Shown: positions 1 to 64,000 of the stretch, in pieces
How positions within the stretch are numbered: position 1 is the stretch's first letter
Layout: every line of letters begins with the position of its first letter
Assembly (NCBI GenBank): GCA_041659685.1
Contig: JBAZXV010000004.1
Span: forward strand, 70,355 to 134,354
Length of the DNA: 64,000 bases
Source: Parcubacteria group bacterium
Lineage (GTDB): Bacteria > Patescibacteriota > Minisyncoccia > Moranbacterales > UBA11712
Direction of reading: 5' to 3'
Program-made: the position numbers and the translations under genes
The notes under the pieces: generated by a model
What the model saw: the letters and a program-made list of their open reading frames with translations, nothing else
The model's database searches: none
What the model was told of the DNA's origin: nothing

Positions 1-642
1 GATGATGAAGCGGCGAAACCGATTTTGGATCTTATTGCCGCTCTTGATGAAAAAATTCCGGATCCGGTTCGTGATGTGGATAAGCCATTTATGATGCCTA
101 TCGAAGATATTTTTTCCATTGAAGGCCGTGGAACAGTGGTGACTGGAAGAATCGAAAGAGGAGTAGTAAATATCAACGAGGAAGTTGAAATTGTTGGAAT
201 CAGACCGACAACCAAAACTATTGTCACGGGAATTGAAATGTTTAACAAGACCCTTGATAAAGGCCAGGCTGGCGACAACGCCGGAGTCCTTCTTCGCGGA
301 ACAAAAAAAGAAGATGTGGAAAGAGGACAAGTTCTCGCAAAACCCGGATCAATCACTCCTCACACCGAATTTGAAGGGGAAATTTATATTCTCACCAAAG
401 AAGAAGGCGGAAGACACACCCCGTTTTTCAAAGGATACAAGCCGCAGTTTTATATCCGAACGACCGATGTTACCGGCGACGTTACTATTCCGGAAGGAAC
501 AGAAATGGTTATGCCTGGTGACACTGTCAATCTCGGCGTAAAACTTATGGCACCTGTAGCCATGGAAGAAGGAATGAGATTTGCGATCCGTGAAGGCGGA
601 AAAACAGTCGGAGCTGGAGTCGTCACAAAAATCGTTAAGTAA
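1..642 (+). CDS. tuf: Elongation factor Tu, C-terminal part (5' end outside window)
   Basis: Frame-1 translation from nt 1 gives the EF-Tu domain II/III sequence (…[18 protein letters not shown]…[17 protein letters not shown]). It sits directly upstream of rpsJ, as in the str/S10 region. Confidence 0.95.
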
Positions 643-739
643 CATTGGACATTCAACGCGCCCGGTGCCTGGCATTCTTCACGCACTGCGCTGGATTTGG
701 ATGTTTCGAAGGTTGAATTATTTAAAAATTTTAATATTC

Positions 740-806
740 ACCCCCACACCAATCTTAGTCATTTTCAGGCGGGAAAAATCAATTTGATTAGGATTGGCGT
801 GGGGGT
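740..806 (+). promoter_or_regulatory. S10-operon leader hairpin (15-bp stem, one mismatch, ~37-nt loop)
   Basis: ACCCCCACACCAATC (740-754) pairs with GATTGGCGTGGGGGT (792-806) at 14 of 15 positions. It ends ~15 nt before the rpsJ ATG. Confidence 0.35.
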
Positions 807-820
807 ATACCAAATTTCAG

Positions 821-1159
821 ATGGCAACAAAGAAGCAGCAACCAGAAGAAGAGGCGAAGCCCAGGATCAGGATAAAGATCAAGGCTTACGATCATAAGGT
901 TATTGATCGCAGCGCGCGCCAAATTGTGGAAACGGCAGAGCGAACGGGAGCGGAGATTTCCGGACCGGTGCCTTTGCCGACTCAGATTCGCAAATACACG
1001 GTGAACAAATCAACCTTCGTTCACAAGGACAGTCGTGACCAGTACGAGATGAGAATCCATAAAAGACTGATTGATATTTTCAGTCCCAATGCGAAAACCA
1101 TCGATAGTTTAACCAATCTTGATCTTCCTGCAGGTGTGGACATTGAAATCAAGATGTAG
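821..1159 (+). CDS. rpsJ: 30S ribosomal protein S10
   Basis: Conserved S10 sequence ([15 protein letters not shown]…[11 protein letters not shown]). ATG at 821 is preferred over the TTG at 794 used by the ORF track. Confidence 0.95.
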
Positions 1160-1194
1160 TATGCTAATTTTCGCGGATGAAAAAACGAATTAAC

Positions 1195-1222
1195 GCGAAT
1201 AATTTTATTCAAATACATTCGC
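1195..1222 (+). repeat. GCGAAT/ATTCGC stem-loop, copy 1 (loop AATTTTATTCAAATAC)
   Basis: A 6-bp stem GCGAAT…ATTCGC around a 16-nt loop. It is nearly identical to the element at 12032-12057 (stem GCGAAT…ATTCGT, loop AATTATTCAAATTA). Confidence 0.4.
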
Positions 1223-1368
1223 TTGAGCATTTGCGAGCATTCGCATGCAGAACTAGTTAAAGTCCCGCTTAGCGGGATACTAAGCTAGCCTTAAAATCCC
1301 CTTTGGGTTTTAGCTGGTTTGAAGCCAGTTTTTTATTTGATAATTTAAGGTGAAAAACGGAAGCGAGT

Positions 1369-1938
1369 ATGGCCAAGTTTATATTCGGAAAAAAGCTCGG
1401 AATGAGCACTATATATGATGAAAAGCAAGGGGCGCTGAATGTCACCCTGGTTCAGTGTGATCCAAATACGGTGTCTCAGGTCAGAACCGCTGAGAAAGAC
1501 GGATACGAAGCAGTTCAGGCCGGACTGCCGAATCCCAAAGCCAAGGGAAAATTTTCAAAGATAAGAGAATTTAAGAGCGAAATTAAAGACATTAAAGCCG
1601 GTGACGAGCTCAATATTGATCAGTTTGAAATCGGGAATAAAGTGAAGGTCTCCGGAATCACCAAGGCCAAGGGATTTCAGGGAGTGGTAAAGCGCCACGG
1701 TTTCAAGGGATCTCCAAAATCTCACGGTCACAAGCATGACCTTCGCGCACCAGGTTCAATTGGAGCGACTTACCCCGAGCATGTCATCAAAGGAAAAAGA
1801 ATGGCCGGACGGATGGGGGGAAAAAGAGCTTCCTCTGTTAATTTAAAAATAGTGGATATCGATAAAGATAATAATATTTTATTTCTCAAGGGAGCTGTTC
1901 CGGGAGTAAGGGGAAGAATTGTCGAGATAACGGCATAA
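1369..1938 (+). CDS. rplC: 50S ribosomal protein L3
   Basis: L3 family sequence (MAKFIFGKKLGMSTIYDE…GKRMAGRMGG…). Position after rpsJ. Confidence 0.95.
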   Translation: MAKFIFGKKLGMSTIYDEKQGALNVTLVQCDPNTVSQVRTAEKDGYEAVQAGLPNPKAKGKFSKIREFKSEIKDIKAGDELNIDQFEIGNKVKVSGITKAKGFQGVVKRHGFKGSPKSHGHKHDLRAPGSIGATYPEHVIKGKRMAGRMGGKRASSVNLKIVDIDKDNNILFLKGAVPGVRGRIVEITA

Positions 1939-1957
1939 TTTTTCCGAAAACTATCTT

Positions 1958-2602
1958 ATGATCAAGTTTCCAGTATACAATCTAGAGGGCAAAAAAGTTA
2001 AGGAGATCGAACTGGCCGACTCTGTTTTTGCAGTTTCGAAAAATGACGCGCTTCTTCACCAGATATATGTTTCGCAATATGCTAATCGCCGGCAGGTTCT
2101 TGCTCACACAAAGGATCGGGCGGAAAGAGCCGGTTCGGGAAAGAAGCCCTGGAAGCAGAAGGGTACGGGACGGGCAAGAGTGGGTTCGGTTCGGACTCCT
2201 GTATGGAGAAAGGGAGGAATTGTTTTTGGTCCGAACAAAGAAAGAAATTTCAAAAAAGATGTTCCGAAAAAAATGAAAAGAAAAGCTCTCTCCGTAGTGC
2301 TGTCGGAAAAAGTAAAGGATAAGGAAATGTTTTTGTTTGAAAATTTCAAGATGAAAGAGATCAAGACGAAATTCGCGAAACAGGCGATTGACAGTTTAAA
2401 TATCAAGGGGAGCATACTTTTTGGATTCAGTAAAAGCGAAAAAGAGATGAAAAGAGCGAGTCGGAATATTGTGAAAACAAGCAATATTGACGTCGAAAAT
2501 CTGAATGTTTTTGATATATTGAATCATAAGTACCTCGTGATGAGCGAAGAGGGAGTAAAAACTTTGGAAAATAGTTTTAAGCCGGGTAAAAATAAGAATT
2601 AA
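1958..2602 (+). CDS. rplD: 50S ribosomal protein L4
   Basis: L4 family (…QIYVSQYANRRQVLAHTKDRAERAGSGKKPWKQKGTGRAR…). Operon order. Confidence 0.93.
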   Translation: MIKFPVYNLEGKKVKEIELADSVFAVSKNDALLHQIYVSQYANRRQVLAHTKDRAERAGSGKKPWKQKGTGRARVGSVRTPVWRKGGIVFGPNKERNFKKDVPKKMKRKALSVVLSEKVKDKEMFLFENFKMKEIKTKFAKQAIDSLNIKGSILFGFSKSEKEMKRASRNIVKTSNIDVENLNVFDILNHKYLVMSEEGVKTLENSFKPGKNKN

Positions 2603-2622
2603 TCCGCATTTCAAAGTGCGAA

Positions 2623-3114
2623 TTGAAATTTCGAAAAAAAATGGGAATTTTTGATAAGATAATCGGAAAAAAAGAAGAAGAGAAAGCGGTTGAAAAGCCG
2701 AAGAAGGCTGTTGCGGACAAGCCTGCGAAAGTTAAGGAAGAGAAGAAGGAAAAGCCGGTTCAGAAAAAAACGCCGGAAAAACCGAAGGCAGTCAAACCGT
2801 CAGGAAAGAAAAAAGTAAAAAAAGAGGATAACTTCGCCCACGAAATTATTTTAGAGCAAATCATTTCGGAGAAATCAACGGCGCTTGGCGTTCAGAACAA
2901 ATATGTTTTTAGGGTTAGAAAAGACGCCGGCAAGCACCAGATTAAGGAAGCGATTGAAGGATATTATGCCGTAACAGTAGTCGGGGTAAACACGATTAAA
3001 ATCAGCCCCAAAAAGAGAATTGTCGGCAGAACGATCGGATATAAGAAGGGATTCAAGAAAGCGATAATAACTCTTCAAGCGGGCGATACGATCGCGGCGG
3101 CGGAAGGGGTTTAA
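2623..3114 (+). CDS. rplW: 50S ribosomal protein L23 with a ~70-aa lysine/glutamate-rich N-terminal extension
   Basis: The C-terminal 95 aa are canonical L23 (…YVFRVRKDAGKHQIKEAIEGYYAVTVVGVNTI…). The N-terminus is KEKP-rich low complexity. Confidence 0.9.
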   Translation: MKFRKKMGIFDKIIGKKEEEKAVEKPKKAVADKPAKVKEEKKEKPVQKKTPEKPKAVKPSGKKKVKKEDNFAHEIILEQIISEKSTALGVQNKYVFRVRKDAGKHQIKEAIEGYYAVTVVGVNTIKISPKKRIVGRTIGYKKGFKKAIITLQAGDTIAAAEGV

Positions 3115-3174
3115 TAACAAATAACATAAGCGTAAGAAAATTGTCGCTCTGCGGCAACAATTATCGATAATAAT

Positions 3175-3996
3175 ATGCCAGTTAAGATATATAAAAAAAC
3201 TACTCCCGGACGCAGGCAGATGTCGGTCAATAAGCTGGAAGAAAAATTCGGAAAACCGGAGAAAAGTTTGACATATTTCATAAAGAGAGATAAAGGCCGC
3301 TCGGGCGGAAAAATTTCAGTTCGCCACAAGGGAGGCGGTCACAAGCGCCTGTATAGAGAGATTGATTTCAAGATGGATAAAATCGGCGTTCCGGCTGTTG
3401 TCGACAGAATTGAAAGGGATCCCAACCGCAGTGCCTGGATTGCGCTTATCAAATATGCCGATGGAGAGAAAAGATATATTATCGCCACCGAAGGACTGGT
3501 TGCGGGAAAAAAGATTCTGACAAGCGAAAAGGCTGATATTCAAAGAGGAAATCGGGCAATACTGAGGAATATTCCAGTTGGAACCCAAGTTTCCATGGTT
3601 GAAATGTCTCCTGGAAAAGGCGCCCAGCTTGCGAGAAGCGCGGGAACATCGGTGACAATCATGTCTCTTGAGGCAAATAAAGTTCAACTCAAGCTTTCAT
3701 CCGGTGAAATAAGATTGGCAAGCGGAAATTGTTGGGCCACAATCGGACAGGTGAGTAATTATCTCCATAATACAGTAATGATAGGGAAAGCCGGGCGGTC
3801 TCGCTGGCTTGGAATCAGGCCTACGGTTCGAGGGTCAGCCATGAATCCCGTTGATCATCCGCACGGAGGAGGAGAAGGCAGGCAGGGAATCGGTCTTAAG
3901 CATCCGAAAACTCCGTGGGGGAAGCCGGCTCTTGGCAAAAAGACCAGAAAAAAGTATAAGTATAGCAATAAGTTTATTCTCAAGAGAAGAAAGTAG
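3175..3996 (+). CDS. rplB: 50S ribosomal protein L2
   Basis: L2 signature (…GRSGGKISVRHKGGGHKRLYR…HPHGGGEGR…). Confidence 0.96.
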   Translation: MPVKIYKKTTPGRRQMSVNKLEEKFGKPEKSLTYFIKRDKGRSGGKISVRHKGGGHKRLYREIDFKMDKIGVPAVVDRIERDPNRSAWIALIKYADGEKRYIIATEGLVAGKKILTSEKADIQRGNRAILRNIPVGTQVSMVEMSPGKGAQLARSAGTSVTIMSLEANKVQLKLSSGEIRLASGNCWATIGQVSNYLHNTVMIGKAGRSRWLGIRPTVRGSAMNPVDHPHGGGEGRQGIGLKHPKTPWGKPALGKKTRKKYKYSNKFILKRRK

Positions 3997-4017
3997 AATT
4001 ATTAACATATTATCTGT

Positions 4018-4353
4018 ATGGCGCGGAGTTTAAAAAAAGGTCCTTACGTGGACGAAAGGTTAATCAAAAAAATTCAGGACAAAAAGCCGGGCGACAAGTC
4101 GGTTATTAAAACTTGGTCAAGAAGCTCGACGACTACGCCTGAAATGGTTGGTTTCACCTTCGGTGTCCATAACGGCAAGGATTTTATTTCTGTTTTTATT
4201 ACCGAGGAAATGATCGGACACAAACTGGGAGAATTTTCGCCGACCCGGAAATTCGTCCGGCATGGCGGGAAGATGCAAAAGGAGCAGGAAGCGGCGGCGG
4301 TCCAAAGAGAATCTGGTGCGTCAAAAACGGCCGTTGCGGGAGGCAAAAAATAA
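4018..4353 (+). CDS. rpsS: 30S ribosomal protein S19 with a short C-terminal extension
   Basis: S19 core ([15 protein letters not shown]…[13 protein letters not shown]). Confidence 0.95.
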
Positions 4354-4391
4354 GGGATCGGAACTAATTTTATTTAGATAATTGACCAACA

Positions 4392-4943
4392 ATGCAAGTT
4401 TCAGCCAAGTTAAACAATTACAGAAAGTCGCCGAGAAAAGTCCGTCTTGTGGCAGGGATGCTTAAGGGGCTTTCGGTGAAAGATGCTCAGAATCAACTGA
4501 AGTTCACTATCAAGGGTTCGGCGCCGAGTTTTGAAAAATTACTGAAAAGCGCTGTTGCCAATGCCGAGAATAATTTTGGTTTGGATAAGGATAATTTATT
4601 TGTAAAGGATGTCATGGTGAACGAAGGCTCTAAGCTGAAAAGATGGCTGCCGAGAGCTCACGGACGGGCAAGTCTGATCCTGAAAAGAACAAGTTATATT
4701 GAAATTACGCTTGAGGAGATTGTTGAGGGAAAAGGGAGAAAAAAAGTAAAAAAGCAGGAAATAAAGGAAATAAAGGAAGCAACCGGCAAGCCGAAAAAAG
4801 AGAAGAAAGAGACAGAAGAGACAAAGGAAGAAAAAAAAGACATAGTAAAAGAAAGAGTTGACAAAGAATTCAGGGATGATAGAAAAAAAGCGGAAGAATC
4901 AAAGGGATTTTTAAAGAAAGTGTTTAGAAGAAAGAGTATGTAA
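4392..4943 (+). CDS. rplV: 50S ribosomal protein L22 with a ~70-aa KE-rich C-terminal extension
   Basis: L22 core (…RKVRLVAGMLKGLSVKDAQNQLKF…RAHGRASLILKRTSYIEITL), then EKKEIKE low-complexity sequence. Confidence 0.92.
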   Translation: MQVSAKLNNYRKSPRKVRLVAGMLKGLSVKDAQNQLKFTIKGSAPSFEKLLKSAVANAENNFGLDKDNLFVKDVMVNEGSKLKRWLPRAHGRASLILKRTSYIEITLEEIVEGKGRKKVKKQEIKEIKEATGKPKKEKKETEETKEEKKDIVKERVDKEFRDDRKKAEESKGFLKKVFRRKSM

Positions 4944-5012
4944 TTTGAAATGAGCAAAGGGCGATGAACAAAGATTGAAATATTGTTCATTGTTCATTGA
5001 TCACTGATAACA

Positions 5013-5654
5013 ATGGGACAGAAAGTAAATCCACGCGGGCTTCGAATCGGAATAACAAACACATGGAGGTCAAGGTGGTTCAGTAAAAAAGAATATGCCA
5101 AACAGCTTCGGGAAGATATCAGAATTCGCCGGATGGTCGAAGAGCGTCTTCGCAATGCGGCAGTCGGAGGAGTGGACATTGAAAGATCATCGGGTATGGT
5201 GAAGATAATCGTAAAAACGGCTCGTCCCGGAATTATTATCGGAAGAGGCGGAACCGGCATTGAAGACCTCAAAAAATCCATCAAAGACAAATTTTTCAAA
5301 AGCAAGAAAACGGAACTGAGAGTTGAGGTTGAGGAAATAAAGAATAGCGAAGAAAACGCCCAAGTGGTGGCTCGGAACGTAGCTGAACAGCTTGAAAGAA
5401 GAATTCCCTTTAGAAGAATCTTAAAGGGGATACTGGATCAGGCTATGGAAGCCCACCGGATCAAGGGAATAAAGATTGAGATATCAGGAAGGCTTGGCGG
5501 GGCGGATATGTCGAGGCGGGAATGGCTGTCCAGAGGAACGCTTCCTCTTCACACGCTGAGAGCGGACATAGATTTTGCCAAGGCGATAGCCCAGACGACT
5601 TTCGGAGTAATTGGAATTAAGGTTTGGATATATAGAGGAGAAAAATTTGAATAA
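5013..5654 (+). CDS. rpsC: 30S ribosomal protein S3
   Basis: S3 N-terminus MGQKVNPRGLRIG… with KH and S3-C domains. Confidence 0.96.
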   Translation: MGQKVNPRGLRIGITNTWRSRWFSKKEYAKQLREDIRIRRMVEERLRNAAVGGVDIERSSGMVKIIVKTARPGIIIGRGGTGIEDLKKSIKDKFFKSKKTELRVEVEEIKNSEENAQVVARNVAEQLERRIPFRRILKGILDQAMEAHRIKGIKIEISGRLGGADMSRREWLSRGTLPLHTLRADIDFAKAIAQTTFGVIGIKVWIYRGEKFE

Positions 5655-5753
5655 TGCAAATAGTCGCGAATGATAAGAACGAATGGATGCAAATGAATTA
5701 TTTGGATGCATTCGGAAAAAAATCCGCGATAATTCGCATGATATAAAGAAGTT

Positions 5754-6161
5754 ATGTTAATGCCCAAGAAAGTAAAACATAGAAAGCACCAGCGAGGCGG
5801 AAAAATACCGAATAAAGCCAAGAAAGGGACGGAAGTCAGTTTTGGAAGCATCGGTCTCAAGTCGCTGGAAGCGGGGCTTATTTCCTCAAGGCAAATTGAG
5901 GCGGCCAGACGCGCAATGACAAGATATGTGCAGAGGGGCGGAAAAATATGGATAAGAATTTTCCCCGATAAACCGATGACAAAGAAAGGAGACGAAACTC
6001 CGATGGGAAAAGGCAAGGGAAGCGTAGATCATTTTGTGGCGGTGGTAAGGCCCGGAAGAATAATTTTCGAGATGGACGGGGTTACTAATTCCATTGCCAG
6101 GCAGGCATTGAAGCTTGCGTCGGACAAGTTAAGCGTTAAAACGAGGATAGAAGAAAGATAA
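5754..6161 (+). CDS. rplP: 50S ribosomal protein L16 (the second ATG at 5760 may be the true start)
   Basis: L16 family (…KHRKHQRGG…[44 protein letters not shown]…). Confidence 0.94.
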
Positions 6162-6198
6162 ATTTCGGAAAAAGATTTTTACATGAATATTTCAATAT

Positions 6199-6396
6199 AT
6201 GAAAATCAAGGAAATTAAAGGAAAAAATGACAACGAACTCAGAAAAGACCTCAGCGATCTTCGCAATAAGGAGACTAAGATGAGGCTCGATATTTCAGGA
6301 AAGCAGATGAAAAACCACCGTGAAATACGGGAGATTAAAAAAGGGATTGCCCGGATCATGACGGTTTTATCGAAAAGAAAAGGACAGAATAAATAA
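6199..6396 (+). CDS. rpmC: 50S ribosomal protein L29
   Basis: 65 aa; MKIKEIKGKNDNELRKDLSDLRNKETKMRL… helical L29 pattern. Position between L16 and S17. Confidence 0.9.
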   Translation: MKIKEIKGKNDNELRKDLSDLRNKETKMRLDISGKQMKNHREIREIKKGIARIMTVLSKRKGQNK

Positions 6397-6411
6397 TGTA
6401 AGATCAATTTA

Positions 6412-6669
6412 ATGGAAAAGAATGACCAAAAATCCAATAAAGCCAAGAGAGTTATGACAGGAACTGTGGTAAGCGACAAGATGGAAAAAACTGCGGTAGT
6501 GGCAGTTAATATTTTCAAAACCCACCCCAAATATCTCAAGAAATACCTGGCCACGAAGAGATACAAGGCTCATGATAGTGAAAATCGTTTCAAAGTGGGG
6601 GATAAGGTCAAGATAGTGGAGACAAAACCCATGAGCAAAGGCAAAAAATGGCAAGTGATATACGAATAA
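6412..6669 (+). CDS. rpsQ: 30S ribosomal protein S17
   Basis: S17 OB-fold sequence (…RVMTGTVVSDKMEKTAVVAV…KAHDSENRFKVGDKVKIVETKPMSK…). Confidence 0.93.
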   Translation: MEKNDQKSNKAKRVMTGTVVSDKMEKTAVVAVNIFKTHPKYLKKYLATKRYKAHDSENRFKVGDKVKIVETKPMSKGKKWQVIYE

Positions 6670-6685
6670 TTAGCAACAGAAAGTT

Positions 6686-7051
6686 ATGATTCAAGCTGAG
6701 ACAAAATTGAGAGTTGCGGACAATACCGGCGCAAAAATGGTTAAGTGCTTCAAGGTTCTTGGTGGAACGCGCAGGCGTTATGCCCAGATCGGGGATGTTA
6801 TTGTGGCTTCCGTAAAAGAGGCCGAACCGCGCGGAATGGTCAAGAAAAAAGCGGTTGTTAAGGCTGTGATTGTCAGGCAAAAAAAAGCTTTGCGAAGAAA
6901 AGATGGTTCTTATATTCGATTTGATGACAATGCGGTTGTGATAGTTGACGGAATGGAGCCGAAAGGAACAAGAATATTCGGGCCAATAGCGAGGGAAATA
7001 AGAGATAAAGGATATATGAAGATTATATCTCTGGCTCCGGAAGTTTGGTAA
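6686..7051 (+). CDS. rplN: 50S ribosomal protein L14
   Basis: [17 protein letters not shown]…; highly conserved L14. Confidence 0.96.
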
Positions 7052-7107
7052 TCGCTTATTGATGCCGTCGGTGAATTCCGAAGGCGCGGCAAGAATAATG
7101 AAAAACT

Positions 7108-7413
7108 ATGAAAATTAGAAAAAACGACCAAGTTAAAATTTTATCGGGAAAGGACCGGGGAAAAACCGGCAAGGTGTTGCGTGTTTTTCCGGACGACGGC
7201 AGGATTATCGTTGAAGGGCTTAATCTGGTCAAAAAACATTCTCGTCCCCGAAAACAGGGAGAAAAAGGCCAGAGAGTAACCATTCCGGCTTCGATTAATG
7301 CTTCAAATCTCATGCTGGTTTGTCCGAAGTGTTCCAAATCGTCACGGGTAGGATTTAAAATAAGCGGAAAAAATAAGTTTCGCGTTTGTAAAAAATGTCA
7401 GAGCGAAATCTAA
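7108..7413 (+). CDS. rplX: 50S ribosomal protein L24 with a C-terminal CxxC…CxxC zinc-ribbon extension
   Basis: KOW domain (KIRKNDQVKILSGKDRGKTGKVLRV) plus the C-terminal tail …VCPKCSKSSRVGFKISGKNKFRVCKKCQSEI. Confidence 0.92.
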   Translation: MKIRKNDQVKILSGKDRGKTGKVLRVFPDDGRIIVEGLNLVKKHSRPRKQGEKGQRVTIPASINASNLMLVCPKCSKSSRVGFKISGKNKFRVCKKCQSEI

Positions 7414-7418
7414 TACAT

Positions 7419-7961
7419 ATGAATAATTTACTGAAAAAATATAATAAGGAAGTCGTTCCCAAGTTCAAGGAAAAATTTGAGGAAAGAAATATTTTGTCGA
7501 TCCCGCGAATTTCCAAAGTCGTCCTCAATTGCGGACTTGGAAAATATCTTAAGGAAAAAGAAGCAGTTGACGAAATTGTTCAGGGACTTCGGGATATTTC
7601 CGGACAGATGCCTGTCCTTACCAAGGCTAAGAAGTCGATTTCCGGATTCAAAATTCGCCAGGGACAGGAAGTGGGGGTTGTTGTGACTCTTCGCGGAGAA
7701 AGAATGTGGAGTTTTCTGGACAGGCTTATCAGTTCTGCCCTCCCCCGAATCAGGGACTTCCGAGGAATTGATCCGAAGAATTTCGATAAAACCGGAAATT
7801 TGAATCTGGCAGTCAAAGAACATACTGTGTTTCCGGAAATCATGGCGGAAAATGCAAAGAATATTTTCAGTTTTCAAGTTACGGTTGTTACGACGGCAAA
7901 AAAGAGAGAAGAGGGGATAGAAATAATTAAGATGTTGAGATTTCCTATTAAAAGCGAATAA
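7419..7961 (+). CDS. rplE: 50S ribosomal protein L5
   Basis: [20 protein letters not shown]… matches the L5 N-terminus. The ATG at 7419, just after the L24 stop, is preferred over the overlapping ATG at 7395. Confidence 0.93.
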
Positions 7962-7972
7962 TTAAAAGAATT

Positions 7973-8158
7973 ATGGCAAAAACATCAGTTCGGGCCAGGG
8001 CTCAAAAAAAACCGAAGTTTTCCACACGTATTGTCCGGCGTTGCTGGAAATGCGGAAGAAAACGCGGATATATGCGTGATTTTGAGCTGTGCCGCATTTG
8101 TTTTCGGGAACTGGCGAGCAACGGAGAAATTCCCGGAGTAAAGAAATCAAGCTGGTAA
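7973..8158 (+). CDS. rpsN: 30S ribosomal protein S14, zinc-binding type Z (61 aa)
   Basis: …[24 protein letters not shown]…; C4 zinc-ribbon S14. Confidence 0.93.
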
Positions 8159-8261
8159 ATGTTATTAGAACGCGCGAATGCAGTTAGTCAGGCGCAAAAA
8201 ACATCAACGAATTTGTAAATAGCAGATTAGCATAAAATTAGTATATTATCATTACATCATT

Positions 8262-8666
8262 ATGTTGGACCCAATTAGCGATATGTTGACCAGAATAAGA
8301 AATGCCTCGAGAGCCGGCCATCCGGAAGTCTCTATGCCGTCCTCAAAATTCAAGACGGCTATTGCTGAAATACTGCTCAAGAAAAGGTTTATTGAGAAAT
8401 TTGCAGTGGAAGAAAACGAAGGGAAAAAGCAGTTGCGGATATCTTTAAGGTATATCCGTGATGAGAAGGGACGGAAGCAGTCGTTCGTTCAGGAATTAAG
8501 AAGGGTCAGCCGGGAAGGTCAAAGGATATACACGAAAAAAGGAAAAATTCAAAGTGTGAAAAACGGGTTTGGTTTTTCAATTGTTTCAACCTCTAAGGGC
8601 ATGATGACCGACAAAGAAGCCCGAAGATCAGGTGTTGGCGGAGAAGTTATTTGCGAAGTTTGGTAA
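8262..8666 (+). CDS. rpsH: 30S ribosomal protein S8
   Basis: MLDPISDMLTRIRNA…; conserved S8. Confidence 0.95.
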   Translation: MLDPISDMLTRIRNASRAGHPEVSMPSSKFKTAIAEILLKKRFIEKFAVEENEGKKQLRISLRYIRDEKGRKQSFVQELRRVSREGQRIYTKKGKIQSVKNGFGFSIVSTSKGMMTDKEARRSGVGGEVICEVW

Positions 8667-8680
8667 ATAATCGCGTAGCA

Positions 8681-8733
8681 CATAAAGCATAACGCATAAC
8701 AAGCCATTTTGCGTTACGAGCTATGAGTTACGA
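8681..8733 (+). repeat. CATAACGCATAAC-family imperfect hairpin repeat, copy 1 (others at 14139-14206 and 62581-62662)
   Basis: CATAAAGCATAACGCATAAC followed by a partially complementary GCGTTACGAGCTATGAGTTACGA. The same CATAACGCATAACGC core occurs three times in the window, each just 3' of a gene. Confidence 0.45.
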
Positions 8734-8744
8734 TTTACATGAAA

Positions 8745-9290
8745 ATGTCTAGAATTGGAAAAAAATTAATAACCGTTCCGGAAGGAGTGGAAGTTAAAAT
8801 CGACAAGCGACAAATTTCCGTCAAGGGGCCGAAAGGCGCGCTCGATTTTGAATTTCACCCGGATGTGAAGGTGGAGATTGGAGAAAAAGAGATAAAGGTG
8901 GATATTCTGAAAAAAACTAAATTGGCGAGATCGCTTTGGGGTCTGACACGGATTCTCATTTCCAATATGATAGAAGGAGTGACCAAAGGATATGAAAAAA
9001 AACTGGAGCTCCAGGGAGTAGGATATCGAATGGCGGTCCAAGGAAAAAAAATGAATATGGCTCTCGGCTTTTCTCATCCCGTCGAAGTGGATATTCCGGA
9101 AGAACTTGAAGTAAAGATTGAAAAAAATATTGTGATTGTTTCTGGAATCGACAAGCAAAAAGTCGGGCAATTTGCTGCTTCAGTCAGGTCTCTCAAGAAG
9201 GTTGAACCGTATAAGGGAAAAGGGTTTCGATATGTCGGAGAGATAGTGAGAAAGAAAGCCGGAAAAAAAGCGGTGTCCGCCGAGAAATAA
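8745..9290 (+). CDS. rplF: 50S ribosomal protein L6
   Basis: MSRIGKKLITVPEGVEVKID…; L6 tandem domains. Confidence 0.94.
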   Translation: MSRIGKKLITVPEGVEVKIDKRQISVKGPKGALDFEFHPDVKVEIGEKEIKVDILKKTKLARSLWGLTRILISNMIEGVTKGYEKKLELQGVGYRMAVQGKKMNMALGFSHPVEVDIPEELEVKIEKNIVIVSGIDKQKVGQFAASVRSLKKVEPYKGKGFRYVGEIVRKKAGKKAVSAEK

Positions 9291-9297
9291 TAAATTT

Positions 9298-9648
9298 TTG
9301 AAAGGTATGAATAAATTGCAAATGAGAAAAAAAAGGGCGAAACGTGTCAGGGCGAAAGTGAAAGGGACGACCCTCTTTCCGAGGCTTTGCGTTTTTAGGA
9401 GCAACCACTATATCTACGCTCAAATCATTGACGATGAGAAAAATGCGACTTTAGCGGCGTTTGACAGCCGGGAGTTGAAAAACTCCAAAAATGATATTGA
9501 AGCGGCTCGAAAAACAGGGGAAGAAATTGCCAAAATCGCCAAGGCGAAAAAAGTGGAGCAGGTTGTTTTCGACAGAAAAGGTTATAAATATCATGGAAAA
9601 GTGAAAGCATTGGCCGAAGGGGCAAGAAAAGAAGGGCTGAAATTTTAA
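9298..9648 (+). CDS. rplR: 50S ribosomal protein L18
   Basis: …RLCVFRSNHYIYAQIIDDEKNATLAAF…; L18 family. Confidence 0.92.
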   Translation: MKGMNKLQMRKKRAKRVRAKVKGTTLFPRLCVFRSNHYIYAQIIDDEKNATLAAFDSRELKNSKNDIEAARKTGEEIAKIAKAKKVEQVVFDRKGYKYHGKVKALAEGARKEGLKF

Positions 9649-9692
9649 CAACAATTAATTTTTTTATTTTTTGATCGCTGATCATCGAAATT

Positions 9693-10190
9693 ATGGCTAA
9701 GAAAAAATTTACAAATCGGAGAGAAAAACCTGAATATGACCAAAAGCTTCTTGATCTTGCGCGTGTAACCCGCGTTGTTAAAGGCGGGCGCCGCTTTCGT
9801 TTCCGCGCTGTTTTGGTGATTGGAAACAGAAACGGAAAGGTTGGAATCGGTGTTTCAAAGGGAAACGATGTCAGCGAGGCGGTCAGAAAAGCTTATAATG
9901 CAGCGAGAAAAAAAATTGTTCAGATAAAGCGGCACAACAACACAATTGCCTGCAATGTTGAAGCCAAGAGCGGAAGCGCAAAAGTGCTTCTCAAGCCCGC
10001 TAAACCCGGGAGGGGAATTGTAGCCGGCGGCGCGGTAAGGGCAATCGTGGAACTCTCAGGCATCAGGGACATTGTTTCGAAATCGATGGGTTCTTCAAAC
10101 AAGTTAAGTGTTGCAAGAGCCACGATTGATGCGCTTGAAAGAGTGAAGTCTATAAGCGGAAGGCAACTTGCCGAGGAACAAACGAAATAA
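9693..10190 (+). CDS. rpsE: 30S ribosomal protein S5
   Basis: …VTRVVKGGRRFRFRAVLVIGNRNGKVGIGVSKG…; S5 dsRBD and C-domain. rplO follows directly, with no rpmD (L30) between them. Confidence 0.95.
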   Translation: MAKKKFTNRREKPEYDQKLLDLARVTRVVKGGRRFRFRAVLVIGNRNGKVGIGVSKGNDVSEAVRKAYNAARKKIVQIKRHNNTIACNVEAKSGSAKVLLKPAKPGRGIVAGGAVRAIVELSGIRDIVSKSMGSSNKLSVARATIDALERVKSISGRQLAEEQTK

Positions 10191-10224
10191 AGAGGAATTA
10201 ATCGAAGTAGAACCATAGAAATAT

Positions 10225-10692
10225 ATGCAAATTCAAGACCTTAAGTTGAAAAAGAGAAAAATCCGAAAAAGAATCGGACGAGGAGGAAAAAAAGGCACCT
10301 ATTCGGGACGCGGCATGAAAGGGCAGAAATCGCGATCCGGAGCAAGCGTCAACCCTATTTTTGAAGGCGGACGATCCACTCTTATCGAGCATCTTCCAAA
10401 AGTGAGGGGATTTAAGTCTCTTTATCCCAAAAATCAAGTCGTCAATCTTGAGGATCTTGAGAAAAATTTTTCTGACGGAGAAACGGTTAATCCTCAGACT
10501 TTGCGCGATAGGCGATTAATTAGTAAAATAAAGATGCCGGTTAAGATTTTGGGCGATGGAAAAATCAGTAAAAAATTGACGATTGAAAAGTGTCTTGTGT
10601 CGAAAAGCGCCGGAGAGAAGATTGAAAAATCCGGGGGAAAAATTACCAGTGATCAACAAACAAAAAACAGTGAACGGGAAAAAAGCGAATAG
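10225..10692 (+). CDS. rplO: 50S ribosomal protein L15
   Basis: …RKRIGRGGKKGTYSGRGMKGQKSRSG…; L15. Confidence 0.93.
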   Translation: MQIQDLKLKKRKIRKRIGRGGKKGTYSGRGMKGQKSRSGASVNPIFEGGRSTLIEHLPKVRGFKSLYPKNQVVNLEDLEKNFSDGETVNPQTLRDRRLISKIKMPVKILGDGKISKKLTIEKCLVSKSAGEKIEKSGGKITSDQQTKNSEREKSE

Positions 10693-10725
10693 TCGCTGTT
10701 CGTTGGTTATTGCTCACTGAAGTAT

Positions 10726-11997
10726 ATGCTTCAAAAAATTACTCAAGTGTTCAAGATTAAAGAACTTCGCAACAAGATCCTCTTTGTTTTGGGGATTTTA
10801 GTTGTTTTTAGGGTTGCGGCCAATATCCCCGTTCCGGGCGTAAATGTCGATCAGCTTCGGAATTTCTTTGAAAACAATCAATTCTTCGGCCTGCTCAATA
10901 TGTTTTCCGGCGGCGGACTCCGGAATATTTCGATTGTAATGCTCGGAGTCGGTCCTTATATCACCGCCTCGATTATTATGCAGCTTCTAACGATGATTGT
11001 TCCGCGCCTTGAGCAGATTTATAAGGAAGAAGGAGAAGCCGGCCGGCAGAAGTTCAATATGTGGACAAGATGGCTGACGGTTCCTTTGGCGGCTCTTCAG
11101 ACCTTTGCCATGATCAACTTGTTTCGTTCCCAGGGCATTTTTGGTTCTCTCACCGCGCTTCAACTGGGAACAATCATAGCGACGGCAACCGCCGGAACTG
11201 TTTTTCTGATGTGGCTGGGGGAGCTTATTACCGAGAAAAACATCGGAAACGGGGTTTCGCTTATAATCTTTGCCGGAATTGTCGCCGGTCTGCCCACCTC
11301 TCTCTCGAGGCTTTTTGTCGTGTGGGAGCCTTCCATGCTGTTTACCTATCTTGGTTATCTTGTTTTTGCAATTCTTGTGATCGCCGGAGTGGTTTTCGTC
11401 ACTGAAGGCCAGAGGAATATTCCCGTCTCATACGCCAAGCGAATAAGGGGAAACAGAGTCTATGGAGGAACTTCGACCCATCTTCCGCTTCGGGTGAATC
11501 AGGCCGGGGTGATACCGATTATTTTTGCCATGTCAATCATGCTTTTTCCCGGGATGATAGCCAACTTTTTCATCCACGCTTCAAATCCTGCCGTTGCCAA
11601 TTTGGCCAATATGGTCAATAACCTTTTTAAGAACCAATGGTTTTACGGGGCGGCCTATTTTGTTCTCGTAGTTCTCTTTACTTATTTTTATACCGCGGTC
11701 ACTTTTGATCCGAAAAATATTTCCGAGAATCTTCAAAAACAGGGAGGATTTGTTCCCGGGATACGGCCGGGACAGGCGACCTCGGAATATCTTCACAGGG
11801 TGCTCAACCGCATCACCCTTGCAGGAGCCTTCTTTTTGGGCGCCATCGCCGTTTTGCCTTTCATTGTCCAGGGGATCACCAATATTCAATCTCTTACGAT
11901 CGGCGGAACGGGACTTCTTATCGTAGTGAGTGTCGTAATTGAAATAATGAAGCAGATCGAATCCCAGATGATAATGAGGGATTATGAAGGATTCTAG
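10726..11997 (+). CDS. secY: Preprotein translocase subunit SecY
   Basis: 423 aa, 10 TM segments, with SecY motifs (…GVGPYITASIIMQLL…, …GGTGLLIVVSV…). Confidence 0.95.
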   Translation: MLQKITQVFKIKELRNKILFVLGILVVFRVAANIPVPGVNVDQLRNFFENNQFFGLLNMFSGGGLRNISIVMLGVGPYITASIIMQLLTMIVPRLEQIYKEEGEAGRQKFNMWTRWLTVPLAALQTFAMINLFRSQGIFGSLTALQLGTIIATATAGTVFLMWLGELITEKNIGNGVSLIIFAGIVAGLPTSLSRLFVVWEPSMLFTYLGYLVFAILVIAGVVFVTEGQRNIPVSYAKRIRGNRVYGGTSTHLPLRVNQAGVIPIIFAMSIMLFPGMIANFFIHASNPAVANLANMVNNLFKNQWFYGAAYFVLVVLFTYFYTAVTFDPKNISENLQKQGGFVPGIRPGQATSEYLHRVLNRITLAGAFFLGAIAVLPFIVQGITNIQSLTIGGTGLLIVVSVVIEIMKQIESQMIMRDYEGF

Positions 11998-12031
11998 AAC
12001 GCGAATTACCGCGGATGGCAAACGATTATGC

Positions 12032-12057
12032 GCGAATAATTATTCAAATTAATTCGT
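12032..12057 (+). repeat. GCGAAT/ATTCGT stem-loop, copy 2
   Basis: Near-identical to 1195-1222 (shared GCGAATAATT(T/A)TATTCAAAT). It sits in the secY-map spacer. Confidence 0.4.
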
Positions 12058-12061
12058 CGAC

Positions 12062-12832
12062 ATGATGATAATCAAGTCAAAGGAAGAAATCGAAATAATG
12101 CGCGAAGGCGGGCGGATTTTGGCCGAAACGCTTCAGAGAGTCGGTGAAAAGATAAAATCTGGCATCAGTGCGTTTGAACTGGACAAGCTTGTAAAGGAGC
12201 TTGTTTTTTCTATGGGCGGACGGCCTTCATTTCTTGGGTATAAGCCGGGCGGATACGGCGAAGGGTATCCGGCGGCGCTTTGCGTTTCCGTGAATGATGA
12301 AATTGTCCATGGTTTGCCTTTGGAAAATAAAATTATCCAGGAAGGGGATCTGGTAAAACTTGATCTCGGAGTCGAATATAAAAAATTAAACACGGATGCA
12401 ACGATCATGGTCGGGGTCGGAAAACTTTCCGATACGGCAAAGAAAATTATGGAGGTGACGAGAGAATGTCTGGACTTTGGAATTAAGGAAATCAGACCGG
12501 GCAATAGATTGAGTGATTACGGACGAGCGGTTCAAAATCATGCTGAAAAAAACGGTTTTACGGTTGTCCGGGATCTGGTCGGGCATGGAGTCGGAAAAGA
12601 AGTCCATGAATCGCCTCAGATTCTGAATTATTATCATAAAAGACTTGGAAACATGGAGCTTAAAGAGGGTATGACGCTTGCGCTTGAGCCGATGGTTAAC
12701 GAAGGAGATTATGAAATTGTTTTGGCTGAAGACGGTTGGACTTATAAAACCGCGGACGGGAAATTGAACGGGCATTGGGAGCACACGGTGGCGGTGACAA
12801 AGAACGGATGCGAAATATTAACAAAGATTTAG
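12062..12832 (+). CDS. map: Methionine aminopeptidase, type I
   Basis: Pita-bread fold motifs (…VHGLP…DLGVEY…HGVGKEVHE…LEPMVN…). It follows secY directly, with no adk. Confidence 0.93.
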   Translation: MMIIKSKEEIEIMREGGRILAETLQRVGEKIKSGISAFELDKLVKELVFSMGGRPSFLGYKPGGYGEGYPAALCVSVNDEIVHGLPLENKIIQEGDLVKLDLGVEYKKLNTDATIMVGVGKLSDTAKKIMEVTRECLDFGIKEIRPGNRLSDYGRAVQNHAEKNGFTVVRDLVGHGVGKEVHESPQILNYYHKRLGNMELKEGMTLALEPMVNEGDYEIVLAEDGWTYKTADGKLNGHWEHTVAVTKNGCEILTKI

Positions 12833-12837
12833 TCTTC

Positions 12838-13263
12838 ATGGATGATAAAATATTGGGCATAGACTACGGTCAGTCGAAAATTGGCCTTGCGATGGCGGAC
12901 AATGAGACGCGGATGGCTTTTTCCTATGGAATGCTTAAAAATGACAAGGATTTCCTTCAAAAATTGGCAGAAATTATTGAAAAGGAAAATATTTCAAAAG
13001 TGATAATCGGAATTTTGAGCGGTTCAATTATGCCCCGGCGAGACCAGGAAAAGGATGCGAACAAACCGCTGTCTGAAAGCGAAAAACTGGGCGAATTTCT
13101 TAAAAATAAGCTAAAGATGGAAGTTGAATACCAAAACGAAATGTTTACAACCCGCGAAGCGCAGCGAAATCTAATAGAAAAAGGCGCGAAGAAAATAAAA
13201 AGATATGACGATCAGGAAGCGGCAAGGATCATACTGCAATCGTGGTTGGATAAAAAGGGATAA
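12838..13263 (+). CDS. ruvX: Putative pre-16S rRNA nuclease / Holliday-junction-resolvase-like YqgF (RuvX)
   Basis: MDDKILGIDYGQSKIGLAMAD… matches the RuvX/YqgF N-terminal acidic motif. ATG at 12838, just after the map stop, is preferred over the overlapping ORF-track start at 12775. Confidence 0.75.
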   Translation: MDDKILGIDYGQSKIGLAMADNETRMAFSYGMLKNDKDFLQKLAEIIEKENISKVIIGILSGSIMPRRDQEKDANKPLSESEKLGEFLKNKLKMEVEYQNEMFTTREAQRNLIEKGAKKIKRYDDQEAARIILQSWLDKKG

Positions 13264-13312
13264 TATGATAAAATAAGTAAGAAGGAATAGCGATGGGGTA
13301 AAGCTGAAAACC

Positions 13313-13340
13313 GAAAAACCAGAATCGTTTTTCCTTTTTC
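13313..13340 (+). terminator. Rho-independent terminator candidate (7-bp stem GAAAAAC/GTTTTTC, then a T-run)
   Basis: Perfect 7-bp inverted repeat with a 7-nt loop, followed by CTTTTTCGTTGTTGATTTT. Confidence 0.45.
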
Positions 13341-13385
13341 GTTGTTGATTTTGCTTTTTTAATTTTACTTTTTATTTTTGTGTTT

Positions 13386-14162
13386 ATGCCTGAAACAAAA
13401 AACAATCCCTATCTCTCTGTCATCATTCCGTCCTATAAGGAAGGAAGAAGGCTGGGAAACAATCTCAAAGAAATTAAGGATTATCTTCAAGATAAAAACT
13501 TCGAATATGAAGTCCTTATTGTGGTTGACGGATCTCCTGACAATACGGCGGAGGTGGCAAGAAGCTACAAAGACAAATTTGAGAGTTTGCGTGTTGTTGA
13601 AAATAAAAAAAATCACGGGAAGGGATATGTAGTTCGCCAGGGGCTTCTGGAAGCAAAGGGAGATGTCCGGGTTTTTCTTGATGCTGACGGTTCGACTTCG
13701 ATCAACCATCTGAATACTTTTCTGCCGCAATTCAAGAAAGGATACGATGTCGTTATTGGTTCCCGCGACATAAAGGGAGCTTATATTCAAGTGCATCAGC
13801 CTAAATATCGGGAAACAATGGGCGACATGGGAAATTGGCTTATTCGAATAGTCCTGGGGCTTTGGAGTTATCCGGACACGCAGTGCGGATTTAAGATGCT
13901 AAATGCCAAAGCGGCCGAGGAGGTTGCCAGCCGAATGGTGGTGGACCGTTTCGGGTTCGACTTCGAGCTCATCGTCCTTGCAAAAAAAATGGGGTTTAAG
14001 ATTAAGCAAATGCCTGTCCGCTGGATGAATGAGGAAGGATCAACTGTCAGCCTAACTGGGAAAAACGGATTTACCCAGGTAATAATCGATCTTTTCAAGA
14101 CAAAATGGAGATTAATGACTGGGCAGTATAAAATCTCAAAACGCAAAACGCATAACGCATAA
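13386..14162 (+). CDS. Family 2 glycosyltransferase (dolichyl-/polyprenyl-phosphate sugar synthase-like)
   Basis: LSVIIPSYKEGRRL…EVLIVVDGSPDNTAEVA…FLDADGS…; GT2/DPM1-like DxD architecture. Confidence 0.8.
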   Translation: MPETKNNPYLSVIIPSYKEGRRLGNNLKEIKDYLQDKNFEYEVLIVVDGSPDNTAEVARSYKDKFESLRVVENKKNHGKGYVVRQGLLEAKGDVRVFLDADGSTSINHLNTFLPQFKKGYDVVIGSRDIKGAYIQVHQPKYRETMGDMGNWLIRIVLGLWSYPDTQCGFKMLNAKAAEEVASRMVVDRFGFDFELIVLAKKMGFKIKQMPVRWMNEEGSTVSLTGKNGFTQVIIDLFKTKWRLMTGQYKISKRKTHNA

Positions 14163-14206
14163 CGCAATTAAAAAAGCGTTCCGCGTTTTATGTTCTACGT
14201 TATGTG
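14139..14206 (+). repeat. CATAACGC-family imperfect hairpin repeat, copy 2 (overlaps the GT2 stop)
   Basis: AAACGCAAAACGCATAACGCATAACGC … GCGTTCCGCGTTTTATGTTCTACGTTATGTG; the arms are partially complementary. Confidence 0.45.
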
Positions 14207-14209
14207 AAA

Positions 14210-15226
14210 ATGGAGGAAAATAAAAAAGAAAAACCGAAAAAAATATCCGAATTACGCCGCGATCTTATTACCGGAGATTGGGTCGTTATCGCATTGGGAA
14301 GAGGCAAGAGGCCGGGAGAATTTATAAAAAAAAGAGAACCTTACCCCGCCCTGCAGGATAAATGTTTTTTTTGCTTTCCGGAAGAGATGGGACAGGAAAA
14401 GGACGTCCTGATTTTTCGCCAGTCGGACGGAGATTGGAGTCTAAGGGTAATTCCGAATAAATATCCGGCATTTTCGCGAAATCAGTCGGCAAAATCATAT
14501 GAGGAAGGCCCGTATTTTGCAATGAACGGCGTTGGCTATCACGAGGTTATAGTCACCCGCGATCATTTTCGTCAGATAGCCAATCTTGATCCCATAGAAG
14601 TGGCCGAAATTATTGATGCTTATCAGGACCGCTACCTGAATCTGATGAACAAAAAGTCGGTTAACTATATTGAAATATTTCACAATCACGGACGGGAAGC
14701 GGGGGCTTCGGTAGAGCATCCTCACTCCCAACTGATGGCCATTCCGGTCGTTTCGCCCGGCGTCAAAATGGAACTTGAGGGCGCGGAAGCATATCACAAA
14801 AACACGAGAAAATGCGTTTATTGCACAATTGTCGACTGGGAGCTCAAGGACAGGAAAAGATTGATTTTTGAAAACGATAATTTTCTTGCCTTCTGCCCGT
14901 TCTCTTCAAGAGCCGCTTTTGAAGTATGGGTCATGCCAAAAGCTCATAAGCCCTATTTTGAGCGAATAACAAATGAAGAAAAAATCGATCTTGGCGAAGC
15001 GCTGCAAAAATCCGTGAGTTTGATATATAAAACCCTGGAAGATCCCGCTTATAATTTTTATCTCCATACTTCTCCCTGTGATGGCAAGGACTATCCTCAT
15101 TATCATTGGCATATCGAAATCCTTCCCCATACGGCCACTTGGGCCGGGTTTGAGCTTTCGACGGGTATTGAAATTTCAACGATTGAGCCGGAACATGCGG
15201 CGGAAGAATTGAGGAAACAAACTTAA
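14210..15226 (+). CDS. galT: Galactose-1-phosphate uridylyltransferase (HIT superfamily)
   Basis: CFFCFPEE…HPHSQLMAIPVV…HYHWHIEILP…; GalT-type HIT motifs. Confidence 0.8.
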   Translation: MEENKKEKPKKISELRRDLITGDWVVIALGRGKRPGEFIKKREPYPALQDKCFFCFPEEMGQEKDVLIFRQSDGDWSLRVIPNKYPAFSRNQSAKSYEEGPYFAMNGVGYHEVIVTRDHFRQIANLDPIEVAEIIDAYQDRYLNLMNKKSVNYIEIFHNHGREAGASVEHPHSQLMAIPVVSPGVKMELEGAEAYHKNTRKCVYCTIVDWELKDRKRLIFENDNFLAFCPFSSRAAFEVWVMPKAHKPYFERITNEEKIDLGEALQKSVSLIYKTLEDPAYNFYLHTSPCDGKDYPHYHWHIEILPHTATWAGFELSTGIEISTIEPEHAAEELRKQT

Positions 15227-15313
15227 CACAAATTAAAAACGAATTAAACACAGATACGCAAATTAGCACAGATTTATTAGTGAAAAAAATCTGTGTTGAA
15301 TCTGTAATTTATA

Positions 15314-15796
15314 ATGCTGCATATAGATTATTCAACCTGGTTTCAAAATTTCCCCCCCGAATTGGCTACGTTCCTGATAGCAATGGTTCCAATCTCGGAA
15401 CTTCGGGCATCAATACCGATAGCGATGAAAGTCTATGAACTGCCGATTTGGTCAGCTTATCTCTGGTCCGTTTTGGGAAATCTTTTGCCGATGATTCTTA
15501 TTGTCCTCATATTGAGGCCGATTGCCGAATTTCTTTCAAGGCATTTTGTTTTTTTCCGAAAATTTTTTAGTTGGCTTTTTGAACATACCCGTCATCGCGG
15601 ACAAAAAAAATTTGAAAAATGGGGAGAATTTGCGGTTTTTATTCTAACAGCAACTCCCATCCCGCTCCTTGGCGGATGGACAGGACCTCTCGCGGCATTC
15701 GTGTTCGACGTAAAAATCAAAAAATCAATTCCGCTGATTGTTTTGGGATGCATGACCGCGGGCGCGATTGTGACGCTCATCACGCTATATTTCTAA
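15314..15796 (+). CDS. Small membrane protein, 'small multidrug export'-like (4 TM)
   Basis: 160 aa and hydrophobic. The N-terminal pattern resembles the COG2426/Sm_multidrug_ex family. Confidence 0.45.
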   Translation: MLHIDYSTWFQNFPPELATFLIAMVPISELRASIPIAMKVYELPIWSAYLWSVLGNLLPMILIVLILRPIAEFLSRHFVFFRKFFSWLFEHTRHRGQKKFEKWGEFAVFILTATPIPLLGGWTGPLAAFVFDVKIKKSIPLIVLGCMTAGAIVTLITLYF

Positions 15797-15830
15797 TCAT
15801 TCCTAAAGCTCGGCTTTAGGAATAAAAAAT

Positions 15831-16598
15831 ATGAATAAAAAACTCGTGGTCGGAAATATGAAGATGAATCCCGTTTCACCGGTTGAATTTGGTCGTTATC
15901 TTGACGGATTGGAAAAAGAAACCAAGGGAGAAGATTTTGAACGGGCAGAAATCGTAATTTGTCCGCCGGCTGTGTATTTCCGGCAGTTTTTGGAGCGGAA
16001 ATTCAAGAACGTGAAACTTGGGGCGCAGGACGTTTTTTGGGAATATCAAGGCGCCTACACGGGGCAAATTTCGGCCGGGATGATAAAGGCGAATGGCGCG
16101 CAATACGCGATTGTCGGGCACAGCGAGCGGCGAAAATATTTCGGAGAAAACGAAGAGGTTATCAATTTGAAACTGAAAGCGATTCTCAAAAACGGGTTGC
16201 GGGCAATTCTATGCATCGGCGAAAATATGGAGGAAAGAAGAAGCAACCAAACTGTCGAAGTGATAAAAAAACAGCTAAAGGGAGCGGTGGATGGCGTAGG
16301 ATCGGGGAAAATAGAATATGTGGATATCGTTTACGAGCCCAGTTGGTCTGTCGGCTCGGACAATGTTCCGGCGTCAGATGAAATATTAGAGGCAAAACTT
16401 ATCATTAAAAAAATATTAGCTGAAATATACGGCCATAAAGCCATGGAAAGAGTCCGAATACTTTATGGCGGCAGTATCGCGGTGCGTTTTGCAAATCAAG
16501 TCTGCATTAATCCCGCCATGGACGGCGGTCTTATCGGGCGGGAAAGCCTTGTGCCTTACGATTTCATAAAGATTGCAAAAGTGATCAACGAATCGTAA
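15831..16598 (+). CDS. tpiA: Triosephosphate isomerase
   Basis: …VVGNMKMN…IVGHSERR…YEPSWSVGSD…GGS…; TIM catalytic Lys, His and Glu motifs. Confidence 0.88.
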   Translation: MNKKLVVGNMKMNPVSPVEFGRYLDGLEKETKGEDFERAEIVICPPAVYFRQFLERKFKNVKLGAQDVFWEYQGAYTGQISAGMIKANGAQYAIVGHSERRKYFGENEEVINLKLKAILKNGLRAILCIGENMEERRSNQTVEVIKKQLKGAVDGVGSGKIEYVDIVYEPSWSVGSDNVPASDEILEAKLIIKKILAEIYGHKAMERVRILYGGSIAVRFANQVCINPAMDGGLIGRESLVPYDFIKIAKVINES

Positions 16599-16685
16599 TG
16601 AACATAATATTTACTGTAAAAATTTGATATTTAAATTTTTAATTGCAATACCGATAAAGTTCGGTGTTCAGAATTTATAAAAATT

Positions 16686-17537
16686 ATGCTGGCAAACGTA
16701 AAGGACATTTTATTGGAGGCGCAGGAAAATGGTTATGCCGTCGGGGCCTTTAATACTCCCGATATGGAAGTGACTCAGGCTATTGTGCGGGCGGCGGTCA
16801 AAAAGAATACGCCTGCAATCATTCAGGTCACCGAAAAAACGCTAAGCTACGCCGGGGACAGCGTGATAATAGAAGTTATTAAGGCGGTAATTGAAAAAGA
16901 ATCAGGATCAATTCCGATCGGCCTCCATCTTGATCACGGGAAAAGCTTTGATATCGTCGCCCGGGCGGTTGAACTTGGCATGACTTCGGTAATGATCGAT
17001 GCCTCCGAATACAGCCTTCAGGATAATATTTCCATAACGAAAAGAGTGGTTGATTTCGCTCACCCGAAGGGAGTTGATGTTCAGGCGGAAATCGGAAAAG
17101 TCCCGCATCTTGGAGGAATGGATCCCAATCCCGACTGGGACAAATTCATGACTGATCCGCTGGAAGCCAAATGGCTTGTCGAAGAAACAGGAATCGATGC
17201 ATTGGCGGTTGGTATCGGGAATGCTCATGATTTTTTCAGAGAGCGTCCAGAGCCGGATTGGGAGCGGCTGGAAACAATAAGAAAGCTTTTGCCAAAGACT
17301 CCTATAATCTTGCATGGAGCCAGCGATTGGGTGAATCACAAGGTCACGGAAGCCGTAAAAAGAGGGGTAGTTTGCTTTAATGTTGACACGGATATCAGGG
17401 TGGCTTTCAATACGGTTCTCTGCCAATTCACTCATGACAAATGCGAAGTCATCGATCCGAGAAAAGTCCTGGCGGAGGCGCGGGACGCGGTCCAAAAAGT
17501 CGTGGAAAGAAAGATAGAAATGTTTCGAAACTCTTAA
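16686..17537 (+). CDS. fba: Class II fructose-/tagatose-bisphosphate aldolase
   Basis: …GYAVGAFN…IQVTEKTL…LHLDHG…HGASD…; class II aldolase motifs. Confidence 0.88.
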   Translation: MLANVKDILLEAQENGYAVGAFNTPDMEVTQAIVRAAVKKNTPAIIQVTEKTLSYAGDSVIIEVIKAVIEKESGSIPIGLHLDHGKSFDIVARAVELGMTSVMIDASEYSLQDNISITKRVVDFAHPKGVDVQAEIGKVPHLGGMDPNPDWDKFMTDPLEAKWLVEETGIDALAVGIGNAHDFFRERPEPDWERLETIRKLLPKTPIILHGASDWVNHKVTEAVKRGVVCFNVDTDIRVAFNTVLCQFTHDKCEVIDPRKVLAEARDAVQKVVERKIEMFRNS

Positions 17538-17538
17538 A

Positions 17539-19146
17539 ATGAATACCCAAACCGACATCAAAATAGCAAATAAATTAAAATCGACTTCAAAAATTTTATC
17601 TTTTTTTGTTTTTTTAACCGGCCTTGCCGCGCTGATCGGATGGCAGTTTAACATCGAAATCCTCAAAAGAATATATCTAAATTTTCCCGTAATTGCTCCA
17701 AATACGGCCTTTTCTTTCATTCTGGTCGGTGCGGCTTTGTTATTTTTTTCATTGAATGGCAAGGCGGCCAGAAGAATCCAGCCGCTGTTTTTCTTTCTTT
17801 CTTTCATTGTGTTTCTTGTCGGACTGTTGACTTTAATTGAATACCTGATCGGACTGGACTTAAAGATCGATAAAACATTTTTTGCCCAAAAGATGGGAGA
17901 AAAAGTGGTGCGCATGTCGCCGCAGAGCGCGCTTAATTTTATCGCCGTTGGCTTGTCTCTTCTGTTCTTCTCCCGAAACACAAAGAGAGCGATAACCATA
18001 GGCCAGTCGATTATTATCCTGACCGGTTTTATCTCTTTGGTATCGCTTTTGGGTTTCGTTTACAATATATCCGCCCTGTACACGATTTCCACATATAAAG
18101 GAATGGCGGCTCATACGGCGGTTTCTTTTGTGGCAATCTTTGCCGGAATTCTGTTTTTGCGTCCGGAAGCGGGATTTATAAGAGTATTTTGCGGAAAGGA
18201 ACTGAGCGGCCATGTGTCAAGGAGGCTGTTTTTAATTTTGCTCTTTCTTCTTTTTTTGGAGGTTGTCGTCATGGATCTTCAAAGAATCGGGTTATATAAT
18301 TCTTCTTATGAATCGTTGATTCACCTGATTGTTGTTGCGACAATCTTCGCATATCTTATTTTTATTACGTTTCGGTCTCTCGACAAGCTAGCCGAAGCAG
18401 AACGGGATATTGCCCATGCGCGTGAAGTCGACAGAGCCAAGACGGAATTCGTCTCTCTTGCTTCTCATCAACTGAGAACACCACTGACATCTGTTTCATG
18501 GTTCACGGAAATGCTTCTTAATCAGGAGGTCGGGGGGCTTAATGAGAAACAAAGAGAGTATCTTTCTGAAATATACATTGGCAATCGAAGGATGATCGAT
18601 CTTGTAGATGACATATTAAACACGTCGCGAATTGATATGGGAACCCTGCTTGTTGATCCAAAGATTATTGATTTGAAAGAAATCATCGGAAGTGTTCTGG
18701 GAGAGCTCAATCCTTTGATCCGGAACAAGGAGATAAGCGTGGCTGAAAATTTCGAAAACGACCTTCCGAAAATAAAGGCCGATCCCGAACATATAAGGAT
18801 CGTTATGCAAAATCTGATATCAAACGCCCTAAAATATACCCCTCCAAAAGGAAAGATCGAGGTGACTTTAGTCAAAGAAAGCGGCAATGTCCTTATAAAA
18901 ATCAAGGATAACGGATATGGGATTCCAGAAGGCCAGCAAGGAAAAATATTCACAAAAATGTTCAGGGCTGATAATATACGGACAAAGGACACGGAAGGAA
19001 CCGGTCTGGGATTATATATTGCAAAAGCTATTGTGAAACAATCCGGAGGGCGGATCTGGTTCGAATCCGACGAAAAGAAAGGAACGATTTTTTATGTCAG
19101 CTTGCCAATAAACAAAGTTAACCGTAAAAATAATAAAAAATCTTAA
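17539..19146 (+). CDS. Sensor histidine kinase with an N-terminal ~8-TM membrane domain
   Basis: HisKA H-box (ASHQLRTPLTSV) plus HATPase_c N/G boxes (NLISNALKYT…GTGLGLYIAK). It overlaps the fba stop by 1 nt. Confidence 0.85.
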   Translation: MNTQTDIKIANKLKSTSKILSFFVFLTGLAALIGWQFNIEILKRIYLNFPVIAPNTAFSFILVGAALLFFSLNGKAARRIQPLFFFLSFIVFLVGLLTLIEYLIGLDLKIDKTFFAQKMGEKVVRMSPQSALNFIAVGLSLLFFSRNTKRAITIGQSIIILTGFISLVSLLGFVYNISALYTISTYKGMAAHTAVSFVAIFAGILFLRPEAGFIRVFCGKELSGHVSRRLFLILLFLLFLEVVVMDLQRIGLYNSSYESLIHLIVVATIFAYLIFITFRSLDKLAEAERDIAHAREVDRAKTEFVSLASHQLRTPLTSVSWFTEMLLNQEVGGLNEKQREYLSEIYIGNRRMIDLVDDILNTSRIDMGTLLVDPKIIDLKEIIGSVLGELNPLIRNKEISVAENFENDLPKIKADPEHIRIVMQNLISNALKYTPPKGKIEVTLVKESGNVLIKIKDNGYGIPEGQQGKIFTKMFRADNIRTKDTEGTGLGLYIAKAIVKQSGGRIWFESDEKKGTIFYVSLPINKVNRKNNKKS

Positions 19147-19169
19147 TTTCCTTAATCAGCAATAAAAAA

Positions 19170-19550
19170 ATGGATGACAAAAAAATTCTAATTATCGAGG
19201 ATGAGCTTCCGATGCTCAAGGCTCTCGCGGATAAGTTTTCGCGGGAAGGTTTTTCTGCGATTGAAGCCAGAAATGGAGAAGAGGGACTTAGGATAGCGCT
19301 CGAGACTAAGCCGGATCTCATTGTTCTTGATCTTATCATGCCGGTAATGGACGGGAAGGCGATGATGGAAAAACTTCGCCAAGATGAATGGGGAAAGAAA
19401 GTGCCGATTATAATTCTCACCAACCTCAACCCGGATGACAAGACTCTTAATGAAATTCTTGCCAGCGGCCCGGCCAATTATTTCATAAAATCGAAATGGA
19501 AACTTGAAGATTTGGTCGGAAAAGTGAAAAAAGAGCTGGGAGCGAAATAG
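19170..19550 (+). CDS. Response regulator, stand-alone receiver (CheY-like) domain
   Basis: 126 aa; …ILIIEDE…DLIVLDLIMP…K…; the phospho-acceptor Asp context is present and there is no output domain. Confidence 0.85.
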   Translation: MDDKKILIIEDELPMLKALADKFSREGFSAIEARNGEEGLRIALETKPDLIVLDLIMPVMDGKAMMEKLRQDEWGKKVPIIILTNLNPDDKTLNEILASGPANYFIKSKWKLEDLVGKVKKELGAK

Positions 19551-19624
19551 AGCTTTGCCAAGGCTTAGTCTTGGCAAAATCAAAAAGAGCAGGCTTATCC
19601 AAAAATTTAATGTTGGGAAATAGA

Positions 19625-19654
19625 AAAAGGGCAGATATAAGGATCTGTCCTTTT
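19625..19654. terminator. Bidirectional Rho-independent terminator (A-run / 8-bp stem / T-run)
   Basis: AAAAGGGCAGAT-ATAAGG-ATCTGTCCTTTT; it lies between the convergent genes at 19170-19550 and 19675-20220. Confidence 0.55.
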
Positions 19655-19674
19655 GTTTCTAAGATGAGTATATT

Positions 19675-20220
19675 TTAGAAAAATGACTTAAGTCTGATAA
19701 AACCGATTGCAATCAATCCTCCGGCGAGAGCCGTGAAAAGTTGCGGCCATTGCATCATGGCGATAAGGGGGCTTGCGACTTTCAGAAGCTGTGAAGTAAT
19801 TGCAAAGAGAACTAAAAACTTGATGAATGACGCGGAAATAACGCCTGCTAAAAGGTGTTTTTTGAAAACGTAAAAAGCGGAAACAAGGATAACGTTTGAT
19901 AAAATGATATACGGGATCAACATTGCCATGGGGGCGGGAAGAAGGCCGCGCATGAGAGCGACGGATGACGGCAAGATGGCGATCAAAAGCGTGTTGGCGA
20001 TTCCGACTCGCCAAACGGCGAGAAAAAGAATCGCATTCACGATTGTTCCGGTGATCCACTGATTATGGGGAGTATGGGCGAGAAGCGCCGGAAAAATAAC
20101 GGCAGCGGCAGTGAGGGTAAGGGTCCAGGCGACATCTTTGGCTTGATAGGTAGTAACCGGAAAAGACGCGGTAGTTGTTTTTTCTTGGGCGTTTTTCATT
20201 TTTTCTATCTCAAAACTCAA
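19675..20220 (-). CDS. Integral membrane protein (5-6 TM; possibly an ECF-transporter S-component-like substrate-binding subunit)
   Basis: 181 aa, hydrophobic and Trp-rich; no catalytic motif recognised. Confidence 0.35.
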   Translation of the reverse strand: MSFEIEKMKNAQEKTTTASFPVTTYQAKDVAWTLTLTAAAVIFPALLAHTPHNQWITGTIVNAILFLAVWRVGIANTLLIAILPSSVALMRGLLPAPMAMLIPYIILSNVILVSAFYVFKKHLLAGVISASFIKFLVLFAITSQLLKVASPLIAMMQWPQLFTALAGGLIAIGFIRLKSFF

Positions 20221-20227
20221 ATCTCAA

Positions 20228-20334
20228 ATTTCAAAGCCACAGCTCAAAGCTCAAAATTATGATTTTGAATTTTAAGTTGTAGTTTTGAGTTTTGAATTTT
20301 GCGCTTTGAGTTTTTTTAGGGTTATCTTAAGTAT
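20228..20334. repeat. Tandem CTCAAA(N) repeats forming a ~45-bp imperfect inverted repeat in a divergent promoter region
   Basis: CTCAAAACTCAAATCTCAAATTTCAAAGCCACAGCTCAAAGCTCAAAATT … AATTTTAAGTTGTAGTTTTGAGTTTTGAATTTTGCGCTTTGAGTTT. Confidence 0.5.
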
Positions 20335-20385
20335 TTCCATTATACATTATTTTTTATTTTACTGAAAATATGTTAAAATATTTAC

Positions 20386-20826
20386 ATGTCCATCCAAAAA
20401 ATACTGCTTCAATACGAACCGGAACCGGAAAATCTTTTGAGGGCGATAAAAGACATAAACAAAGAGCAAAAATACATAAGCGAAAAAGATTGCCGGGAAA
20501 TTTCAAAATATTTTTCCCTCCCTTTGGCGCGGGTTTTCAGCCTTGCCAGCTTCTTTGACTTGATAAAGTTTCATCCGGAGCGAAAGAAAATAATAAAGGT
20601 CTGCTCTGGCGGTCCATGCGTCATGGAAAGATCTCTTGAAATTATCCGTCAGATCGAAATGCTTCTCAAAATCGAAGCGGAAAACGATGCTTCTCCAAAA
20701 GTGAAGCTGGAAATCATGAGCTGTCAGGGTCTCTGCGATCGCGGACCTATCATGATGATAGACGATCAGGTGTTTGAAAAAGTGAAGCCGGAAATGGTGG
20801 ACGATATCATACTTAATTATCTGTGA
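20386..20826 (+). CDS. NuoE/HoxE-like thioredoxin-fold [2Fe-2S] ferredoxin subunit
   Basis: …VCSGGPCVMERS…MSCQGLCDRGPIMMID…; 4-Cys NuoE pattern. Confidence 0.8.
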   Translation: MSIQKILLQYEPEPENLLRAIKDINKEQKYISEKDCREISKYFSLPLARVFSLASFFDLIKFHPERKKIIKVCSGGPCVMERSLEIIRQIEMLLKIEAENDASPKVKLEIMSCQGLCDRGPIMMIDDQVFEKVKPEMVDDIILNYL

Positions 20827-20831
20827 GCCAG

Positions 20832-22088
20832 ATGCAAATAATCACAAAAAATTGGGACAAAATAGATCCGTTCAGGATTGAAGATTATATACAAGCCGGC
20901 GGCTATGCATCTCTCAGAAAGTCCATCCGGGAAATGGACCGGGAGGATGTTATTTTGCAAATAAAAGAATCGGGCCTGCGCGGCCGCGGCGGAGCCGGTT
21001 TTCCGACGGGAGAAAAATGGGAATACTCGGCAAAAACCAATTCGGATGCGAAATATATGATCTGCAATCTCGACGAATCGGAGCCGGGAGTTTATAAGGA
21101 CCGGATAATTGCAGAAAAGAATCCCCACCAAATTATCGAGGGACTCTTGATCGGAGCCTATGCAATCGGGGCGAAAAAAGCCTATATTTATCTGAATGGA
21201 CATTACAGGGAAGCGGCGGAAATATTGAAAATTGCTCTCGATCAGGCGCGCGATAAGGAATTTGTCGGAAAGGGAATAATGGGCAGCGCGGTCGACGTTG
21301 ATGTGGAAATATTCCAGGGTGCCGGAGCTTATATTTGCGGCGAAGAAACGGCGCTTATCAACACTATCGAAGGAAAAAGAGGGGAACCGAAACTCAAGCC
21401 TCCGTTTCCGCCCGTATGCGGACTTTTCGGTAAGCCGACGATTGTTAACAATGCGGAGACCTTGGCAAATGTTGCATATATAATCAAGCGAAGCGCGAAA
21501 ACATTTTCTCAAATCGGGCCGAATTCTTCTCCCGGGACAAAATTATTTCTGCTGGAAGGAGCGGTAAAAAACAAAGGAGTGGTGGAAGCGCCTCTTGGAA
21601 CAACCGCGGAAGAATTAATATTCAATTCCCTTTACGGAGGCGGAATGGTGAGCGGAAAGGAATTTTGGTTTGCGCAGATCGGCGGAGCTTCGGGACGCCT
21701 TATGCCGCGCGGAAAACTGGATCAGACGCTAACATATGGGAACTGCGAATATCCGATCGGAGCGGGTTCGATTTTGGTTGTGGATAAGATGGCGGATATT
21801 AAAGATTTTCTCTATTCCTGGGCTGGTTTTTTTCATCGGGAATCCTGCGGAAAATGCGTGCCTTGCCGCGAAGGAACATTCCGGCTTTGGGAAATAGCCA
21901 AAAGAATGAAAAACAACGATTTGCGCGAAAAAGACAGGGAAAACATCAAGGATATATTGTGGACGCTTTCCAATACGACTTTCTGTCCCCTGGGAAATTT
22001 TGCGGCGACGGCCTGGAGCGACGCAGTGAAGATGTTTGAGAAAGAAATATTTCCAAACACGAATAAAACGAATAATGACACGAATTGA
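20832..22088 (+). CDS. NuoF-like NAD(P)H-binding flavoprotein subunit (FMN, [4Fe-4S])
   Basis: …GLRGRGGAGFPTGEKWEY… (NADH/FMN site) and a C-terminal ESCGKCVPCREGT [4Fe-4S] motif. Its start overlaps the NuoE stop (GTG 20823 or ATG 20832). Confidence 0.82.
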   Translation: MQIITKNWDKIDPFRIEDYIQAGGYASLRKSIREMDREDVILQIKESGLRGRGGAGFPTGEKWEYSAKTNSDAKYMICNLDESEPGVYKDRIIAEKNPHQIIEGLLIGAYAIGAKKAYIYLNGHYREAAEILKIALDQARDKEFVGKGIMGSAVDVDVEIFQGAGAYICGEETALINTIEGKRGEPKLKPPFPPVCGLFGKPTIVNNAETLANVAYIIKRSAKTFSQIGPNSSPGTKLFLLEGAVKNKGVVEAPLGTTAEELIFNSLYGGGMVSGKEFWFAQIGGASGRLMPRGKLDQTLTYGNCEYPIGAGSILVVDKMADIKDFLYSWAGFFHRESCGKCVPCREGTFRLWEIAKRMKNNDLREKDRENIKDILWTLSNTTFCPLGNFAATAWSDAVKMFEKEIFPNTNKTNNDTN

Positions 22089-22141
22089 ACTAATGTTTTT
22101 TCGTTGTATTAGTGTTAATATTCGTTAAATTAGTGTTTATT

Positions 22142-23899
22142 ATGCAGATTAAAATCAACAATAAATCATATCCGGCTGACGAAGGGGAAACTATTCTTTC
22201 CGTCTGCAAGCGAAACGGAATTCGGATTCCGACTCTTTGCGCGCATCCGGATCTTCTCCCTTCCGAAGGCGTTTGCCGGATGTGCCTTGTGGAAACGAAT
22301 CAATCGAAGGGTCTGGTGCCGTCTTGCGCTCAAAAAGTTTGCGAAGGACTGGAAGTGCAGACGGAGACGGAAAACGTGAATAGAGCCAGAAAAATTAATC
22401 TGGAGCTTCTTTGGGCGGATCACGCGGGAAAGTGCGCTTCGTGCAAAAGAAACGGGCGTTGCGAGCTTCAAAACCTGGCTCAGATTTTCGATATTGAAGC
22501 TTTTAAGTTCACACCCCGAAGAAAAGAATTAAAAAGCAGGGATGAACTTGATTTACTGAAAGACAATTGGTCGCATGTGGCGGTTGATGAAAAAAATTCA
22601 TGCATTTCGCGCGATAGCGAGTATTGCATCGAATGCCGCCGGTGTATCCGGGTTTGCCGGGATATTCAAACGGTCGAGGCTTATGGATTCAATTACCGAA
22701 GCTCGCGGACAAATGTGGGAACGCCTCATGAAATTCCGCTCGACTGTATTTTTTGCGGGCAATGCAGCGCGGTTTGCCCCACGGCGGCGATAACCGAAAA
22801 AGATGAGACCGCCAAATTTGAAAAGGCGCTGGCTGATCCCGGAAAAATGGTGATAGTCCAAACCGCTCCGTCGGTGCGTTTCACTTTCTCAGAGGAGTTC
22901 GGGGAAAAGCCGGGAACGTTTTGGGAGGGAAAACTGGTTGCTTCTCTCAAGGAGCTTGGTTGCGACAAGGTCTTCGATACAGTTTTGGGAGCGGATCTTA
23001 CAATTATCGAAGAGGCAAACGAGCTTATCCGAAGAGTCAAAAAGGGAGGAAAGCTTCCGATGTTCACCAGCTGCTGTCCCTCCTGGGTCCTTTATGTCGA
23101 GAAATATTACCCGGAATTTATCCCTAATCTTTCGACCTGCAAATCTCCTCAGCAGATGCTCGCGCCTTTGATCAAGACCTACTATGCCAATAAAGAAAAA
23201 ATAAATCCGGAAAACATAGTTTCCGTTTCGATTATGCCATGCACGTCAAAAAAGTATGAAGCGGAGCGAAAAGAAATGAAGGCCAGCGGCTGTCAGGATG
23301 TCGATATTGTTCTCACGATACGGGAACTCGCCCGGTTAGTGAGAAAAAATAAAATAAATCCATCGAAACTCAAGGACAAAAAATTTGATCCGGCGCTCGG
23401 CATATCAACAGGAGCGGGAGTCATCTTTGGCGCCAGCGGGGGAGTGATGGAGGCGGCTCTTCGAACGGCGGTGGAAACCATATCCGGCGCGGAGCTAGCG
23501 AAGCTCGATTTTGAGGTCGTTCGAGGAGAAGAAGGAATCCGCTGCGCGGAAATCGAGATTGAAAATATGAAGCTTCGGGTGGCGGTGGCGCATGAGATCC
23601 GAAATGCGAAAAAAATTCTTGAGGATCTCAAGGCGGGAAAAGTTCACTATGATTTTATTGAAGTCATGGCCTGCCCGAACGGGTGCATAGGCGGCGGGGG
23701 CCAGCCAGTCCCGACATCCCCGGCGATTCGAAAAGCCCGCATAGAAAGCGTGATGTCCCGCGACAGAGGAATGCCGCTTCGAAAATCGCACGAAAATCCG
23801 TTAGTGAAAAAAATATACAAGGAATTTTTGGGAAAACCCGGAGGCGAAAAAGCGGAAGAAATGCTCCACACGAAATACATTAACCGAAAGAAAAAATAA
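22142..23899 (+). CDS. hydA: [FeFe]-hydrogenase catalytic subunit (HydA/HndD-type: N-terminal 2Fe-2S and 4Fe-4S ferredoxin domains plus the H-cluster domain)
   Basis: H-cluster signatures L1 (FTSCCPSWV), L2 (MPCTSKKYE) and L3 (EVMACPNGCIGGGGQP), plus N-terminal Cys clusters. Confidence 0.9.
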   Translation: MQIKINNKSYPADEGETILSVCKRNGIRIPTLCAHPDLLPSEGVCRMCLVETNQSKGLVPSCAQKVCEGLEVQTETENVNRARKINLELLWADHAGKCASCKRNGRCELQNLAQIFDIEAFKFTPRRKELKSRDELDLLKDNWSHVAVDEKNSCISRDSEYCIECRRCIRVCRDIQTVEAYGFNYRSSRTNVGTPHEIPLDCIFCGQCSAVCPTAAITEKDETAKFEKALADPGKMVIVQTAPSVRFTFSEEFGEKPGTFWEGKLVASLKELGCDKVFDTVLGADLTIIEEANELIRRVKKGGKLPMFTSCCPSWVLYVEKYYPEFIPNLSTCKSPQQMLAPLIKTYYANKEKINPENIVSVSIMPCTSKKYEAERKEMKASGCQDVDIVLTIRELARLVRKNKINPSKLKDKKFDPALGISTGAGVIFGASGGVMEAALRTAVETISGAELAKLDFEVVRGEEGIRCAEIEIENMKLRVAVAHEIRNAKKILEDLKAGKVHYDFIEVMACPNGCIGGGGQPVPTSPAIRKARIESVMSRDRGMPLRKSHENPLVKKIYKEFLGKPGGEKAEEMLHTKYINRKKK

Positions 23900-24003
23900 T
23901 ATTACATCAACAATAATTATGCCATAGTCCGTCCTCAATAATGTTTCATCTTCAGGCAGGCATAATTATAGAACAGAGATTTTTTTGATATTCTCCAAAA
24001 TTG

Positions 24004-24046
24004 AAATAGAGCAGTCGGCCGCGCGGGGTCAACTGCTCTATTTTTG
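24004..24046. terminator. Bidirectional terminator hairpin (12-bp perfect stem AAATAGAGCAGT / ACTGCTCTATTT, GC-rich loop)
   Basis: Lies between convergent hydA (+) and the HD-domain gene (-). A T-run follows on the + strand. Confidence 0.55.
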
Positions 24047-25852
24047 TTCGAATTCCCTCCTTCCCAGCTCTTCTTTTTGAAAGATTCGGAGTTTTTCCGC
24101 GGCTTCCGGCTGGATTTCGGTGTTCTCGAGGTAATGCAGAAACAACGCCTTTTCCAGGGTTACGATTGATTGGATATGCCCAGCTTCTTCAGGACAGGCC
24201 TCAGAATAGGGACAAATTTTCCCTTCCGGAGTCCGGACGAGAAAATGGGTGGCCGGCTTGATTCGGCCGCGAGTGTCCTCGATTGTGACAAAAAAGTTGC
24301 CATCCTTAATGATTTCGGCTTCTCTTTTTTTTGCAGCTTCGAGCGACGCAAAAGTTTCAGTAGTGATTCGGCCGAGGGCGTGAGAGGCATGAAAAGCAAA
24401 AGGAACGCCTGTGAATTTAGAAACGATCCCTTCCAGATCCCTATCCGTTATTTGATAAAGCAGGCTTCTGTTGATAAGTTTTTTGGCATAGAGATAGCTG
24501 AGAACGCATTTAGCCAGAATCGCTTCGAAAGAACGGGCGTAAGCGTTGAAATAGAAGTTTTTGCACATCAACGCGCGCCCATGCATTGCATCGCCCAATT
24601 TTTTTGGGTTAAGAAAGACAACTTCCTGGCCTACGATTTTAACCGAATCCCAAGCTGAATAGAGAGGTGGTTGAATACCGGATCTCCATTGGATTTCCCG
24701 ATAGTCTTCGGAGTAAATAAGCTTCATTCCCGTATCAAAACGGTTGAGGAAGATGCTTGTATCGCGGGATGAATAAGCTAATTTGTCCGCCACATCGAGA
24801 ATTTTCCCGCAGAGGCCCAAACCGCGGACGCTCTGAAAAATGATCTCCTCGATGAGGTTCAGCGACTCGCAAACCTTTTTCCATCCGGCTGAATACAACT
24901 TAATGTATTCGGGCAAATTTCTTTCCTCGCAAAAATAATCCGGGTCGATTATTTTTGTTCCGTCGCCCCCGGCCGGGGTGGCCAGATCATGAATGAGGGC
25001 GGCGACAGCGAGACTCTTGAAAAGCTTTTTTGGAAGAATGTGCCGGTTGTTATAGAGGATGAGGAGCATTATCACATATGTATCCATACTGTGAACAAAA
25101 CGCGTATGGATGAATCCTTGTGAGTAGGTCCGGCTCGGGTCCATTAAATTGGAAAGTTGCAGAATTCCCATAAGTCTTCTGAGATAAAGAACCTTGTCAA
25201 TAGCCGCGAAAAGTCCGTTATCGTTCAGTAGATAACTTATGCCGGTGAAGGGCAGGTTGGGAACAAGCCACGGCTGGTCAAAACGGTTTACCGCGCCTTT
25301 GGCCCGAAGATCTCCCCGGACGGCTTTGGGCATTTTTTTCATCCAGGCAGGCTCGTTAAGAGTTTTCAATCTTTTGTCCGAAAAGCCATCGTTATTAAGG
25401 CGAAAATATTCCCAATAGATTTCGCCAAGTCTCTCGAGAAACATCCGGAACAAGTTTCTTGCCGCGACTCTGATGTCCTCCTCATCCCATTCAAGCGACA
25501 GTTTATTTTGTTTAAACGCGCGAAAATGAGAGTCAAACTTGTCAATTGCCGGGATCAAAAAATGTAATTTTTCGATCTTCTCCGCCCAATATCTTAAGAA
25601 ATAGGGAAGATTGATGATGTCGGTAAACTTTTCATAACGGATTATCTGCTGAGGCATGAGCCACACGTCACCAATAGGGAGACAGCGGGTCATTTTAGTG
25701 AGATAATCGGCCGTAATCCACTCGGGATGATGCGGCATGATCCCGTCTCCTTTTCTGGGAATTTGGTTTGTGAATATTTTGCTGTCAAAGAGCAGCAATA
25801 ATCGATAATAGCGCAAAAATTCCCGTTTGTCCAGAAAAAAAGAAACTGCCAA
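24038..25852 (-). CDS. HD-domain phosphohydrolase, dGTPase/SAMHD1-like motifs, with a ~240-aa uncharacterised N-terminal region
   Basis: …TRFVHSMDT…(~35 aa)…ALIHDLATPAGGDG… parallels dGTPase RLTHSMEV…HDIGNPPFGH. 604 aa; an alternative start lies at ~25738. Confidence 0.55.
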   Translation of the reverse strand: MAVSFFLDKREFLRYYRLLLLFDSKIFTNQIPRKGDGIMPHHPEWITADYLTKMTRCLPIGDVWLMPQQIIRYEKFTDIINLPYFLRYWAEKIEKLHFLIPAIDKFDSHFRAFKQNKLSLEWDEEDIRVAARNLFRMFLERLGEIYWEYFRLNNDGFSDKRLKTLNEPAWMKKMPKAVRGDLRAKGAVNRFDQPWLVPNLPFTGISYLLNDNGLFAAIDKVLYLRRLMGILQLSNLMDPSRTYSQGFIHTRFVHSMDTYVIMLLILYNNRHILPKKLFKSLAVAALIHDLATPAGGDGTKIIDPDYFCEERNLPEYIKLYSAGWKKVCESLNLIEEIIFQSVRGLGLCGKILDVADKLAYSSRDTSIFLNRFDTGMKLIYSEDYREIQWRSGIQPPLYSAWDSVKIVGQEVVFLNPKKLGDAMHGRALMCKNFYFNAYARSFEAILAKCVLSYLYAKKLINRSLLYQITDRDLEGIVSKFTGVPFAFHASHALGRITTETFASLEAAKKREAEIIKDGNFFVTIEDTRGRIKPATHFLVRTPEGKICPYSEACPEEAGHIQSIVTLEKALFLHYLENTEIQPEAAEKLRIFQKEELGRREFEQK

Positions 25853-25889
25853 GAGGCAGCCGGATTAAGCGATAAACATAATATTTTCG

Positions 25890-26819
25890 CTATAATTGCC
25901 CTTCAATAGCCGCTCGGACGATTCCCTGGGTAATATTGTTGTTGCTCGGAAGTTCGAAATGGAGACCTGTTTTTTCTGCGATGAGAAGGACGTTGGCAAG
26001 GCCGATAACAGCGGCCGAAGCAAAGCCGGGAAGAGCCGGGGAAAGCTTCAGACGCTCCGCCTCGGTCATTTTTCTGTTCATTTCGTAATATTTTCGGGTT
26101 ACCGAAAGGTCAACCCGGAACGGATGGGATTTTGAATAGCGGTAAGGCTTCATCGGAATTCCAATGGCCTTATAAAAATCAATGACAGCGCTTGATCCGT
26201 GAAGGTAGGGAACATTTGGAGAAAATTTCACATCAAGATCCGAGATTTCATCTTGGATTGCCTTTTCGATATTGAAAATATCCTCATCCGAAAAAGGGTC
26301 GCTGGTTTGAAAGTTCTCTTTTAGGCGGAAGACGCCGATCTGGAGAAGCTTATGTCCACGCAGATTGTTTTTTGTCCCGAACATGAATTGAATGGAACCG
26401 CCTCCGATATCGATGGCGGCGATTTCCATATTTTCAGGAAAATCGGCTGTGATTCCTTTCCAATAAAGTTCGGCCTCTCGCTTTTGCGAAATGACGACCG
26501 GAAGGATCCCGACAGCTTCGGATATTTTTTTGAGAACCGCCTCCTTGTTTTTGGCTTTGCGGAGAGCTTCAGTGGAAATAATATGAATTTCGCAGGCTCC
26601 GTGGTGTTTGGCTTTCGAGAGGAAATTTTTAAGTGCTTTGATATTCTTTTCCAAGGGTTCGTCCAAAATGGTTTCAGAAGCGTCCAGCATTCCTTTTCCC
26701 GGGCAAGGCTCGATCCTTTCCTGATGCAGGATTCGGAATTCGCCGCTGTCCGCCGTTTCAACAATGAGCGATTTCACGCTTCCGGTTCCAAGGTCGATTA
26801 TGGCGAATTTTTTGGGCAT
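25890..26819 (-). CDS. Ppx/GppA family phosphatase (exopolyphosphatase / pppGpp phosphohydrolase-like)
   Basis: N-terminal MPKKFAIIDLGTGSVKSLI… and …EIAAIDIGGGSIQF… actin-like ATPase phosphate motifs typical of Ppx/GppA. Confidence 0.8.
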   Translation of the reverse strand: MPKKFAIIDLGTGSVKSLIVETADSGEFRILHQERIEPCPGKGMLDASETILDEPLEKNIKALKNFLSKAKHHGACEIHIISTEALRKAKNKEAVLKKISEAVGILPVVISQKREAELYWKGITADFPENMEIAAIDIGGGSIQFMFGTKNNLRGHKLLQIGVFRLKENFQTSDPFSDEDIFNIEKAIQDEISDLDVKFSPNVPYLHGSSAVIDFYKAIGIPMKPYRYSKSHPFRVDLSVTRKYYEMNRKMTEAERLKLSPALPGFASAAVIGLANVLLIAEKTGLHFELPSNNNITQGIVRAAIEGQL

Positions 26820-26970
26820 TTTTTCATACTACAGATAATTTTTCGCAATCTATTTTATATTCAAATGTTAGCAGGAAAGAATGGGAAATTCAATGAATTT
26901 TTTTTGCAAGTGCTTTTCTTCAGCATAAAATGGGCGAATTGAGCTTCTGAATTACGTCGCCTAATATTTT

Positions 26971-26999
26971 TTGACAAGAGTATTTATTATGTTATGATA
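26971..26999 (+). promoter_or_regulatory. Sigma70-type promoter candidate (TTGACA-N16/17-TATGAT) for the GC-rich gene at 27054
   Basis: TTGACAagagtatttattatgtTATGATaat lies ~55 nt upstream of the GGAGGAGG Shine-Dalgarno and the ATG. Confidence 0.45.
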
Positions 27000-27053
27000 A
27001 TTAACCGCTCTTAGCGGAGTTGTTTAATTTCATTTCTTAGCACGGAGGAGGAT

Positions 27054-28298
27054 ATGTCGGACGTTGAAGAAGCAATTCAAAAAAGGTTGGATGATTTTCG
27101 TGTGTTAGCTAATCAGCTCTTCGACCTAACTAGGGGAGAGGCTTTTCACAAGGACGATATCCCCTGGCATGGACAGCTGAAGGTTGACAAAAAGGATGCT
27201 ACGCGTCTTTTAAAGACCCTTGCCGGAAACGTCCACGGTTTTCTGAAGCAACAGGGAGGGGAAAAACCCTGGGCATGGACTCTGGAGGCTAAAAAAATAA
27301 AAGAAAGGGGAAAAAGCTTTATTGATGAATGGCCGAAAAAACAGACGGTGGTCGAAGAGGCGGCGCCCGCAGCACCCGCCGGACCCGCCAGCGACCAGCC
27401 TGATGCAGCCGCAGATTCTCCGAGTCCGGAAGTAAAGCCGCAAGTGGATGGTCCCGTGGATTTAGTCGTTAGCGACCGCCTCGGTCCGATTGTCGGTCCT
27501 TTGAATCAACCGCCGGCACTGGATGATTTAGGCAAGCCGCTCCTGACGGCGCCGGAAACGGACCTCACAGCGAAAGCAGAGGCCGTGCCTGAGGCCATCG
27601 TATTCTCTGCGCCCACGCCGCTTCGGCCGCTGTTCTTGACTCCCGATGAAATACCGGTGTTTGAAATGCTGGAGGCAGCGCCTAACCTTCTGGGAATTGC
27701 CTGGTTTAATGAGATGGGTCTGGCGGGAGTGCGCCTTGACCTCTTTCTGGCCAAAATGCGCGATGTCGGCATCATGGCCAACGGGCCCGAAGGGAACGGC
27801 GAAGGGGAAAAAATAGTCTTCTCCAGCTTGGCTTACAGCCAGTATCAGGGGAACTATTTCAAGATCTCCACCTCGGTGGCCCTGGATAAGTTCAGGAACG
27901 ATCTTCAACAGCTGCTGGATGAGCAGGCAGTCCTGAAGGGGCAACTGAAGGATAAGGAAGCCGAAGCCAATCGGGCCACGGAAAAACTTAAGAGCATGAT
28001 TGGGGCTCTGGATGTTGCAAAGCTTGATGCCCGAGAAGCGCGGTGCAGGTTAGAAGAAGCTGAGACCTTGGAAAAGGAGGCTCTGGATCGGAAAAACGAT
28101 GCCGATCAGGAGCAGCAAATTGCAGAAGCGGCCCTGACTGCTATAGAAAAGGAGATAGCGGCGGCCGACCTGGAAAACCGCATTGCGGCATTCCAGGAGT
28201 TCGAGATGACGGCTGTGCAGTTGGATCAGCGCCACTCCGAGGCCTGCCATTATAGGTACTTAAACTATCTCATCAGCCCCGCGGGGAAGGAGGTCTGA
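27054..28298 (+). CDS. Hypothetical protein: globular N-terminal domain, Pro/Ala-rich linker, C-terminal coiled coil. Its GC content is anomalously high.
   Basis: 414-aa ORF with a strong SD and a TGA stop. It is ~60% GC against the ~40% background, with a clean hydrophilic heptad pattern at the C-terminus. Confidence 0.6.
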   Translation: MSDVEEAIQKRLDDFRVLANQLFDLTRGEAFHKDDIPWHGQLKVDKKDATRLLKTLAGNVHGFLKQQGGEKPWAWTLEAKKIKERGKSFIDEWPKKQTVVEEAAPAAPAGPASDQPDAAADSPSPEVKPQVDGPVDLVVSDRLGPIVGPLNQPPALDDLGKPLLTAPETDLTAKAEAVPEAIVFSAPTPLRPLFLTPDEIPVFEMLEAAPNLLGIAWFNEMGLAGVRLDLFLAKMRDVGIMANGPEGNGEGEKIVFSSLAYSQYQGNYFKISTSVALDKFRNDLQQLLDEQAVLKGQLKDKEAEANRATEKLKSMIGALDVAKLDAREARCRLEEAETLEKEALDRKNDADQEQQIAEAALTAIEKEIAAADLENRIAAFQEFEMTAVQLDQRHSEACHYRYLNYLISPAGKEV

Positions 28299-28435
28299 TG
28301 ACCAAAGCCAAAGGGCCCTCGAGAGGAACTATTTCCGGACATTTCCGGAAAATATCTCTTGGGGGCCGCTTTTTATATCCGAATTGACGAAAACAATAAA
28401 AAAAGATATTTTTAATATAATAATATAATCATTTA

Positions 28436-29884
28436 ATGTTAATATTTATGGAAGATGCCAAAATTCTCAGAAATTTTCTTGAAATTCCCTATGATGAGCT
28501 TGAAAAAATGAACTTTGAAGCGGGAGAGAAGGCGAAAAAAATGAAACCGGAAGAACTGGAAAAAGAACATCGAAATTATCTTGAAAAAGAGAAAAGAATC
28601 AAAGCGGTAACGGTTTGCTTTTCGGATATCGAAGGGCGCTTTCACATGATTGATTACGATAAAAATTTTCTACTGCGTTCGGCGGAGAACCTTACTTTTG
28701 ACGGGTCTTCGATTCGGGGGTACAGCGCGCTTTCGGAATCAGACCTGCGCCTAAAGATTGACTGGCCAAGCTTTCGCTGGCTTCCGTCCGATGTCTTCGG
28801 TCCGGGAAAAATTATTTTATTTGCTTTTGTCCTGAACCGTGACCGGTCGCTTTATCCTTCCGACTTTCGCGGACGTCTCAAAGAATATGCCGAAGAACTC
28901 AATAAAAAGGAAGGCATCACCGCCTATGTTTCAGCCGAAGTGGAGGGATTCTTGGTTGACGGAAAGCAAGCCGAGCAGAAATACGCCGAAACGCATGAAT
29001 TCAAACTGATTTCAAGCGGAGGATATTATCATTCTCTTCCTCTCGGAAGGCTTCGAAGCTTCATTGATCAGGCGGCCGAGGCGCAAAGGGCGATGGGATT
29101 CCGAAATGAGAAAGATCACCCGGAAGTGGCGCCATCGCAGTTTGAACTCAACTTTACCTATGAAGATGCGCTCCGGGCTTGCGATATGATTCAGCTCTAT
29201 AAGCTTGTTTGCCGCCAAGTGGCGAATAATATGGGAATGACGGCAACATTTCTTCCCAAACCCACGACTCAAATCAACGGCAGCGGCATGCATCTTAATT
29301 TTTCTCTTTTCAAAGGCGGAAAAAATATCTTTTACGAAAAAAATGGAAAAGAAGGCGTCTCCCAAGCGGCCTGGGACATAATCCTCAGAATTTTGAATCA
29401 CGCGCCGGAACTTTGTCTTATTCTCAACTCAAGCGTAAATGCCTATCGCCGGCTTGATCCGAAATTCGAAGCGCCGAATCAAATCAAGGTGTCATCAATA
29501 GACAGGGGATCGATGATCCGCATTCCGGTCGGTGACGAAAAAAGCACTCGCCTCGAGATTAGGTCCGTGGCCCCGGACGCCAATCCCTATCTCACGATTT
29601 ATTCGCTTCTCAAAACCGCTTTTGAAGGGAAGAAGCTGAAAAAAGATTCGGGCAAGCGAGACCGGTTGCGATTCCTTCCCGGGACAATCAACGACGCAAT
29701 CAAAATTTTCAAAGCCAGTGATTTTGTCGGTGAGATTTTGGGGGAGGAAAACAAGGAAAAATATCTTTCGCCGAAACAGGAGGTGGCCGACCGCAGTCCT
29801 CGAGAACTTGGAAAAACAGTGAAAACTTCGGAAATAATATATCACCACGAAGTCACAAACCAGATTCTTTGGAATCAATTTTAG
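28436..29884 (+). CDS. Glutamine synthetase family protein (GlnA-like catalytic domain)
   Basis: …GSGMHLNFSLF…, …NAYRRLDP…, …SIDRGSMIRIP… match GS catalytic-domain motifs. Confidence 0.75.
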   Translation: MLIFMEDAKILRNFLEIPYDELEKMNFEAGEKAKKMKPEELEKEHRNYLEKEKRIKAVTVCFSDIEGRFHMIDYDKNFLLRSAENLTFDGSSIRGYSALSESDLRLKIDWPSFRWLPSDVFGPGKIILFAFVLNRDRSLYPSDFRGRLKEYAEELNKKEGITAYVSAEVEGFLVDGKQAEQKYAETHEFKLISSGGYYHSLPLGRLRSFIDQAAEAQRAMGFRNEKDHPEVAPSQFELNFTYEDALRACDMIQLYKLVCRQVANNMGMTATFLPKPTTQINGSGMHLNFSLFKGGKNIFYEKNGKEGVSQAAWDIILRILNHAPELCLILNSSVNAYRRLDPKFEAPNQIKVSSIDRGSMIRIPVGDEKSTRLEIRSVAPDANPYLTIYSLLKTAFEGKKLKKDSGKRDRLRFLPGTINDAIKIFKASDFVGEILGEENKEKYLSPKQEVADRSPRELGKTVKTSEIIYHHEVTNQILWNQF

Positions 29885-29982
29885 TGTTTAGGCAAAATAA
29901 AAATCCCTTTTGAGGATCTAAGATATATATTTGGGGGAGGGGGGAGCGCCGAGATTCCGGGCCCCCCTTGCTTACCTTAATT

Positions 29983-30501
29983 TCAGGCGGGAAGTGCCAA
30001 AACGCAAGCGCAGTCGGGGTGGGGCAATAAGATCGAGTTGGCATAATTAAGCAGATTCTCTGCTTTCGGGACCCTTAAGAGTTCTGACTCTGTTCTGACC
30101 AGCATTAATCTTCTGCCTTTAAATATAACGCTGGCTCCCTGATCATGATTTTCTGATTCGGGTTGCCAGCAGGCTGAAAAGAATATGCTTTTGCCTCCAT
30201 TTCGAGGGTAGTTAACCCAGTGGACAGGCAATTCGAAAGCATAGTCGAGCGCGGATTTTAAGAACAAGGACTTGTAATTCTTATTTCCGCAAACGACCGG
30301 GCCCTTATGCAGTTCGGCATGGCTTAATATAGCTCTGCCCAGTGCTGCTGCGGCCGTGAAATGATCAAGGCCGTTACCGACTTCCACCCAATAGATGCCT
30401 TTTCTTGTAGGATGGAATCCAAGATCTAGATACGGAATAATACTTTGTTGCGTCTGTGGCATGCTTGCCAACCTCCCGCTGTAAGGTTTTAAATGGTGCA
30501 T
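29983..30501 (-). CDS. Hypothetical protein (172 aa)
   Basis: ORF with GC slightly above background (~48%). It lies next to the tRNA cluster and no confident family call was possible. Confidence 0.35.
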   Translation of the reverse strand: MHHLKPYSGRLASMPQTQQSIIPYLDLGFHPTRKGIYWVEVGNGLDHFTAAAALGRAILSHAELHKGPVVCGNKNYKSLFLKSALDYAFELPVHWVNYPRNGGKSIFFSACWQPESENHDQGASVIFKGRRLMLVRTESELLRVPKAENLLNYANSILLPHPDCACVLALPA

Positions 30502-30618
30502 CCTTTTTGTTGATTAGCATTATGAACGATTGCTTGTTGTCAGTCAAACTTTGATTTTTCAATGATTACGTAATTATTGACAAATTAGTAAAAATCATAT
30601 ACTATTATTTTGTTTTAC

Positions 30619-30692
30619 AGCGGGGTAGAGCAGTCCGGTAGCTCGGGTGGCTCATAACCACCAGGTCGTGGGTTCAAATCCCACCCCCGCAA
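30619..30692 (+). tRNA. tRNA-Met (anticodon CAT) with an unpaired A1·A72
   Basis: Cloverleaf: acceptor GCGGGG/CCCCGC, U8, D-stem GAGC/GCTC, anticodon loop CTCATAA, T-loop TTCAAAT, discriminator A; no encoded CCA. Confidence 0.8.
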
Positions 30693-30797
30693 CAAGCGTC
30701 CGCAAATAATAACGAAGCACGAAAGTGCTAATGTTTTTATTTGATATAATTTAGAACCTCCTATACAATACTAAGCGAAAACATAACGGAGTGCTCT

Positions 30798-30908
30798 ATG
30801 GCTAAATCAAAAAAGAGAATAGAGGCGCGCAATCTAAGGAAAAAAGGCTTAAGTATAAGAGAAATTGCTGAAAAAATTGAAGTGTCCAAAAGCTCGGTAA
30901 GTATTTAG
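30798..30908 (+). CDS. Helix-turn-helix DNA-binding ORF (36 aa), ended by a TAG that is in frame with the downstream 171-aa ORF
   Basis: MAKSKKRIEARNLRKKGLSIREIAEKIEVSKSSVSI*. A TGATATAAT -10 element and a GGAG SD lie upstream. Confidence 0.4.
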   Translation: MAKSKKRIEARNLRKKGLSIREIAEKIEVSKSSVSI

Positions 30909-30959
30909 TGCGCAGATATTGAGTTAACGAAAGGACAGGCCGAAAAGCTTCACGAACAA

Positions 30960-31475
30960 ATGGTCAAGGGCGGATATTTGGGACGGCTCAAGGGCGCGCG
31001 TATTCAAAAAGAAAATAAGCGACGGAAGATAAGGTATTTTTCCGAAAGGGGAAAACGCGATATTAAGCAGATAAAAAAACGAGAGTTATTTATCGCCGGA
31101 CTCGCTTTATACTGGGGTGAAGGAAGTAAAAAAGATCCGAGAGTAAGGTTTTATAACTCCGATCCGGAGATTGTCAGGTTCATAATGAAATGGTTCAGAA
31201 ATATTTTGAATGTTGCGGAAGATAGATTTATAATGTATGTCACAATAAACAGGATTCACAATGATAGGCTGGATGATGTGAATAAATACTGGTCTGAAAA
31301 AACCAACATATCGATCGGGCAATTCAGAAAACCTATTCTCATAAAAGCAAAAAATGAAAAGATTTACGATAATCATTTTCAACACTACGGAACTCTGTGC
31401 GTAAGGATTGCAAAAAGTTCAAGTTTATTCTATCAAATCATGGGTTGGCTGGAGGCTCTTGGCAAAACGAAGTAA
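30960..31475 (+). CDS. Putative LAGLIDADG-type homing-endonuclease-like protein (single-motif, 171 aa)
   Basis: …ELFIAGLALYWGEGSKKDPRVRFYNSDPEIVRFIMKWF… resembles the LAGLIDADG helix plus β-hairpin/helix core, and the size matches I-CreI-like enzymes. It is in the same frame as the upstream HTH ORF. Confidence 0.4.
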   Translation: MVKGGYLGRLKGARIQKENKRRKIRYFSERGKRDIKQIKKRELFIAGLALYWGEGSKKDPRVRFYNSDPEIVRFIMKWFRNILNVAEDRFIMYVTINRIHNDRLDDVNKYWSEKTNISIGQFRKPILIKAKNEKIYDNHFQHYGTLCVRIAKSSSLFYQIMGWLEALGKTK

Positions 31476-31482
31476 AAATTTT

Positions 31483-31556
31483 GGCAGGGTAGCTCAGCCG
31501 GTTAGAGCGCGGGTATCATAAACCTGAGGTCGCGAGTTCGAGTCTCGCCCCTGCTA
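31483..31556 (+). tRNA. tRNA with anticodon CAT (second CAU tRNA: Ile2/lysidine-type or Met)
   Basis: Acceptor GGCAGGG/CCCTGCT (G1·U72), D-stem GCTC/GAGC, anticodon loop ATCATAA, T-loop TTCGAGT, discriminator A. Confidence 0.75.
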
Positions 31557-31581
31557 CAAATACAAAAATTGAAGAATGTGA

Positions 31582-31595
31582 GGCGTAGCTCAGTT
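31582..31595 (+). repeat. 14-nt duplicate of the tRNA-Asp 5' end (acceptor and D-arm fragment)
   Basis: GGCGTAGCTCAGTT is identical to nt 4-17 of the tRNA-Asp that starts 51 nt downstream; the sequences then diverge. Confidence 0.6.
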
Positions 31596-31645
31596 TCTAG
31601 TGTATTAGTAGGCAATCCATTTAAAATAACAAATTTATATAATTT

Positions 31646-31719
31646 GGGGGCGTAGCTCAGTTGGTTAGAGCGTCTGCCTGTCACGCAGAAGGTCGCCGGT
31701 TCGAGCCCGGTCGTCCCCG
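31646..31719 (+). tRNA. tRNA-Asp (anticodon GTC)
   Basis: Acceptor GGGGGCG/CGTCCCC, D-stem GCTC/GAGC, anticodon loop CTGTCAC, T-loop TTCGAGC, discriminator G. Confidence 0.85.
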
Positions 31720-31860
31720 CATCATTTTTGAGGCTTATTTATGGCCTCTTTTTTGATAGAGATAAGGAACTACGGACATTGTCTTTACAAAACGTCAGTG
31801 TCCTGCTAATTTTCCAGTATTCTTAAATACAAGGGTCAGCAGACCAAAGGGAGGAAAACT

Positions 31861-32367
31861 TTGCCAGTACTTACAAGTGAAATCCAAGGCGAACGGAAAA
31901 GGCTGAAGAAAAAGATCCAGCGTCAACGTCCTCAAAGTGACTTGCGCTGGTTCCATGGAGTTCTCCATGACTTTGGTCCTCGGAGAAGCGTGGGATCCGG
32001 TACTATCCACGGCTTCGGCACTTTGAGAGTTAGGACGAACCTTACCGAACCCCAGCCTCTTCCGGGTGTCAAGATGCTGCCGAAAGACGGAGGCACGACA
32101 CGTTTTTTCAGTGAGGTTAATCCGCCCAGATTCCACTATCCGCCGGCGGAGGAATTCCGCTCACGCGCCGCTTTTGTGATCAGGCAACCGGTGAAGATTC
32201 CAGTCAGTATCAGGTATGCCGACCTTCCACGGGCATTTGATCTTGATGGTGAGTGCTTTGATTGCCATCATTATCCCAACTACGCGCAGGAGCGCAATAC
32301 TATCGATCGCGGCCGCATGCAAGTCATCATTTGCAGCGCTTGCGGCAAGGCCCAGAGGCCTCGTTAA
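31861..32367 (+). CDS. Hypothetical GC-rich ORF with a C-terminal CxxC…CxxC zinc-ribbon-like motif
   Basis: 168-aa ORF of ~55% GC immediately 3' of tRNA-Asp (…CFDCHHYPNY…ICSACGKAQ…). Whether it is coding is uncertain. Confidence 0.3.
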   Translation: MPVLTSEIQGERKRLKKKIQRQRPQSDLRWFHGVLHDFGPRRSVGSGTIHGFGTLRVRTNLTEPQPLPGVKMLPKDGGTTRFFSEVNPPRFHYPPAEEFRSRAAFVIRQPVKIPVSIRYADLPRAFDLDGECFDCHHYPNYAQERNTIDRGRMQVIICSACGKAQRPR

Positions 32368-32616
32368 CAACGAGGTTAAGCATCAATAATTTTTGCGGGG
32401 GGACCGACGAAGTCGGTTCCCTCGCCCAGCAGTTTTGATTCCTACGATGGGATTTTTTTATTTCATCAACACTTTTATCTTATCAATAGTCATGGAAAGG
32501 CTCTCCCTGTTATTCAACATACTGGTCGAAAGCTGTTTCAAAAGTTTTCCTGCCGTATTTCACAATTTCCGTCAATAACAAAAGCACTCCAACGAGGAGT
32601 GCTTTTGTTATCCTTC

Positions 32617-32853
32617 CTACTTCTCCTCTTTTTCTTCCTTCATTTCTTCCGGCATTTTGTCGATCATATCTTTCATCTCCCGGATGAATGAAAGCTTGGC
32701 CTCAAGCATCTTTTCCTTCTTTCTGAGCATTGCCCCCATAAAATCCTTTTTCATCTTCTTCGGCCACTGATGCCCGTGACCCATGCATCCCATCCAGCCT
32801 TCTCCCGATTCCATCTCTTCGCCCTCTTCGCCGCTTTGATATTCTTTGTACAT
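32617..32853 (-). CDS. Small Met/His/Glu-rich hypothetical protein (~78 aa)
   Basis: MYKEYQSGEEGEEMESGEGWMGCMGHGHQWPKKMKKDFMGAM…EEMKEEKEEK. The ATG at 32853 is preferred over the longer ORF-track start. Confidence 0.35.
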   Translation of the reverse strand: MYKEYQSGEEGEEMESGEGWMGCMGHGHQWPKKMKKDFMGAMLRKKEKMLEAKLSFIREMKDMIDKMPEEMKEEKEEK

Positions 32854-32884
32854 AGTTTTAAAAAATATTATTAAAATCTTCGAC

Positions 32885-32908
32885 CTTTCGTAATTATGAT
32901 TACGAAAG
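32885..32908. promoter_or_regulatory. Perfect 10-bp inverted repeat CTTTCGTAAT-N4-ATTACGAAAG (operator-like)
   Basis: Lies in the divergent region between the small Met/His-rich gene (-) and rlmN (+). Confidence 0.4.
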
Positions 32909-32996
32909 AAAAAATTTTTTGTTTCAGAAAAATATTTCTTGAGAAATTGCCGGGTTGGTGATAGCATTACTCTGTTTGCAGATAAGGCGTGAACCC

Positions 32997-33019
32997 TTCC
33001 TAACATCTAATGTTAGGAA
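32997..33019. promoter_or_regulatory. Perfect 10-bp inverted repeat TTCCTAACAT-N3-ATGTTAGGAA (operator-like), ~30 nt upstream of rlmN
   Basis: Exact palindrome read from the sequence. Confidence 0.4.
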
Positions 33020-33046
33020 AACGCCAGAAGGCTAATAAAGAAAACA

Positions 33047-34045
33047 ATGAATCTCTCAAAAATTGAGGAAATTTTCAAAAATGAGCCGGCTTTTCGCCTC
33101 GCGCAAGCGCGCAAGGCGGTTTTTCATGATTTGATTAAAGACTGGAACGAGGCGACGACGCTTTCGAAAAATATCCGTGAAAAACTGCAAAAAGTTGCGC
33201 CTCTCGAAATCAAAGGCGAAATGTTTTCTTCAAAAGACGGCCGCACGGTGAAGGCGGCGATGAAACTCGAAGACGGACTCACCGTTGAAACGGTGCTCAT
33301 GAAACACACCGGCAAGCGCAATACGATTTGCGTTTCTTCGCAGGTTGGCTGTCCGTTGGGATGTTTGTTTTGTGTGACGGGTTCCATGGGATTCAAAAGA
33401 AATCTCACCGCATCCGAAATTCTCGATCAGGTACTGTTTTTTGCGCGAAAACTAAAAAATACTGATGAGAAGATAACCAACATCGTTTTCATGGGCATGG
33501 GCGAGCCCTTTCTCAATTGGGAAAACGTGAAAAAAGCCGTTGAAATTCTGAATGATCCGAATTCCTTCGGCATCGGAGCGCGAAAAATTTCTGTTTCAAC
33601 GGCCGGCATCACAGAGGGTATTGAAAAATTGGCCGAGGAATTTCCGCAAAGCAATTTGGCCATTTCGCTCCATGCGCCGGATGATTTGCTCCGCTCGGAG
33701 ATCATGCCGGTGAACAAAAAATATCCGCTTCAAAAAATATTCAAGGCAGTGGATGAGTATATCGCCAAAACCAACCGCAAAGTCATGTTTGAATATGTCA
33801 TGCTGAGTGGCGTGAATGATTCCGAAAAGCAGGCCGAAGAACTGGCGAAATTACTAAAAAAACCTTTATATATGCTTAATCTCATTGCCTATAACCCGAA
33901 TGGAAAATTTGAATCGTCCTCGCCCGAGAAAATCCTGAAATTCAAAAATATTTTGGAAAAAGCCGGAATTTTCACCACTCAAAGATACCGCTTCGGGACG
34001 GACATTGAAGCGGCTTGCGGGCAGTTGGCCCACAGAAAGAGATAG
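33047..34045 (+). CDS. rlmN: 23S rRNA (A2503-C2) / tRNA methyltransferase RlmN (radical SAM)
   Basis: CVSSQVGCPLGCLFCVTG (CxxxCxxC) and RlmN-family context (…GMGEPFLNWENV…, …C-terminal …EAACGQL). Confidence 0.85.
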   Translation: MNLSKIEEIFKNEPAFRLAQARKAVFHDLIKDWNEATTLSKNIREKLQKVAPLEIKGEMFSSKDGRTVKAAMKLEDGLTVETVLMKHTGKRNTICVSSQVGCPLGCLFCVTGSMGFKRNLTASEILDQVLFFARKLKNTDEKITNIVFMGMGEPFLNWENVKKAVEILNDPNSFGIGARKISVSTAGITEGIEKLAEEFPQSNLAISLHAPDDLLRSEIMPVNKKYPLQKIFKAVDEYIAKTNRKVMFEYVMLSGVNDSEKQAEELAKLLKKPLYMLNLIAYNPNGKFESSSPEKILKFKNILEKAGIFTTQRYRFGTDIEAACGQLAHRKR

Positions 34046-34112
34046 TCTATTCGAAAGAATCGAAAAAGAACCCGTCGAACGGGCTCTTTTTGCTATTCAT
34101 TATATTCCAAGC

Positions 34113-34511
34113 TTACTCTGTCGTTTTTCCGTCGAACTCATCCGTTTTATCGTTCATGGCGTCCTCTTTTGTGGCGTGGACGACTCCGTCCCGGTGTTCA
34201 GGCGGGGAATAAACTGTATAAAGCCTCATCGGAGAATCAAGCGAGGTATTGATGATGTTGTGCTTTGTTCCGGCCGGAATGACAATTGCGAAATCATCTT
34301 CAATTTCGTGATCTATATCATCAAGAACGGCTTTTCCTTTCCCTTCCTCTATCCTGATGAACTGATCGAGCGCGTGCGTTTCTTCGCCGATTTCTTCATT
34401 GGGCTTGAGAGTCATCACCACTAGCTGGCTGTTTTTGGCTGTATAAAGAACTTTTCGGAAATTCTCGTTTTCCCTGGTTTCTTTTTCTATGTTGGCGACA
34501 TAGCCTTTCAT
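34113..34511 (-). CDS. Cupin-domain protein
   Basis: 132 aa; …PNEEIGEETHALDQFIRIEEGKGKAVLDD…VIPAGTKHNI… two-motif cupin pattern. Confidence 0.6.
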   Translation of the reverse strand: MKGYVANIEKETRENENFRKVLYTAKNSQLVVMTLKPNEEIGEETHALDQFIRIEEGKGKAVLDDIDHEIEDDFAIVIPAGTKHNIINTSLDSPMRLYTVYSPPEHRDGVVHATKEDAMNDKTDEFDGKTTE

Positions 34512-34644
34512 ATTTTCATCTTAATGCTTATACTAATAATATAACATACAAAAGCAATTTTTCTTTCATTGATTCTTTTCCGGTAAATATTTTCCCGTAT
34601 TAATGACAAAAAAAGAAGAGTATATTCGCAAAGAGAATAATTAA

Positions 34645-35250
34645 TTGTTTGATATGATTAAAGCCATTATATTCGATCTCTCGGAAGTATATTTGCGCGG
34701 CCTTTTGGGGACGCACGAAATATTGACAAAGAGGCTCAAGAAAAAAATTGAATCAACGGAACTTCTCACTAAGGATACAAAAAAATTTTTCGAGGGGAAG
34801 ATGACGGAAGATGAATTTTGGCGGACTCTTCGAAACAAGAGCAAATGGGATATCCGGGTGAAAGAGCTCAAAAAAATAGTCCGCATGAATTTCGGCGAAA
34901 TCGAGGGAACTCGGGAAATTATCGAAAAACTTAAGAAAAGGGGATACAAGCTTGGATTATTGTCGGTGCACACCAGGGAATGGGTTGCGCATTGTGAAAA
35001 AAGGTTTGATTACCACAGGCTTTTTCATTCAATAATGTATTCTTTCGAAGCGGCTGTCTGCAAGCCGGAAAGAAAAGCCTATGAGCTCATACTTGAGAAA
35101 ATAAATTCCGAGCCCGGGGACTGTCTTTTTATCGACGATAATCTGGAAAATCTCGTAGCGGCGGAAAAATTAGGGATAAAAACCATTCATTTCAAATCAG
35201 CCGTCCAGCTGAAAAGAGATTTAAAGAAGATGGGCGTAAAAATCAAGTAA
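34645..35250 (+). CDS. HAD-superfamily hydrolase
   Basis: Motif I IIFDLSEV and motifs III/IV …FIDDNLENL…. Confidence 0.65.
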   Translation: MFDMIKAIIFDLSEVYLRGLLGTHEILTKRLKKKIESTELLTKDTKKFFEGKMTEDEFWRTLRNKSKWDIRVKELKKIVRMNFGEIEGTREIIEKLKKRGYKLGLLSVHTREWVAHCEKRFDYHRLFHSIMYSFEAAVCKPERKAYELILEKINSEPGDCLFIDDNLENLVAAEKLGIKTIHFKSAVQLKRDLKKMGVKIK

Positions 35251-35398
35251 AATCTTTATCCGCCTTAGCGTAAAATCACAAGAAGTTCAAGTTCGGGGGT
35301 TTCGTTTTCTGTTGAAAACAGGGGATTGCCGGTTGCTAAAATGAAAAAGGGACAGCTTGCGGGCCGCCCCTTTTTTTGACAGTTTCAGCTCCCTTGAA

Positions 35399-36232
35399 TT
35401 AGTGTGTGTAAAATCGCACGCTCAAAAGAGCCGTCAAGATCATGGCGATTCCGCCGTCCATCCATACGAACTTTGGAGCCACGTTAACCCCTTGCAAAGA
35501 TTTGATGGCAAACCAGGCAAGCCATCCCGTCCCTCCTAAGAATAAAATCCAGACAATTGCTGATTGAGGCGCATACTTCAGTGAATATAAAAACATACAT
35601 ATAGCCACAATCAGTGCTCCTCCTCCAATTTTCGTGGTTGCGATGATGCCAAGCTTCATAACCATAGTAAATCTCTCCCCCTTGTTGGCCTCGCGATCAA
35701 CTGTATCCTTAAACACCTCGCGAGTGAGGTATGTAAAGAATGCAGCGATAATCACAGGAATCACAATAGGGTTGAGGTGATGACCCGAGAACCATCCCAT
35801 CAGTAATGGCGTTATGCACACCAAAGCAATTGAGATATTCTTCCAGGGCCAATATTGGTCCAGGAATTTGGCATACAAAAACATAATCGTGACCGCATTC
35901 AAAATTGCGATTATGATGCAGGCCGCCGGCAAAAAGACCGCAGAAATCAGTATTGAGATCGCGAAACCGACTGCTCCGGCGCAAAGCACCTGCCTCGGAT
36001 TTTTTATGTATACCGGATCCCAATGCTTCTTGGCATAAACCTTTCGGCAACGGCCGTAGTGCCATACGCTTGCGCCCCAAATTGAAAAAAACATTGATAT
36101 ACCCGCCGCCGCCTTTGTCATTGTGAACCAAGCTGGGCCGTCGGAAAGTAATGCAATGATGTAGGAGGCAAAACCCCCCAAAGCGCACTGAGTCAATCTG
36201 GATATTTTTCTCCAGTATTTAAATGTACTCAC
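35399..36232 (-). CDS. Polytopic membrane protein, possibly a UbiA-family prenyltransferase
   Basis: 277 aa, ~8 TM; a D-x-x-D-x-E-A-N stretch (FKDTVDREAN) resembles a UbiA Asp-rich motif. Confidence 0.35.
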   Translation of the reverse strand: MSTFKYWRKISRLTQCALGGFASYIIALLSDGPAWFTMTKAAAGISMFFSIWGASVWHYGRCRKVYAKKHWDPVYIKNPRQVLCAGAVGFAISILISAVFLPAACIIIAILNAVTIMFLYAKFLDQYWPWKNISIALVCITPLLMGWFSGHHLNPIVIPVIIAAFFTYLTREVFKDTVDREANKGERFTMVMKLGIIATTKIGGGALIVAICMFLYSLKYAPQSAIVWILFLGGTGWLAWFAIKSLQGVNVAPKFVWMDGGIAMILTALLSVRFYTH

Positions 36233-36448
36233 GGAATTCCCCCCTTATTTTCATTGGTGTCTTAGTCTTTGTTTAGCGAAATTATTGCGGCATGTCAATC
36301 TTTTTGTTCTTTATCATATACCTACGGGGGAAATTTATGGCTCTGTTCCGGGAAATTCCATCCAAAACCGAAAAATATTTTGCGTCCGGAATTAATTTCC
36401 GTTGTATTAACAAACAGGACGCAGGGCCTGAATCAAAAACGGATTTTG

Positions 36449-36457
36449 TGCTATAAT
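36449..36457 (+). promoter_or_regulatory. Extended -10 promoter element TGCTATAAT upstream of the DUF4012-like gene
   Basis: TGnTATAAT consensus ~70 nt upstream of the ATG at 36525. Confidence 0.4.
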
Positions 36458-36524
36458 CCAAAAGTAAAAATAAACGCTTCACTCGACAATAAAAATCGGT
36501 AGTCAAAAAGAATCAAATGTTTTT

Positions 36525-37955
36525 ATGGAGGATCAATCTCATTCCGGGAAGGACAGGAACATAATAAAAATAATAAAGAGGTATCTTACCCTTAAAATAA
36601 CATTAGCCATTATTCTGGCAGTGGCGATCACAGGAACCGCTTTTCTTTTTTTGTATGCCAAAAATCACAAGGGGATGATCGGAGTGAAAGCGCTTTCGGC
36701 CATAAGTTCGATTTCCAAATTCCTGCCGATTCCTCAAGACGAACAGAAGGAAATTGATGTGCTTAACGAACTGGTCGGAGAATTTTCGAAAAACGACGAC
36801 AAAGAGAGGGTTTTTCTCGTTCTCCTTCAGAATAATATGGAATTGCGCCCCGGAGGGGGATTCCTCGGCCAGTATGCCGTCATAAAGATAAAAAACAGAG
36901 AGGTGACATCAACATTTCTTGAAGATGCCAACCTGCTTGACCGGAGAATTACCGCCAAGGTTGCTCCCCCTTATCCGCTGAAGCGAATGATGCAAATAAA
37001 GAGATGGAAGTTCAGGGACTCGAATTTTTCGCCTGATTTTCCGGCCAACGCCGAAAAGGCCAAATATTTTCTTGGTCTTGGCGGGCAAGCCGGAAAATTC
37101 GACGGCGTGATTGCCGTTAATGCCCAGGTCTTCAATGATATACTTGCAATTACCGGGCCTGTTTCCGTCCCCGGCTATTCCCAGACATTTACCGGTTCAG
37201 ACGGAGCCTTGAAGCTTGAAGAACTGGTGGAGAAGCAATATATTATTGATCCGGAGCTCGACACTGAGAATCGGAAAATGATAATGAAAAAAATGGCGCC
37301 CATAATAATTTCCAAATTGACCGCTCTCAATAATATTCCCAAAATTGCTAATTTTGTTCACTCCGAATTCAAAAATAGGAATATCATGGTTAATTTCGAA
37401 GATTCAAATCTCCAGTCGCTTGCCGAAAGCGTTCATTGGGACGGAAGCGTGGCGGATGACTGGGGATCGGACTATTTGATGACGGTTGACGCCAACATGG
37501 GATCCCTGAAGACTGATTATTATATTAAACGGGAAATCTCCTACGATGTTGATTTTACGGCGCAAAAACCGATTGTGACTCTTCATATCCTGTATAAAAA
37601 TACGGCATCTCAGGCTGACTGGCGCACGAGCGATTATCATACTTATCTTCGCGTTTATGCGCCGGAAGGATCAAATCTTCTTGAAAAGAAGATGGCATCC
37701 AGTCTGACTGACGGAAACGAGTTCGGGAAAAAATATTTCGGTTTCATTGTGCATGCCACGATTGCGAATCAGACTGACGTGATGATAAAATATGAACTGC
37801 CGGAGCAGCTAAACAATGCTGATTACCGCCTGCTCATTCAGAAGCAATCCGGAGCCGGGGATGTGCCGGTCAAGGTTCATTTGAAAACGGAAAACGGGGA
37901 ATTTAACCAGGAGCAGACACTGAGCAGTGATCTGAAATTCCAGTTTGAGAATTAG
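36525..37955 (+). CDS. Membrane-anchored DUF4012-like protein
   Basis: N-terminal TM, then …NNMELRPGGGFLGQYAV…, which resembles the DUF4012 core motif. Confidence 0.5.
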   Translation: MEDQSHSGKDRNIIKIIKRYLTLKITLAIILAVAITGTAFLFLYAKNHKGMIGVKALSAISSISKFLPIPQDEQKEIDVLNELVGEFSKNDDKERVFLVLLQNNMELRPGGGFLGQYAVIKIKNREVTSTFLEDANLLDRRITAKVAPPYPLKRMMQIKRWKFRDSNFSPDFPANAEKAKYFLGLGGQAGKFDGVIAVNAQVFNDILAITGPVSVPGYSQTFTGSDGALKLEELVEKQYIIDPELDTENRKMIMKKMAPIIISKLTALNNIPKIANFVHSEFKNRNIMVNFEDSNLQSLAESVHWDGSVADDWGSDYLMTVDANMGSLKTDYYIKREISYDVDFTAQKPIVTLHILYKNTASQADWRTSDYHTYLRVYAPEGSNLLEKKMASSLTDGNEFGKKYFGFIVHATIANQTDVMIKYELPEQLNNADYRLLIQKQSGAGDVPVKVHLKTENGEFNQEQTLSSDLKFQFEN

Positions 37956-38107
37956 CGCGGTGAAGATTCGGAAGAGAAAGAATAATAAGTTATCCAGAAC
38001 AATATTTATCCCCCTCTGCAGAAAACCATGAGCGTAAACTCGGGGAGCTCCATATTCAAAACAGCCGGATCCGGCTGGCTTATCGCGCAGATCAGCCGCC
38101 GGGTTTT

Positions 38108-38136
38108 TTGATTTTTTCTTCCGGAGACAGTATATT
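38108..38136 (+). promoter_or_regulatory. Consensus promoter TTGATT-N17-TATATT (family member 1), upstream of the patatin gene
   Basis: TTGATTttttcttccggagacagTATATTTTAG; shares an extended AGTATATTTTA block with three other sites. Confidence 0.5.
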
Positions 38137-38209
38137 TTAGTTAGGGAAGTGAAATTTTTCTGACTTAAAAAATCGGAAAAAATAAAAAATACAGCGAGGA
38201 GGACATTCG

Positions 38210-39031
38210 GTGACAAAAGCTCTGGTGGTTGGTTCGGGCGCTATGTTCGGCGCCTACGGCGCCGGAGTTACTGCCGAATTGGGCAGGCAATTGGGATCAG
38301 AATACTTTGATTCCATATATGCATCTTCAGTTGGTGTGTATGCCGCTTCTTTTTTTGCGGCCGGCCAGCATGAAGTTTGCGAGGAAACGTGGCGGCGGCA
38401 TGTTAACGGGCGAAAGCTCATCAATTTGTTTCGAATTCGGAACGCTTTGAAACTTCACTATCTCGAAAAGATCTTCCAGGACAGACGTTCTTTTTTGGAT
38501 ATTGATGCGTTATTTTGTTCCCGGGTCCGGCTCACTTATGTCTTAACGCGTTTGCAGGACGGAAAAGCTGTCTATCATATGCCGACTCATGCAAATATTT
38601 TTCGGTGCATGACAGCCTCTGCGGCGACGCCAATTCTCCACGGCGCCGTCAGGATTGGCAACGAAATGTTTTTTGACGGAGCTTTTAGCGATCCGCTTCC
38701 CGTCAAAAAGGCCCTTGAAGACGGTGCCGAACTGGTTGTTGCGGTCAGTAACAAACAGCAGGGATTCCGTATCGCAAGATCCTTTCAGGTGCTGGGGATC
38801 ATATGCAGAATCATATCAAAAACGGTATCCCGGCTCGTATGCGACTTTGAGGCTCTTGTGCGCGAAACGGAAGAGGCCTTGAATGATCCGCGCGTGATAG
38901 TTATTCGTCCATCGGCAGACCTGCCTCTCAGGAGCACGATCGACACCGACCGACGGCGTCTTAACGAAACCATTGATCTGGGTATCAAAGATGCCCGGTC
39001 AGCCCTTGAATTCATCAGAAATCACAAATAA
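38210..39031 (+). CDS. Patatin-like phospholipase
   Basis: Oxyanion Gly-rich loop (VVGSGAMFGAYGAGV), GxSxG-like nucleophile (YASSVG) and catalytic Asp (FFDGAF). Confidence 0.75.
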   Translation: MTKALVVGSGAMFGAYGAGVTAELGRQLGSEYFDSIYASSVGVYAASFFAAGQHEVCEETWRRHVNGRKLINLFRIRNALKLHYLEKIFQDRRSFLDIDALFCSRVRLTYVLTRLQDGKAVYHMPTHANIFRCMTASAATPILHGAVRIGNEMFFDGAFSDPLPVKKALEDGAELVVAVSNKQQGFRIARSFQVLGIICRIISKTVSRLVCDFEALVRETEEALNDPRVIVIRPSADLPLRSTIDTDRRRLNETIDLGIKDARSALEFIRNHK

Positions 39032-39165
39032 AGGACCCGGCTTTGCGCCCGGTCCTTTAAAAAAATCACTTAGACACCGAGTGTCTAAGTAGCGGCCAAT
39101 CGCCATTTGAAAAGCGGGCGGTGCTTGGAATCCTTGAGGATTCTTCGCAACGCGCCCGCTTTGAG
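39029..39165. terminator. Cluster of three strong hairpins between convergent genes, including a nested stem-in-stem element
   Basis: Hairpin 1 is AAAGGACCCGG…CCGGTCCTTT plus an A/T run; hairpin 2 is CTTAGACAC-CGA-GTGTCTAAG; hairpin 3 is AAAGCGGGCG…[GGAATCC-TTGA-GGATTC]…CGCCCGCTTT. Confidence 0.45.
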
Positions 39166-39178
39166 TTTAAGGTCGCTG

Positions 39179-39727
39179 TCAGACGGCTGATTTCGGCACC
39201 TCAGTCAGTCGGACCAATTGCTTGACAAAATCAACCTCATAAACCTGCCCCTCCGCAGACTTTAATTCCTTAATGAGTCCGGCATCCTTGAGGAGGTGAT
39301 TCGTGAATTCGCCACCGCCGAAGACAAGCAGCACTCGGGCAAGCTTAGAATCCGCAATTTTCAGCAACTCCCATAAATGAATCCAGGGGCTGAAGCATGT
39401 GGATTTGGTCAGTCCCAGGTACTCATTTCCCTGAACAAAGTCGCCCGAGGCGAGAATGCGGTCTTTGCTGTTCTTCAGGTTTGCGTCGGGAGCGCCAAGG
39501 AAGAGGGACGCCGTTCTGGTGATTCCCCCGGTGGTTCCGTAAAGATGCTCCTGGAAAAATTTGTAGACGGACAGGAATCTTTGACCGGTCCCATGGGCGA
39601 TGTGCACAAATTTAGTGCCGATGATGATGCGAAGCGGCACCAGTATCTCCCCAAGACGCTTCATGCCCTCTTCCGTCAAACCCGGGTCACCCTTCTCATA
39701 AAATCTGTCGGGGTGGGTGATAACCAA
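39179..39727 (-). CDS. Hypothetical protein; divergent histidine-phosphatase-fold-like paralogue of the 48180 gene
   Basis: LTEEGMKRLGEIL and VLLVFGGGEFTNHLL align with LSESGKKQAKELGK and VAIVAHQAPQLALDVLL of the 48180-48728 protein. The canonical RHG motif is absent. Confidence 0.3.
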   Translation of the reverse strand: MVITHPDRFYEKGDPGLTEEGMKRLGEILVPLRIIIGTKFVHIAHGTGQRFLSVYKFFQEHLYGTTGGITRTASLFLGAPDANLKNSKDRILASGDFVQGNEYLGLTKSTCFSPWIHLWELLKIADSKLARVLLVFGGGEFTNHLLKDAGLIKELKSAEGQVYEVDFVKQLVRLTEVPKSAV

Positions 39728-39883
39728 AACTAGCGGCAGTCCACGTTCTTTATATGATTTCCTTCAAAACTTGTTTCCTCCTTAAATTTACTAAAATATT
39801 GAAAAAGGTGCACTTTCGGGCACGATTGCCCTAAGCTTTATATTTTATCATATTTAAGATGATATGTCAATGACAACGTAATG

Positions 39884-39912
39884 TTGATTTATTCGCTTGA
39901 AAATAGTATATT
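39884..39912 (+). promoter_or_regulatory. Consensus promoter TTGATT-N17-TATATT (family member 2)
   Basis: TTGATTtattcgcttgaaaatagTATATTTTA; ~100 nt upstream of the 40011 gene. Confidence 0.5.
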
Positions 39913-40010
39913 TTAAATAGATGCAGGACGAGGTTGAATCTATGCCGAAGAAGTATTGCATGGTAATATGAGATTAAGTAAGATTCTTTTAATTTATTAA
40001 CAAAAAAACA

Positions 40011-40661
40011 ATGGAGGAAAAACAAAAAGGCCAATCCGGGCAAAAACCGGCTGAGCAAACTCCGGCAGGGCAACAGCCCCAAAAGAGCAGTAGCAGCAAC
40101 GTGATAGTAATCGTCATAGTGGTTATTGTCGTTTTTGGAATTGTAGCGCTTGCCGGCGGCTATTTCGTAGTGCGCAGCTTTAAAGCGAAGGTGTCCCAAA
40201 AGATCGGAGAAAATGTTATGGAAAAAATGATTGAAAAAGGCACGGGCCAAAAAGCAGACGTAAGCTCTGACGGAAAATCAGTCAGTGTTGAAACCGACTC
40301 GGGAACATTTTCCGCTTCCGATGAGGGCACCATCAAATTGCCGTCCGATTTTCCTTCCGATGTGTTTGTTTATGGAGATGCAAAAATAACCTTTGCCACT
40401 TCCACAGTGGCCAATCCGGCGGACGGGACCAAGGCCAGTTACATGATTGGATATATGGTGAATCAAAGCGTGAGCGACGCAGTGAATAAATACAGAAAGG
40501 AGATGGCCAAAAACGGCTGGATAAAGGAAACAGAGGCCGACTACGGAGCAATGATGATAAGCTTCAAAAAAGGCGATAGGGAAGCTTTGGTTACGATTTC
40601 CGAAAATCAGGACGGCCAAAAAGGCACAACGGGAGTTTCCTTGTCTGTTTCGGAAAATTAA
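40011..40661 (+). CDS. Membrane-anchored hypothetical protein (Q/P-rich N-terminus, single TM, extracytoplasmic domain)
   Basis: A hydrophobic stretch (NVIVIVIVVIVVFGIVALAGGYFVV) followed by a Ser/Thr-rich domain. Confidence 0.5.
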   Translation: MEEKQKGQSGQKPAEQTPAGQQPQKSSSSNVIVIVIVVIVVFGIVALAGGYFVVRSFKAKVSQKIGENVMEKMIEKGTGQKADVSSDGKSVSVETDSGTFSASDEGTIKLPSDFPSDVFVYGDAKITFATSTVANPADGTKASYMIGYMVNQSVSDAVNKYRKEMAKNGWIKETEADYGAMMISFKKGDREALVTISENQDGQKGTTGVSLSVSEN

Positions 40662-40744
40662 TTTCTGCCAATTCCAATCCCGCTTTTTAGGGAACAAATA
40701 AAAAATCACAACGAAAGGGCTGGGCAATGCGCCGGCCTTTTTTG

Positions 40745-40773
40745 TTGATTTTTCGGCCTGGAAATAGTATATT
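40745..40773 (+). promoter_or_regulatory. Consensus promoter TTGATT-N17-TATATT (family member 3)
   Basis: TTGATTtttcggcctggaaatagTATATTTTAG. A terminator-like hairpin lies just upstream (~40716-40745). Confidence 0.45.
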
Positions 40774-41053
40774 TTAGGTATAAATACGTATTTTGTTACG
40801 TAGCGCCGCGAAGCATAATTCAGCATTTTCCCACGGCCGTGTAATTTTGCTAAATTGTAAAACATCAAGTTAAAAGCTGTTTTCTGCTCGGTATTGGACG
40901 CTGACGGGAAACGCGTCCAAATCGTCCCCGGCAAATCCGTGGCGGAGGTTGAAGGGAGGATGTCTTAGGTTCCTTATTCACAAAAAAAATTCCTCCAATC
41001 CAGTTGTCTGGATAACTGGATAATCCGCTAAAATCCCGCCGGTAATAATCAAT

Positions 41054-41728
41054 GTGCAAACAATTATGAAAACATATCTCAAAGATTTTGAAAAAATGGC
41101 GAAGAGGGAGATTGCGTATATTCCTCTCGGCACTTTGGAATGGCACGGGAATCATCTGCCGATTGAAACGGATTATCTCGTCGCGGTGAAATTATGCGAG
41201 GGATTGGCAAAGAAGAAACCCGGTTATATTCTTCCGCCGATATATCTCGGAACGGATAAGCATAAATTTGTCAAAGGGCAAAAGTTTGTCGGCATGGATC
41301 GGCATCTTGGGAAAAAACTGCCCGGCAATTTATATTATCTAGAGCCAGCCCTTTTTGAAAAAATGCTGACGGGGCTCGTGAAAAATCTCATTGTTCACGG
41401 ATTCAAGAGAATATACGGCATCGCAGCCCACACCGGTGGCGGACAAATGGCGGCGCTCGCCAGAGTCGCGAAGAAGATTCCAGAGCTCAAAATCATAAAT
41501 CCTTGGGAAAATATTAGCATCGATATGCAGCACGCTGAAGAAAACGAAACTTCTGTTTTTTGGGCCTGCTATCCCGAAGAGGAAAAAATAAGCCGAAAAA
41601 TGAAAATTCCTCTCTCGGACGATTGTTTCCGATTTTACGGCCGCGATGTGCGGAGGAGAGCGTCGTTAAAGCTAGGAAAAAAAATGCTAAACGAAGCGTT
41701 GAGAGATTGTTTGGAGGAAATAAAATAA
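41054..41728 (+). CDS. Creatininase-family amidohydrolase
   Basis: …IAYIPLGTLEWHGNHLPIETD… matches the creatininase-family metal-binding motif. Confidence 0.7.
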   Translation: MQTIMKTYLKDFEKMAKREIAYIPLGTLEWHGNHLPIETDYLVAVKLCEGLAKKKPGYILPPIYLGTDKHKFVKGQKFVGMDRHLGKKLPGNLYYLEPALFEKMLTGLVKNLIVHGFKRIYGIAAHTGGGQMAALARVAKKIPELKIINPWENISIDMQHAEENETSVFWACYPEEEKISRKMKIPLSDDCFRFYGRDVRRRASLKLGKKMLNEALRDCLEEIK

Positions 41729-41746
41729 ATAATTCGGAATTATATA

Positions 41747-42241
41747 ATGTCAAAGCTGAATATCGTTGATGAAGACGACAACGTAATCGGAATAGAAGAT
41801 CGCAAAAAAGCGAAAAAAGAGAGCTTCTATCGCGTTTCGGCCCTTTGGGTCACCAATTCGCGCGGGGAAATTTTGCTCGCTCGCCGGCATCGAAGCAAAA
41901 CGCACGATCCTTTGAAATGGGGTCCGGCGGTTTCGGGGACTGTCGAAGCGGGGGAAAGTTATGAAGAAAATATTTTGAAAGAAGCGGAAGAAGAATTGGG
42001 TCTCAAGAATATCCATCCAAAAATCGGGCCGAAAATAAAAATGGAAGTTGAATATCATTATTTTGTCCAGTGGTTCACTTTGGGGATTGAAAAGGATGCC
42101 AGCGATTTCGAGATACAAGAAGACGAAGTCGTAGAGATTAAATGGTTTCCAAAAAAAGATTTAATTTCTGAATTGCAAAACAGTTCTGAAAACTTCACGC
42201 CGGGATTGCGCGCGGTCAGTAAATTATTTTTAGGGGAATAA
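41747..42241 (+). CDS. NUDIX hydrolase
   Basis: Nudix box GPAVSGTVEAGESYEENILKEAEEELGL. Confidence 0.8.
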   Translation: MSKLNIVDEDDNVIGIEDRKKAKKESFYRVSALWVTNSRGEILLARRHRSKTHDPLKWGPAVSGTVEAGESYEENILKEAEEELGLKNIHPKIGPKIKMEVEYHYFVQWFTLGIEKDASDFEIQEDEVVEIKWFPKKDLISELQNSSENFTPGLRAVSKLFLGE

Positions 42242-42246
42242 ATTTT

Positions 42247-43176
42247 ATGGCCACTATCGAAGATTCCGAAAAATTGAATGCTCGAAAAAAATCGCCCGAT
42301 GAGTTGCATCAGGAAAGAGTGAGATCGCCAAAATCGAGAGAACAAACAGGAAAACCTGAACCGTGGTCTGAGGCGGCGCTTGGAGCGGGAAAAATAACCG
42401 AGTCGCAACTCGAAATATATAATTTTGTCTATGACGAGCATGTAAAAATCAGTTTTCTCTTGCACGGGGACGCCGATCAAAGGCAAATGGACGACCGGGC
42501 GCTTCTCCGGCAGATATATACGCGGGCGGCGAAAAAATTTGGCGTCAGCGAAAAGGAGGCTGAAATGATATTTCTTCGACTTGAAAATTTTCGGGTGGAT
42601 TACCGTCCGCCGGTTCATAATGATTTCAGTCCGGAAGCGATCGAGCGCAATATGCCGAGGTATCTTGGATACTACCGGGAATGCAAAGAAGGTTTGATTA
42701 TCGGAGCGGCAATGAATAGAAACTATGCAGTATCATGGCGTCAGGAGCCATTCCAAGTGGGTTGCACAGCTTTGACGCTTGATGCCGACTTTCCTGACGA
42801 TCAGCCGGTGATTCACTACGGGGCGAATTTCAAGCCGACCAAGGATTGGACCAAGTATCATGAAAAACATTGCGCGGAGAGACACGCTATCGAAAGCGCG
42901 CTTGCGTATGACGTGAAATTGATTATTGCAATTGTAATCGTCTCAAGAGAACACGATAAAGGAGACGATGAAAACAAGCCGTCAGAAGTATTGCATTCAT
43001 GCCTCGCGTGCCGCAGAATGTATCGGGATTTACTGAAACGCGGTCTTTTGCGCGAGGATAGTATGATTTGTTTTGTGAATGATTCAGAAGTTGATGAGGA
43101 AGGCAAGCCGACGAAGATTCAGGAAATGACCGTCAAAGAACTTTTGGACTTATATAAAGACGATCCGGAAGATTAG
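42247..43176 (+). CDS. Protein with a C-terminal cytidine/deoxycytidylate-deaminase-fold zinc-binding domain (HAE…SCxxC) and a ~130-aa uncharacterised N-terminal region
   Basis: …HCAERHAIESA… (H-[AC]-E) and …LHSCLACRRM… (CxxC) are separated by ~45 aa, as in the CDA fold. Confidence 0.55.
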   Translation: MATIEDSEKLNARKKSPDELHQERVRSPKSREQTGKPEPWSEAALGAGKITESQLEIYNFVYDEHVKISFLLHGDADQRQMDDRALLRQIYTRAAKKFGVSEKEAEMIFLRLENFRVDYRPPVHNDFSPEAIERNMPRYLGYYRECKEGLIIGAAMNRNYAVSWRQEPFQVGCTALTLDADFPDDQPVIHYGANFKPTKDWTKYHEKHCAERHAIESALAYDVKLIIAIVIVSREHDKGDDENKPSEVLHSCLACRRMYRDLLKRGLLREDSMICFVNDSEVDEEGKPTKIQEMTVKELLDLYKDDPED

Positions 43177-43256
43177 GCGCGGAAGCAAGTGAAGGTTTTT
43201 AGGAATCGTAATGTTAGATAGAAAAGATTAAAGCCCCATCCATTCAGACGGGGCTT

Positions 43257-44447
43257 TTATTTACTTCCTTTCCTTGTAGCCGCAAAAGCAAAGCCTGCGA
43301 CAAGAAGCAGAAAAATGCCATTAGTACTCAGTGCCATAGAGCAACCGAAATTACTGGCCAAGCTTCCCATGGCAAAATGTCCCAGGGCCGTTCCTCCGTT
43401 TGTGGCCGCGATGAGTATTCCCGAAACCCTGCCTCGCATTTCCTGTCCGACTATTATTTGAATCAATATTTTTGCCGTCAGGGAACTGATTGCGAATCCC
43501 GCCCCGGACAAAAACAAGAGCCCGAAGCCGCTAATCAAACTGGGAACCAGCATGGGTAACAGGAAAAGAGAGATTCCGGCAAAAAAAGAACCGCCGGCGA
43601 TAAGGCACGGACTTAATTCTTTTTTAAGGACCAAAAAGGAGCCGACTCCAGACCCCAATCCCACGAAAGCAAAGAGCCATCCAAGCGTGCCGGGACCCGC
43701 GTTAAGCAGATCAACGGAAAAATTCGGCAGGATCGGCCGATAGGCAAATCCCGCTACAGCGATTAAAGCAGACAAAATCAGGTAAAGCCGGGTTTTTGGT
43801 TCGGTGGCCGAATATTTCATTCCGGACCAAAACATTTCAAACGGATTTGCGACCAAGGATCTTCGGCTTCTTTTCGCGATAATCATCGGCAAGGTGGCAA
43901 TAACTGCCAGAAAGGAGACGCCGTTGATCACAAATATCCAGCCGATGCCCGTAAAAGTTAATAAGAATCCGGCTATACCGGGTCCGATTACCTTTGCCAT
44001 CTGGCCAATGATGTTTGATATCGTCATTGCTGACTTGATTCGGCAGTTTCCGACTATTTCCGGAATAAATGCCATTCTGGCGGGTCTGTCAATAGCACTG
44101 GCGACTCCCAGAAAAAAAGCCAAAATGACAATGATCGGCAACGATGCTTTTTCTGTGATTACCAAAAATCCGAGCAGAAAAGCCTGGATCATTTGGGCTG
44201 ATTGGGTAATATACAAAATGTTCTTTTTCTTGAATTTATCCGCGATTATTCCCCCTAAACAAACCAGAAATGCGCTTGTTATCAGGGGGAGGCCGGATAC
44301 GATTCCCACCCAGAAAGATGAATGGGTTATCTTGAGAACCAGCCAGGTTAAGGCAACATATTGCAGCCATGATCCCGTGAAGGAAATGGCTTGGCCGGTC
44401 AGAAAAAGACGAAAATTCCGCGTGGCTATTTTTTTGTCCAAGAACAT
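43257..44447 (-). CDS. MFS transporter
   Basis: 396 aa, 12 predicted TM, MFS-like loop motifs. Confidence 0.75.
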   Translation of the reverse strand: MFLDKKIATRNFRLFLTGQAISFTGSWLQYVALTWLVLKITHSSFWVGIVSGLPLITSAFLVCLGGIIADKFKKKNILYITQSAQMIQAFLLGFLVITEKASLPIIVILAFFLGVASAIDRPARMAFIPEIVGNCRIKSAMTISNIIGQMAKVIGPGIAGFLLTFTGIGWIFVINGVSFLAVIATLPMIIAKRSRRSLVANPFEMFWSGMKYSATEPKTRLYLILSALIAVAGFAYRPILPNFSVDLLNAGPGTLGWLFAFVGLGSGVGSFLVLKKELSPCLIAGGSFFAGISLFLLPMLVPSLISGFGLLFLSGAGFAISSLTAKILIQIIVGQEMRGRVSGILIAATNGGTALGHFAMGSLASNFGCSMALSTNGIFLLLVAGFAFAATRKGSK

Positions 44448-44517
44448 TTCCTCCTTATGATATTTCCGGCATTTTTACCGGATACTATATGCTATATTAC
44501 AGTCCGTCTTGCGTCAA

Positions 44518-44546
44518 TTCTGCCGCATTGATTTTTCTCATTGAAA
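44518..44546 (+). promoter_or_regulatory. Consensus promoter TTGATT-N17-TATATT (family member 4), upstream of the csaA-like gene
   Basis: TTGATTtttctcattgaaaatagTATATTTAAC. Confidence 0.5.
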
Positions 44547-44566
44547 ATAGTATATTTAACTTATAA

Positions 44567-44914
44567 ATGCACAAAACTATGGCAACTATTGAAGATTTTC
44601 ACAAGATGGACATTAGGGTTGGGAAAATCATTGAAGTCGAGGATTTTCCGGAAGCCCGAAAACCGATGTATAAGATCACGATCGATTTCGGCTCGGAGAT
44701 TGGCGTAAAAAAATCGTCGGTCCAGCTGGTTACGCTCTATAAAAAAGAAGAGCTCATGGGCAAAGTTATTTTGGGCGTCGTTAATTTCCCGCCCCGCCAA
44801 ATTGGTCCGTTTCTTTCCGAAGTCCTCACCCTCGGCGTCCCGGACAAGGAAGACAATTGCGTCCTCATTGTCCCCGAAAAAGACACGGCGGAAATCGGCG
44901 GGAGGTTATTTTAA
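44567..44914 (+). CDS. tRNA-binding protein (CsaA/Trbp111-like OB-fold domain)
   Basis: …DIRVGKIIEVEDFPEARKPMYKITIDFGSE…; the start may be the ATG at 44579. Confidence 0.75.
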   Translation: MHKTMATIEDFHKMDIRVGKIIEVEDFPEARKPMYKITIDFGSEIGVKKSSVQLVTLYKKEELMGKVILGVVNFPPRQIGPFLSEVLTLGVPDKEDNCVLIVPEKDTAEIGGRLF

Positions 44915-44918
44915 GTGA

Positions 44919-45482
44919 TTGAACAAACTCATGCAAAGATTAAGTATTGTTAACGAAAATGACGAAGTGGTCGGAGAGGAGACTCGCGAAAATATCCACA
45001 AAAAAGGGCTGCTTCACAGGGAAGTCCATGTCTGGGTCTATAATAACAAGGAAGAGCTGCTTTTTCAGGAAAGGTCTATGATTAAGGATACCTATCCGGG
45101 GCTGTTTGATGTTTCTGTCGGCAGTCATGTTGAGATCGGTGAGGAATACGAAAGGACTGCATTAAGGGAGTTGGAGGAGGAAACTGGAATAAAGGCGAGG
45201 AAAAATGATCTGACTTTTATTGCGAGCATAAGAGGAAACATTATTGATGAACTCACTGGAATGAAAAATAACTCAATAAAAAAGATATATGCTTTTCGTT
45301 TTGACGGGAACGTGGAAGATTTAAAGGTTGAAGACGGAGAAGCGGTGAGTCTAAGATTTTTTCCAATAGAAAGGATTTTGAATTTATCGGAAGAGGAGAG
45401 CAAAAAATTTACACCTGAAATGATGAGCGAAGAATTTAGGGATGTTTTCAGAAAAATAAAGTTATTGGCGCTGAAAAAATAA
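44919..45482 (+). CDS. NUDIX hydrolase
   Basis: Nudix box …SVGSHVEIGEEYERTALRELEEETGI…. Confidence 0.8.
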   Translation: MNKLMQRLSIVNENDEVVGEETRENIHKKGLLHREVHVWVYNNKEELLFQERSMIKDTYPGLFDVSVGSHVEIGEEYERTALRELEEETGIKARKNDLTFIASIRGNIIDELTGMKNNSIKKIYAFRFDGNVEDLKVEDGEAVSLRFFPIERILNLSEEESKKFTPEMMSEEFRDVFRKIKLLALKK

Positions 45483-45486
45483 AGTT

Positions 45487-46083
45487 ATGAATTTTTCCAA
45501 GGAAATATACCAAAAAATTTGGGATGCGGCGTTGCCATATCAAGATAAAAGGGATGACGCGGGACATGCGGAGATTGTTACAAATTTCGCTCTGAAACTT
45601 TGCAAAATAGAAGACGTGAATGAGGAAATTGTTATTCCCGCGGCTATTTTGCATGACATCGGTTGGAGCCAGCTATCTGACAAAGAAAGATTCGTTATAT
45701 TTTATAAAAAAGCCACAAAAGAAGAGATGCTGCATATCCGCCTTCGTCACCAAGAAGAAGGAGTGAAATTGGCTAAAAAAATATTGGAAGATGTTGGTTA
45801 TACTTCGGGATCAATTCGGAAAATAGTTGAAATAATTTCCGAGCATGATACGCGTAAAGTATTTTTGTCCAAGGAAGATGGAATCATGAGAGACGCGGAC
45901 AAATTATGGTGTTTTAGCAAATTGGGTCTTGGCGCTGACCATAGGAGAAGGAAAGAAGGATTTTCTTCCTATTTCAAACAATTGAAGGAAAATATTGATA
46001 ACAGATCATTTTTCTTTTCCGAATCAGCAAGGAAAATAGCACGGAAGGAAATTGAAATAAATAAAAAAGGACTTGGTTTTTAA
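45487..46083 (+). CDS. HD-domain phosphohydrolase
   Basis: …ILHDIGW…EHD…; HD motifs. Confidence 0.7.
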   Translation: MNFSKEIYQKIWDAALPYQDKRDDAGHAEIVTNFALKLCKIEDVNEEIVIPAAILHDIGWSQLSDKERFVIFYKKATKEEMLHIRLRHQEEGVKLAKKILEDVGYTSGSIRKIVEIISEHDTRKVFLSKEDGIMRDADKLWCFSKLGLGADHRRRKEGFSSYFKQLKENIDNRSFFFSESARKIARKEIEINKKGLGF

Positions 46084-46095
46084 ATTTATGGCAAT

Positions 46096-46179
46096 ATGAG
46101 TGAAAAAATATTTTTCCAAAATTCAAACGGCGTGAAACTTTATTGCAATCTTGAAAAATTCTGGACTGAATGTGCATGA
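46096..46179 (+). pseudogene. 27-codon fragment duplicating the N-terminus of the alpha/beta-hydrolase gene at 47383
   Basis: MSEKIFFQNSNGVKLYCN… against MHQKIFFQNSNGLKLCGV…. The ~30-nt core TTCCAAAATTCAAACGGC(G/C)TGAAACTT is near-identical. Confidence 0.55.
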
Positions 46180-46249
46180 TCATGAGACTATTAGTTTTGG
46201 AAGAGTAATTTTCGCACAATAAGTTGATAATTAAAATATTTGTTGTTTT

Positions 46250-47380
46250 ATGGTGCATATTGAACGTCCAACATTTCTAGCGGATCAGGCAGAGATTGAG
46301 AATGAAAGATTGGCAGACGGACAGCAAGTGAAAGTTGTCGAACTCTCAAGTGTCAGTCAAGTAACTGCAGAAAAAGTTCCGAACGGTTATGTTCTCAAGC
46401 AATACAAATGGCCGGAATTTGATATGTCCTGGACGGATATTTTTGAGGGCGACGATCTGATTAATCCGTATACCCATCGAACGGCGAAAGCATACGAAAG
46501 ATTGAAAAAATCCGGTCCGCAAGAAGATGAACCCCTAACTAAAGATATAATCAAAGCTGTTCAGGAGCAGTATGAAAAAGAAGATTCCATATCATCCTCC
46601 AGGGATAACGAAAAATTTGAAAAAGAGCAGCCGGATCGACACGCCTATCTCTTGCAAATGAGAGAAAAATTACAAAACCCGGAATATGTGGCAAAGGCGG
46701 TCGAAGCCTGGAGATTTCCAAATATAGCCAAAAGGTTGCATAAAAGGAATAAAGGGTTGCAACAATTTTTTAGCTCTCACGGATTGCCAGATCTGATTGT
46801 TCCGACAAATATTGTTGTGGGAGCGGAAAGGAACGAGATTGATGAAAGCAGAGACGGACCGAAACATTTATATGAAATCCAGCCCAGAATTAATTCATTG
46901 GCTTTGCCTGAGTCAGTATTGAATGGAGCTTACGTTGTCTATCACGGCGCAAACATCGGCATGCTTTATTTTAGGGCTTTAAGCCCGGATCAATTGAAGA
47001 AGCAAATTGAAATTCAGAGCTCAGAACTCTCGGAATATCTCAGCAGAAGTTTGTCTTTGGAACAACTTAATAAAATAAGAAATGAAATTAGCAATCTTAT
47101 AAATGCTGCCAAACAACTTCCGCTTGAGATCGGAAAAATTCCTTATGATATTTTGATGCTAAAAAATATTCTAATTACTAAAAACGGGCTAAGGATTATC
47201 GACACGAATCGGTTGATTGCTTTTCCGGAAGGGGATATTGTGGATTGGATGCAAGAAACGGTAGTGCCCGGTGATAATATTTCTGATTTTGATTTATCTC
47301 AAACCAAAATGGCTTGTTTGCAAAATTATCAGCGAATGGTGGATTTTTGGGAGCATATAAAAATAAAGATCGAAAATTGA
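46250..47380 (+). CDS. Hypothetical protein with a protein-kinase-like (APH/Kdo-kinase-like) C-terminal catalytic-loop pattern
   Basis: …YDILMLKNILITKNGLRIIDTN… resembles the D-x4-N catalytic loop plus a downstream Asp. Flanked by duplicated hydrolase-gene sequence. Confidence 0.35.
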   Translation: MVHIERPTFLADQAEIENERLADGQQVKVVELSSVSQVTAEKVPNGYVLKQYKWPEFDMSWTDIFEGDDLINPYTHRTAKAYERLKKSGPQEDEPLTKDIIKAVQEQYEKEDSISSSRDNEKFEKEQPDRHAYLLQMREKLQNPEYVAKAVEAWRFPNIAKRLHKRNKGLQQFFSSHGLPDLIVPTNIVVGAERNEIDESRDGPKHLYEIQPRINSLALPESVLNGAYVVYHGANIGMLYFRALSPDQLKKQIEIQSSELSEYLSRSLSLEQLNKIRNEISNLINAAKQLPLEIGKIPYDILMLKNILITKNGLRIIDTNRLIAFPEGDIVDWMQETVVPGDNISDFDLSQTKMACLQNYQRMVDFWEHIKIKIEN

Positions 47381-47382
47381 TG

Positions 47383-48141
47383 CATCAAAAAATTTTCTTC
47401 CAAAATTCAAACGGCCTGAAACTTTGCGGGGTTTTGTCGAATCCGGCGGATGATGTCTCAAGGCCGATTATGATCCTTTGCCACGGGTTCACGAGGAGCA
47501 AGGACACTAGAACCTACCCGATCCTTGAAAAACTCATCAATGAAAAAAATATAGCGACTTTCCGCTTTGATTTTTTCGGACATGGGGAAAGCGAAGGAAA
47601 ATTTGAGGATATCACAATTTCAGAAGGTGTTGATGATATTTTGCGTGCGATTGATTATCTCAAAAGTCTTGGATACTCAAAAATGGGTTTGTTTGGGAGC
47701 AGTTTTGGCGGAGCGGCGAGCATAATCGCGGCTTCAAAGACCAAGGACCTTTCGCTTCTAGCCTTGAAATCGCCGGTCGCGGATTATATGGAAAGAGAAA
47801 TTGGAAAAGGAAATAAAAAGGAGTTGGAAGAATGGAAGAATAAGGGGTATAAAGATTATTTCGACAGTAAGGGGAACAAATTCAAATTGAACTATACATT
47901 TTTCGAGGATTTTAAGAATAACGACGGCTATAAAGCGGGTAAAAATATTTCGATTCCGACATTGATCGTCCACGGTGACGCGGACACATCGGTTCCAATC
48001 GAACAAAGCGATAAACTGGTTGAAATTCTCCCAAACGGTAAGCTGGAAATAATTCCCGGAGCCGACCATCATTATTCCAATCCGGAACATTATCAGAAAC
48101 ATTTGGATTTGATTGTGGATTTTATTTCTAAAAATATCTAA
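47383..48141 (+). CDS. Alpha/beta hydrolase (dienelactone-hydrolase / S9-like)
   Basis: …ILCHGF…, nucleophile elbow GLFGSSFGG, catalytic …VHGDADTSVP… and …GADHHY…. Its ATG overlaps the upstream TGA stop. Confidence 0.75.
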   Translation, partial: HQKIFFQNSNGLKLCGVLSNPADDVSRPIMILCHGFTRSKDTRTYPILEKLINEKNIATFRFDFFGHGESEGKFEDITISEGVDDILRAIDYLKSLGYSKMGLFGSSFGGAASIIAASKTKDLSLLALKSPVADYMEREIGKGNKKELEEWKNKGYKDYFDSKGNKFKLNYTFFEDFKNNDGYKAGKNISIPTLIVHGDADTSVPIEQSDKLVEILPNGKLEIIPGADHHYSNPEHYQKHLDLIVDFISKNI

Positions 48142-48179
48142 TCCTCCAAAATCCCGCCGGGATAATTTAAATAAAACTT

Positions 48180-48728
48180 ATGCCAATCAAAATAACATAT
48201 TTTGTCCATGGAACTACCCTGGATAATGAGCAAGATTTAGCAACTGGATGGCAGCCGGGAGAATTATCCGAATCAGGGAAAAAACAAGCGAAAGAACTCG
48301 GTAAAATTGTTGCTGACAAAAAATTCGATGTCGTATTTTGTTCAGACCTGAAGCGGTCCATTGATTCGGCTGAATTGGGATTTGGCGATCGATATAAAAT
48401 TATAGAAGATAAGAGATTAAGGGAGGCAAACTATGGTGATTTTACGGGAAAGCCGGCCGAGATTTTCAAAAAAAAGCCGATCGAATATATCGAAAAAAAA
48501 TTTCCAAACGGAGAAAGCTATCAGGACGTGGAAAAAAGAATGAATGATTTTCTGAAATTTTTGAAAGGAAACTTCGATGGAAAACATGTCGCGATTGTGG
48601 CACATCAGGCTCCGCAGCTGGCGCTGGATGTACTGCTTAAAGGCAAAACTTGGAATGAAGCGATTGTCGAGGACTGGCGAAATACGAAAAATTGGCAACC
48701 TGGATGGGAATATTTTATTAAAAACTAG
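48180..48728 (+). CDS. Histidine-phosphatase (phosphoglycerate-mutase-like) family protein, non-canonical
   Basis: …ITYFVHGTT…, …VAIVAHQ…; the canonical Arg is replaced. Confidence 0.6.
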   Translation: MPIKITYFVHGTTLDNEQDLATGWQPGELSESGKKQAKELGKIVADKKFDVVFCSDLKRSIDSAELGFGDRYKIIEDKRLREANYGDFTGKPAEIFKKKPIEYIEKKFPNGESYQDVEKRMNDFLKFLKGNFDGKHVAIVAHQAPQLALDVLLKGKTWNEAIVEDWRNTKNWQPGWEYFIKN

Positions 48729-49003
48729 ACTCAATCAGTCTCAAAATCCCGCCTTTTTAATATATGGAAATTTCAAAAGAAACATCAAAACTGAATATTG
48801 ATGGCCGGAAAGAAAAAACGCCCGAGCCGGATTTTGTCGGCGTTTATAAGAAGAGACTAGCTATGGCAAAACCCGTTGCCGAGCCGGAAAGGGAGCTTAC
48901 CGCTTTTGACTACAGGGACACAGGACTGAAATCCATTGAAAAAAGAATTCCCGTGGTTGTGTTCGAGTGGGGATAAGAAAAGGATCCCGAATATAACCTT
49001 TGG

Positions 49004-49558
49004 ATGTTTTCCGAAAACGATCCCGCGAAGAGATTGAGCCACGAAATAATTCGCGATGATCTGAGCAGTCAAATCGGGCAGAATAATGAGAATTTAGGGC
49101 TGGGGCCGTTTTCGGCTTATATCCTTATCGGTTCAAAAGGCGGAGATGATACGGAAAAAACAACGTATCTCGCGGTGCACGAAAGTTTTGCCCGCATAAT
49201 CGAAATGGAAAACCAGGAACCGGCCAATAATGCCTTCATAAAGAAATGGCAGGACTTTCTTGAAAAATATAATGTTGATTCGATTATCGGGGAATTCAAG
49301 TCCTCACTTCCAGTGGGAAAGCGATCTAAGCGCGGTAATCCGGAAGAGGTTTTGAATGTCGATATTGTGGGGCGAATGATGGAAAACACGGAACTCATGA
49401 AAATCGCAAAAGAAGCGCATTTGACGAACTACGGGGTGATGAGGCTTTTTCTCGAATATTATGCCGCCAAAAAAATTAATCGCAATTATGATTGCCGGGC
49501 AAACGCTGCGAGGCTGGCAGAAGAGACGAAAGAGCATCCTTATGAAAGACAGGATTAG
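49004..49558 (+). CDS. Hypothetical protein
   Basis: 184-aa ORF in a co-directional gene run; no recognisable family. Confidence 0.45.
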   Translation: MFSENDPAKRLSHEIIRDDLSSQIGQNNENLGLGPFSAYILIGSKGGDDTEKTTYLAVHESFARIIEMENQEPANNAFIKKWQDFLEKYNVDSIIGEFKSSLPVGKRSKRGNPEEVLNVDIVGRMMENTELMKIAKEAHLTNYGVMRLFLEYYAAKKINRNYDCRANAARLAEETKEHPYERQD

Positions 49559-49588
49559 GATAATGTTAATTTTAAAAATTAATAATCC

Positions 49589-49870
49589 ATGCTGCCATTA
49601 ATTATAAACTACAGCGCCCTGATAGCCTTTTCTTTTTTTACAATTGATATTGTTGTCCAAATATTCCATATCCACAAAATAAAATCCTCAAGAGATATTT
49701 CCATAAAGGGATCTGTAATCAGGGCTGTTGCCGCTTATATTCTGTTGGTTAAATATTATTCCGTTAATGATATTTTTTTGGAGATCGGGCAAACGGTGTT
49801 TACCCTTTCGCTCACCGCATACTTATTGATGATGATTTATTACAGGAAGGGCGCAGACCAACCGGAATAA
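49589..49870 (+). CDS. Small hypothetical membrane protein (2-3 TM)
   Basis: 93 aa, hydrophobic. Confidence 0.4.
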   Translation: MLPLIINYSALIAFSFFTIDIVVQIFHIHKIKSSRDISIKGSVIRAVAAYILLVKYYSVNDIFLEIGQTVFTLSLTAYLLMMIYYRKGADQPE

Positions 49871-49934
49871 ATTATTTTCTTGTCCTATCTCCTTCAAATT
49901 CCGCTGAAATATTAATTTTTTAAAGGATAATTAA

Positions 49935-50360
49935 ATGTCCGAAATGCATGGAGTTGAAAACTCAAGTGGAAATGAAATGAAACTGTATAGTTTTGAAGAA
50001 TTTTGCGAGCGGCAGGAAAATTTCTATACCATTTTTTTGCCGGAAATAAATTCTAAGATACTTGGAGAATTTCAAAAAGATAATCCGGAGCTGGCGGAGA
50101 AACTGATTGTTGAAATGGGCGTGGCTATCAAGGCGAATCTTGCCAAAGAAAATCCATTCAGAGTTAGCAAAATAATTGCTGAAGAATATCGAAAGAAAGG
50201 AGAACAGATCAGCGACGAAAAACTTATTAAGGAAGTGTCTTTACGCGAAGTATTTGGGCAAAAGAAGGCAATAGAGCCGTTTTTAGCGGATTTATACGAA
50301 GCCTATCTGATTCTTAGAAAAAAATATTCCAATAGGGAATTGAAATTGAAATATTGGTAA
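49935..50360 (+). CDS. Hypothetical protein
   Basis: 141-aa ORF; helical and charged. Confidence 0.45.
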   Translation: MSEMHGVENSSGNEMKLYSFEEFCERQENFYTIFLPEINSKILGEFQKDNPELAEKLIVEMGVAIKANLAKENPFRVSKIIAEEYRKKGEQISDEKLIKEVSLREVFGQKKAIEPFLADLYEAYLILRKKYSNRELKLKYW

Positions 50361-50434
50361 ATCCGCCTGCCTGATAAAATTTATTCTTCAAAAAATTCCC
50401 GCAAATAAGCCATGAAATTATATATTTTAACGCT

Positions 50435-51115
50435 ATGGAAAAAGAATCTCTAACCAGAAATCACTTATCCGCCACAAAAGAAAAATGGGAGGAAAAGCAT
50501 GGAAGCGGAGAATGGGCGGGCGGAAAGTGGGAAATAAAAAGAGTAATTGATTTTTTCGACCGATACAAAAAAGAGCTTGGCCGCGAGGTGCTGGATATCG
50601 GTTCCGGCTGCGGGCGCAATGCGGTTCCCTTGGCGAGAAGGGGACACGATGTTACCTGTCTAGAACTCACTGAGGAGGGGCTCAAAAAAACCAGAGTGAA
50701 ACTTGAGGCCGAGCAGCTTAAGGCGAATTTAGTTCAGGGGGATCAGAGCCGTCTGCCTTTTCAGAATGAAAAATTCGATTCAGTCGTCAGCGTCCAGTCT
50801 TTCCAATTCAATGTGACAAAGTGGGACGCCGAGAAATCTTTTGCGGAAGCGGCCAGAGTGTTGAAGCCGGACGGCATTTTTTTCTTGAGAGTCCGGTCGG
50901 AAGATTTTTTTGACGGCAACCACAAAATTTTCGATGAAGCGGGCAGTTTGGAGTCCAGAGGATATTCTCTGGCTGAAATCATGCATCTTGCGGCGGCCAA
51001 TAATATGGAAATTATCGAAGAACCGGTGGATTCATATAAGGATGACAAGGACGGAAATATTATTAGAAAAGGGCAGTGGAATATCGTGATGAGGAAAAAG
51101 AAAGTAAACCATTAG
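50435..51115 (+). CDS. Class I SAM-dependent methyltransferase
   Basis: Motif I VLDIGSGCGRNAVPLA; motif post-I/II …VTCLELTEEG…. Confidence 0.75.
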   Translation: MEKESLTRNHLSATKEKWEEKHGSGEWAGGKWEIKRVIDFFDRYKKELGREVLDIGSGCGRNAVPLARRGHDVTCLELTEEGLKKTRVKLEAEQLKANLVQGDQSRLPFQNEKFDSVVSVQSFQFNVTKWDAEKSFAEAARVLKPDGIFFLRVRSEDFFDGNHKIFDEAGSLESRGYSLAEIMHLAAANNMEIIEEPVDSYKDDKDGNIIRKGQWNIVMRKKKVNH

Positions 51116-51166
51116 AATTCCAATGGAATATTAAAATAAAATCAATAATTATTATTAAGCAAAAGT

Positions 51167-51922
51167 ATGCTGCTTGAAAACAAAACAGCGATTGTAACCG
51201 GTGCGGCGAAAGGTATCGGAAAAGGAATTGCTCTGGCTCTCGCGAAAGAGGGATCGAACGTCGTCGTTTCGGACATTGACCAAAAAGAATCAGAAACGGT
51301 GACTGAAGAAATCAAAAAAATAGGGCCGAAAGCACTCGCTGTCCAGTGCGATGTTTCCAAAAAAGAAGAAGTGGAAAATCTTTTCTCGAAAACTATTCAG
51401 GAATTCGGCCACGCCGATATTCTCGTCAACAACGCCGGAATTTATCCTTTTAAACCCTTTGTCGAGATGCAAGAATCCGATTGGGACAAGGTAATGAACG
51501 TGAATTTGAAAAGCATCTTTCTTTGCTCGAAGGAAGCCGCCAAAGTTCTGCCGGAAGGCGGGCGGATTGTGAATATTTCCTCCGTCGCCGCTTTTGTGGG
51601 ATTTGAAGGGCTAGTGCATTATTGCGCTACGAAAGGAGCCGTTAATGCGATGATCCGGGCGCTGGCGCTTGAACTTGCGCCGAAAAAAATCACCGTGAAC
51701 GCCGTGGCGCCGGGCGCTATCGACACTCCGGGCGCCAGTCAACCGGACCAGCCGAGAACTGCCGCCGAGGAAACCAGGAAACAAACCATTGCTATGATTC
51801 CTCTTTCCCGAATGGGTCAGCCCGAGGACATTGCCAATGCCGTTGTTTTTCTGGCTTCGGAAAAATCCGGTTATATTACCGGCCAAACGATCATTGTCGA
51901 CGGGGGATGGACTTTAAGATAA
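51167..51922 (+). CDS. SDR-family oxidoreductase (FabG-like)
   Basis: TGAAKGIGKGIA (TGxxxGxG), NNAG, and a Y-x3-K catalytic pair (…YCATKGA…). Confidence 0.85.
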   Translation: MLLENKTAIVTGAAKGIGKGIALALAKEGSNVVVSDIDQKESETVTEEIKKIGPKALAVQCDVSKKEEVENLFSKTIQEFGHADILVNNAGIYPFKPFVEMQESDWDKVMNVNLKSIFLCSKEAAKVLPEGGRIVNISSVAAFVGFEGLVHYCATKGAVNAMIRALALELAPKKITVNAVAPGAIDTPGASQPDQPRTAAEETRKQTIAMIPLSRMGQPEDIANAVVFLASEKSGYITGQTIIVDGGWTLR

Positions 51923-51953
51923 GAAGTTCGTAATTATTCATAACGGAAAACTT

Positions 51954-52712
51954 ATGGAAATCAGCCTCAAAAACAAAAATATTCTCGTGACGGGCGCCAG
52001 CCGGGGAATTGGGAAGGCAATTGCGGAAGAAACGGGAAAATCCGGAGCGCGAGTGGCGGTTCACTATGGAAAAAATAAGGCGGAAGCTGAAAAAATAGCC
52101 AAGGAAATCGGGAATAATTCACAAGCTTTCGGAGCAGACCTTGAAAAACCGGAGGAATGCAAAAATCTTTTCGAAAAAGTTGTAAAGGATTTTAGGCGCA
52201 TTGACGTTCTTGTGAATAATGCTGGTGTCGCAATATTATCTCCGCTCGACGGCGACAAATGGGTTGAGGCTTGGGATCGGACGATGGCAATCAATCTGCG
52301 ATCCGTTGGAATTCTTGCGCGTCTGGCTATTCAGCATTTTCGCAAAATAGGCGGAGGAAAGATTATTAATATAGCATCCCGCGCCGCATATCGGGGGGAT
52401 ACGGCGGAATACTTAGCCTACGCCGCTTCCAAGGGCGGAGTGGTTTCGCTCAGCAAATCCATCGCCAGGGATTTTGGAAAAGACAATATTGTGTGTTTTG
52501 CGCTGGCGCCGGGCTGGGTGCGGACTGACATGGCAAAGGAAGCTATGGATCAGGATGAATATGGCGAAGAGTTCGTTATGCAGGGGATCGCGCTCAATCG
52601 TCTCACTGAGCCGCGTGACATTGCGCCCATTGCCGCGCTTCTCGCGAGCGGGCTTGCGGATCACGCCACCGGAACGACGATTGACATCAACGCGGCGAGC
52701 TATGTCCACTAA
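51954..52712 (+). CDS. SDR-family oxidoreductase
   Basis: TGASRGIGKAIA, NNAG, …YAASKGG…. Confidence 0.85.
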   Translation: MEISLKNKNILVTGASRGIGKAIAEETGKSGARVAVHYGKNKAEAEKIAKEIGNNSQAFGADLEKPEECKNLFEKVVKDFRRIDVLVNNAGVAILSPLDGDKWVEAWDRTMAINLRSVGILARLAIQHFRKIGGGKIINIASRAAYRGDTAEYLAYAASKGGVVSLSKSIARDFGKDNIVCFALAPGWVRTDMAKEAMDQDEYGEEFVMQGIALNRLTEPRDIAPIAALLASGLADHATGTTIDINAASYVH

Positions 52713-52793
52713 TATTCTCCGAAATATCATTGCGACGAATACTTTCTCAACTCGGAAATACAGTCTTGTTATTGGCTACGGGGTAATGCTGTA

Positions 52794-52831
52794 TATTTCT
52801 TATCAGTAAACTAGTTTACTGATAAGAAATA
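52794..52831. promoter_or_regulatory. 38-bp near-perfect palindrome (core TATCAGTAAACTAGTTTACTGATA), copy 1, immediately upstream of the YerC-like gene
   Basis: TATTTCTTATCAGTAAACTAGTTTACTGATAAGAAATA is exactly self-complementary over 38 nt. Confidence 0.6.
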
Positions 52832-52856
52832 AAAAGTAATATTTAAGAGAAATATT

Positions 52857-53291
52857 ATGGCCGGTAAAGTGAAATACAATCAACTGACTGATTTTCAGAA
52901 AAAGAAATATCTGGGAGAATTTTATGATATGATTTCGCTTCTTGGGAGCAGGGAAGAAGTAAAAAAGTTTTTCAAGGATCTTCTGACCTTGAGTGAGGTC
53001 GTCATGATCTCTCGGAGAATTCAGATTGCGAAAATGCTTCTGGAAGGGAAAAGTTTCGAGGATATAAAAACAAAAATGAAAGTCGGGAGCAATACGATCA
53101 GTCATGTCGAAAGATGGCTCAACAACGGATTTGGGGGATATAAAGAGATAATTAAAAGGCACGAGAAAGATAGGGCGATGAAAAATGAGGAAATCGAAAA
53201 AAGGATGTCGGCAACTCCGTTTTCCTGGAAAGCGATCAAAAGAAAATACCCATTGCATTTTCTACTACTCAACGCTCTTGATAATAAATAA
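52857..53291 (+). CDS. TrpR-like / YerC-YecD family DNA-binding protein
   Basis: …LTLSEVVMISRRIQIAKMLLEGKSFEDIKTKMKVGSNTISHVERWL… matches the YerC/YecD (Trp-repressor-like) HTH. Confidence 0.65.
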   Translation: MAGKVKYNQLTDFQKKKYLGEFYDMISLLGSREEVKKFFKDLLTLSEVVMISRRIQIAKMLLEGKSFEDIKTKMKVGSNTISHVERWLNNGFGGYKEIIKRHEKDRAMKNEEIEKRMSATPFSWKAIKRKYPLHFLLLNALDNK

Positions 53292-53294
53292 CAT

Positions 53295-53324
53295 TTTTAT
53301 CAGTAAACTAGTTTACTGATAAAA
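53295..53324. promoter_or_regulatory. 30-bp perfect palindrome, copy 2 of the same core, between the YerC-like gene and the downstream MTase gene
   Basis: TTTTATCAGTAAACTAGTTTACTGATAAAA; the 24-bp core is identical to copy 1. Confidence 0.6.
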
Positions 53325-53354
53325 GAAAATATAAGTGATAACCTGCTTGCTAAA

Positions 53355-54176
53355 ATGTCGCGAGAGATAAAAAACAGGGATTCAGTTAAGAAAAAATATA
53401 TTAAATATTTAAACACCGTGCACGGGGCGAAGAAGTATAATGATTACAAGAAAATTCTCTACGGCCGGCCGGACTCGCTGGTCATTGAGCTTTTCCGGCG
53501 GATCTATCCTAATATTAAAGACCAAAAATCGTTGAAAATTTTGGATGTCGGCGGGGGAGATGGAAAGAGGTTGAAACTCCTATTCGATCTATTGTCAAAA
53601 AAGGGAATTGATGCTTCCGCAACGCTGGTTGAACCTTCGTCTGCTTTTGTCACGGAGCTCAAAAAATCCCTAAAATCCGCGAAAAAATATAATATTAGAG
53701 TTGCGAAAAGAAAATTCGAGGACTATTTTGAAAAAGGCGAGTATGATTTGATTTTATTCATTCACAGCATTTTTACCTTTAAAGGTTCGGTCTATCTCCA
53801 AAAAGCCAAAAAAATGCTGGCGAAAAACGGACTACTTATCGTAATGTCAAACGATCCGAAATCTTTCATTGCGGGGCTGAAAAAAATAACAGATGCGAAA
53901 TTTAGATCTGAGAGAAAAGAAATCGGATCAGTTCTCAGGGATCTGATAAATCATGGGTTTAAGCATAAAATTGAAAAATTCGATACAATTTTTAGAGACG
54001 CCACTAAGGACGATAAGATATCAGCTTCGGGAAAAAAGATTCTCGAATGGATATCTCTTTCGGATTATAAAGATATTAGTGGTAATATAAAAAGCAAGGC
54101 ATTATCATATTTCAAAGGAAAGACTATAAATAATCAGGTGAAGGAAAAAGAGATATTAATAAAATCAAGACAATGA
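53355..54176 (+). CDS. Class I SAM-dependent methyltransferase
   Basis: Motif I ILDVGGGDGKRL. Confidence 0.7.
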   Translation: MSREIKNRDSVKKKYIKYLNTVHGAKKYNDYKKILYGRPDSLVIELFRRIYPNIKDQKSLKILDVGGGDGKRLKLLFDLLSKKGIDASATLVEPSSAFVTELKKSLKSAKKYNIRVAKRKFEDYFEKGEYDLILFIHSIFTFKGSVYLQKAKKMLAKNGLLIVMSNDPKSFIAGLKKITDAKFRSERKEIGSVLRDLINHGFKHKIEKFDTIFRDATKDDKISASGKKILEWISLSDYKDISGNIKSKALSYFKGKTINNQVKEKEILIKSRQ

Positions 54177-54268
54177 TAAAAAAGTCACCTATTCGAATTG
54201 CAATGCTCTTATATGTGCATATATGAGAGTGAAAATATTTTGAGATAAAGAATAATTTTAATATTTTT

Positions 54269-54877
54269 ATGCTTAAAGCCGTTATTTTCGATTTCGACGG
54301 GGTGATTGCGGATACTTTCCAGCTGAATGTCAATATCTCCCGAGAGCAGAAGAAAAAATTTACCCTGAAAGAATTCCGCGATCATCACAACGGCAATGTT
54401 TGGGAAAAGCCGGTTATTCAATATACGAAAAAGAACTTGAAATATGGCTTTGCTGAATATCATTCTCGTCTGGATGGAAGCCTCCTGTTTCCCTTAAAAG
54501 ATCAGATCAAAAAACTCGCAAAAAAACACAAGCTGTTTATCATTTCCAGCAGTCCGGAGAGAAGCATTGAAAAATTTTTGAAGCTTGTAAATATTTCAAA
54601 ATACTTTGAAAAAGTTCTGGGATATTACGCGCATCAGTCAAAAGTTGAGAAATTTAAGATGATTTTTGCGAAGTATAAAGTGAAATCCGAAGAATGCGTC
54701 TTTGTGACTGATTCCTTGGGAGACTTGCGGGAAGCGAAAAAAGTTGAAGTGCCGACGATTGCCGTCACCTGGGGGTATCACGGAAAAACGAGGCTCAAAA
54801 AGGGATCGCCGGACATCATGATCCACAATTTCAAAGATCTTACGGGCGCCGTAAACAAAATAAGAATAACCTTATAA
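54269..54877 (+). CDS. HAD-superfamily hydrolase (β-phosphoglucomutase/phosphatase-like)
   Basis: Motif I VIFDFDGVIADT; …VTDSLGDL… motif IV. Confidence 0.75.
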   Translation: MLKAVIFDFDGVIADTFQLNVNISREQKKKFTLKEFRDHHNGNVWEKPVIQYTKKNLKYGFAEYHSRLDGSLLFPLKDQIKKLAKKHKLFIISSSPERSIEKFLKLVNISKYFEKVLGYYAHQSKVEKFKMIFAKYKVKSEECVFVTDSLGDLREAKKVEVPTIAVTWGYHGKTRLKKGSPDIMIHNFKDLTGAVNKIRITL

Positions 54878-54901
54878 TATTCGTGCCAGCAAACTAGTCC
54901 A

Positions 54902-56302
54902 ATGATGCGATTTTCATTGCTGTTGAGAATGAATTATTTGAGAGAGAAATCTATTATGGAAAAAGCCGAAGAAAAAAAATATCCCGCCAAACACCCCCTC
55001 GAAATTTGGAAAAGCCGGGAAGTAACAGATCTTCTCATTGAATTCTTCGGCGTGAATTTCAAAAAAGCGGGGCTTCCGGAAAAAATGGCGCGGGATCTTA
55101 TTCTTACGGCTTTCAAAAACCGAAAAACAGCGGATCGGGAAGGGCTAAGAAGGGTGTGTGAAAAAATAATGCTCGAAGCGAAAGACCGGGCGAAAAACCC
55201 GCCGGATGAAATTGATCCCATTGAGCTTTTTGACCTTAATGAAACGGAAATGTTTCTCGATATCGGAGCGAACAAGCTTGCGACAATCAATTATCTTGCC
55301 AAAAAACATAAAAATATAAAAAAATTAATCGGCATCGACACGATTCCGCAGAGAAGCAACTTTCACGAACCGCAAAAGAGTTCTTATTTTCAAGTTAGCC
55401 CGAAGGCAAAATCTTTTCCGATCAAAAAAGAATCGGTTGATTTCATCAATTTGCAATTCGTTTTTCATCATTTTCCCGATGCCGGGTCGATAAAGAGAAT
55501 GCTTTCGATTTGCAGAAAAATTCTGAAACCGGGCGGGATGATTCTCCTTTGGGAGGAATCATTCACGAAAAAATTTGATCCGGAAATGATAAAAATAAAC
55601 AGGCGGCTGGGAATCAAGACGGACAAAATTATTACGGAAAAGTTTTATTCTTTAAACGAAAAAAAACGCTGGGAATTCATTATCGCGAATGATTGGCTCA
55701 TCAATGTCAGCAGTTCGCACATGCCTTGGACCGGCCAATACAGAACTTGGCCGGAATGGGAGAAACTGATGTATGACGCCGGGTTCTATTTCAAAAAAAG
55801 CTATAATTTTGGCCTTCGCGCGAGCGGCCGCCTGAAGCAGGGAGCGCATATGATTGGGATGTTCAAAAAACTGAAAATCTTGAACGGATCGAATGTTTTT
55901 GTGAAAAATAGGAAATTAAAAAAGATTCTGTTTGTTCTTCGAGACAACAAGCCGAATATTCTTTACCCGGGAAAATGGGGAAATTTTGGCGGAGGGGTGG
56001 AAGAAGGAGAGTCTCCGCTTGAGGCAATTAAAAGAGAAATCAAAGAAGAGTCGAATATAAAAATTTCGAATTTTAAGCTTCTGGGAAAAGAAAAAGTCAC
56101 TCATATCTTGTGCGGTGAAAAATTTCCGCGGACTAGCCACTATTACATTGCTGAAACGGACGCAAAGCTTGGCGAGACAAAAATTTTCGAAGGGCAAAGG
56201 GCAAGATATTTCACGCTCAAAGAAATTCTTGCGAATAAAAATCTTGGCCCGGTAGCCCGAAAGATGATAAAAAAATATTATAAAGAAATAAGCAGTTTCT
56301 AG
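54902..56302 (+). CDS. Two-domain protein: N-terminal class I SAM-methyltransferase-like domain fused to a C-terminal NUDIX hydrolase
   Basis: MTase post-II motif …ILKPGGMILLWEE…; Nudix box …GKWGNFGGGVEEGESPLEAIKREIKEESN…. The start may be at 54959. Confidence 0.65.
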   Translation: MMRFSLLLRMNYLREKSIMEKAEEKKYPAKHPLEIWKSREVTDLLIEFFGVNFKKAGLPEKMARDLILTAFKNRKTADREGLRRVCEKIMLEAKDRAKNPPDEIDPIELFDLNETEMFLDIGANKLATINYLAKKHKNIKKLIGIDTIPQRSNFHEPQKSSYFQVSPKAKSFPIKKESVDFINLQFVFHHFPDAGSIKRMLSICRKILKPGGMILLWEESFTKKFDPEMIKINRRLGIKTDKIITEKFYSLNEKKRWEFIIANDWLINVSSSHMPWTGQYRTWPEWEKLMYDAGFYFKKSYNFGLRASGRLKQGAHMIGMFKKLKILNGSNVFVKNRKLKKILFVLRDNKPNILYPGKWGNFGGGVEEGESPLEAIKREIKEESNIKISNFKLLGKEKVTHILCGEKFPRTSHYYIAETDAKLGETKIFEGQRARYFTLKEILANKNLGPVARKMIKKYYKEISSF

Positions 56303-56523
56303 CTTGGATCAAATGAAAGAAATCTAAAGAGATATTGTTTCTTCTGACTGCTGGCATATTCCGGGCGGCAGTGTAAAAAAGGCGAAACAAAAATTGAAGT
56401 CCGGCAGCGACTTATATGCTTGTCGCCGGGTTGGAATAGAAGATGTAAATAATGAATTTACACGTTTTTTAATTAATGATATAATTTAAAATAATCGGGT
56501 AATAATTAATAATTATATAAAAA

Positions 56524-57567
56524 ATGAAAATAAAAACAAAGCAGGTGATTTTGGCGAGCATCGCCCTGATTGCCATGGTTGCGATGGCGGTGCCGGTTAT
56601 GGCTGAGCCAAATCAAGGAGATCAGAGAGAAATGCCGGGTCCGGATGACATGTTTTGGGCAATTTTTTCCCAGATGTCAACACCGGATGATACCGCAAAT
56701 TGCCTGGTCGCGCTTGATAACTACATAACCCAGCATCCGACTGATTTTAGCGAACCAGATGGAGATACGTCCCAGGCGCGCTCAGAAATGACGCAGATGT
56801 GTTCTCAAGTAGCGCAAATGAGAACTGAAATGGAAGGCGGCATGGCCGCTGACGGTGCGATTACTAATCTCTTCGATACGGAAAACACAAACTGGCACGC
56901 GATCAATAATCTGTATTTTCAGAAAAACGAAAACGGCGTGCCGATGGGACGAATTGGTTTTTCCAATACGATCGATTTCATGACTTATCGTTTCTTCAGT
57001 TTCATGAATAATTTCGGCAACCTTGTTCAGTTTAATGACGGATATATCAGCCTCAATGCCGCCATGGTGCCGGATATGATTAATTACGGAGCCACCCTTA
57101 CCATGTATGGCCTTGATTTTTCCGAGCAGCCTGATATCTATGTGTCAAACGGAGCAAATATGAGAAAGGCCGTCGAGGGAGCCGATATAAGCGGAATCAC
57201 TTGGGACGCGACGGCGAAAACTTTGTCTTTTACTCCGGGACATTTCAGTTCTTTCAAAGCGGTTGAAAAAGGATCGAAGTTAAAGGCAATGAAAATTTCG
57301 AGCGTAAAGAAAAAGACGATAAAATATAAGGCCGGAAAAACTTTCAAATTGACGGTAAAAGGCAAGAACCTCTATAAAAAAGGATCGGACGTTAGCTGTA
57401 CTCTCGGTTTTCAGCAAGCGGCCAAAGTTCGGTCGGCGAGAAACGGCAAAAAAGTCACCTGCACCTACGGCATGGACAGCTTTATTCAAGGATCCACTTA
57501 TCCTTTGACGATTTCCATTATTGGAAATGGCGAAGTGACTCGAACAAATGCGGTTCGAATAAAATAA
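56524..57567 (+). CDS. Secreted hypothetical protein (signal peptide)
   Basis: N-terminal MKIKTKQVILASIALIAMVAMAVPVMA with a cleavage-like site; an extended -10 TGATATAAT lies upstream. Confidence 0.55.
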   Translation: MKIKTKQVILASIALIAMVAMAVPVMAEPNQGDQREMPGPDDMFWAIFSQMSTPDDTANCLVALDNYITQHPTDFSEPDGDTSQARSEMTQMCSQVAQMRTEMEGGMAADGAITNLFDTENTNWHAINNLYFQKNENGVPMGRIGFSNTIDFMTYRFFSFMNNFGNLVQFNDGYISLNAAMVPDMINYGATLTMYGLDFSEQPDIYVSNGANMRKAVEGADISGITWDATAKTLSFTPGHFSSFKAVEKGSKLKAMKISSVKKKTIKYKAGKTFKLTVKGKNLYKKGSDVSCTLGFQQAAKVRSARNGKKVTCTYGMDSFIQGSTYPLTISIIGNGEVTRTNAVRIK

Positions 57568-57592
57568 TAAGATTGACTTGGTCTCTTATCAA

Positions 57593-57624
57593 AGAAACCT
57601 CCTGAATTTCGGGAGGTTTCTTTT
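57593..57624 (+). terminator. Rho-independent terminator (10-bp stem GAAACCTCC…GGGAGGTTTC plus TTTT)
   Basis: Perfect stem directly 3' of the 56524 gene. Confidence 0.65.
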
Positions 57625-57759
57625 GCGTCAGCCGGGGACAATTGATTGCAAAATTATTGAAGGAATAGTATAATTAAAAAAGAAAAAGTATTCGATCAGT
57701 TGGCTGTTTTTTTGAGCTATTTTAGCATAAGCATCCGCTTTTTAGGAGGCGGTATTTAG

Positions 57760-57788
57760 TTGCATTTGTCTTAAAAATCTGCTACAAT
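57760..57788 (+). promoter_or_regulatory. Sigma70-type promoter TTGCAT-N17-TACAAT
   Basis: Read directly from the sequence; ~60 nt upstream of the 57848 gene. Confidence 0.45.
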
Positions 57789-57847
57789 AACAAGAGTAAC
57801 ATAAGGAGTCCGCCTGGTTAAGCGCCGCAAAGCGGCAATTTCGCCCG

Positions 57848-58240
57848 GTGTCACCATTCAACGGAACAAAAATGACAATTCGCGCCTACCTTTGGGGAAT
57901 GAGGCTCAGCACAATAGTTGCGCTTTGCTGTCTGGGGGTCGTTATATATTATGTCAATCCGGCAAGAGACGGTTTGATCGGACAGGTTTTGTTTTATGTA
58001 AGTCTTTTCTTTTCGGTCACGGGGCTGGCCACACTGTTTTTATTTTGGCTCCGGAGGTTATTTTCCCGAAACGAAACTGCTTACCTTAATGTCGGAATCA
58101 GTTTTCGCCAAGGAATGCTGGTCGCGTTTGCCGTAACGGGAATGTTTATCCTTCAGAGTTTCCGATTTCTCATCTGGTGGGACGCGGGACTGGTAATAGT
58201 GGCGGCCTTGCTTATCGAGCTCTGGTTCCTATCTAAATGA
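57848..58240 (+). CDS. Small hypothetical membrane protein (4 TM)
   Basis: 130 aa, hydrophobic. Confidence 0.5.
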   Translation: MSPFNGTKMTIRAYLWGMRLSTIVALCCLGVVIYYVNPARDGLIGQVLFYVSLFFSVTGLATLFLFWLRRLFSRNETAYLNVGISFRQGMLVAFAVTGMFILQSFRFLIWWDAGLVIVAALLIELWFLSK

Positions 58241-58291
58241 ATTATGAAGTAGGAATTAGGAATTATGTATTCCAAATTGCATAATTCGTAA

Positions 58292-60367
<2,076 letters not shown>

Positions 60368-60438
60368 CAATTATTTCAAAAAAGCGTTTTTTCTATACTT
60401 TTTCTCTAAATAAATTGAATAAGTATTAAATAAAAAAT

Positions 60439-60897
60439 ATGGAAAATATGCAAGCCGGCCTGGCCGATGCTATGGAGGTCGTTCGAATAGGAGAAGAAAG
60501 GCTGAAGAAAGTATTAATGGAAATCAAAGATCCGGTTGGGTTATTGAAAGAAAGGGTGAATCAGGGAGTCGATCTTGGAAAATATGATTCAGAAATTCAA
60601 AAGGAAGTCATCGATGCTATGCAGGAAAGAGTTTATAGGGGAATAAAAGATTTGAATATCATTTCGGGAGGAGGGGATGATTTGGCTTCTCTTCCTCAGG
60701 CGCGGATGATATCCCAAGAGGATTATGAAAAATTAAACGCGTTATCCTTCGGTATTATCGGCGAGCTTTTGTCGGTCGTTGAGGAACGAGAACTTTCCGC
60801 GCAATCTTTCATCGTCGCCGGAACCGCCTACTATTATAATGTGACGATGAATAAAAGAGTTCAGCCGGGAAAAACTAAAAATCAGCCCGAACACTAA
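60439..60897 (+). CDS. Hypothetical protein
   Basis: 152-aa ORF. Confidence 0.45.
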   Translation: MENMQAGLADAMEVVRIGEERLKKVLMEIKDPVGLLKERVNQGVDLGKYDSEIQKEVIDAMQERVYRGIKDLNIISGGGDDLASLPQARMISQEDYEKLNALSFGIIGELLSVVEERELSAQSFIVAGTAYYYNVTMNKRVQPGKTKNQPEH

Positions 60898-61103
60898 TTT
60901 TTCTTATTATTAATTAATCCACCCTCTTAACATTAATTTTGCAGTGGTGAAGTATGACCGTAAAGTCTATAAATGGCCATTATAAGGCCATTTTTTGCTA
61001 TGTGAATTTTGCTATTGACTAATACCTATGATTATGCTACTATTAAGCATTGTCAATGAAATCATATTGGCAATGTTCCTAAAAATGAAGGAGGGTGCTT
61101 TGT

Positions 61104-61508
61104 ATGTATCCACAGCAAGTTTTTGAGGGTCGGAGAGGCAAGTTTTTTTTCTGTCGGGTTCCGGTTGAGTTTTGGCAGGAAGATATGTATCGCTATTCTC
61201 TCAACGAACCGATGCATGCCAGCGCTGAATATTCTGGCGAGAAACCTGAATGGGGATGGCCGACTAATGAAATAACTTTCCGCCTGCGTCCAAATACGGA
61301 AAAACCGCAAACGAGTTATTTCTATGCCGTAGGCTGGCTTGTTGAAGAAGAATCAAGGATTGATGACATCGATCCGGAGGAAGATATTCTCGTTTTTCTT
61401 TTTCTGGTAAAGAAATTGCACAGCGATAAATATCATTCCTATGATTGTTGGGAACGGAGGTTGATTTACACGGGTAATGATGATACATGGCACGAAAGTC
61501 TTTACTAA
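61104..61508 (+). CDS. Hypothetical protein
   Basis: ORF with an AAGGAGGG SD 11 nt upstream of the ATG at 61104 (the ORF track uses GTG at 61095). A terminator hairpin and a promoter-like TTGACT…TACTAT lie upstream. Confidence 0.45.
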   Translation: MYPQQVFEGRRGKFFFCRVPVEFWQEDMYRYSLNEPMHASAEYSGEKPEWGWPTNEITFRLRPNTEKPQTSYFYAVGWLVEEESRIDDIDPEEDILVFLFLVKKLHSDKYHSYDCWERRLIYTGNDDTWHESLY

Positions 61509-61687
61509 AAATCTGATGTAAGGAATTGCGGATGCAGGTCTGATTATGATTCAGTAGCTCCTAGCTCTTTTGAGAATAGTGTGTAAAGAAAGTAGAAAAA
61601 ATATATTAATTACCGTCACTATGCGTAGAGGCGGTCTTTTTTTACCTATTTGACAGGATTTTTAGAATGCTATAATATAACAACAGA

Positions 61688-61714
61688 TAAAAAAGCCCCC
61701 GAAAGGCTTTTTAA
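61688..61714. terminator. Bidirectional Rho-independent terminator (AAAAAGCC-CCCGAAA-GGCTTTTT)
   Basis: 8-bp stem flanked by an A-run and a T-run, 15 nt upstream of secE. Confidence 0.55.
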
Positions 61715-61728
61715 AAAAGGCTAAAAAA

Positions 61729-61923
61729 ATGGCGGAAAATAAAGTTGCTACATTTATAAAGGAAGCGCGCGGCGAACTCAAGAAGGTCAATTGGCCAACC
61801 AGGGACCAAACGATAAAATATACCGGAATGGTCATTGGCTTCAGTTTGTCAGTGGCGATTTTTCTCGGGGTTCTGGATTATTTTTTTGAGTATGTCCTGA
61901 GGACTGTGGTAATAAAATATTAG
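61729..61923 (+). CDS. secE: Preprotein translocase subunit SecE
   Basis: 64 aa, single C-terminal TM, …VNWPTRDQTIKYTGMVIGFSLSVAIFLG…; upstream of nusG. Confidence 0.85.
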   Translation: MAENKVATFIKEARGELKKVNWPTRDQTIKYTGMVIGFSLSVAIFLGVLDYFFEYVLRTVVIKY

Positions 61924-62030
61924 GAAGGTTTCATTTGGAAACGCAGTGCGGCGGTTATTTTTGAAAAAAATAGAAAGATTGGCGAAATTGGATTTTTTTG
62001 TTTTTTATTGTTTGATATTTTCAATAATTT

Positions 62031-62576
62031 ATGGCTAAACAAACTCAACATCACGGCCGCGCCTGGTATGCCATCCATACCTATTCCGGCTACGAAGACA
62101 ACGTGGCCAAGAACCTGAAGCAAAGAATTGAATCGCTTGATATGCAGGACAGGATTTTTGACGTGATGGTTCCTAAGGAAAAAAAGATCAAAATCAAGAA
62201 CGGGAAAAGGACGGTTATTGAAGACAGGATATTTCCCGGGTATGTTCTTGTGGAAATGGTTGTAACGGATGACTCATGGTATGTTGTCCGAAACACGCCG
62301 AATGTGACAGGTTTCATCGGTCTGGGAACAACTCCTACTCCGATTGCCCAGGAGGAAATAGACTCAATGAAGAAAAGAATGGGAGTCTCCGAACCAAAAT
62401 ATAAGATTGATGTTCAGAAAGGCGATGCGATTAAAATCGTGGATGGGCCGTTCAAGGAATTTGACGGAAAAGTTGACGTTATCGATGAGGCTCGCGGGAA
62501 AATAAAAGTGCTGGTTTCGATATTCGGGCGGGAAACGCCGGTGGAACTGGACTTTTTACAAATTAAGAAAATATAA
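62031..62576 (+). CDS. nusG: Transcription termination/antitermination factor NusG
   Basis: NGN domain (…WYAIHTYSGYEDNVAKNL…) and KOW (…GDAIKIVDGPFKEFDGKV…). Confidence 0.93.
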   Translation: MAKQTQHHGRAWYAIHTYSGYEDNVAKNLKQRIESLDMQDRIFDVMVPKEKKIKIKNGKRTVIEDRIFPGYVLVEMVVTDDSWYVVRNTPNVTGFIGLGTTPTPIAQEEIDSMKKRMGVSEPKYKIDVQKGDAIKIVDGPFKEFDGKVDVIDEARGKIKVLVSIFGRETPVELDFLQIKKI

Positions 62577-62580
62577 TTTT

Positions 62581-62662
62581 CGCATAACGCATAACGCGAA
62601 ACGCGACTCGCAAAAGGAAAAAAATTCCAGTTGAGTGTCGAGTTACGAGTTGCGGGTGTCGT
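62581..62662 (+). repeat. CATAACGC-family imperfect hairpin repeat, copy 3 (between nusG and rplK)
   Basis: CGCATAACGCATAACGCGAAACGCGACTCGC … GAGTGTCGAGTTACGAGTTGCGGGTGTCGTA. Confidence 0.45.
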
Positions 62663-62668
62663 AAAAAA

Positions 62669-63091
62669 ATGGCTAAACCAATCAAAACAGTTGTTAAATT
62701 GCAAATTAAAGCCGGGCAAGCCAATCCGGCTCCTCCTGTCGGCCCCGCCTTGGGCCAGCACGGTCTTAATATTCAGGATTTCTGCCTGAAATTCAACGAT
62801 GCAACGAAAGACAAAATGGGAAATGTGATTCCTGTTGAAATAACGGTTTATGAAGATCGCAGTTTTGATTTTATATTAAAAACTCCTCCGGCGGCTGAGC
62901 TTCTCAAAAAAGCGGCCAAAGTCGAAAAAGGAGCGGCGGATCCGCTGAAGCAAAAGGTGGGGACGGTAACAAAAGCCCAGGTTCGCCAAATTGCCGAAGC
63001 GAAAATGACGGATCTTAATGCCAACGATGTTGAGCAGGCAATGAAAATTATTGAGGGAACAGCGAGAAGCATGGGCATTAAAGTGGAATAA
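62669..63091 (+). CDS. rplK: 50S ribosomal protein L11
   Basis: …[30 protein letters not shown]…; conserved L11. Confidence 0.95.
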
Positions 63092-63100
63092 TATTTTTTG

Positions 63101-63180
63101 ATTTAAGAAATAAGATTTATGATTTATGAATCGATTTCTTCCTGAATTTCTTAAATCTTAAATCGTAAATCATAAATCGG
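63101..63180 (+). promoter_or_regulatory. Structured rplA leader with two overlapping, mutually exclusive or pseudoknotted helices (candidate L1 autoregulatory site)
   Basis: GATTTAAGAAAT (63101-63112) is complementary to ATTTCTTAAATC (63147-63158). GATTTATGATTTATG (≈63114-63128) is complementary to CGTAAATCATAAATC (≈63164-63178). Confidence 0.4.
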
Positions 63181-63186
63181 AATAAA

Positions 63187-63834
63187 ATGATCACAGAAAA
63201 TGACAAAAAAGAATATCCTATAACCGAAGCCATTGCTGAGGTAAAAAAGAACGCCAAAGCCAAATTCGACGAATCAGTCGAAGTTCATGTTCGGCTTTCC
63301 ATTGATCCGAAAAAATCAGACCAGCAGGTGCGCGGCGTGGCCGAGCTTCCGAATGGAACAGGCAAAAGCGTAAAGATTGCAGTGTTCACAACCACCGAAA
63401 AAAAAGCGGCCGAAGAAGCGGGTGCGGATACAGTCGGCGGAGAAGAGCTGATTGACAAGATAAAGTCTTCCGGAAAAATCGACGCGGACATTGCTATCGC
63501 CACTCCGGAGATGATGCCGAAGCTTGCGACGATCGCGAAAATATTGGGGCCGAAAGGACTGATGCCGAATCCGAAAAATAAGACCGTTACTCCGAAAGTA
63601 AAAGAAATAATAGAATCCCTGAAGAAAGGAAGAGCTGATTTCAAAAATGACAATTCGGGGAACATCCACCAGATTATCGGAAAAGTTTCTTTTGAAACGG
63701 AAAAGCTCGAAGGAAATTTCAAGTCATTTATTGAAGCGCTCAATAAATCGAAACCGGAAACACTCAAAGGAAAGCTTACGAAAAGCATTTCAATATGTTC
63801 CACAATGGGAAAATCTTACAGAGTATCTGCATAA
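63187..63834 (+). CDS. rplA: 50S ribosomal protein L1
   Basis: …VEVHVRLSIDPKKSDQQVRG…AIATPEMMPKLA…ILGPKGLMPNPK…; L1 family. Confidence 0.93.
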   Translation: MITENDKKEYPITEAIAEVKKNAKAKFDESVEVHVRLSIDPKKSDQQVRGVAELPNGTGKSVKIAVFTTTEKKAAEEAGADTVGGEELIDKIKSSGKIDADIAIATPEMMPKLATIAKILGPKGLMPNPKNKTVTPKVKEIIESLKKGRADFKNDNSGNIHQIIGKVSFETEKLEGNFKSFIEALNKSKPETLKGKLTKSISICSTMGKSYRVSA

Positions 63835-63888
63835 ATCGCAAAAAGTTCAAGAATGAAAATCTTGGACTTTTTGTTTCTCTTTCATATT

Positions 63889-64000
63889 ATGGAATCAAAA
63901 AAAATAATTATCGGCCTTGTCGGAGAAATGGGGTCGGGCAAAGACACAGTCGCTGAATATCTGAAAAACGAATGCGGGGCGCAGCTTTTCAGGTTTAGCG
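63889..64000 (+). CDS. P-loop nucleotide/nucleoside kinase-like protein, N-terminal fragment (3' end outside window)
   Basis: Walker A IIIGLVGEMGSGKDTVAEYL; dephospho-CoA-kinase- or cytidylate-kinase-like. Confidence 0.5.
   Translation, partial: MESKKIIIGLVGEMGSGKDTVAEYLKNECGAQLFRFS

Follow-up and report, generated by a model that had tools for sequence, protein, structure and literature searches.

The locus lies within a 64,000-nt stretch of DNA (the window) and consists of a string of genes that all read in the same direction, on the forward strand. Upstream is a 41-nt promoter-like motif (TTGATTTTT...AATAGTATATTT; 44528–44568), one of four copies in the window, which sits just 5′ of a tRNA_bind-domain gene (44567–44914; Pfam PF01588, E 7.6e-14). 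The true start of this gene is probably the ATG at 44579, which would give the N-terminus MATIEDF, as in relatives. It is followed by a NUDIX hydrolase gene (44919–45482; PF00293, E 4.5e-19) and by an HD-domain phosphohydrolase gene (45487–46083; PF01966, E 1.1e-10), whose stop codon lies 12 nt before a stub of a hydrolase gene (46096–46141). The stub comprises the first 46 nt, or 15 codons, of the hydrolase, and forms the beginning of a 27-codon ORF (46096–46179) that runs on into unrelated sequence up to a TGA. Next come a 108-nt spacer (46142–46249), a gene for a 376-aa kinase-like protein (46250–47380; identified from its predicted fold and family alignment), and an intact alpha/beta-hydrolase gene of 253 aa (47380–48141; Pfam Hydrolase_4, Abhydrolase_1 and Peptidase_S9). 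A gene of the histidine-phosphatase family directly follows (48180–48728; PF00300, E 6.9e-29). No promoter is evident for the kinase-like gene itself: the region contains one weak match (46151–46180), and the number of matches does not exceed that in shuffled sequence. The 41-nt putative promoter is likely to be the start of the co-directional string that contains the stub and the kinase-like gene, and the latter would then be transcribed together with the tRNA_bind, NUDIX, HD, hydrolase and His-phosphatase genes.

The hydrolase is a member of a large family (1752 homologues found, the closest 76–89% identical), and its translation carries the motifs GSSFG, HGDAD and GADHH. An earlier note on this DNA placed its start at 47383; the ATG in fact occupies 47380–47382. 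Since the TGA of the 376-aa ORF occupies 47378–47380, the two genes have one base in common (TGATG), at 47380, which agrees with the overlap described in that note. One-base overlaps of this kind, between an unrelated upstream gene and the hydrolase ATG, are found in three of seven contigs compared. The reading frame of the hydrolase is exactly restored downstream of the insert.

The stub and the 5′ end of the resident hydrolase (47380–47425) form a direct repeat of 46 nt, in which both copies open with ATG and 40 of 46 positions (87%) are identical. This bears out the observation that the small ORF at 46096 repeats the start of the hydrolase, with the core as originally given (TTCCAAAATTCAAACGGC, then G or C, then TGAAACTTT). 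The longest exact run common to the two copies is 18 nt, and at the protein level 12 of 15 residues are identical (MSEKIFFQNSNGVKL in the stub, MHQKIFFQNSNGLKL in the resident protein). When the first 60 nt of the hydrolase are aligned with both strands of the whole window, the best local score is 63, at 46102, and the next best is 28, so that the match of the stub to the hydrolase start is beyond chance. Two lesser matches do not hold up: an apparent inverted third copy at 46195–46212 (18 nt, 83%) is an AT-rich chance match (16 of 20 positions identical by hand alignment, without extension), for which the possible hairpin is no better than that of shuffled sequence, and a match at 63294–63329 lies inside the ribosomal protein L1 gene and is likewise due to chance.

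Beyond base 46, the identity of the stub to the hydrolase falls to 8–11 of the next 29 nt, while true orthologues retain 20–27 of the same 29. This abrupt loss, at a point past which the orthologues remain alike, marks a breakpoint rather than decay. Within the 46 nt, the divergence between stub and resident copy (40/46) is approximately that seen between orthologues: the stub matches the 5′ ends of the orthologues in the related contigs L002, L090 and L091 at 37–39 of 46 positions, and the resident 5′ end matches orthologues of other genomes at 35–39. Two of the six differences are synonymous sites in codons 5 and 6, where the stub (ATA TTT) has the bases found in relatives and the resident copy reads ATT TTC; changes private to the stub number between one and four. 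From these sequence comparisons, the six differences and the relative-like bases of the stub would fit two alleles of the gene. The allele argument leans on two to three informative sites within the 46 nt. The hydrolase alleles of the clade also look mosaic, in blocks of 25 residues, and an old duplication followed by drift may be the source of the repeat.

In relatives, tRNA_bind is the backbone gene upstream of a variable slot that precedes the hydrolase; the window's tRNA_bind gene is 84% identical in DNA sequence to that of L002 and 77% to that of L091. We compared this slot in six related contigs, the two closest by hydrolase (89% and 83% identity; JGI 3300075153) by means of gene tables. 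Each of the six differs, and the kinase-like gene is absent from the position in every relative examined. The slot is occupied by a DUF6602 gene of 297 aa, by a 186-aa gene, by a gene for a 274-aa membrane protein, by a 183-aa gene, or by a NUDIX gene plus a 71-aa gene on the reverse strand. In the remaining case (P0008), the N-terminal extension of the called protein is the 3′ end of tRNA_bind read out of frame; the hydrolase comes directly after tRNA_bind in this contig, and so the slot is empty. With the NUDIX-HD-stub-kinase-like arrangement of the window included, seven contigs have seven slot states. Because the slot differs in all six contigs and is apparently empty in one, the kinase-like gene is best seen as a lineage-specific acquisition. 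Where the DNA of the slot genes could be read (products of 274, 183 and 71 aa), the products resemble neither each other nor the 376-aa protein. The flanking genes also vary: the NUDIX homologue of L002 lies elsewhere, ahead of a Creatininase gene, and downstream of the hydrolase L002 has a 178-aa gene without annotation, and L091 a gene of the AAA_33 type.

The earlier note had suggested looking in relatives for an empty site in which the HD gene is followed directly by the hydrolase. None was found among the contexts of the HD homologues, which do not lie beside the hydrolase: homologues of at most 71% identity are followed by a NUDIX and a peptidase S66 gene (L092) or by an unrelated 186-aa gene (L093). 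The direction of the event is therefore drawn from the wider comparisons described above rather than read off an exact empty site.

The family of the 376-aa protein is extremely rare, patchy and without description, being represented by two clusters among 5.8 billion proteins and by 51 representatives among 1.84 billion. No model in Pfam, NCBIfam, PADLOC or PHROG matches the protein; neither it nor 31 relatives match the Pfam kinase families (Pkinase, APH, RIO1, ABC1 and others) at E values up to 0.01, and it matches none of the NCBIfam kinase families. Residues conserved in the family (alignment A2) include K50, R166, Y208, E209, Q211, D300, N306, D318 and N320, with K50, D300, N306 and D318 each conserved in 90% or more of 31 members. 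The window's protein retains every family-conserved residue, and on this ground, together with a confident structural model, the gene is intact. In other genomes, its family neighbours a T5orf172/MUG113 gene, a small membrane protein gene, or a gene for a PEP-utilising-like enzyme (L001, L085/L088, L089); two further contigs (L086, L087) are taken up by the family gene and leave no space for a neighbour. A member directly upstream of the hydrolase occurs in none of five readable family contexts and in none of about 90 hydrolase loci. The GC content does not set the gene apart, as the entire region from 45.0 to 48.8 kb has 34–45%, mostly below 41%. By blastn, the DNA of the insert, spacer included, has no match in any other fetched locus; the spacer presumably came in together with the kinase-like gene. 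Nor is there a sign of an anti-phage defence system: none of the PADLOC models matches the kinase-like family or the three slot genes that could be read in relatives, and among the window neighbours there is a single weak, short match, of the NUDIX gene to PDC-S07 (E 0.0012).

The kinase-like character proposed for the 376-aa ORF is upheld by structure prediction. The AlphaFold2 model has a pLDDT of 90.7 and a pTM of 0.89, and the best 50 Foldseek matches in PDB and in BFVD are nearly all kinases or kinase-like: in PDB, this applies to all 50 (best 7cyr, E 0.018, probability 0.89), and in BFVD they are mainly protein kinases (probability up to 0.98). The match statistics are modest (best E values of 6e-3 to 2e-2, TM-scores ≤0.43), so we regard the matches as supportive, not proof, of a predicted bilobal protein-kinase-like fold. 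K50, a conserved lysine in the N-lobe, lies in a predicted strand (residues 47–52), and we infer that it is the ATP-anchoring lysine of kinase strand beta-3. A profile alignment to StkP (E 0.09, not significant alone) places N306 at the catalytic-loop Asn and D318 at the Asp of DFG, with D300 offset by one, giving D-x5-N versus the usual D-x4-N. In the helix before the hinge, where the alpha-C glutamate would be expected, no near-invariant acidic residue was seen in the family alignment, and it is R166 that is conserved there. The predicted model also contains a large helical insert (approximately residues 61–176). The protein is probably a putative ATP-dependent phosphotransferase.

Our preferred reading of the locus, to which we give a probability of roughly 55%, is that the stub marks the left junction of a recombination event that brought in the kinase-like gene, and that this was recombination and not transposition. 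The hydrolase gene would once have begun 12 nt after the HD gene, and its first 46 nt would remain as a dead stub, now parted from the intact hydrolase by a segment of about 1.24 kb (46142–47379, that is, the 108-nt leader and the 376-aa gene). In the incoming DNA, the kinase-like gene would have stood ahead of either the 5′ end of a hydrolase or an entire hydrolase allele. In such an event, the hydrolase side would be anchored by homology, and the illegitimate join on the other side would fall within the resident hydrolase, near its base 46. The route could be homology-facilitated illegitimate recombination (HFIR) or, equivalently, Campbell-type integration of a circle via short hydrolase homology. 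Either would leave an orphaned 5′ stub, together with a complete hydrolase gene that the one-base overlap couples to the newcomer. As far as its sequence goes, the structure of the locus is compatible with HFIR, with a sharp junction at nucleotide 46 and allele-like divergence. We favour recombination, whether one-sided homologous or illegitimate, over transposition with target duplication because transposase or integrase genes and convincing inverted repeats are lacking, the six differences in 46 nt are allele-like, and the hydrolase alleles look mosaic.

The alternative that fares best, although we consider it unlikely, is a deletion. Here the ancestor would have had the order HD, hydrolase A, kinase-like gene, hydrolase B, and hydrolase A would have been lost from base 47 on, with no insertion at all. 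A single event would then explain the sharp breakpoint, the divergence of stub and resident copy (40/46, against 35–39/46 for orthologues) is as expected for old paralogues, and two copies of the hydrolase do occur in some genomes (as two adjacent matches in L014, and as L011 and L068 from one MAG). However, no relative examined has hydrolases on both sides of another gene, none has the kinase-like gene at the locus, and a long-standing non-coding stub should show more decay than the few private changes seen here.

Less probable still is a mobile element or cassette that entered codon 16 of the hydrolase, the 46-nt repeat being a target-site duplication or an attL/attR pair. The direct repeats do bracket a single-gene insert of about 1.24 kb, the hydrolase frame is exactly restored, and the slot varies among relatives. 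Against this, no transposase or integrase is present in the insert or elsewhere among the annotated ORFs between 36 and 56 kb, and terminal inverted repeats around the insert amount only to chance-level AT-rich matches. The kinase-like protein has no homologue in viral contigs, or in phage and plasmid records (searched by tblastn). The slot genes of other relatives have no hydrolase stubs beside them (83 loci), and at some sites it is the stub, and not the resident copy, that matches relatives. Typical transposon target duplications are far shorter than 46 nt. Thus the earlier proposal of an insertion into the hydrolase start with target duplication survives in part: the stub is real and the kinase-like gene is absent here in all relatives examined, but nothing points to a mobile element, and 46 nt at 87% identity is unlike a fresh target-site duplication.

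The two remaining alternatives are very improbable. A functional leader peptide or uORF that regulates the downstream genes, with its likeness to the hydrolase under selection, would account for the intact ATG, the 27 open codons, and the position in the same direction 70 nt before the next gene, but a stub of the hydrolase start is absent from all 83 hydrolase loci compared in other genomes, which excludes a conserved leader peptide, the outcome that the earlier note had named as refuting an insertion. Moreover, conservation is limited to the 15 hydrolase-derived codons, the rest being unrelated read-through, the region has no Rfam match, and the fold of 46084–46260 is unremarkable (z = -1.44 versus shuffled sequence); the 27-codon ORF is most likely not a functional gene. 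Finally, a chimeric join of two strains might have created the stub during assembly, given that the source is a MAG and that the contigs of a separate Logan assembly (run SRR18595301) break within the kinase-like gene, at 47083–47101; yet both junctions are reproduced there without mismatch in two contigs (L094, window 41487–47101, and L095, window 47083–52141), the longest exact run of 18 nt is shorter than usual assembly k-mers, and a k-mer chimera would be expected to switch within the repeat rather than place unrelated sequence after base 46.

If recombination did bring in the gene, the stub provides a base-level view of a CPR genome gaining a gene without mobile-element machinery. That the region differs in every relative sampled is a useful but expected detail of genome evolution, and neither the stub nor the kinase-like gene overturns current understanding; we see an ordinary genome-evolution scar and a mildly interesting passenger gene. 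With about 50 known relatives and no database model, the kinase-like family may represent a small new branch of the kinase-like superfamily, and the 376-aa protein is a candidate for biochemical characterisation. A broader idea, which we regard as doubtful, is that the position upstream of the hydrolase is a recurrent gene-exchange slot in Patescibacteria, with the hydrolase 5′ end as the homology anchor, the window's stub as its first physical trace, and the kinase-like passenger, in functional coupling with the hydrolase, as founder of a new family of kinase-like proteins. If true, it would mean integrase-free, cassette-like gene swapping in an ultra-small bacterium.

The features of the locus can be compared with three known systems. 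The predicted protein resembles members of the protein-kinase-like (PKL) superfamily in its structural neighbours, which include the UbiB/ABC1-like MSMEG_1954, the Ser/Thr kinases StkP, PknG and PKR, and the small-molecule kinases APH(3'), FN3K and maltokinase, and in having the conserved N-lobe lysine K50 and the motif D300-x5-N306...D318-T-N. It differs from them in the absence of sequence-level membership in Pfam or NCBIfam kinase families, in the D-x5-N spacing, and in the helical insert at about 61–176.

Integrative elements may insert in the end of a gene while carrying a replacement copy, as at tRNA-gene and protein-gene att sites. The locus is similar in that the insert is bracketed by imperfect direct repeats that stem from the target gene, which itself stays intact. 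In contrast, there is no integrase here, the insert consists of one gene of 1.1 kb, the repeat is the 5′ end of a protein gene, and no second copy of the insert was found in searches of hydrolase loci and of viral, phage and plasmid sequences.

HFIR, and the orphaned gene pieces left by it, are documented (PMC3240628; PMC5361080), and known orphans include the 3′ regions of Rhs/CDI genes and T6SS immunity genes (PMC5361080; PMC3240628). The orphan described here is unlike these in being the 5′ stub of a housekeeping-type hydrolase and not a 3′ toxin tip or immunity gene, and in being a single stub and not part of an array; moreover, here we infer HFIR. It is like them in the absence of mobile-element genes, in the presence of apparently foreign DNA beside a homologous anchor gene, and in the displaced, truncated and dead gene piece that lies past the insert.

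The 5' end of the alpha/beta-hydrolase gene occurs twice, as a 46-nt direct repeat in which positions 46096-46141 (the stub) and 47380-47425 (the resident copy) share 87% identity and an ATG opens each copy. This bears out the duplicated hydrolase fragment described in the earlier note, with the hydrolase start codon now placed at 47380, three bases earlier than given there; the TGA of the 376-aa kinase-like ORF (47378-47380) gives its last base to that ATG. A chance origin is excluded, since the first 60 nt of the hydrolase gene align to 46102 onward with a score of 63, and the runner-up in the window, on both strands, scores 28. When the stub is compared with the resident gene and the three readable orthologues (on L002 from Moraniibacteriota, L090 and L091), it is identical to all four at 37-40 of 46 positions over nt 1-46, and at only 8-11 of 29 over nt 47-75, which is background, whereas the real hydrolase genes agree among themselves at 20-27 of these 29. 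Similarity thus breaks off abruptly near nt 46, or as many as six bases further on when the alignment permits a 3-nt indel, and does not fade gradually. Up to this breakpoint, the stub resembles the resident copy (40/46) no more than orthologues from other genomes resemble one another (35-39/46). Six differences separate the two copies: in two, both synonymous, the stub has the relatives' base (ATA TTT; the resident gene has ATT TTC), one (GTG for CTG) is seen in the stub alone, and three fall in codons that are variable everywhere. On this thin basis of 46 nt, a recent duplication of the resident gene's 5' end seems an unlikely source of the stub.

Going by the source names of identical proteins, the window belongs to a 135-kb contig of a Parcubacteria-group (Patescibacteria/CPR) metagenome-assembled genome. 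Around the stub and the kinase-like gene, all genes lie on the + strand except one, an MFS transporter (43257-44447, -). The order is Creatininase (start 41054), NUDIX (start 41747), a 309-aa protein of unassigned function (start 42247), the transporter, a promoter-like motif (44528), tRNA_bind (44567-44914), NUDIX (44919-45482), HD phosphohydrolase (45487-46083), a 27-codon ORF that begins with the stub (46096-46179), the 376-aa ORF (46250-47380), the hydrolase (47380-48141) and a histidine phosphatase (48180-48728), followed on the same strand by several small unassigned ORFs, a methyltransferase, two SDRs and a Trp-repressor-like gene. The region 38210-56302 has an unusually high density of enzymes that hydrolyse or modify small molecules (patatin, Creatininase, NUDIX, HD, alpha/beta hydrolase, histidine phosphatase, two SDRs and several methyltransferases), and its three NUDIX genes include one fused to a methyltransferase at 54902 besides those at 41747 and 44919. 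RNA-gene detection across the window gave just two tRNA-Met genes and one tRNA-Asp gene (30619-31720), and a NusG-L11-L1 ribosomal protein cluster was identified from translations at 62031-63834.

Two short motifs recur nearby. A 41-nt motif, TTGATTTTT ... GAAAATAGTATATTTTA, has four copies (38108-38148, 39884-39924, 40745-40785 and 44528-44568, the last immediately upstream of tRNA_bind) that share 71-80% identity with the reference copy (40745); with its -35-like TTGATT and extended -10-like TAGTATATT, it looks like a genome-specific promoter consensus. A 36-nt sequence with the near-perfect palindrome TTATCAGTAAACTAGTTTACTGATAA is present at 52797-52832 and 53294-53329 (89% identical), flanking the Trp-repressor-like gene (52857-53291) about 25 nt before its start and just past its stop, and these copies could be operators or terminators.

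Of the hydrolase's many relatives, several (76-89% identity) lie in a recognisably syntenic backbone of Creatininase, NUDIX, tRNA_bind and hydrolase, and the content of the slot directly upstream of the hydrolase is different in each case compared. The slot holds a 297-aa DUF6602 gene on the contig of P0004 (hydrolase 89%), a 186-aa gene with no Pfam match on that of P0005 (83%), a 274-aa membrane-protein gene whose stop overlaps the ATG (TAATG) in L002-L004 (80%), a 183-aa gene with a TGATG overlap in L091 (76%), and NUDIX plus a 71-aa gene on the opposite strand in L090 (81%); in the window it holds NUDIX, HD, the stub and the kinase-like gene. Among slot genes with available sequence, there was no mutual similarity and no PADLOC defence-model match. 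The slot can apparently also be empty. The 274-aa homologue P0008 (81%), on a 1560-bp JGI contig, has a 21-residue N-terminal extension, MRFDCPGQTIGGRRREVVLKL, that is the 3' end of tRNA_bind read out of frame (the window counterpart, 44842-44922, reads LRPHCPRKRHGGNRREVILSD). The gene call is thus too long, and reading-frame arithmetic would place the hydrolase about 5 nt after tRNA_bind with nothing between. Taken together, the differing contents and the empty slot suggest that the kinase-like gene is a lineage-specific addition to a fast-turnover slot. The gene downstream of the hydrolase varies as well (histidine phosphatase in the window, AAA_33-type in L091, an unannotated 178-aa gene in L002), so gene flux appears to be regional rather than limited to one site.

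The hydrolase alleles are themselves uneven. Identity to the homologues P0004-P0014 varies strongly between 25-residue blocks: in P0008, one block that includes FTRSKDTRTYPILEKLINEKNIA matches at 100% and a later one at 48%, and P0004 matches at 100% over four blocks and at 75-92% over most of the rest, the short first block apart. This suggests that the alleles of the clade are mosaic by recombination. Further afield (L005-L084), DPANN archaea (Woesearchaeota, Nanoarchaeota and Aenigmatarchaeota), Aminicenantes and other bacterial MAGs, labelled Saccharibacteria, Gammaproteobacteria and Eubacteriales, have the same 253-aa hydrolase at 55-62% identity, and this distribution implies wide transfer between domains.

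A hydrolase gene start formerly lay 12 nt after HD. That start is now cut at nt 46 and fused to unrelated DNA with an intact kinase-like gene, which an intact hydrolase follows across the one-base stop/start overlap. We favour homology-facilitated illegitimate recombination as the origin. Incoming DNA would have carried the kinase-like gene and then hydrolase sequence; the hydrolase side would have been anchored through homology, and on the other side an illegitimate junction would have formed at nt 46 of the resident gene. Campbell-type integration via short homology would give an identical product. Such recombination has been described (PMC3240628), and was proposed for orphaned gene pieces at T6SS and Rhs loci (PMC5361080). 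It would explain why the two copies differ as alleles do, and also the apparent block-wise mosaic of the clade's hydrolase alleles, the pre-formed stop/start coupling, and the absence of mobile-element genes: none was seen by domain annotation in 38210-56302, and no transposase or integrase gene is among the annotated ORFs of 36-56 kb.

The main rival is that an upstream hydrolase paralogue was deleted, leaving the stub. We infer an acquisition because no relative examined has the kinase-like gene, its slot can stand empty, and its family is both rare and patchily distributed. A transposon-like insertion with a 46-nt duplication, as in the earlier note, is less likely; there are no convincing terminal inverted repeats around the insert. 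The scar, the kinase-like protein and the lineage-specific insertion of that proposal stand, and its target-site duplication does not look right. The exact empty site, HD followed directly by the hydrolase, was found in no genome, and HD's nearest homologues, none above 71% identity, adjoin other genes. It is also less likely that the 27-codon ORF is a functional leader peptide: when each of 83 hydrolase loci from other genomes was scanned for its own first 60 nt, none had a second copy (best score 35, against 63 in the window), and the stub region has no Rfam match, no predicted RNA structure better than shuffled sequence (z = -1.44) and no enrichment of promoter-like or terminator-like matches, so a leader-peptide or uORF role is unsupported. 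An assembly artefact is less likely too, since both junctions are contained in two Logan contigs of SRR18595301 that match window positions 41487-47101 and 47083-52141 with zero mismatches, which makes a MAG-specific misassembly unlikely. The two contigs overlap by 19 nt, and the break between them, inside the kinase-like gene (47083-47101), could reflect a repeated k-mer, low coverage or a strain variant.

The 376-aa protein has no family in Pfam, NCBIfam, PADLOC or PHROG and no PDB sequence match. Apart from its own entry, 5.8 billion protein clusters contain a single relative (P0002, 29% identity), and an exhaustive profile search of 1.84 billion representatives gave 51 proteins with E at or below 1e-3, 10 of which reach 1e-30 or lower. 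Each of the ten family members looked up is a singleton or belongs to a pair, and they lie on small metagenomic contigs; a single one is named (Candidatus Magasanikbacteria). GC content does not set the kinase-like gene apart from its surroundings. We found no viral, phage or plasmid homologues, and in readable contexts no member adjoins a hydrolase (L086 and L087 are too short to hold a neighbour). P0002 is carried by only one contig, L001, where a T5orf172/MUG113 (GIY-YIG-like) protein with a homing-endonuclease-associated repeat lies next to it (1188-1916), which hints at a mobile or selfish neighbourhood.

An alignment of 31 members has an N-terminal RPxFL motif, a near-invariant Lys (VLK50), a helix AKxLKxR166, LY208-E209-I-Q211-P, and IPYD300-x5-N306-L-x-x-T-x-x-G-L-R-I-I-D318-T-N320. 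From it, AlphaFold2 gave a confident model (mean pLDDT 90.7, pTM 0.89), whose top 50 Foldseek matches in the PDB are exclusively kinases and kinase-like enzymes (best E 0.018), among them MSMEG_1954, ROP5, FGFR2, PKR, PknG, PI4K-II-beta, APH(3'), maltokinase and FN3K; matches in the viral BFVD library are mostly protein kinases (probability up to 0.98). MSMEG_1954 is an ATPase, a homologue of Rv3197/MABP-1 (PMC8696161). In a non-significant StkP profile match (E 0.09), N306 falls on the catalytic-loop Asn and D318 on the DFG Asp. The kinase-like reading is thus supported at the fold level, and we conclude that the protein is a predicted divergent protein-kinase-like phosphotransferase. It falls outside the described kinase families, and differs from kinases in its D-x5-N spacing, a large helical insert (61-176) and the lack of an obvious alpha-C glutamate. 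The finding would gain weight if the hydrolase 5' end were a recurrent anchor for upstream-gene swapping in these bacteria. As it stands, the recombination scar is an event of a kind already known, and its passenger is a new small family inside a known superfamily.

Follow-up and report, generated by a model that had tools for sequence, protein, structure and literature searches.

The operator of E. coli TrpR is centred on CTAG, and TrpR dimers are able to bind such DNA in tandem, as seen in the complexes with PDB codes 1TRO and 1TRR. To our knowledge, almost nothing is known about transcriptional control in the CPR/Patescibacteria, which are not growable alone, and a literature search returned no description of TrpR/YerC regulators from the CPR or of an operator bracket of the kind reported here. 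A described relative is YerC of B. subtilis, which corresponds to HisR, a histidine repressor of the TrpR family that acts on 20-bp palindromic operators (Ashniev et al. 2022, PMC9413887). Sites for HisR have been predicted across the Firmicutes, including at the hisR genes themselves, and binding to DNA was validated in one species (PMC9413887); both the recognition of palindromic operators and autoregulation are known for this protein family (PMC9413887).

Here, we analyse a locus encoding a member of this family within a stretch of 64,000 nucleotides from a Parcubacteria group bacterium, which we refer to as the window. The gene is enclosed by two copies of a long palindrome, termed O1 (upstream) and O2 (downstream). 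On the basis of comparisons between homologous loci, we consider it probable that these palindromes are the cognate operators of the YerC/HisR-type repressor encoded between them, and that O1, the gene and O2 would together constitute a self-contained autoregulatory cassette.

A palindrome pair encloses a gene of the YerC/YecD family

A search of the 64-kb window that tolerated up to 3 mismatches (<=3) located two copies of TATCAGTAAACTAGTTTACTGATA, at 52801-52824 and 53298-53321, and no further ones. By chance, 0 copies would be expected, and 0/100 shuffled sequences contained a match. The earlier note had described a 24-bp palindrome that occurs twice, with extensions to 38 bp and 30 bp, lying 25-56 nt upstream of the ATG and 4-7 nt downstream of the TAA of the enclosed gene; the palindromes are confirmed by the sequence and by the mismatch-tolerant search, and the distances are correct. 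O1 extends to 42 bp at the cost of a single mismatch, and the part of it that is symmetric throughout the family spans ~28 bp (52799-52826), while O2 begins 4 nt past the regulator stop codon. The sites of the window comprise ~28 bp around the core CAGTAAACT/AGTTTACTG, with a AACTAGTT centre and an AGT-N2-ACT element that is repeated at 8 bp. A search for known RNA families in the window detected three tRNAs and nothing else. A palindrome of a second type is present at 40998, and a profile search of the six-frame translation was negative for a second yerC paralog or a remnant of one in its vicinity.

Table 1. Positions of genes and candidate regulatory sites in the window
Feature	Position	Strand	Remarks
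Candidate -10 hexamer of the yerC-like promoter, TATATT	52792..52797	+	abuts O1 left arm, -21..-16 from centre
O1, candidate upstream operator	52794..52831		perfect 38-bp palindrome, core 52801-52824
YerC/YecD-type (TrpR-fold) regulator gene	52857..53291	+	144 aa; ORF between O1 and O2
O2, candidate downstream operator	53295..53324		perfect 30-bp palindrome
SAM-methyltransferase gene	53355-54176	+	Pfam, NCBIfam; ATG 53355
HAD hydrolase gene	54269-54877	+	Pfam, NCBIfam
Degenerate possible third site, CAGCAAACTAGTCCAATG	54888..54905		14/18 core positions; before methyltransferase-Nudix gene
Methyltransferase-Nudix fusion gene	54902 or 54956 to 56302	+	Pfam, NCBIfam

The encoded protein matches the Pfam family Trp_repressor (PF01371) with E = 7e-19 and 68.1 bits (cut-off 27) as well as the yecD_yerC model TIGR02531 with 67.8 bits (cut-off 42.2), in agreement with the family assignment first proposed for this ORF. 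The source names of its homologs point to a Moranbacteria-like bacterium of the CPR/Patescibacteria. A profile search against solved structures returned the YerC/HisR-like proteins 3FRW, 3KOR and 3G1C at ~1e-16. The AF2 model of the regulator is of medium confidence, with a pLDDT of 74 overall and of 78-90 over residues 10-100, and in Foldseek it is matched best by 3FRW, 3G1C and 3KOR and then by E. coli TrpR, each with a probability of 1.0. Thus, by profile and by fold, the regulator is a member of the YerC/YecD family. It is not an orthologue of HisR or TrpR, because it departs from them in length, genomic context and motif, and because it reaches only 23.5 bits with the TrpR model TIGR01321, below the cut-off of 67.25. 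Searches with Pfam, NCBIfam and Foldseek found the Trp_repressor domain and the TrpR fold only, and no HUH, tyrosine or DDE catalytic domain and no transposase domain.

The regulator represents a long form specific to the CPR, distinguished by a GKVKY arm at the N-terminus and by ~40 additional residues at the C-terminus that end in an invariant KYPLHFLL motif. In the monomer AF2 model, the C-terminal extension is of low confidence (pLDDT 53-69). The long-form family is large, as a search against 1.84 billion representatives of clusters formed at 50% identity yielded 1820 matches at E <= 1e-3 and at least 368 clusters at E <= 1e-10; the best 150 matches are mostly 135-190 aa in length and are aligned over the whole query.

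In the window, the neighbours of the regulator are SDR, methyltransferase, HAD and Nudix genes, and no his genes are found near the sites. In relatives from the clade, the matching position just past O2 is taken by genes for HAD, Nudix or deoxyribosyltransferase proteins. The partial core near 54889 that the earlier note had pointed out is real, but with a match at 14/18 positions it is weak and close to chance expectation, since ~0.25-0.5 matches of this grade are estimated to occur by chance in 64 kb.

The bracket is shared by homologous loci

We collected 80 metagenomic loci with encoded homologs that are 40-75% identical, and searched for dyad symmetry in the 160-200 nt upstream and the 110-150 nt downstream of each homolog gene. 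In this sample, a long palindrome occurs in two copies around most homolog genes, the centre of the upstream copy typically being located ~25-55 nt before the ATG and that of the downstream copy ~11-30 nt past the stop codon. Under a fixed strict criterion, 44 of the 70 testable yerC-like genes are bracketed by matching palindromes, as compared with 3 of ~420 other ORFs (>=90 aa) in the same loci; this control initially comprised 5 bracketed ORFs, two of which were removed as yerC-like genes that had been missing from the list. In the bracket, the palindrome of ~28 bp is located ~35-45 nt before the start codon and ~15-25 nt past the stop codon. The sequence of the palindrome varies from locus to locus, examples being CAGTATACT/AGTATACTG, CCGTATTCT/AGTATACGG, CCCATGTTCT/AGAACATGGG, CTACCATACTCC/AGAGTATGGTAG and ACTATCATA/TATGATAGT. 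At individual loci, the upstream and downstream copies correspond to each other, sharing at least 14/20 core bases at 47 of the 51 loci that have two good palindromes and being identical in their cores in 23 of these 51 pairs. Dyad symmetry amounts to 80-100% up to position 14 from the centre and drops to background beyond (47 loci), and we therefore take the functional unit to be ~28 bp. The operator-gene-operator layout is a family-wide architecture and not a local oddity.

Within a single genome, the palindrome types are specific to the individual paralogs. Moranbacteria RBG_13_45_13 (GCA_001784675.1) encodes four paralogs and has three palindrome types (CCCGTAAACC, TTTAGTATTGT and TTCAGTATACT), each of which flanks its own gene. 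Similarly, loci L015 and L021 have syntenic flanks and differ in both their palindromes and their recognition helices. The 20-nt core of the window was found in three MAGs in a scan of one genome per species. In the 'Falkowbacteria' MAG ELA601, the identical 20-nt core brackets a 143-aa homolog with an identity of only 40-43%, and six exact cores are present in total, two in the bracket and four elsewhere. Bracketing palindromes are lacking at three short-form yerC/hisR loci from Firmicutes (0/3 have them), all of which are in the classical yerA-yerB-yerC-pcrB-pcrA context, and on account of these three loci we associate the bracket with the long form of the CPR.

Copies of the palindromes also occur away from yerC-like genes. 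Some putative target genes are themselves bracketed, namely genes for a nucleotidyltransferase (L062), an SLT-domain protein (L068) and an MFS transporter (L070), and solitary copies precede the start codons of genes such as Nudix, RuvX and pyrF by ~45-50 nt. Some further solitary copies lie between convergent genes or beside terminators and not in promoters. The earlier note had reasoned that palindromes at many unrelated loci with no YerC-like gene nearby would indicate a generic repeat; such copies do exist and are few, but they do not discriminate, because a regulon would be expected to look the same.

Upstream copies overlap or abut candidate promoter elements

Of the 62 upstream copies, 14 have a TTG trinucleotide at a distance of exactly 21 nt to the left of the centre, as opposed to 0 of the 64 downstream copies (Fisher p = 9e-6). 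With TTG at -21 and a spacer of 17 nt, the -10 element (TATACT) falls inside the right arm of the palindrome. At many other loci, a TATAAT-like hexamer is located just left of the upstream copy (-22/-21), and the TATATT hexamer abutting O1 in the window corresponds to this second arrangement. TATATT is found in the same register at an identical-core site of ELA601 (L003), where it is preceded by a TTGCCG -35 element at a spacing of 16 nt. For the gene in the window, a simple consensus scan of the + strand detected no full sigma-70 -35/-10 promoter. Upstream copies thus overlap or abut candidate promoter elements, which is consistent with autorepression: in both arrangements, the bound protein would block RNA polymerase, and we infer the same for the window. 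Taken together, the bracket of locus-specific palindromes at most homologs and the precedent within the protein family (PMC9413887) support the module of operator, regulator and operator that had been proposed for this locus.

The pairing of proteins with palindromes could also be explained by co-inheritance in cis, as no covariation beyond phylogeny was detected. In a partial Mantel analysis that took the remainder of the protein into account, the recognition helix (residues 74-88) showed no correlation with the operator (r = -0.03, p = 0.67), and a per-residue mutual information scan between helix and operator was dominated by phylogeny. Changes between sister sites comprise 28 symmetric double changes and 33 single-arm changes, perfect symmetry being kept even where the sites differ, and some sites extend to 38-40 bp, such as the L001 copy, which is a perfect palindrome of 40 bp. 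Neither the compensated symmetry nor the sites of 38-40 bp are predicted by a model that invokes the protein only. Template switching during 'quasipalindrome correction' is a known mutational process, and the symmetry of the sites could stem from such correction rather than from function.

The downstream copy and alternative readings of the palindromes

The downstream copy is open to the reading that it exists as the operator of the promoter of the next operon, the bracket being a by-product of a regulator gene located upstream of its targets, and the earlier note had indeed assigned O2 to the promoter of the accessory enzymes. The geometry of the window fits this assignment. Measured from the palindrome centres, O2 is 45-46 nt ahead of the methyltransferase ATG and O1 is 44-45 nt ahead of that of yerC, and both sites have a TAnnnT hexamer at -21..-16, which is TATATT at O1 and TAACAT, beginning with the stop codon, at O2. 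Likewise, HAD or Nudix genes follow O2 in the same orientation at 47-76 nt in clade relatives, and the use of this geometry is shown by the extra sites located ~45 nt ahead of other genes. Across the family, however, O2 is anchored to the stop codon of the regulator. The next gene is convergent in 21/55 loci (38%), and the ATG of a co-oriented next gene can be anywhere between 14 and 497 nt from O2, whereas O2 keeps a narrow spacing from the stop codon. Moreover, O2 was found at 91% of loci with a convergent next gene and at 79% of those with a co-oriented one, its symmetry being equivalent in the two groups (12.3/14 and 11.9/14, respectively), and the -35 signal of the upstream copies is missing from the downstream ones. 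Since O2 is tied to the stop codon and kept when the next gene is convergent, we regard it as part of the regulator's own cassette. A role of O2 at the accessory-enzyme promoter is therefore plausible in the window but is not the general reason for O2, and as an explanation of the bracket itself the next operon appears unlikely.

The same position past the stop codon is where a terminator would usually be found, which raises the question of whether the palindromes act mainly as RNA, forming hairpins at the 5' and 3' ends of mRNAs that serve as stabilisers, processing sites or terminators without a U-tract and do not need the encoded protein. The hairpins predicted for the two copies are stable (-18.7 and -12 kcal/mol, z = -7 and -5), two of the ELA601 copies are extended and followed by T-runs, and compensated symmetry is what a hairpin would favour. 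Mismatches between the arms, by contrast, comprise 22 G:T and 23 A:C on the sense strand, and we down-weighted the hairpin reading because this reveals no bias towards G:U wobble pairs. In addition, the stems are AT-rich with a T-run on the 5' side and an A-run on the 3' side, the reverse of a terminator, whereas canonical GC-rich terminators with A-run and T-run occur elsewhere in the same genome; at loci with a -35 element at -21, the transcript would start past the upstream palindrome; and paralog-specific palindromes find no explanation in RNA structure. An intrinsic terminator was rejected for the window, as a scan of 52500-53600 was negative and the polarity of the flanks is wrong. We judge it highly improbable that the palindromes are mainly RNA hairpins. 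Specificity for individual paralogs is, on the other hand, known from REP-RAYT systems, in which a small gene is flanked by its own palindrome, the palindromes are of paralog-specific types and extragenic copies are dispersed. A selfish element of this REP/RAYT-like or cassette type, with the palindromes as hairpin ends, the protein propagating or maintaining them and solitary copies as footprints or satellites, would account for the corresponding layout seen here, including paralog-specific palindrome types in one genome and dispersed extragenic copies, for the arrays in ELA601, in which a single spacer harbours palindromes of two or three different types at distances of 50-85 nt, and for individual sites with compensated, perfect stems. 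Moreover, homology between the window and L090 (94% aa and 85% nt identity) is confined to 52795-53327, that is, from palindrome to palindrome, with different genes on both flanks of L090, and the gene list of the 91%-identical P0002 contig contains different neighbours too. Nevertheless, the protein has a TrpR-type HTH only and no HUH, tyrosine or DDE catalytic domain; copy number is low, with 2 in 64 kb (<=3 mismatches) and 6 exact cores in the whole ELA601 MAG; synteny around the cassette is kept in most close pairs (L019/20/21, L033/40, L062/66 and L071/82); no target-site duplication is seen when 52786-52794 is compared with 53328-53336; viral contigs have neither homologs nor core matches; and promoter signals on upstream copies that are absent from downstream copies likewise speak against a selfish element. 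The suggestion that the two copies are the inverted termini of a tiny mobile cassette is accordingly not upheld, there being no transposase, no duplication and no viral copies and synteny being mostly kept, and we find a selfish element of either type quite improbable. A phage or viral origin was rejected on the same absence of homologs and core matches from viral contigs.

A proposed model for operator use by the bracketed regulator

On the reading that we prefer, namely that the palindromes are operators of the regulator encoded between them, a dimer would bind the symmetric duplex. Alternatively, the sites could accommodate two dimers with an offset of 8 bp, as in the tandem binding of TrpR, since many of them read as AGTATACT repeated. 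Protein bound to O1 would occlude RNA polymerase or block its escape from the promoter, resulting in negative autoregulation, and the protein would find another binding site in O2, immediately past the stop codon.

An operator that is located directly past the stop codon, and that is kept before convergent genes, is without a standard function. O1 and O2 are separated by 471-542 bp, and their helical phasing is marginal (Rayleigh p ~0.03 at 10-10.7 bp, uncorrected). For O2, we consider two roles the most likely, namely looping in cooperation with O1, or a barrier of bound protein at the 3' boundary that serves as a roadblock or insulator. In the former case, O1 and O2 would cooperate through a loop of ~500 bp, possibly mediated by the hydrophobic C-terminal helix that is specific to the subfamily. 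In the latter, a roadblock of protein on O2 would halt transcription leaving or entering the regulator gene and thereby isolate it. In the window, O2 probably also gates the methyltransferase/HAD/Nudix genes, given that its geometry is the same as that of O1 relative to yerC, and further copies elsewhere in a genome may constitute a small regulon.

A wider and more tentative proposal, which we rate as possible yet doubtful, is that the cassette exemplifies a general gene-bracketing system, in which the same TrpR-fold protein occupies both the 5' and the 3' boundary of a unit, or, more radically, that the protein brings about a REP-like propagation of its sites. Gene bracketing would always involve the regulator's own gene and in some cases its targets too, as at L062, L068 and L070. 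Looping or roadblocks would then start, stop and insulate transcription in these tiny genomes, and the family would have diversified into many orthogonal pairs of protein and palindrome.

Discussion

If the palindromes are operators, the likely binding site of each family member can be read from the DNA that flanks its gene. This would yield dozens of candidate protein/operator pairs, enable regulons to be predicted in metagenome-assembled genomes and offer a natural set of orthogonal repressors and operators. An operator past the stop codon sets these loci apart from the well-studied TrpR and HisR systems, and points to insulation by looping or roadblocks as a possible design principle.

The overall arrangement is similar, but distinct, to that of several known systems. 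With E. coli TrpR, the regulator shares the fold, and the sites share with TrpR operators an ACTAGT/CTAG-centred palindrome with an internal repeat at 8 bp (AGTATACT repeated). The regulator nevertheless falls outside the TrpR model TIGR01321 and no trp genes are present here, and we know of no operator past the stop codon of trpR. The pairs of identical sites a few hundred bp apart that are used by LacI (O1/O2), GalR (OE/OI) and the CI proteins of lambda and 186 provide a further parallel, as 471-542 bp is within the range of looping. These proteins, however, have an unrelated fold, and the sites described here enclose exactly the CDS of the regulator, and looping is only proposed here. The REP/RAYT systems are similar in combining a small gene and its own flanking palindromes with paralog-specific families, dispersed copies and clusters of mixed type, but differ from the present loci, which have no HUH-Y1 nuclease, a very low copy number and upstream copies embedded in putative promoters.

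In family and operator type, the loci resemble HisR, with which the regulator shares membership in TIGR02531/PF01371 and palindromic operators that are predicted also at the regulator's own gene (PMC9413887). HisR is ~100 aa in length, has histidine as its co-repressor, recognises a 20-bp site of the form cacTTTA-N6-TAAAgtg, controls his genes and is encoded in the yerA-yerB-yerC-pcrB-pcrA context. By contrast, the CPR form is ~140 aa in length with N- and C-terminal extensions, has sites of ~28 bp on both sides of its gene, occurs as several paralogs per genome and has no his genes nearby. Judged from sequence, the element is predicted to work like an autoregulated operator of the TrpR/HisR type. 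What appears to be new is the conservation of putative ~28-bp operators on both sides of the regulator gene, the second directly past the stop codon, and the apparent diversification of the long form into many protein/palindrome pairs, with several paralogs per genome.

A second palindrome type within the window

In addition to O1 and O2, the candidate operators upstream and downstream of the YerC/YecD-type regulator gene, the window carries a palindrome of another type, ATCCAGTTGTCTGGATAACTGGAT, which is present in a single copy (chance expectation 0) and is almost the same as the palindrome around the yerC-like paralog of comparison locus L015 (TAATCCAGTTATCT|GGATAACTGGATTA). A creatininase-family gene begins 44–56 nt after this palindrome and is followed by a Nudix gene. 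Since no second yerC-like gene is found within the window, the palindrome is probably a regulon site for a yerC-like paralog encoded elsewhere in the same genome.

An operator-core-like sequence, CAGCAAACTAGTCCAATG, precedes the methyltransferase-Nudix gene and shares 14 of 18 positions with the operator core, a level of agreement close to that expected by chance. The L004 homolog of this gene suggests that the ATG at 54956 may be its true start.

Coordinates of palindromes, motifs and associated genes
Feature	Locus	Position
41-nt motif TTGATTTTT...GAAAATAGTATATTTTA, four copies	window	38108-38148, 39884-39924, 40745-40785, 44528-44568
Palindrome ATCCAGTTGTCTGGATAACTGGAT, type unlike O1/O2	window	40998-41021
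Creatininase-family gene	window	41054 or 41066 to 41728
Nudix gene	window	41747-42241
Operator-core-like CAGCAAACTAGTCCAATG	window	54888-54905
Second, slightly different palindrome	L088	9885-9912
	L089	9901-9924
	L090	~530-556
Three palindromes, types different	L003 (ELA601)	7795-7826, 7875-7906, 7960-7991
Two palindromes, types different	L007 (ELA601)	1714-1745, 1764-1795
NTP_transf_6 nucleotidyltransferase gene, bracketed	L062	342-923
SLT/SH3 protein gene, bracketed	L068	2012-4213
MFS transporter gene, bracketed	L070	591-1715
Split yerC-like gene	L042	536-955
Split yerC-like gene	L046	2010-2465

Genomic setting of the regulator cassette

The GC content of the regulator cassette and the next two genes (window ~52800-55000) is 0.36–0.37 compared with 0.42–0.46 in the surrounding DNA, with the fall starting at O1, and the neighbours of the cassette are not the same in relatives of 91–94% identity. 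This stretch has the appearance of a variable island encoding small enzymes of the "house-cleaning" kind, with Nudix, HAD, HIT, HD and creatininase-like members. The 41-nt motif, which recurs elsewhere in the window, resembles a strong promoter, with a -35 element, 17 nt and then a -10 element (TATATT), and is probably the housekeeping promoter consensus of the organism.

Palindromes at the comparison loci

In the closest relatives of the cassette (L088, L089 and L090), a second palindrome, TGTTACAGTAAACT|AGTATACTGTAACA, is located ~45 nt upstream of O1; this palindrome is absent from the window. Matching 28-bp palindromes also bracket genes other than the regulator at three loci, and the palindrome of the bracketed nucleotidyltransferase gene (TACTTTCATACTGT|ACAGTATGAAAGTA) is not the one found at the yerC-like gene of that contig. 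In the "Falkowbacteria" MAG ELA601, palindromes with the cores CCCGTAAAC, TCAGTAAAC and TCAGTATAC form two mixed arrays, each inside one intergenic spacer with members 50–85 nt apart. The L007 pair has convergent genes outside, a canonical terminator on each side and TTGACT upstream, and could represent a small regulated transcription unit.

In-frame stop codons split the yerC-like genes of L042 and L046, which may reflect pseudogenes, sequencing error or recoding; the upstream palindrome is still present at both. In Moranbacteria RBG_13_45_13 (GCA_001784675.1), two paralogous gene clusters (L093 and L094), encoding a DUF87/TrwB-type ATPase, DUF5663 and PMT_2 glycosyltransferases, each adjoin a yerC-like cassette with one common palindrome type, and appear to be a recent duplication of a regulated block.
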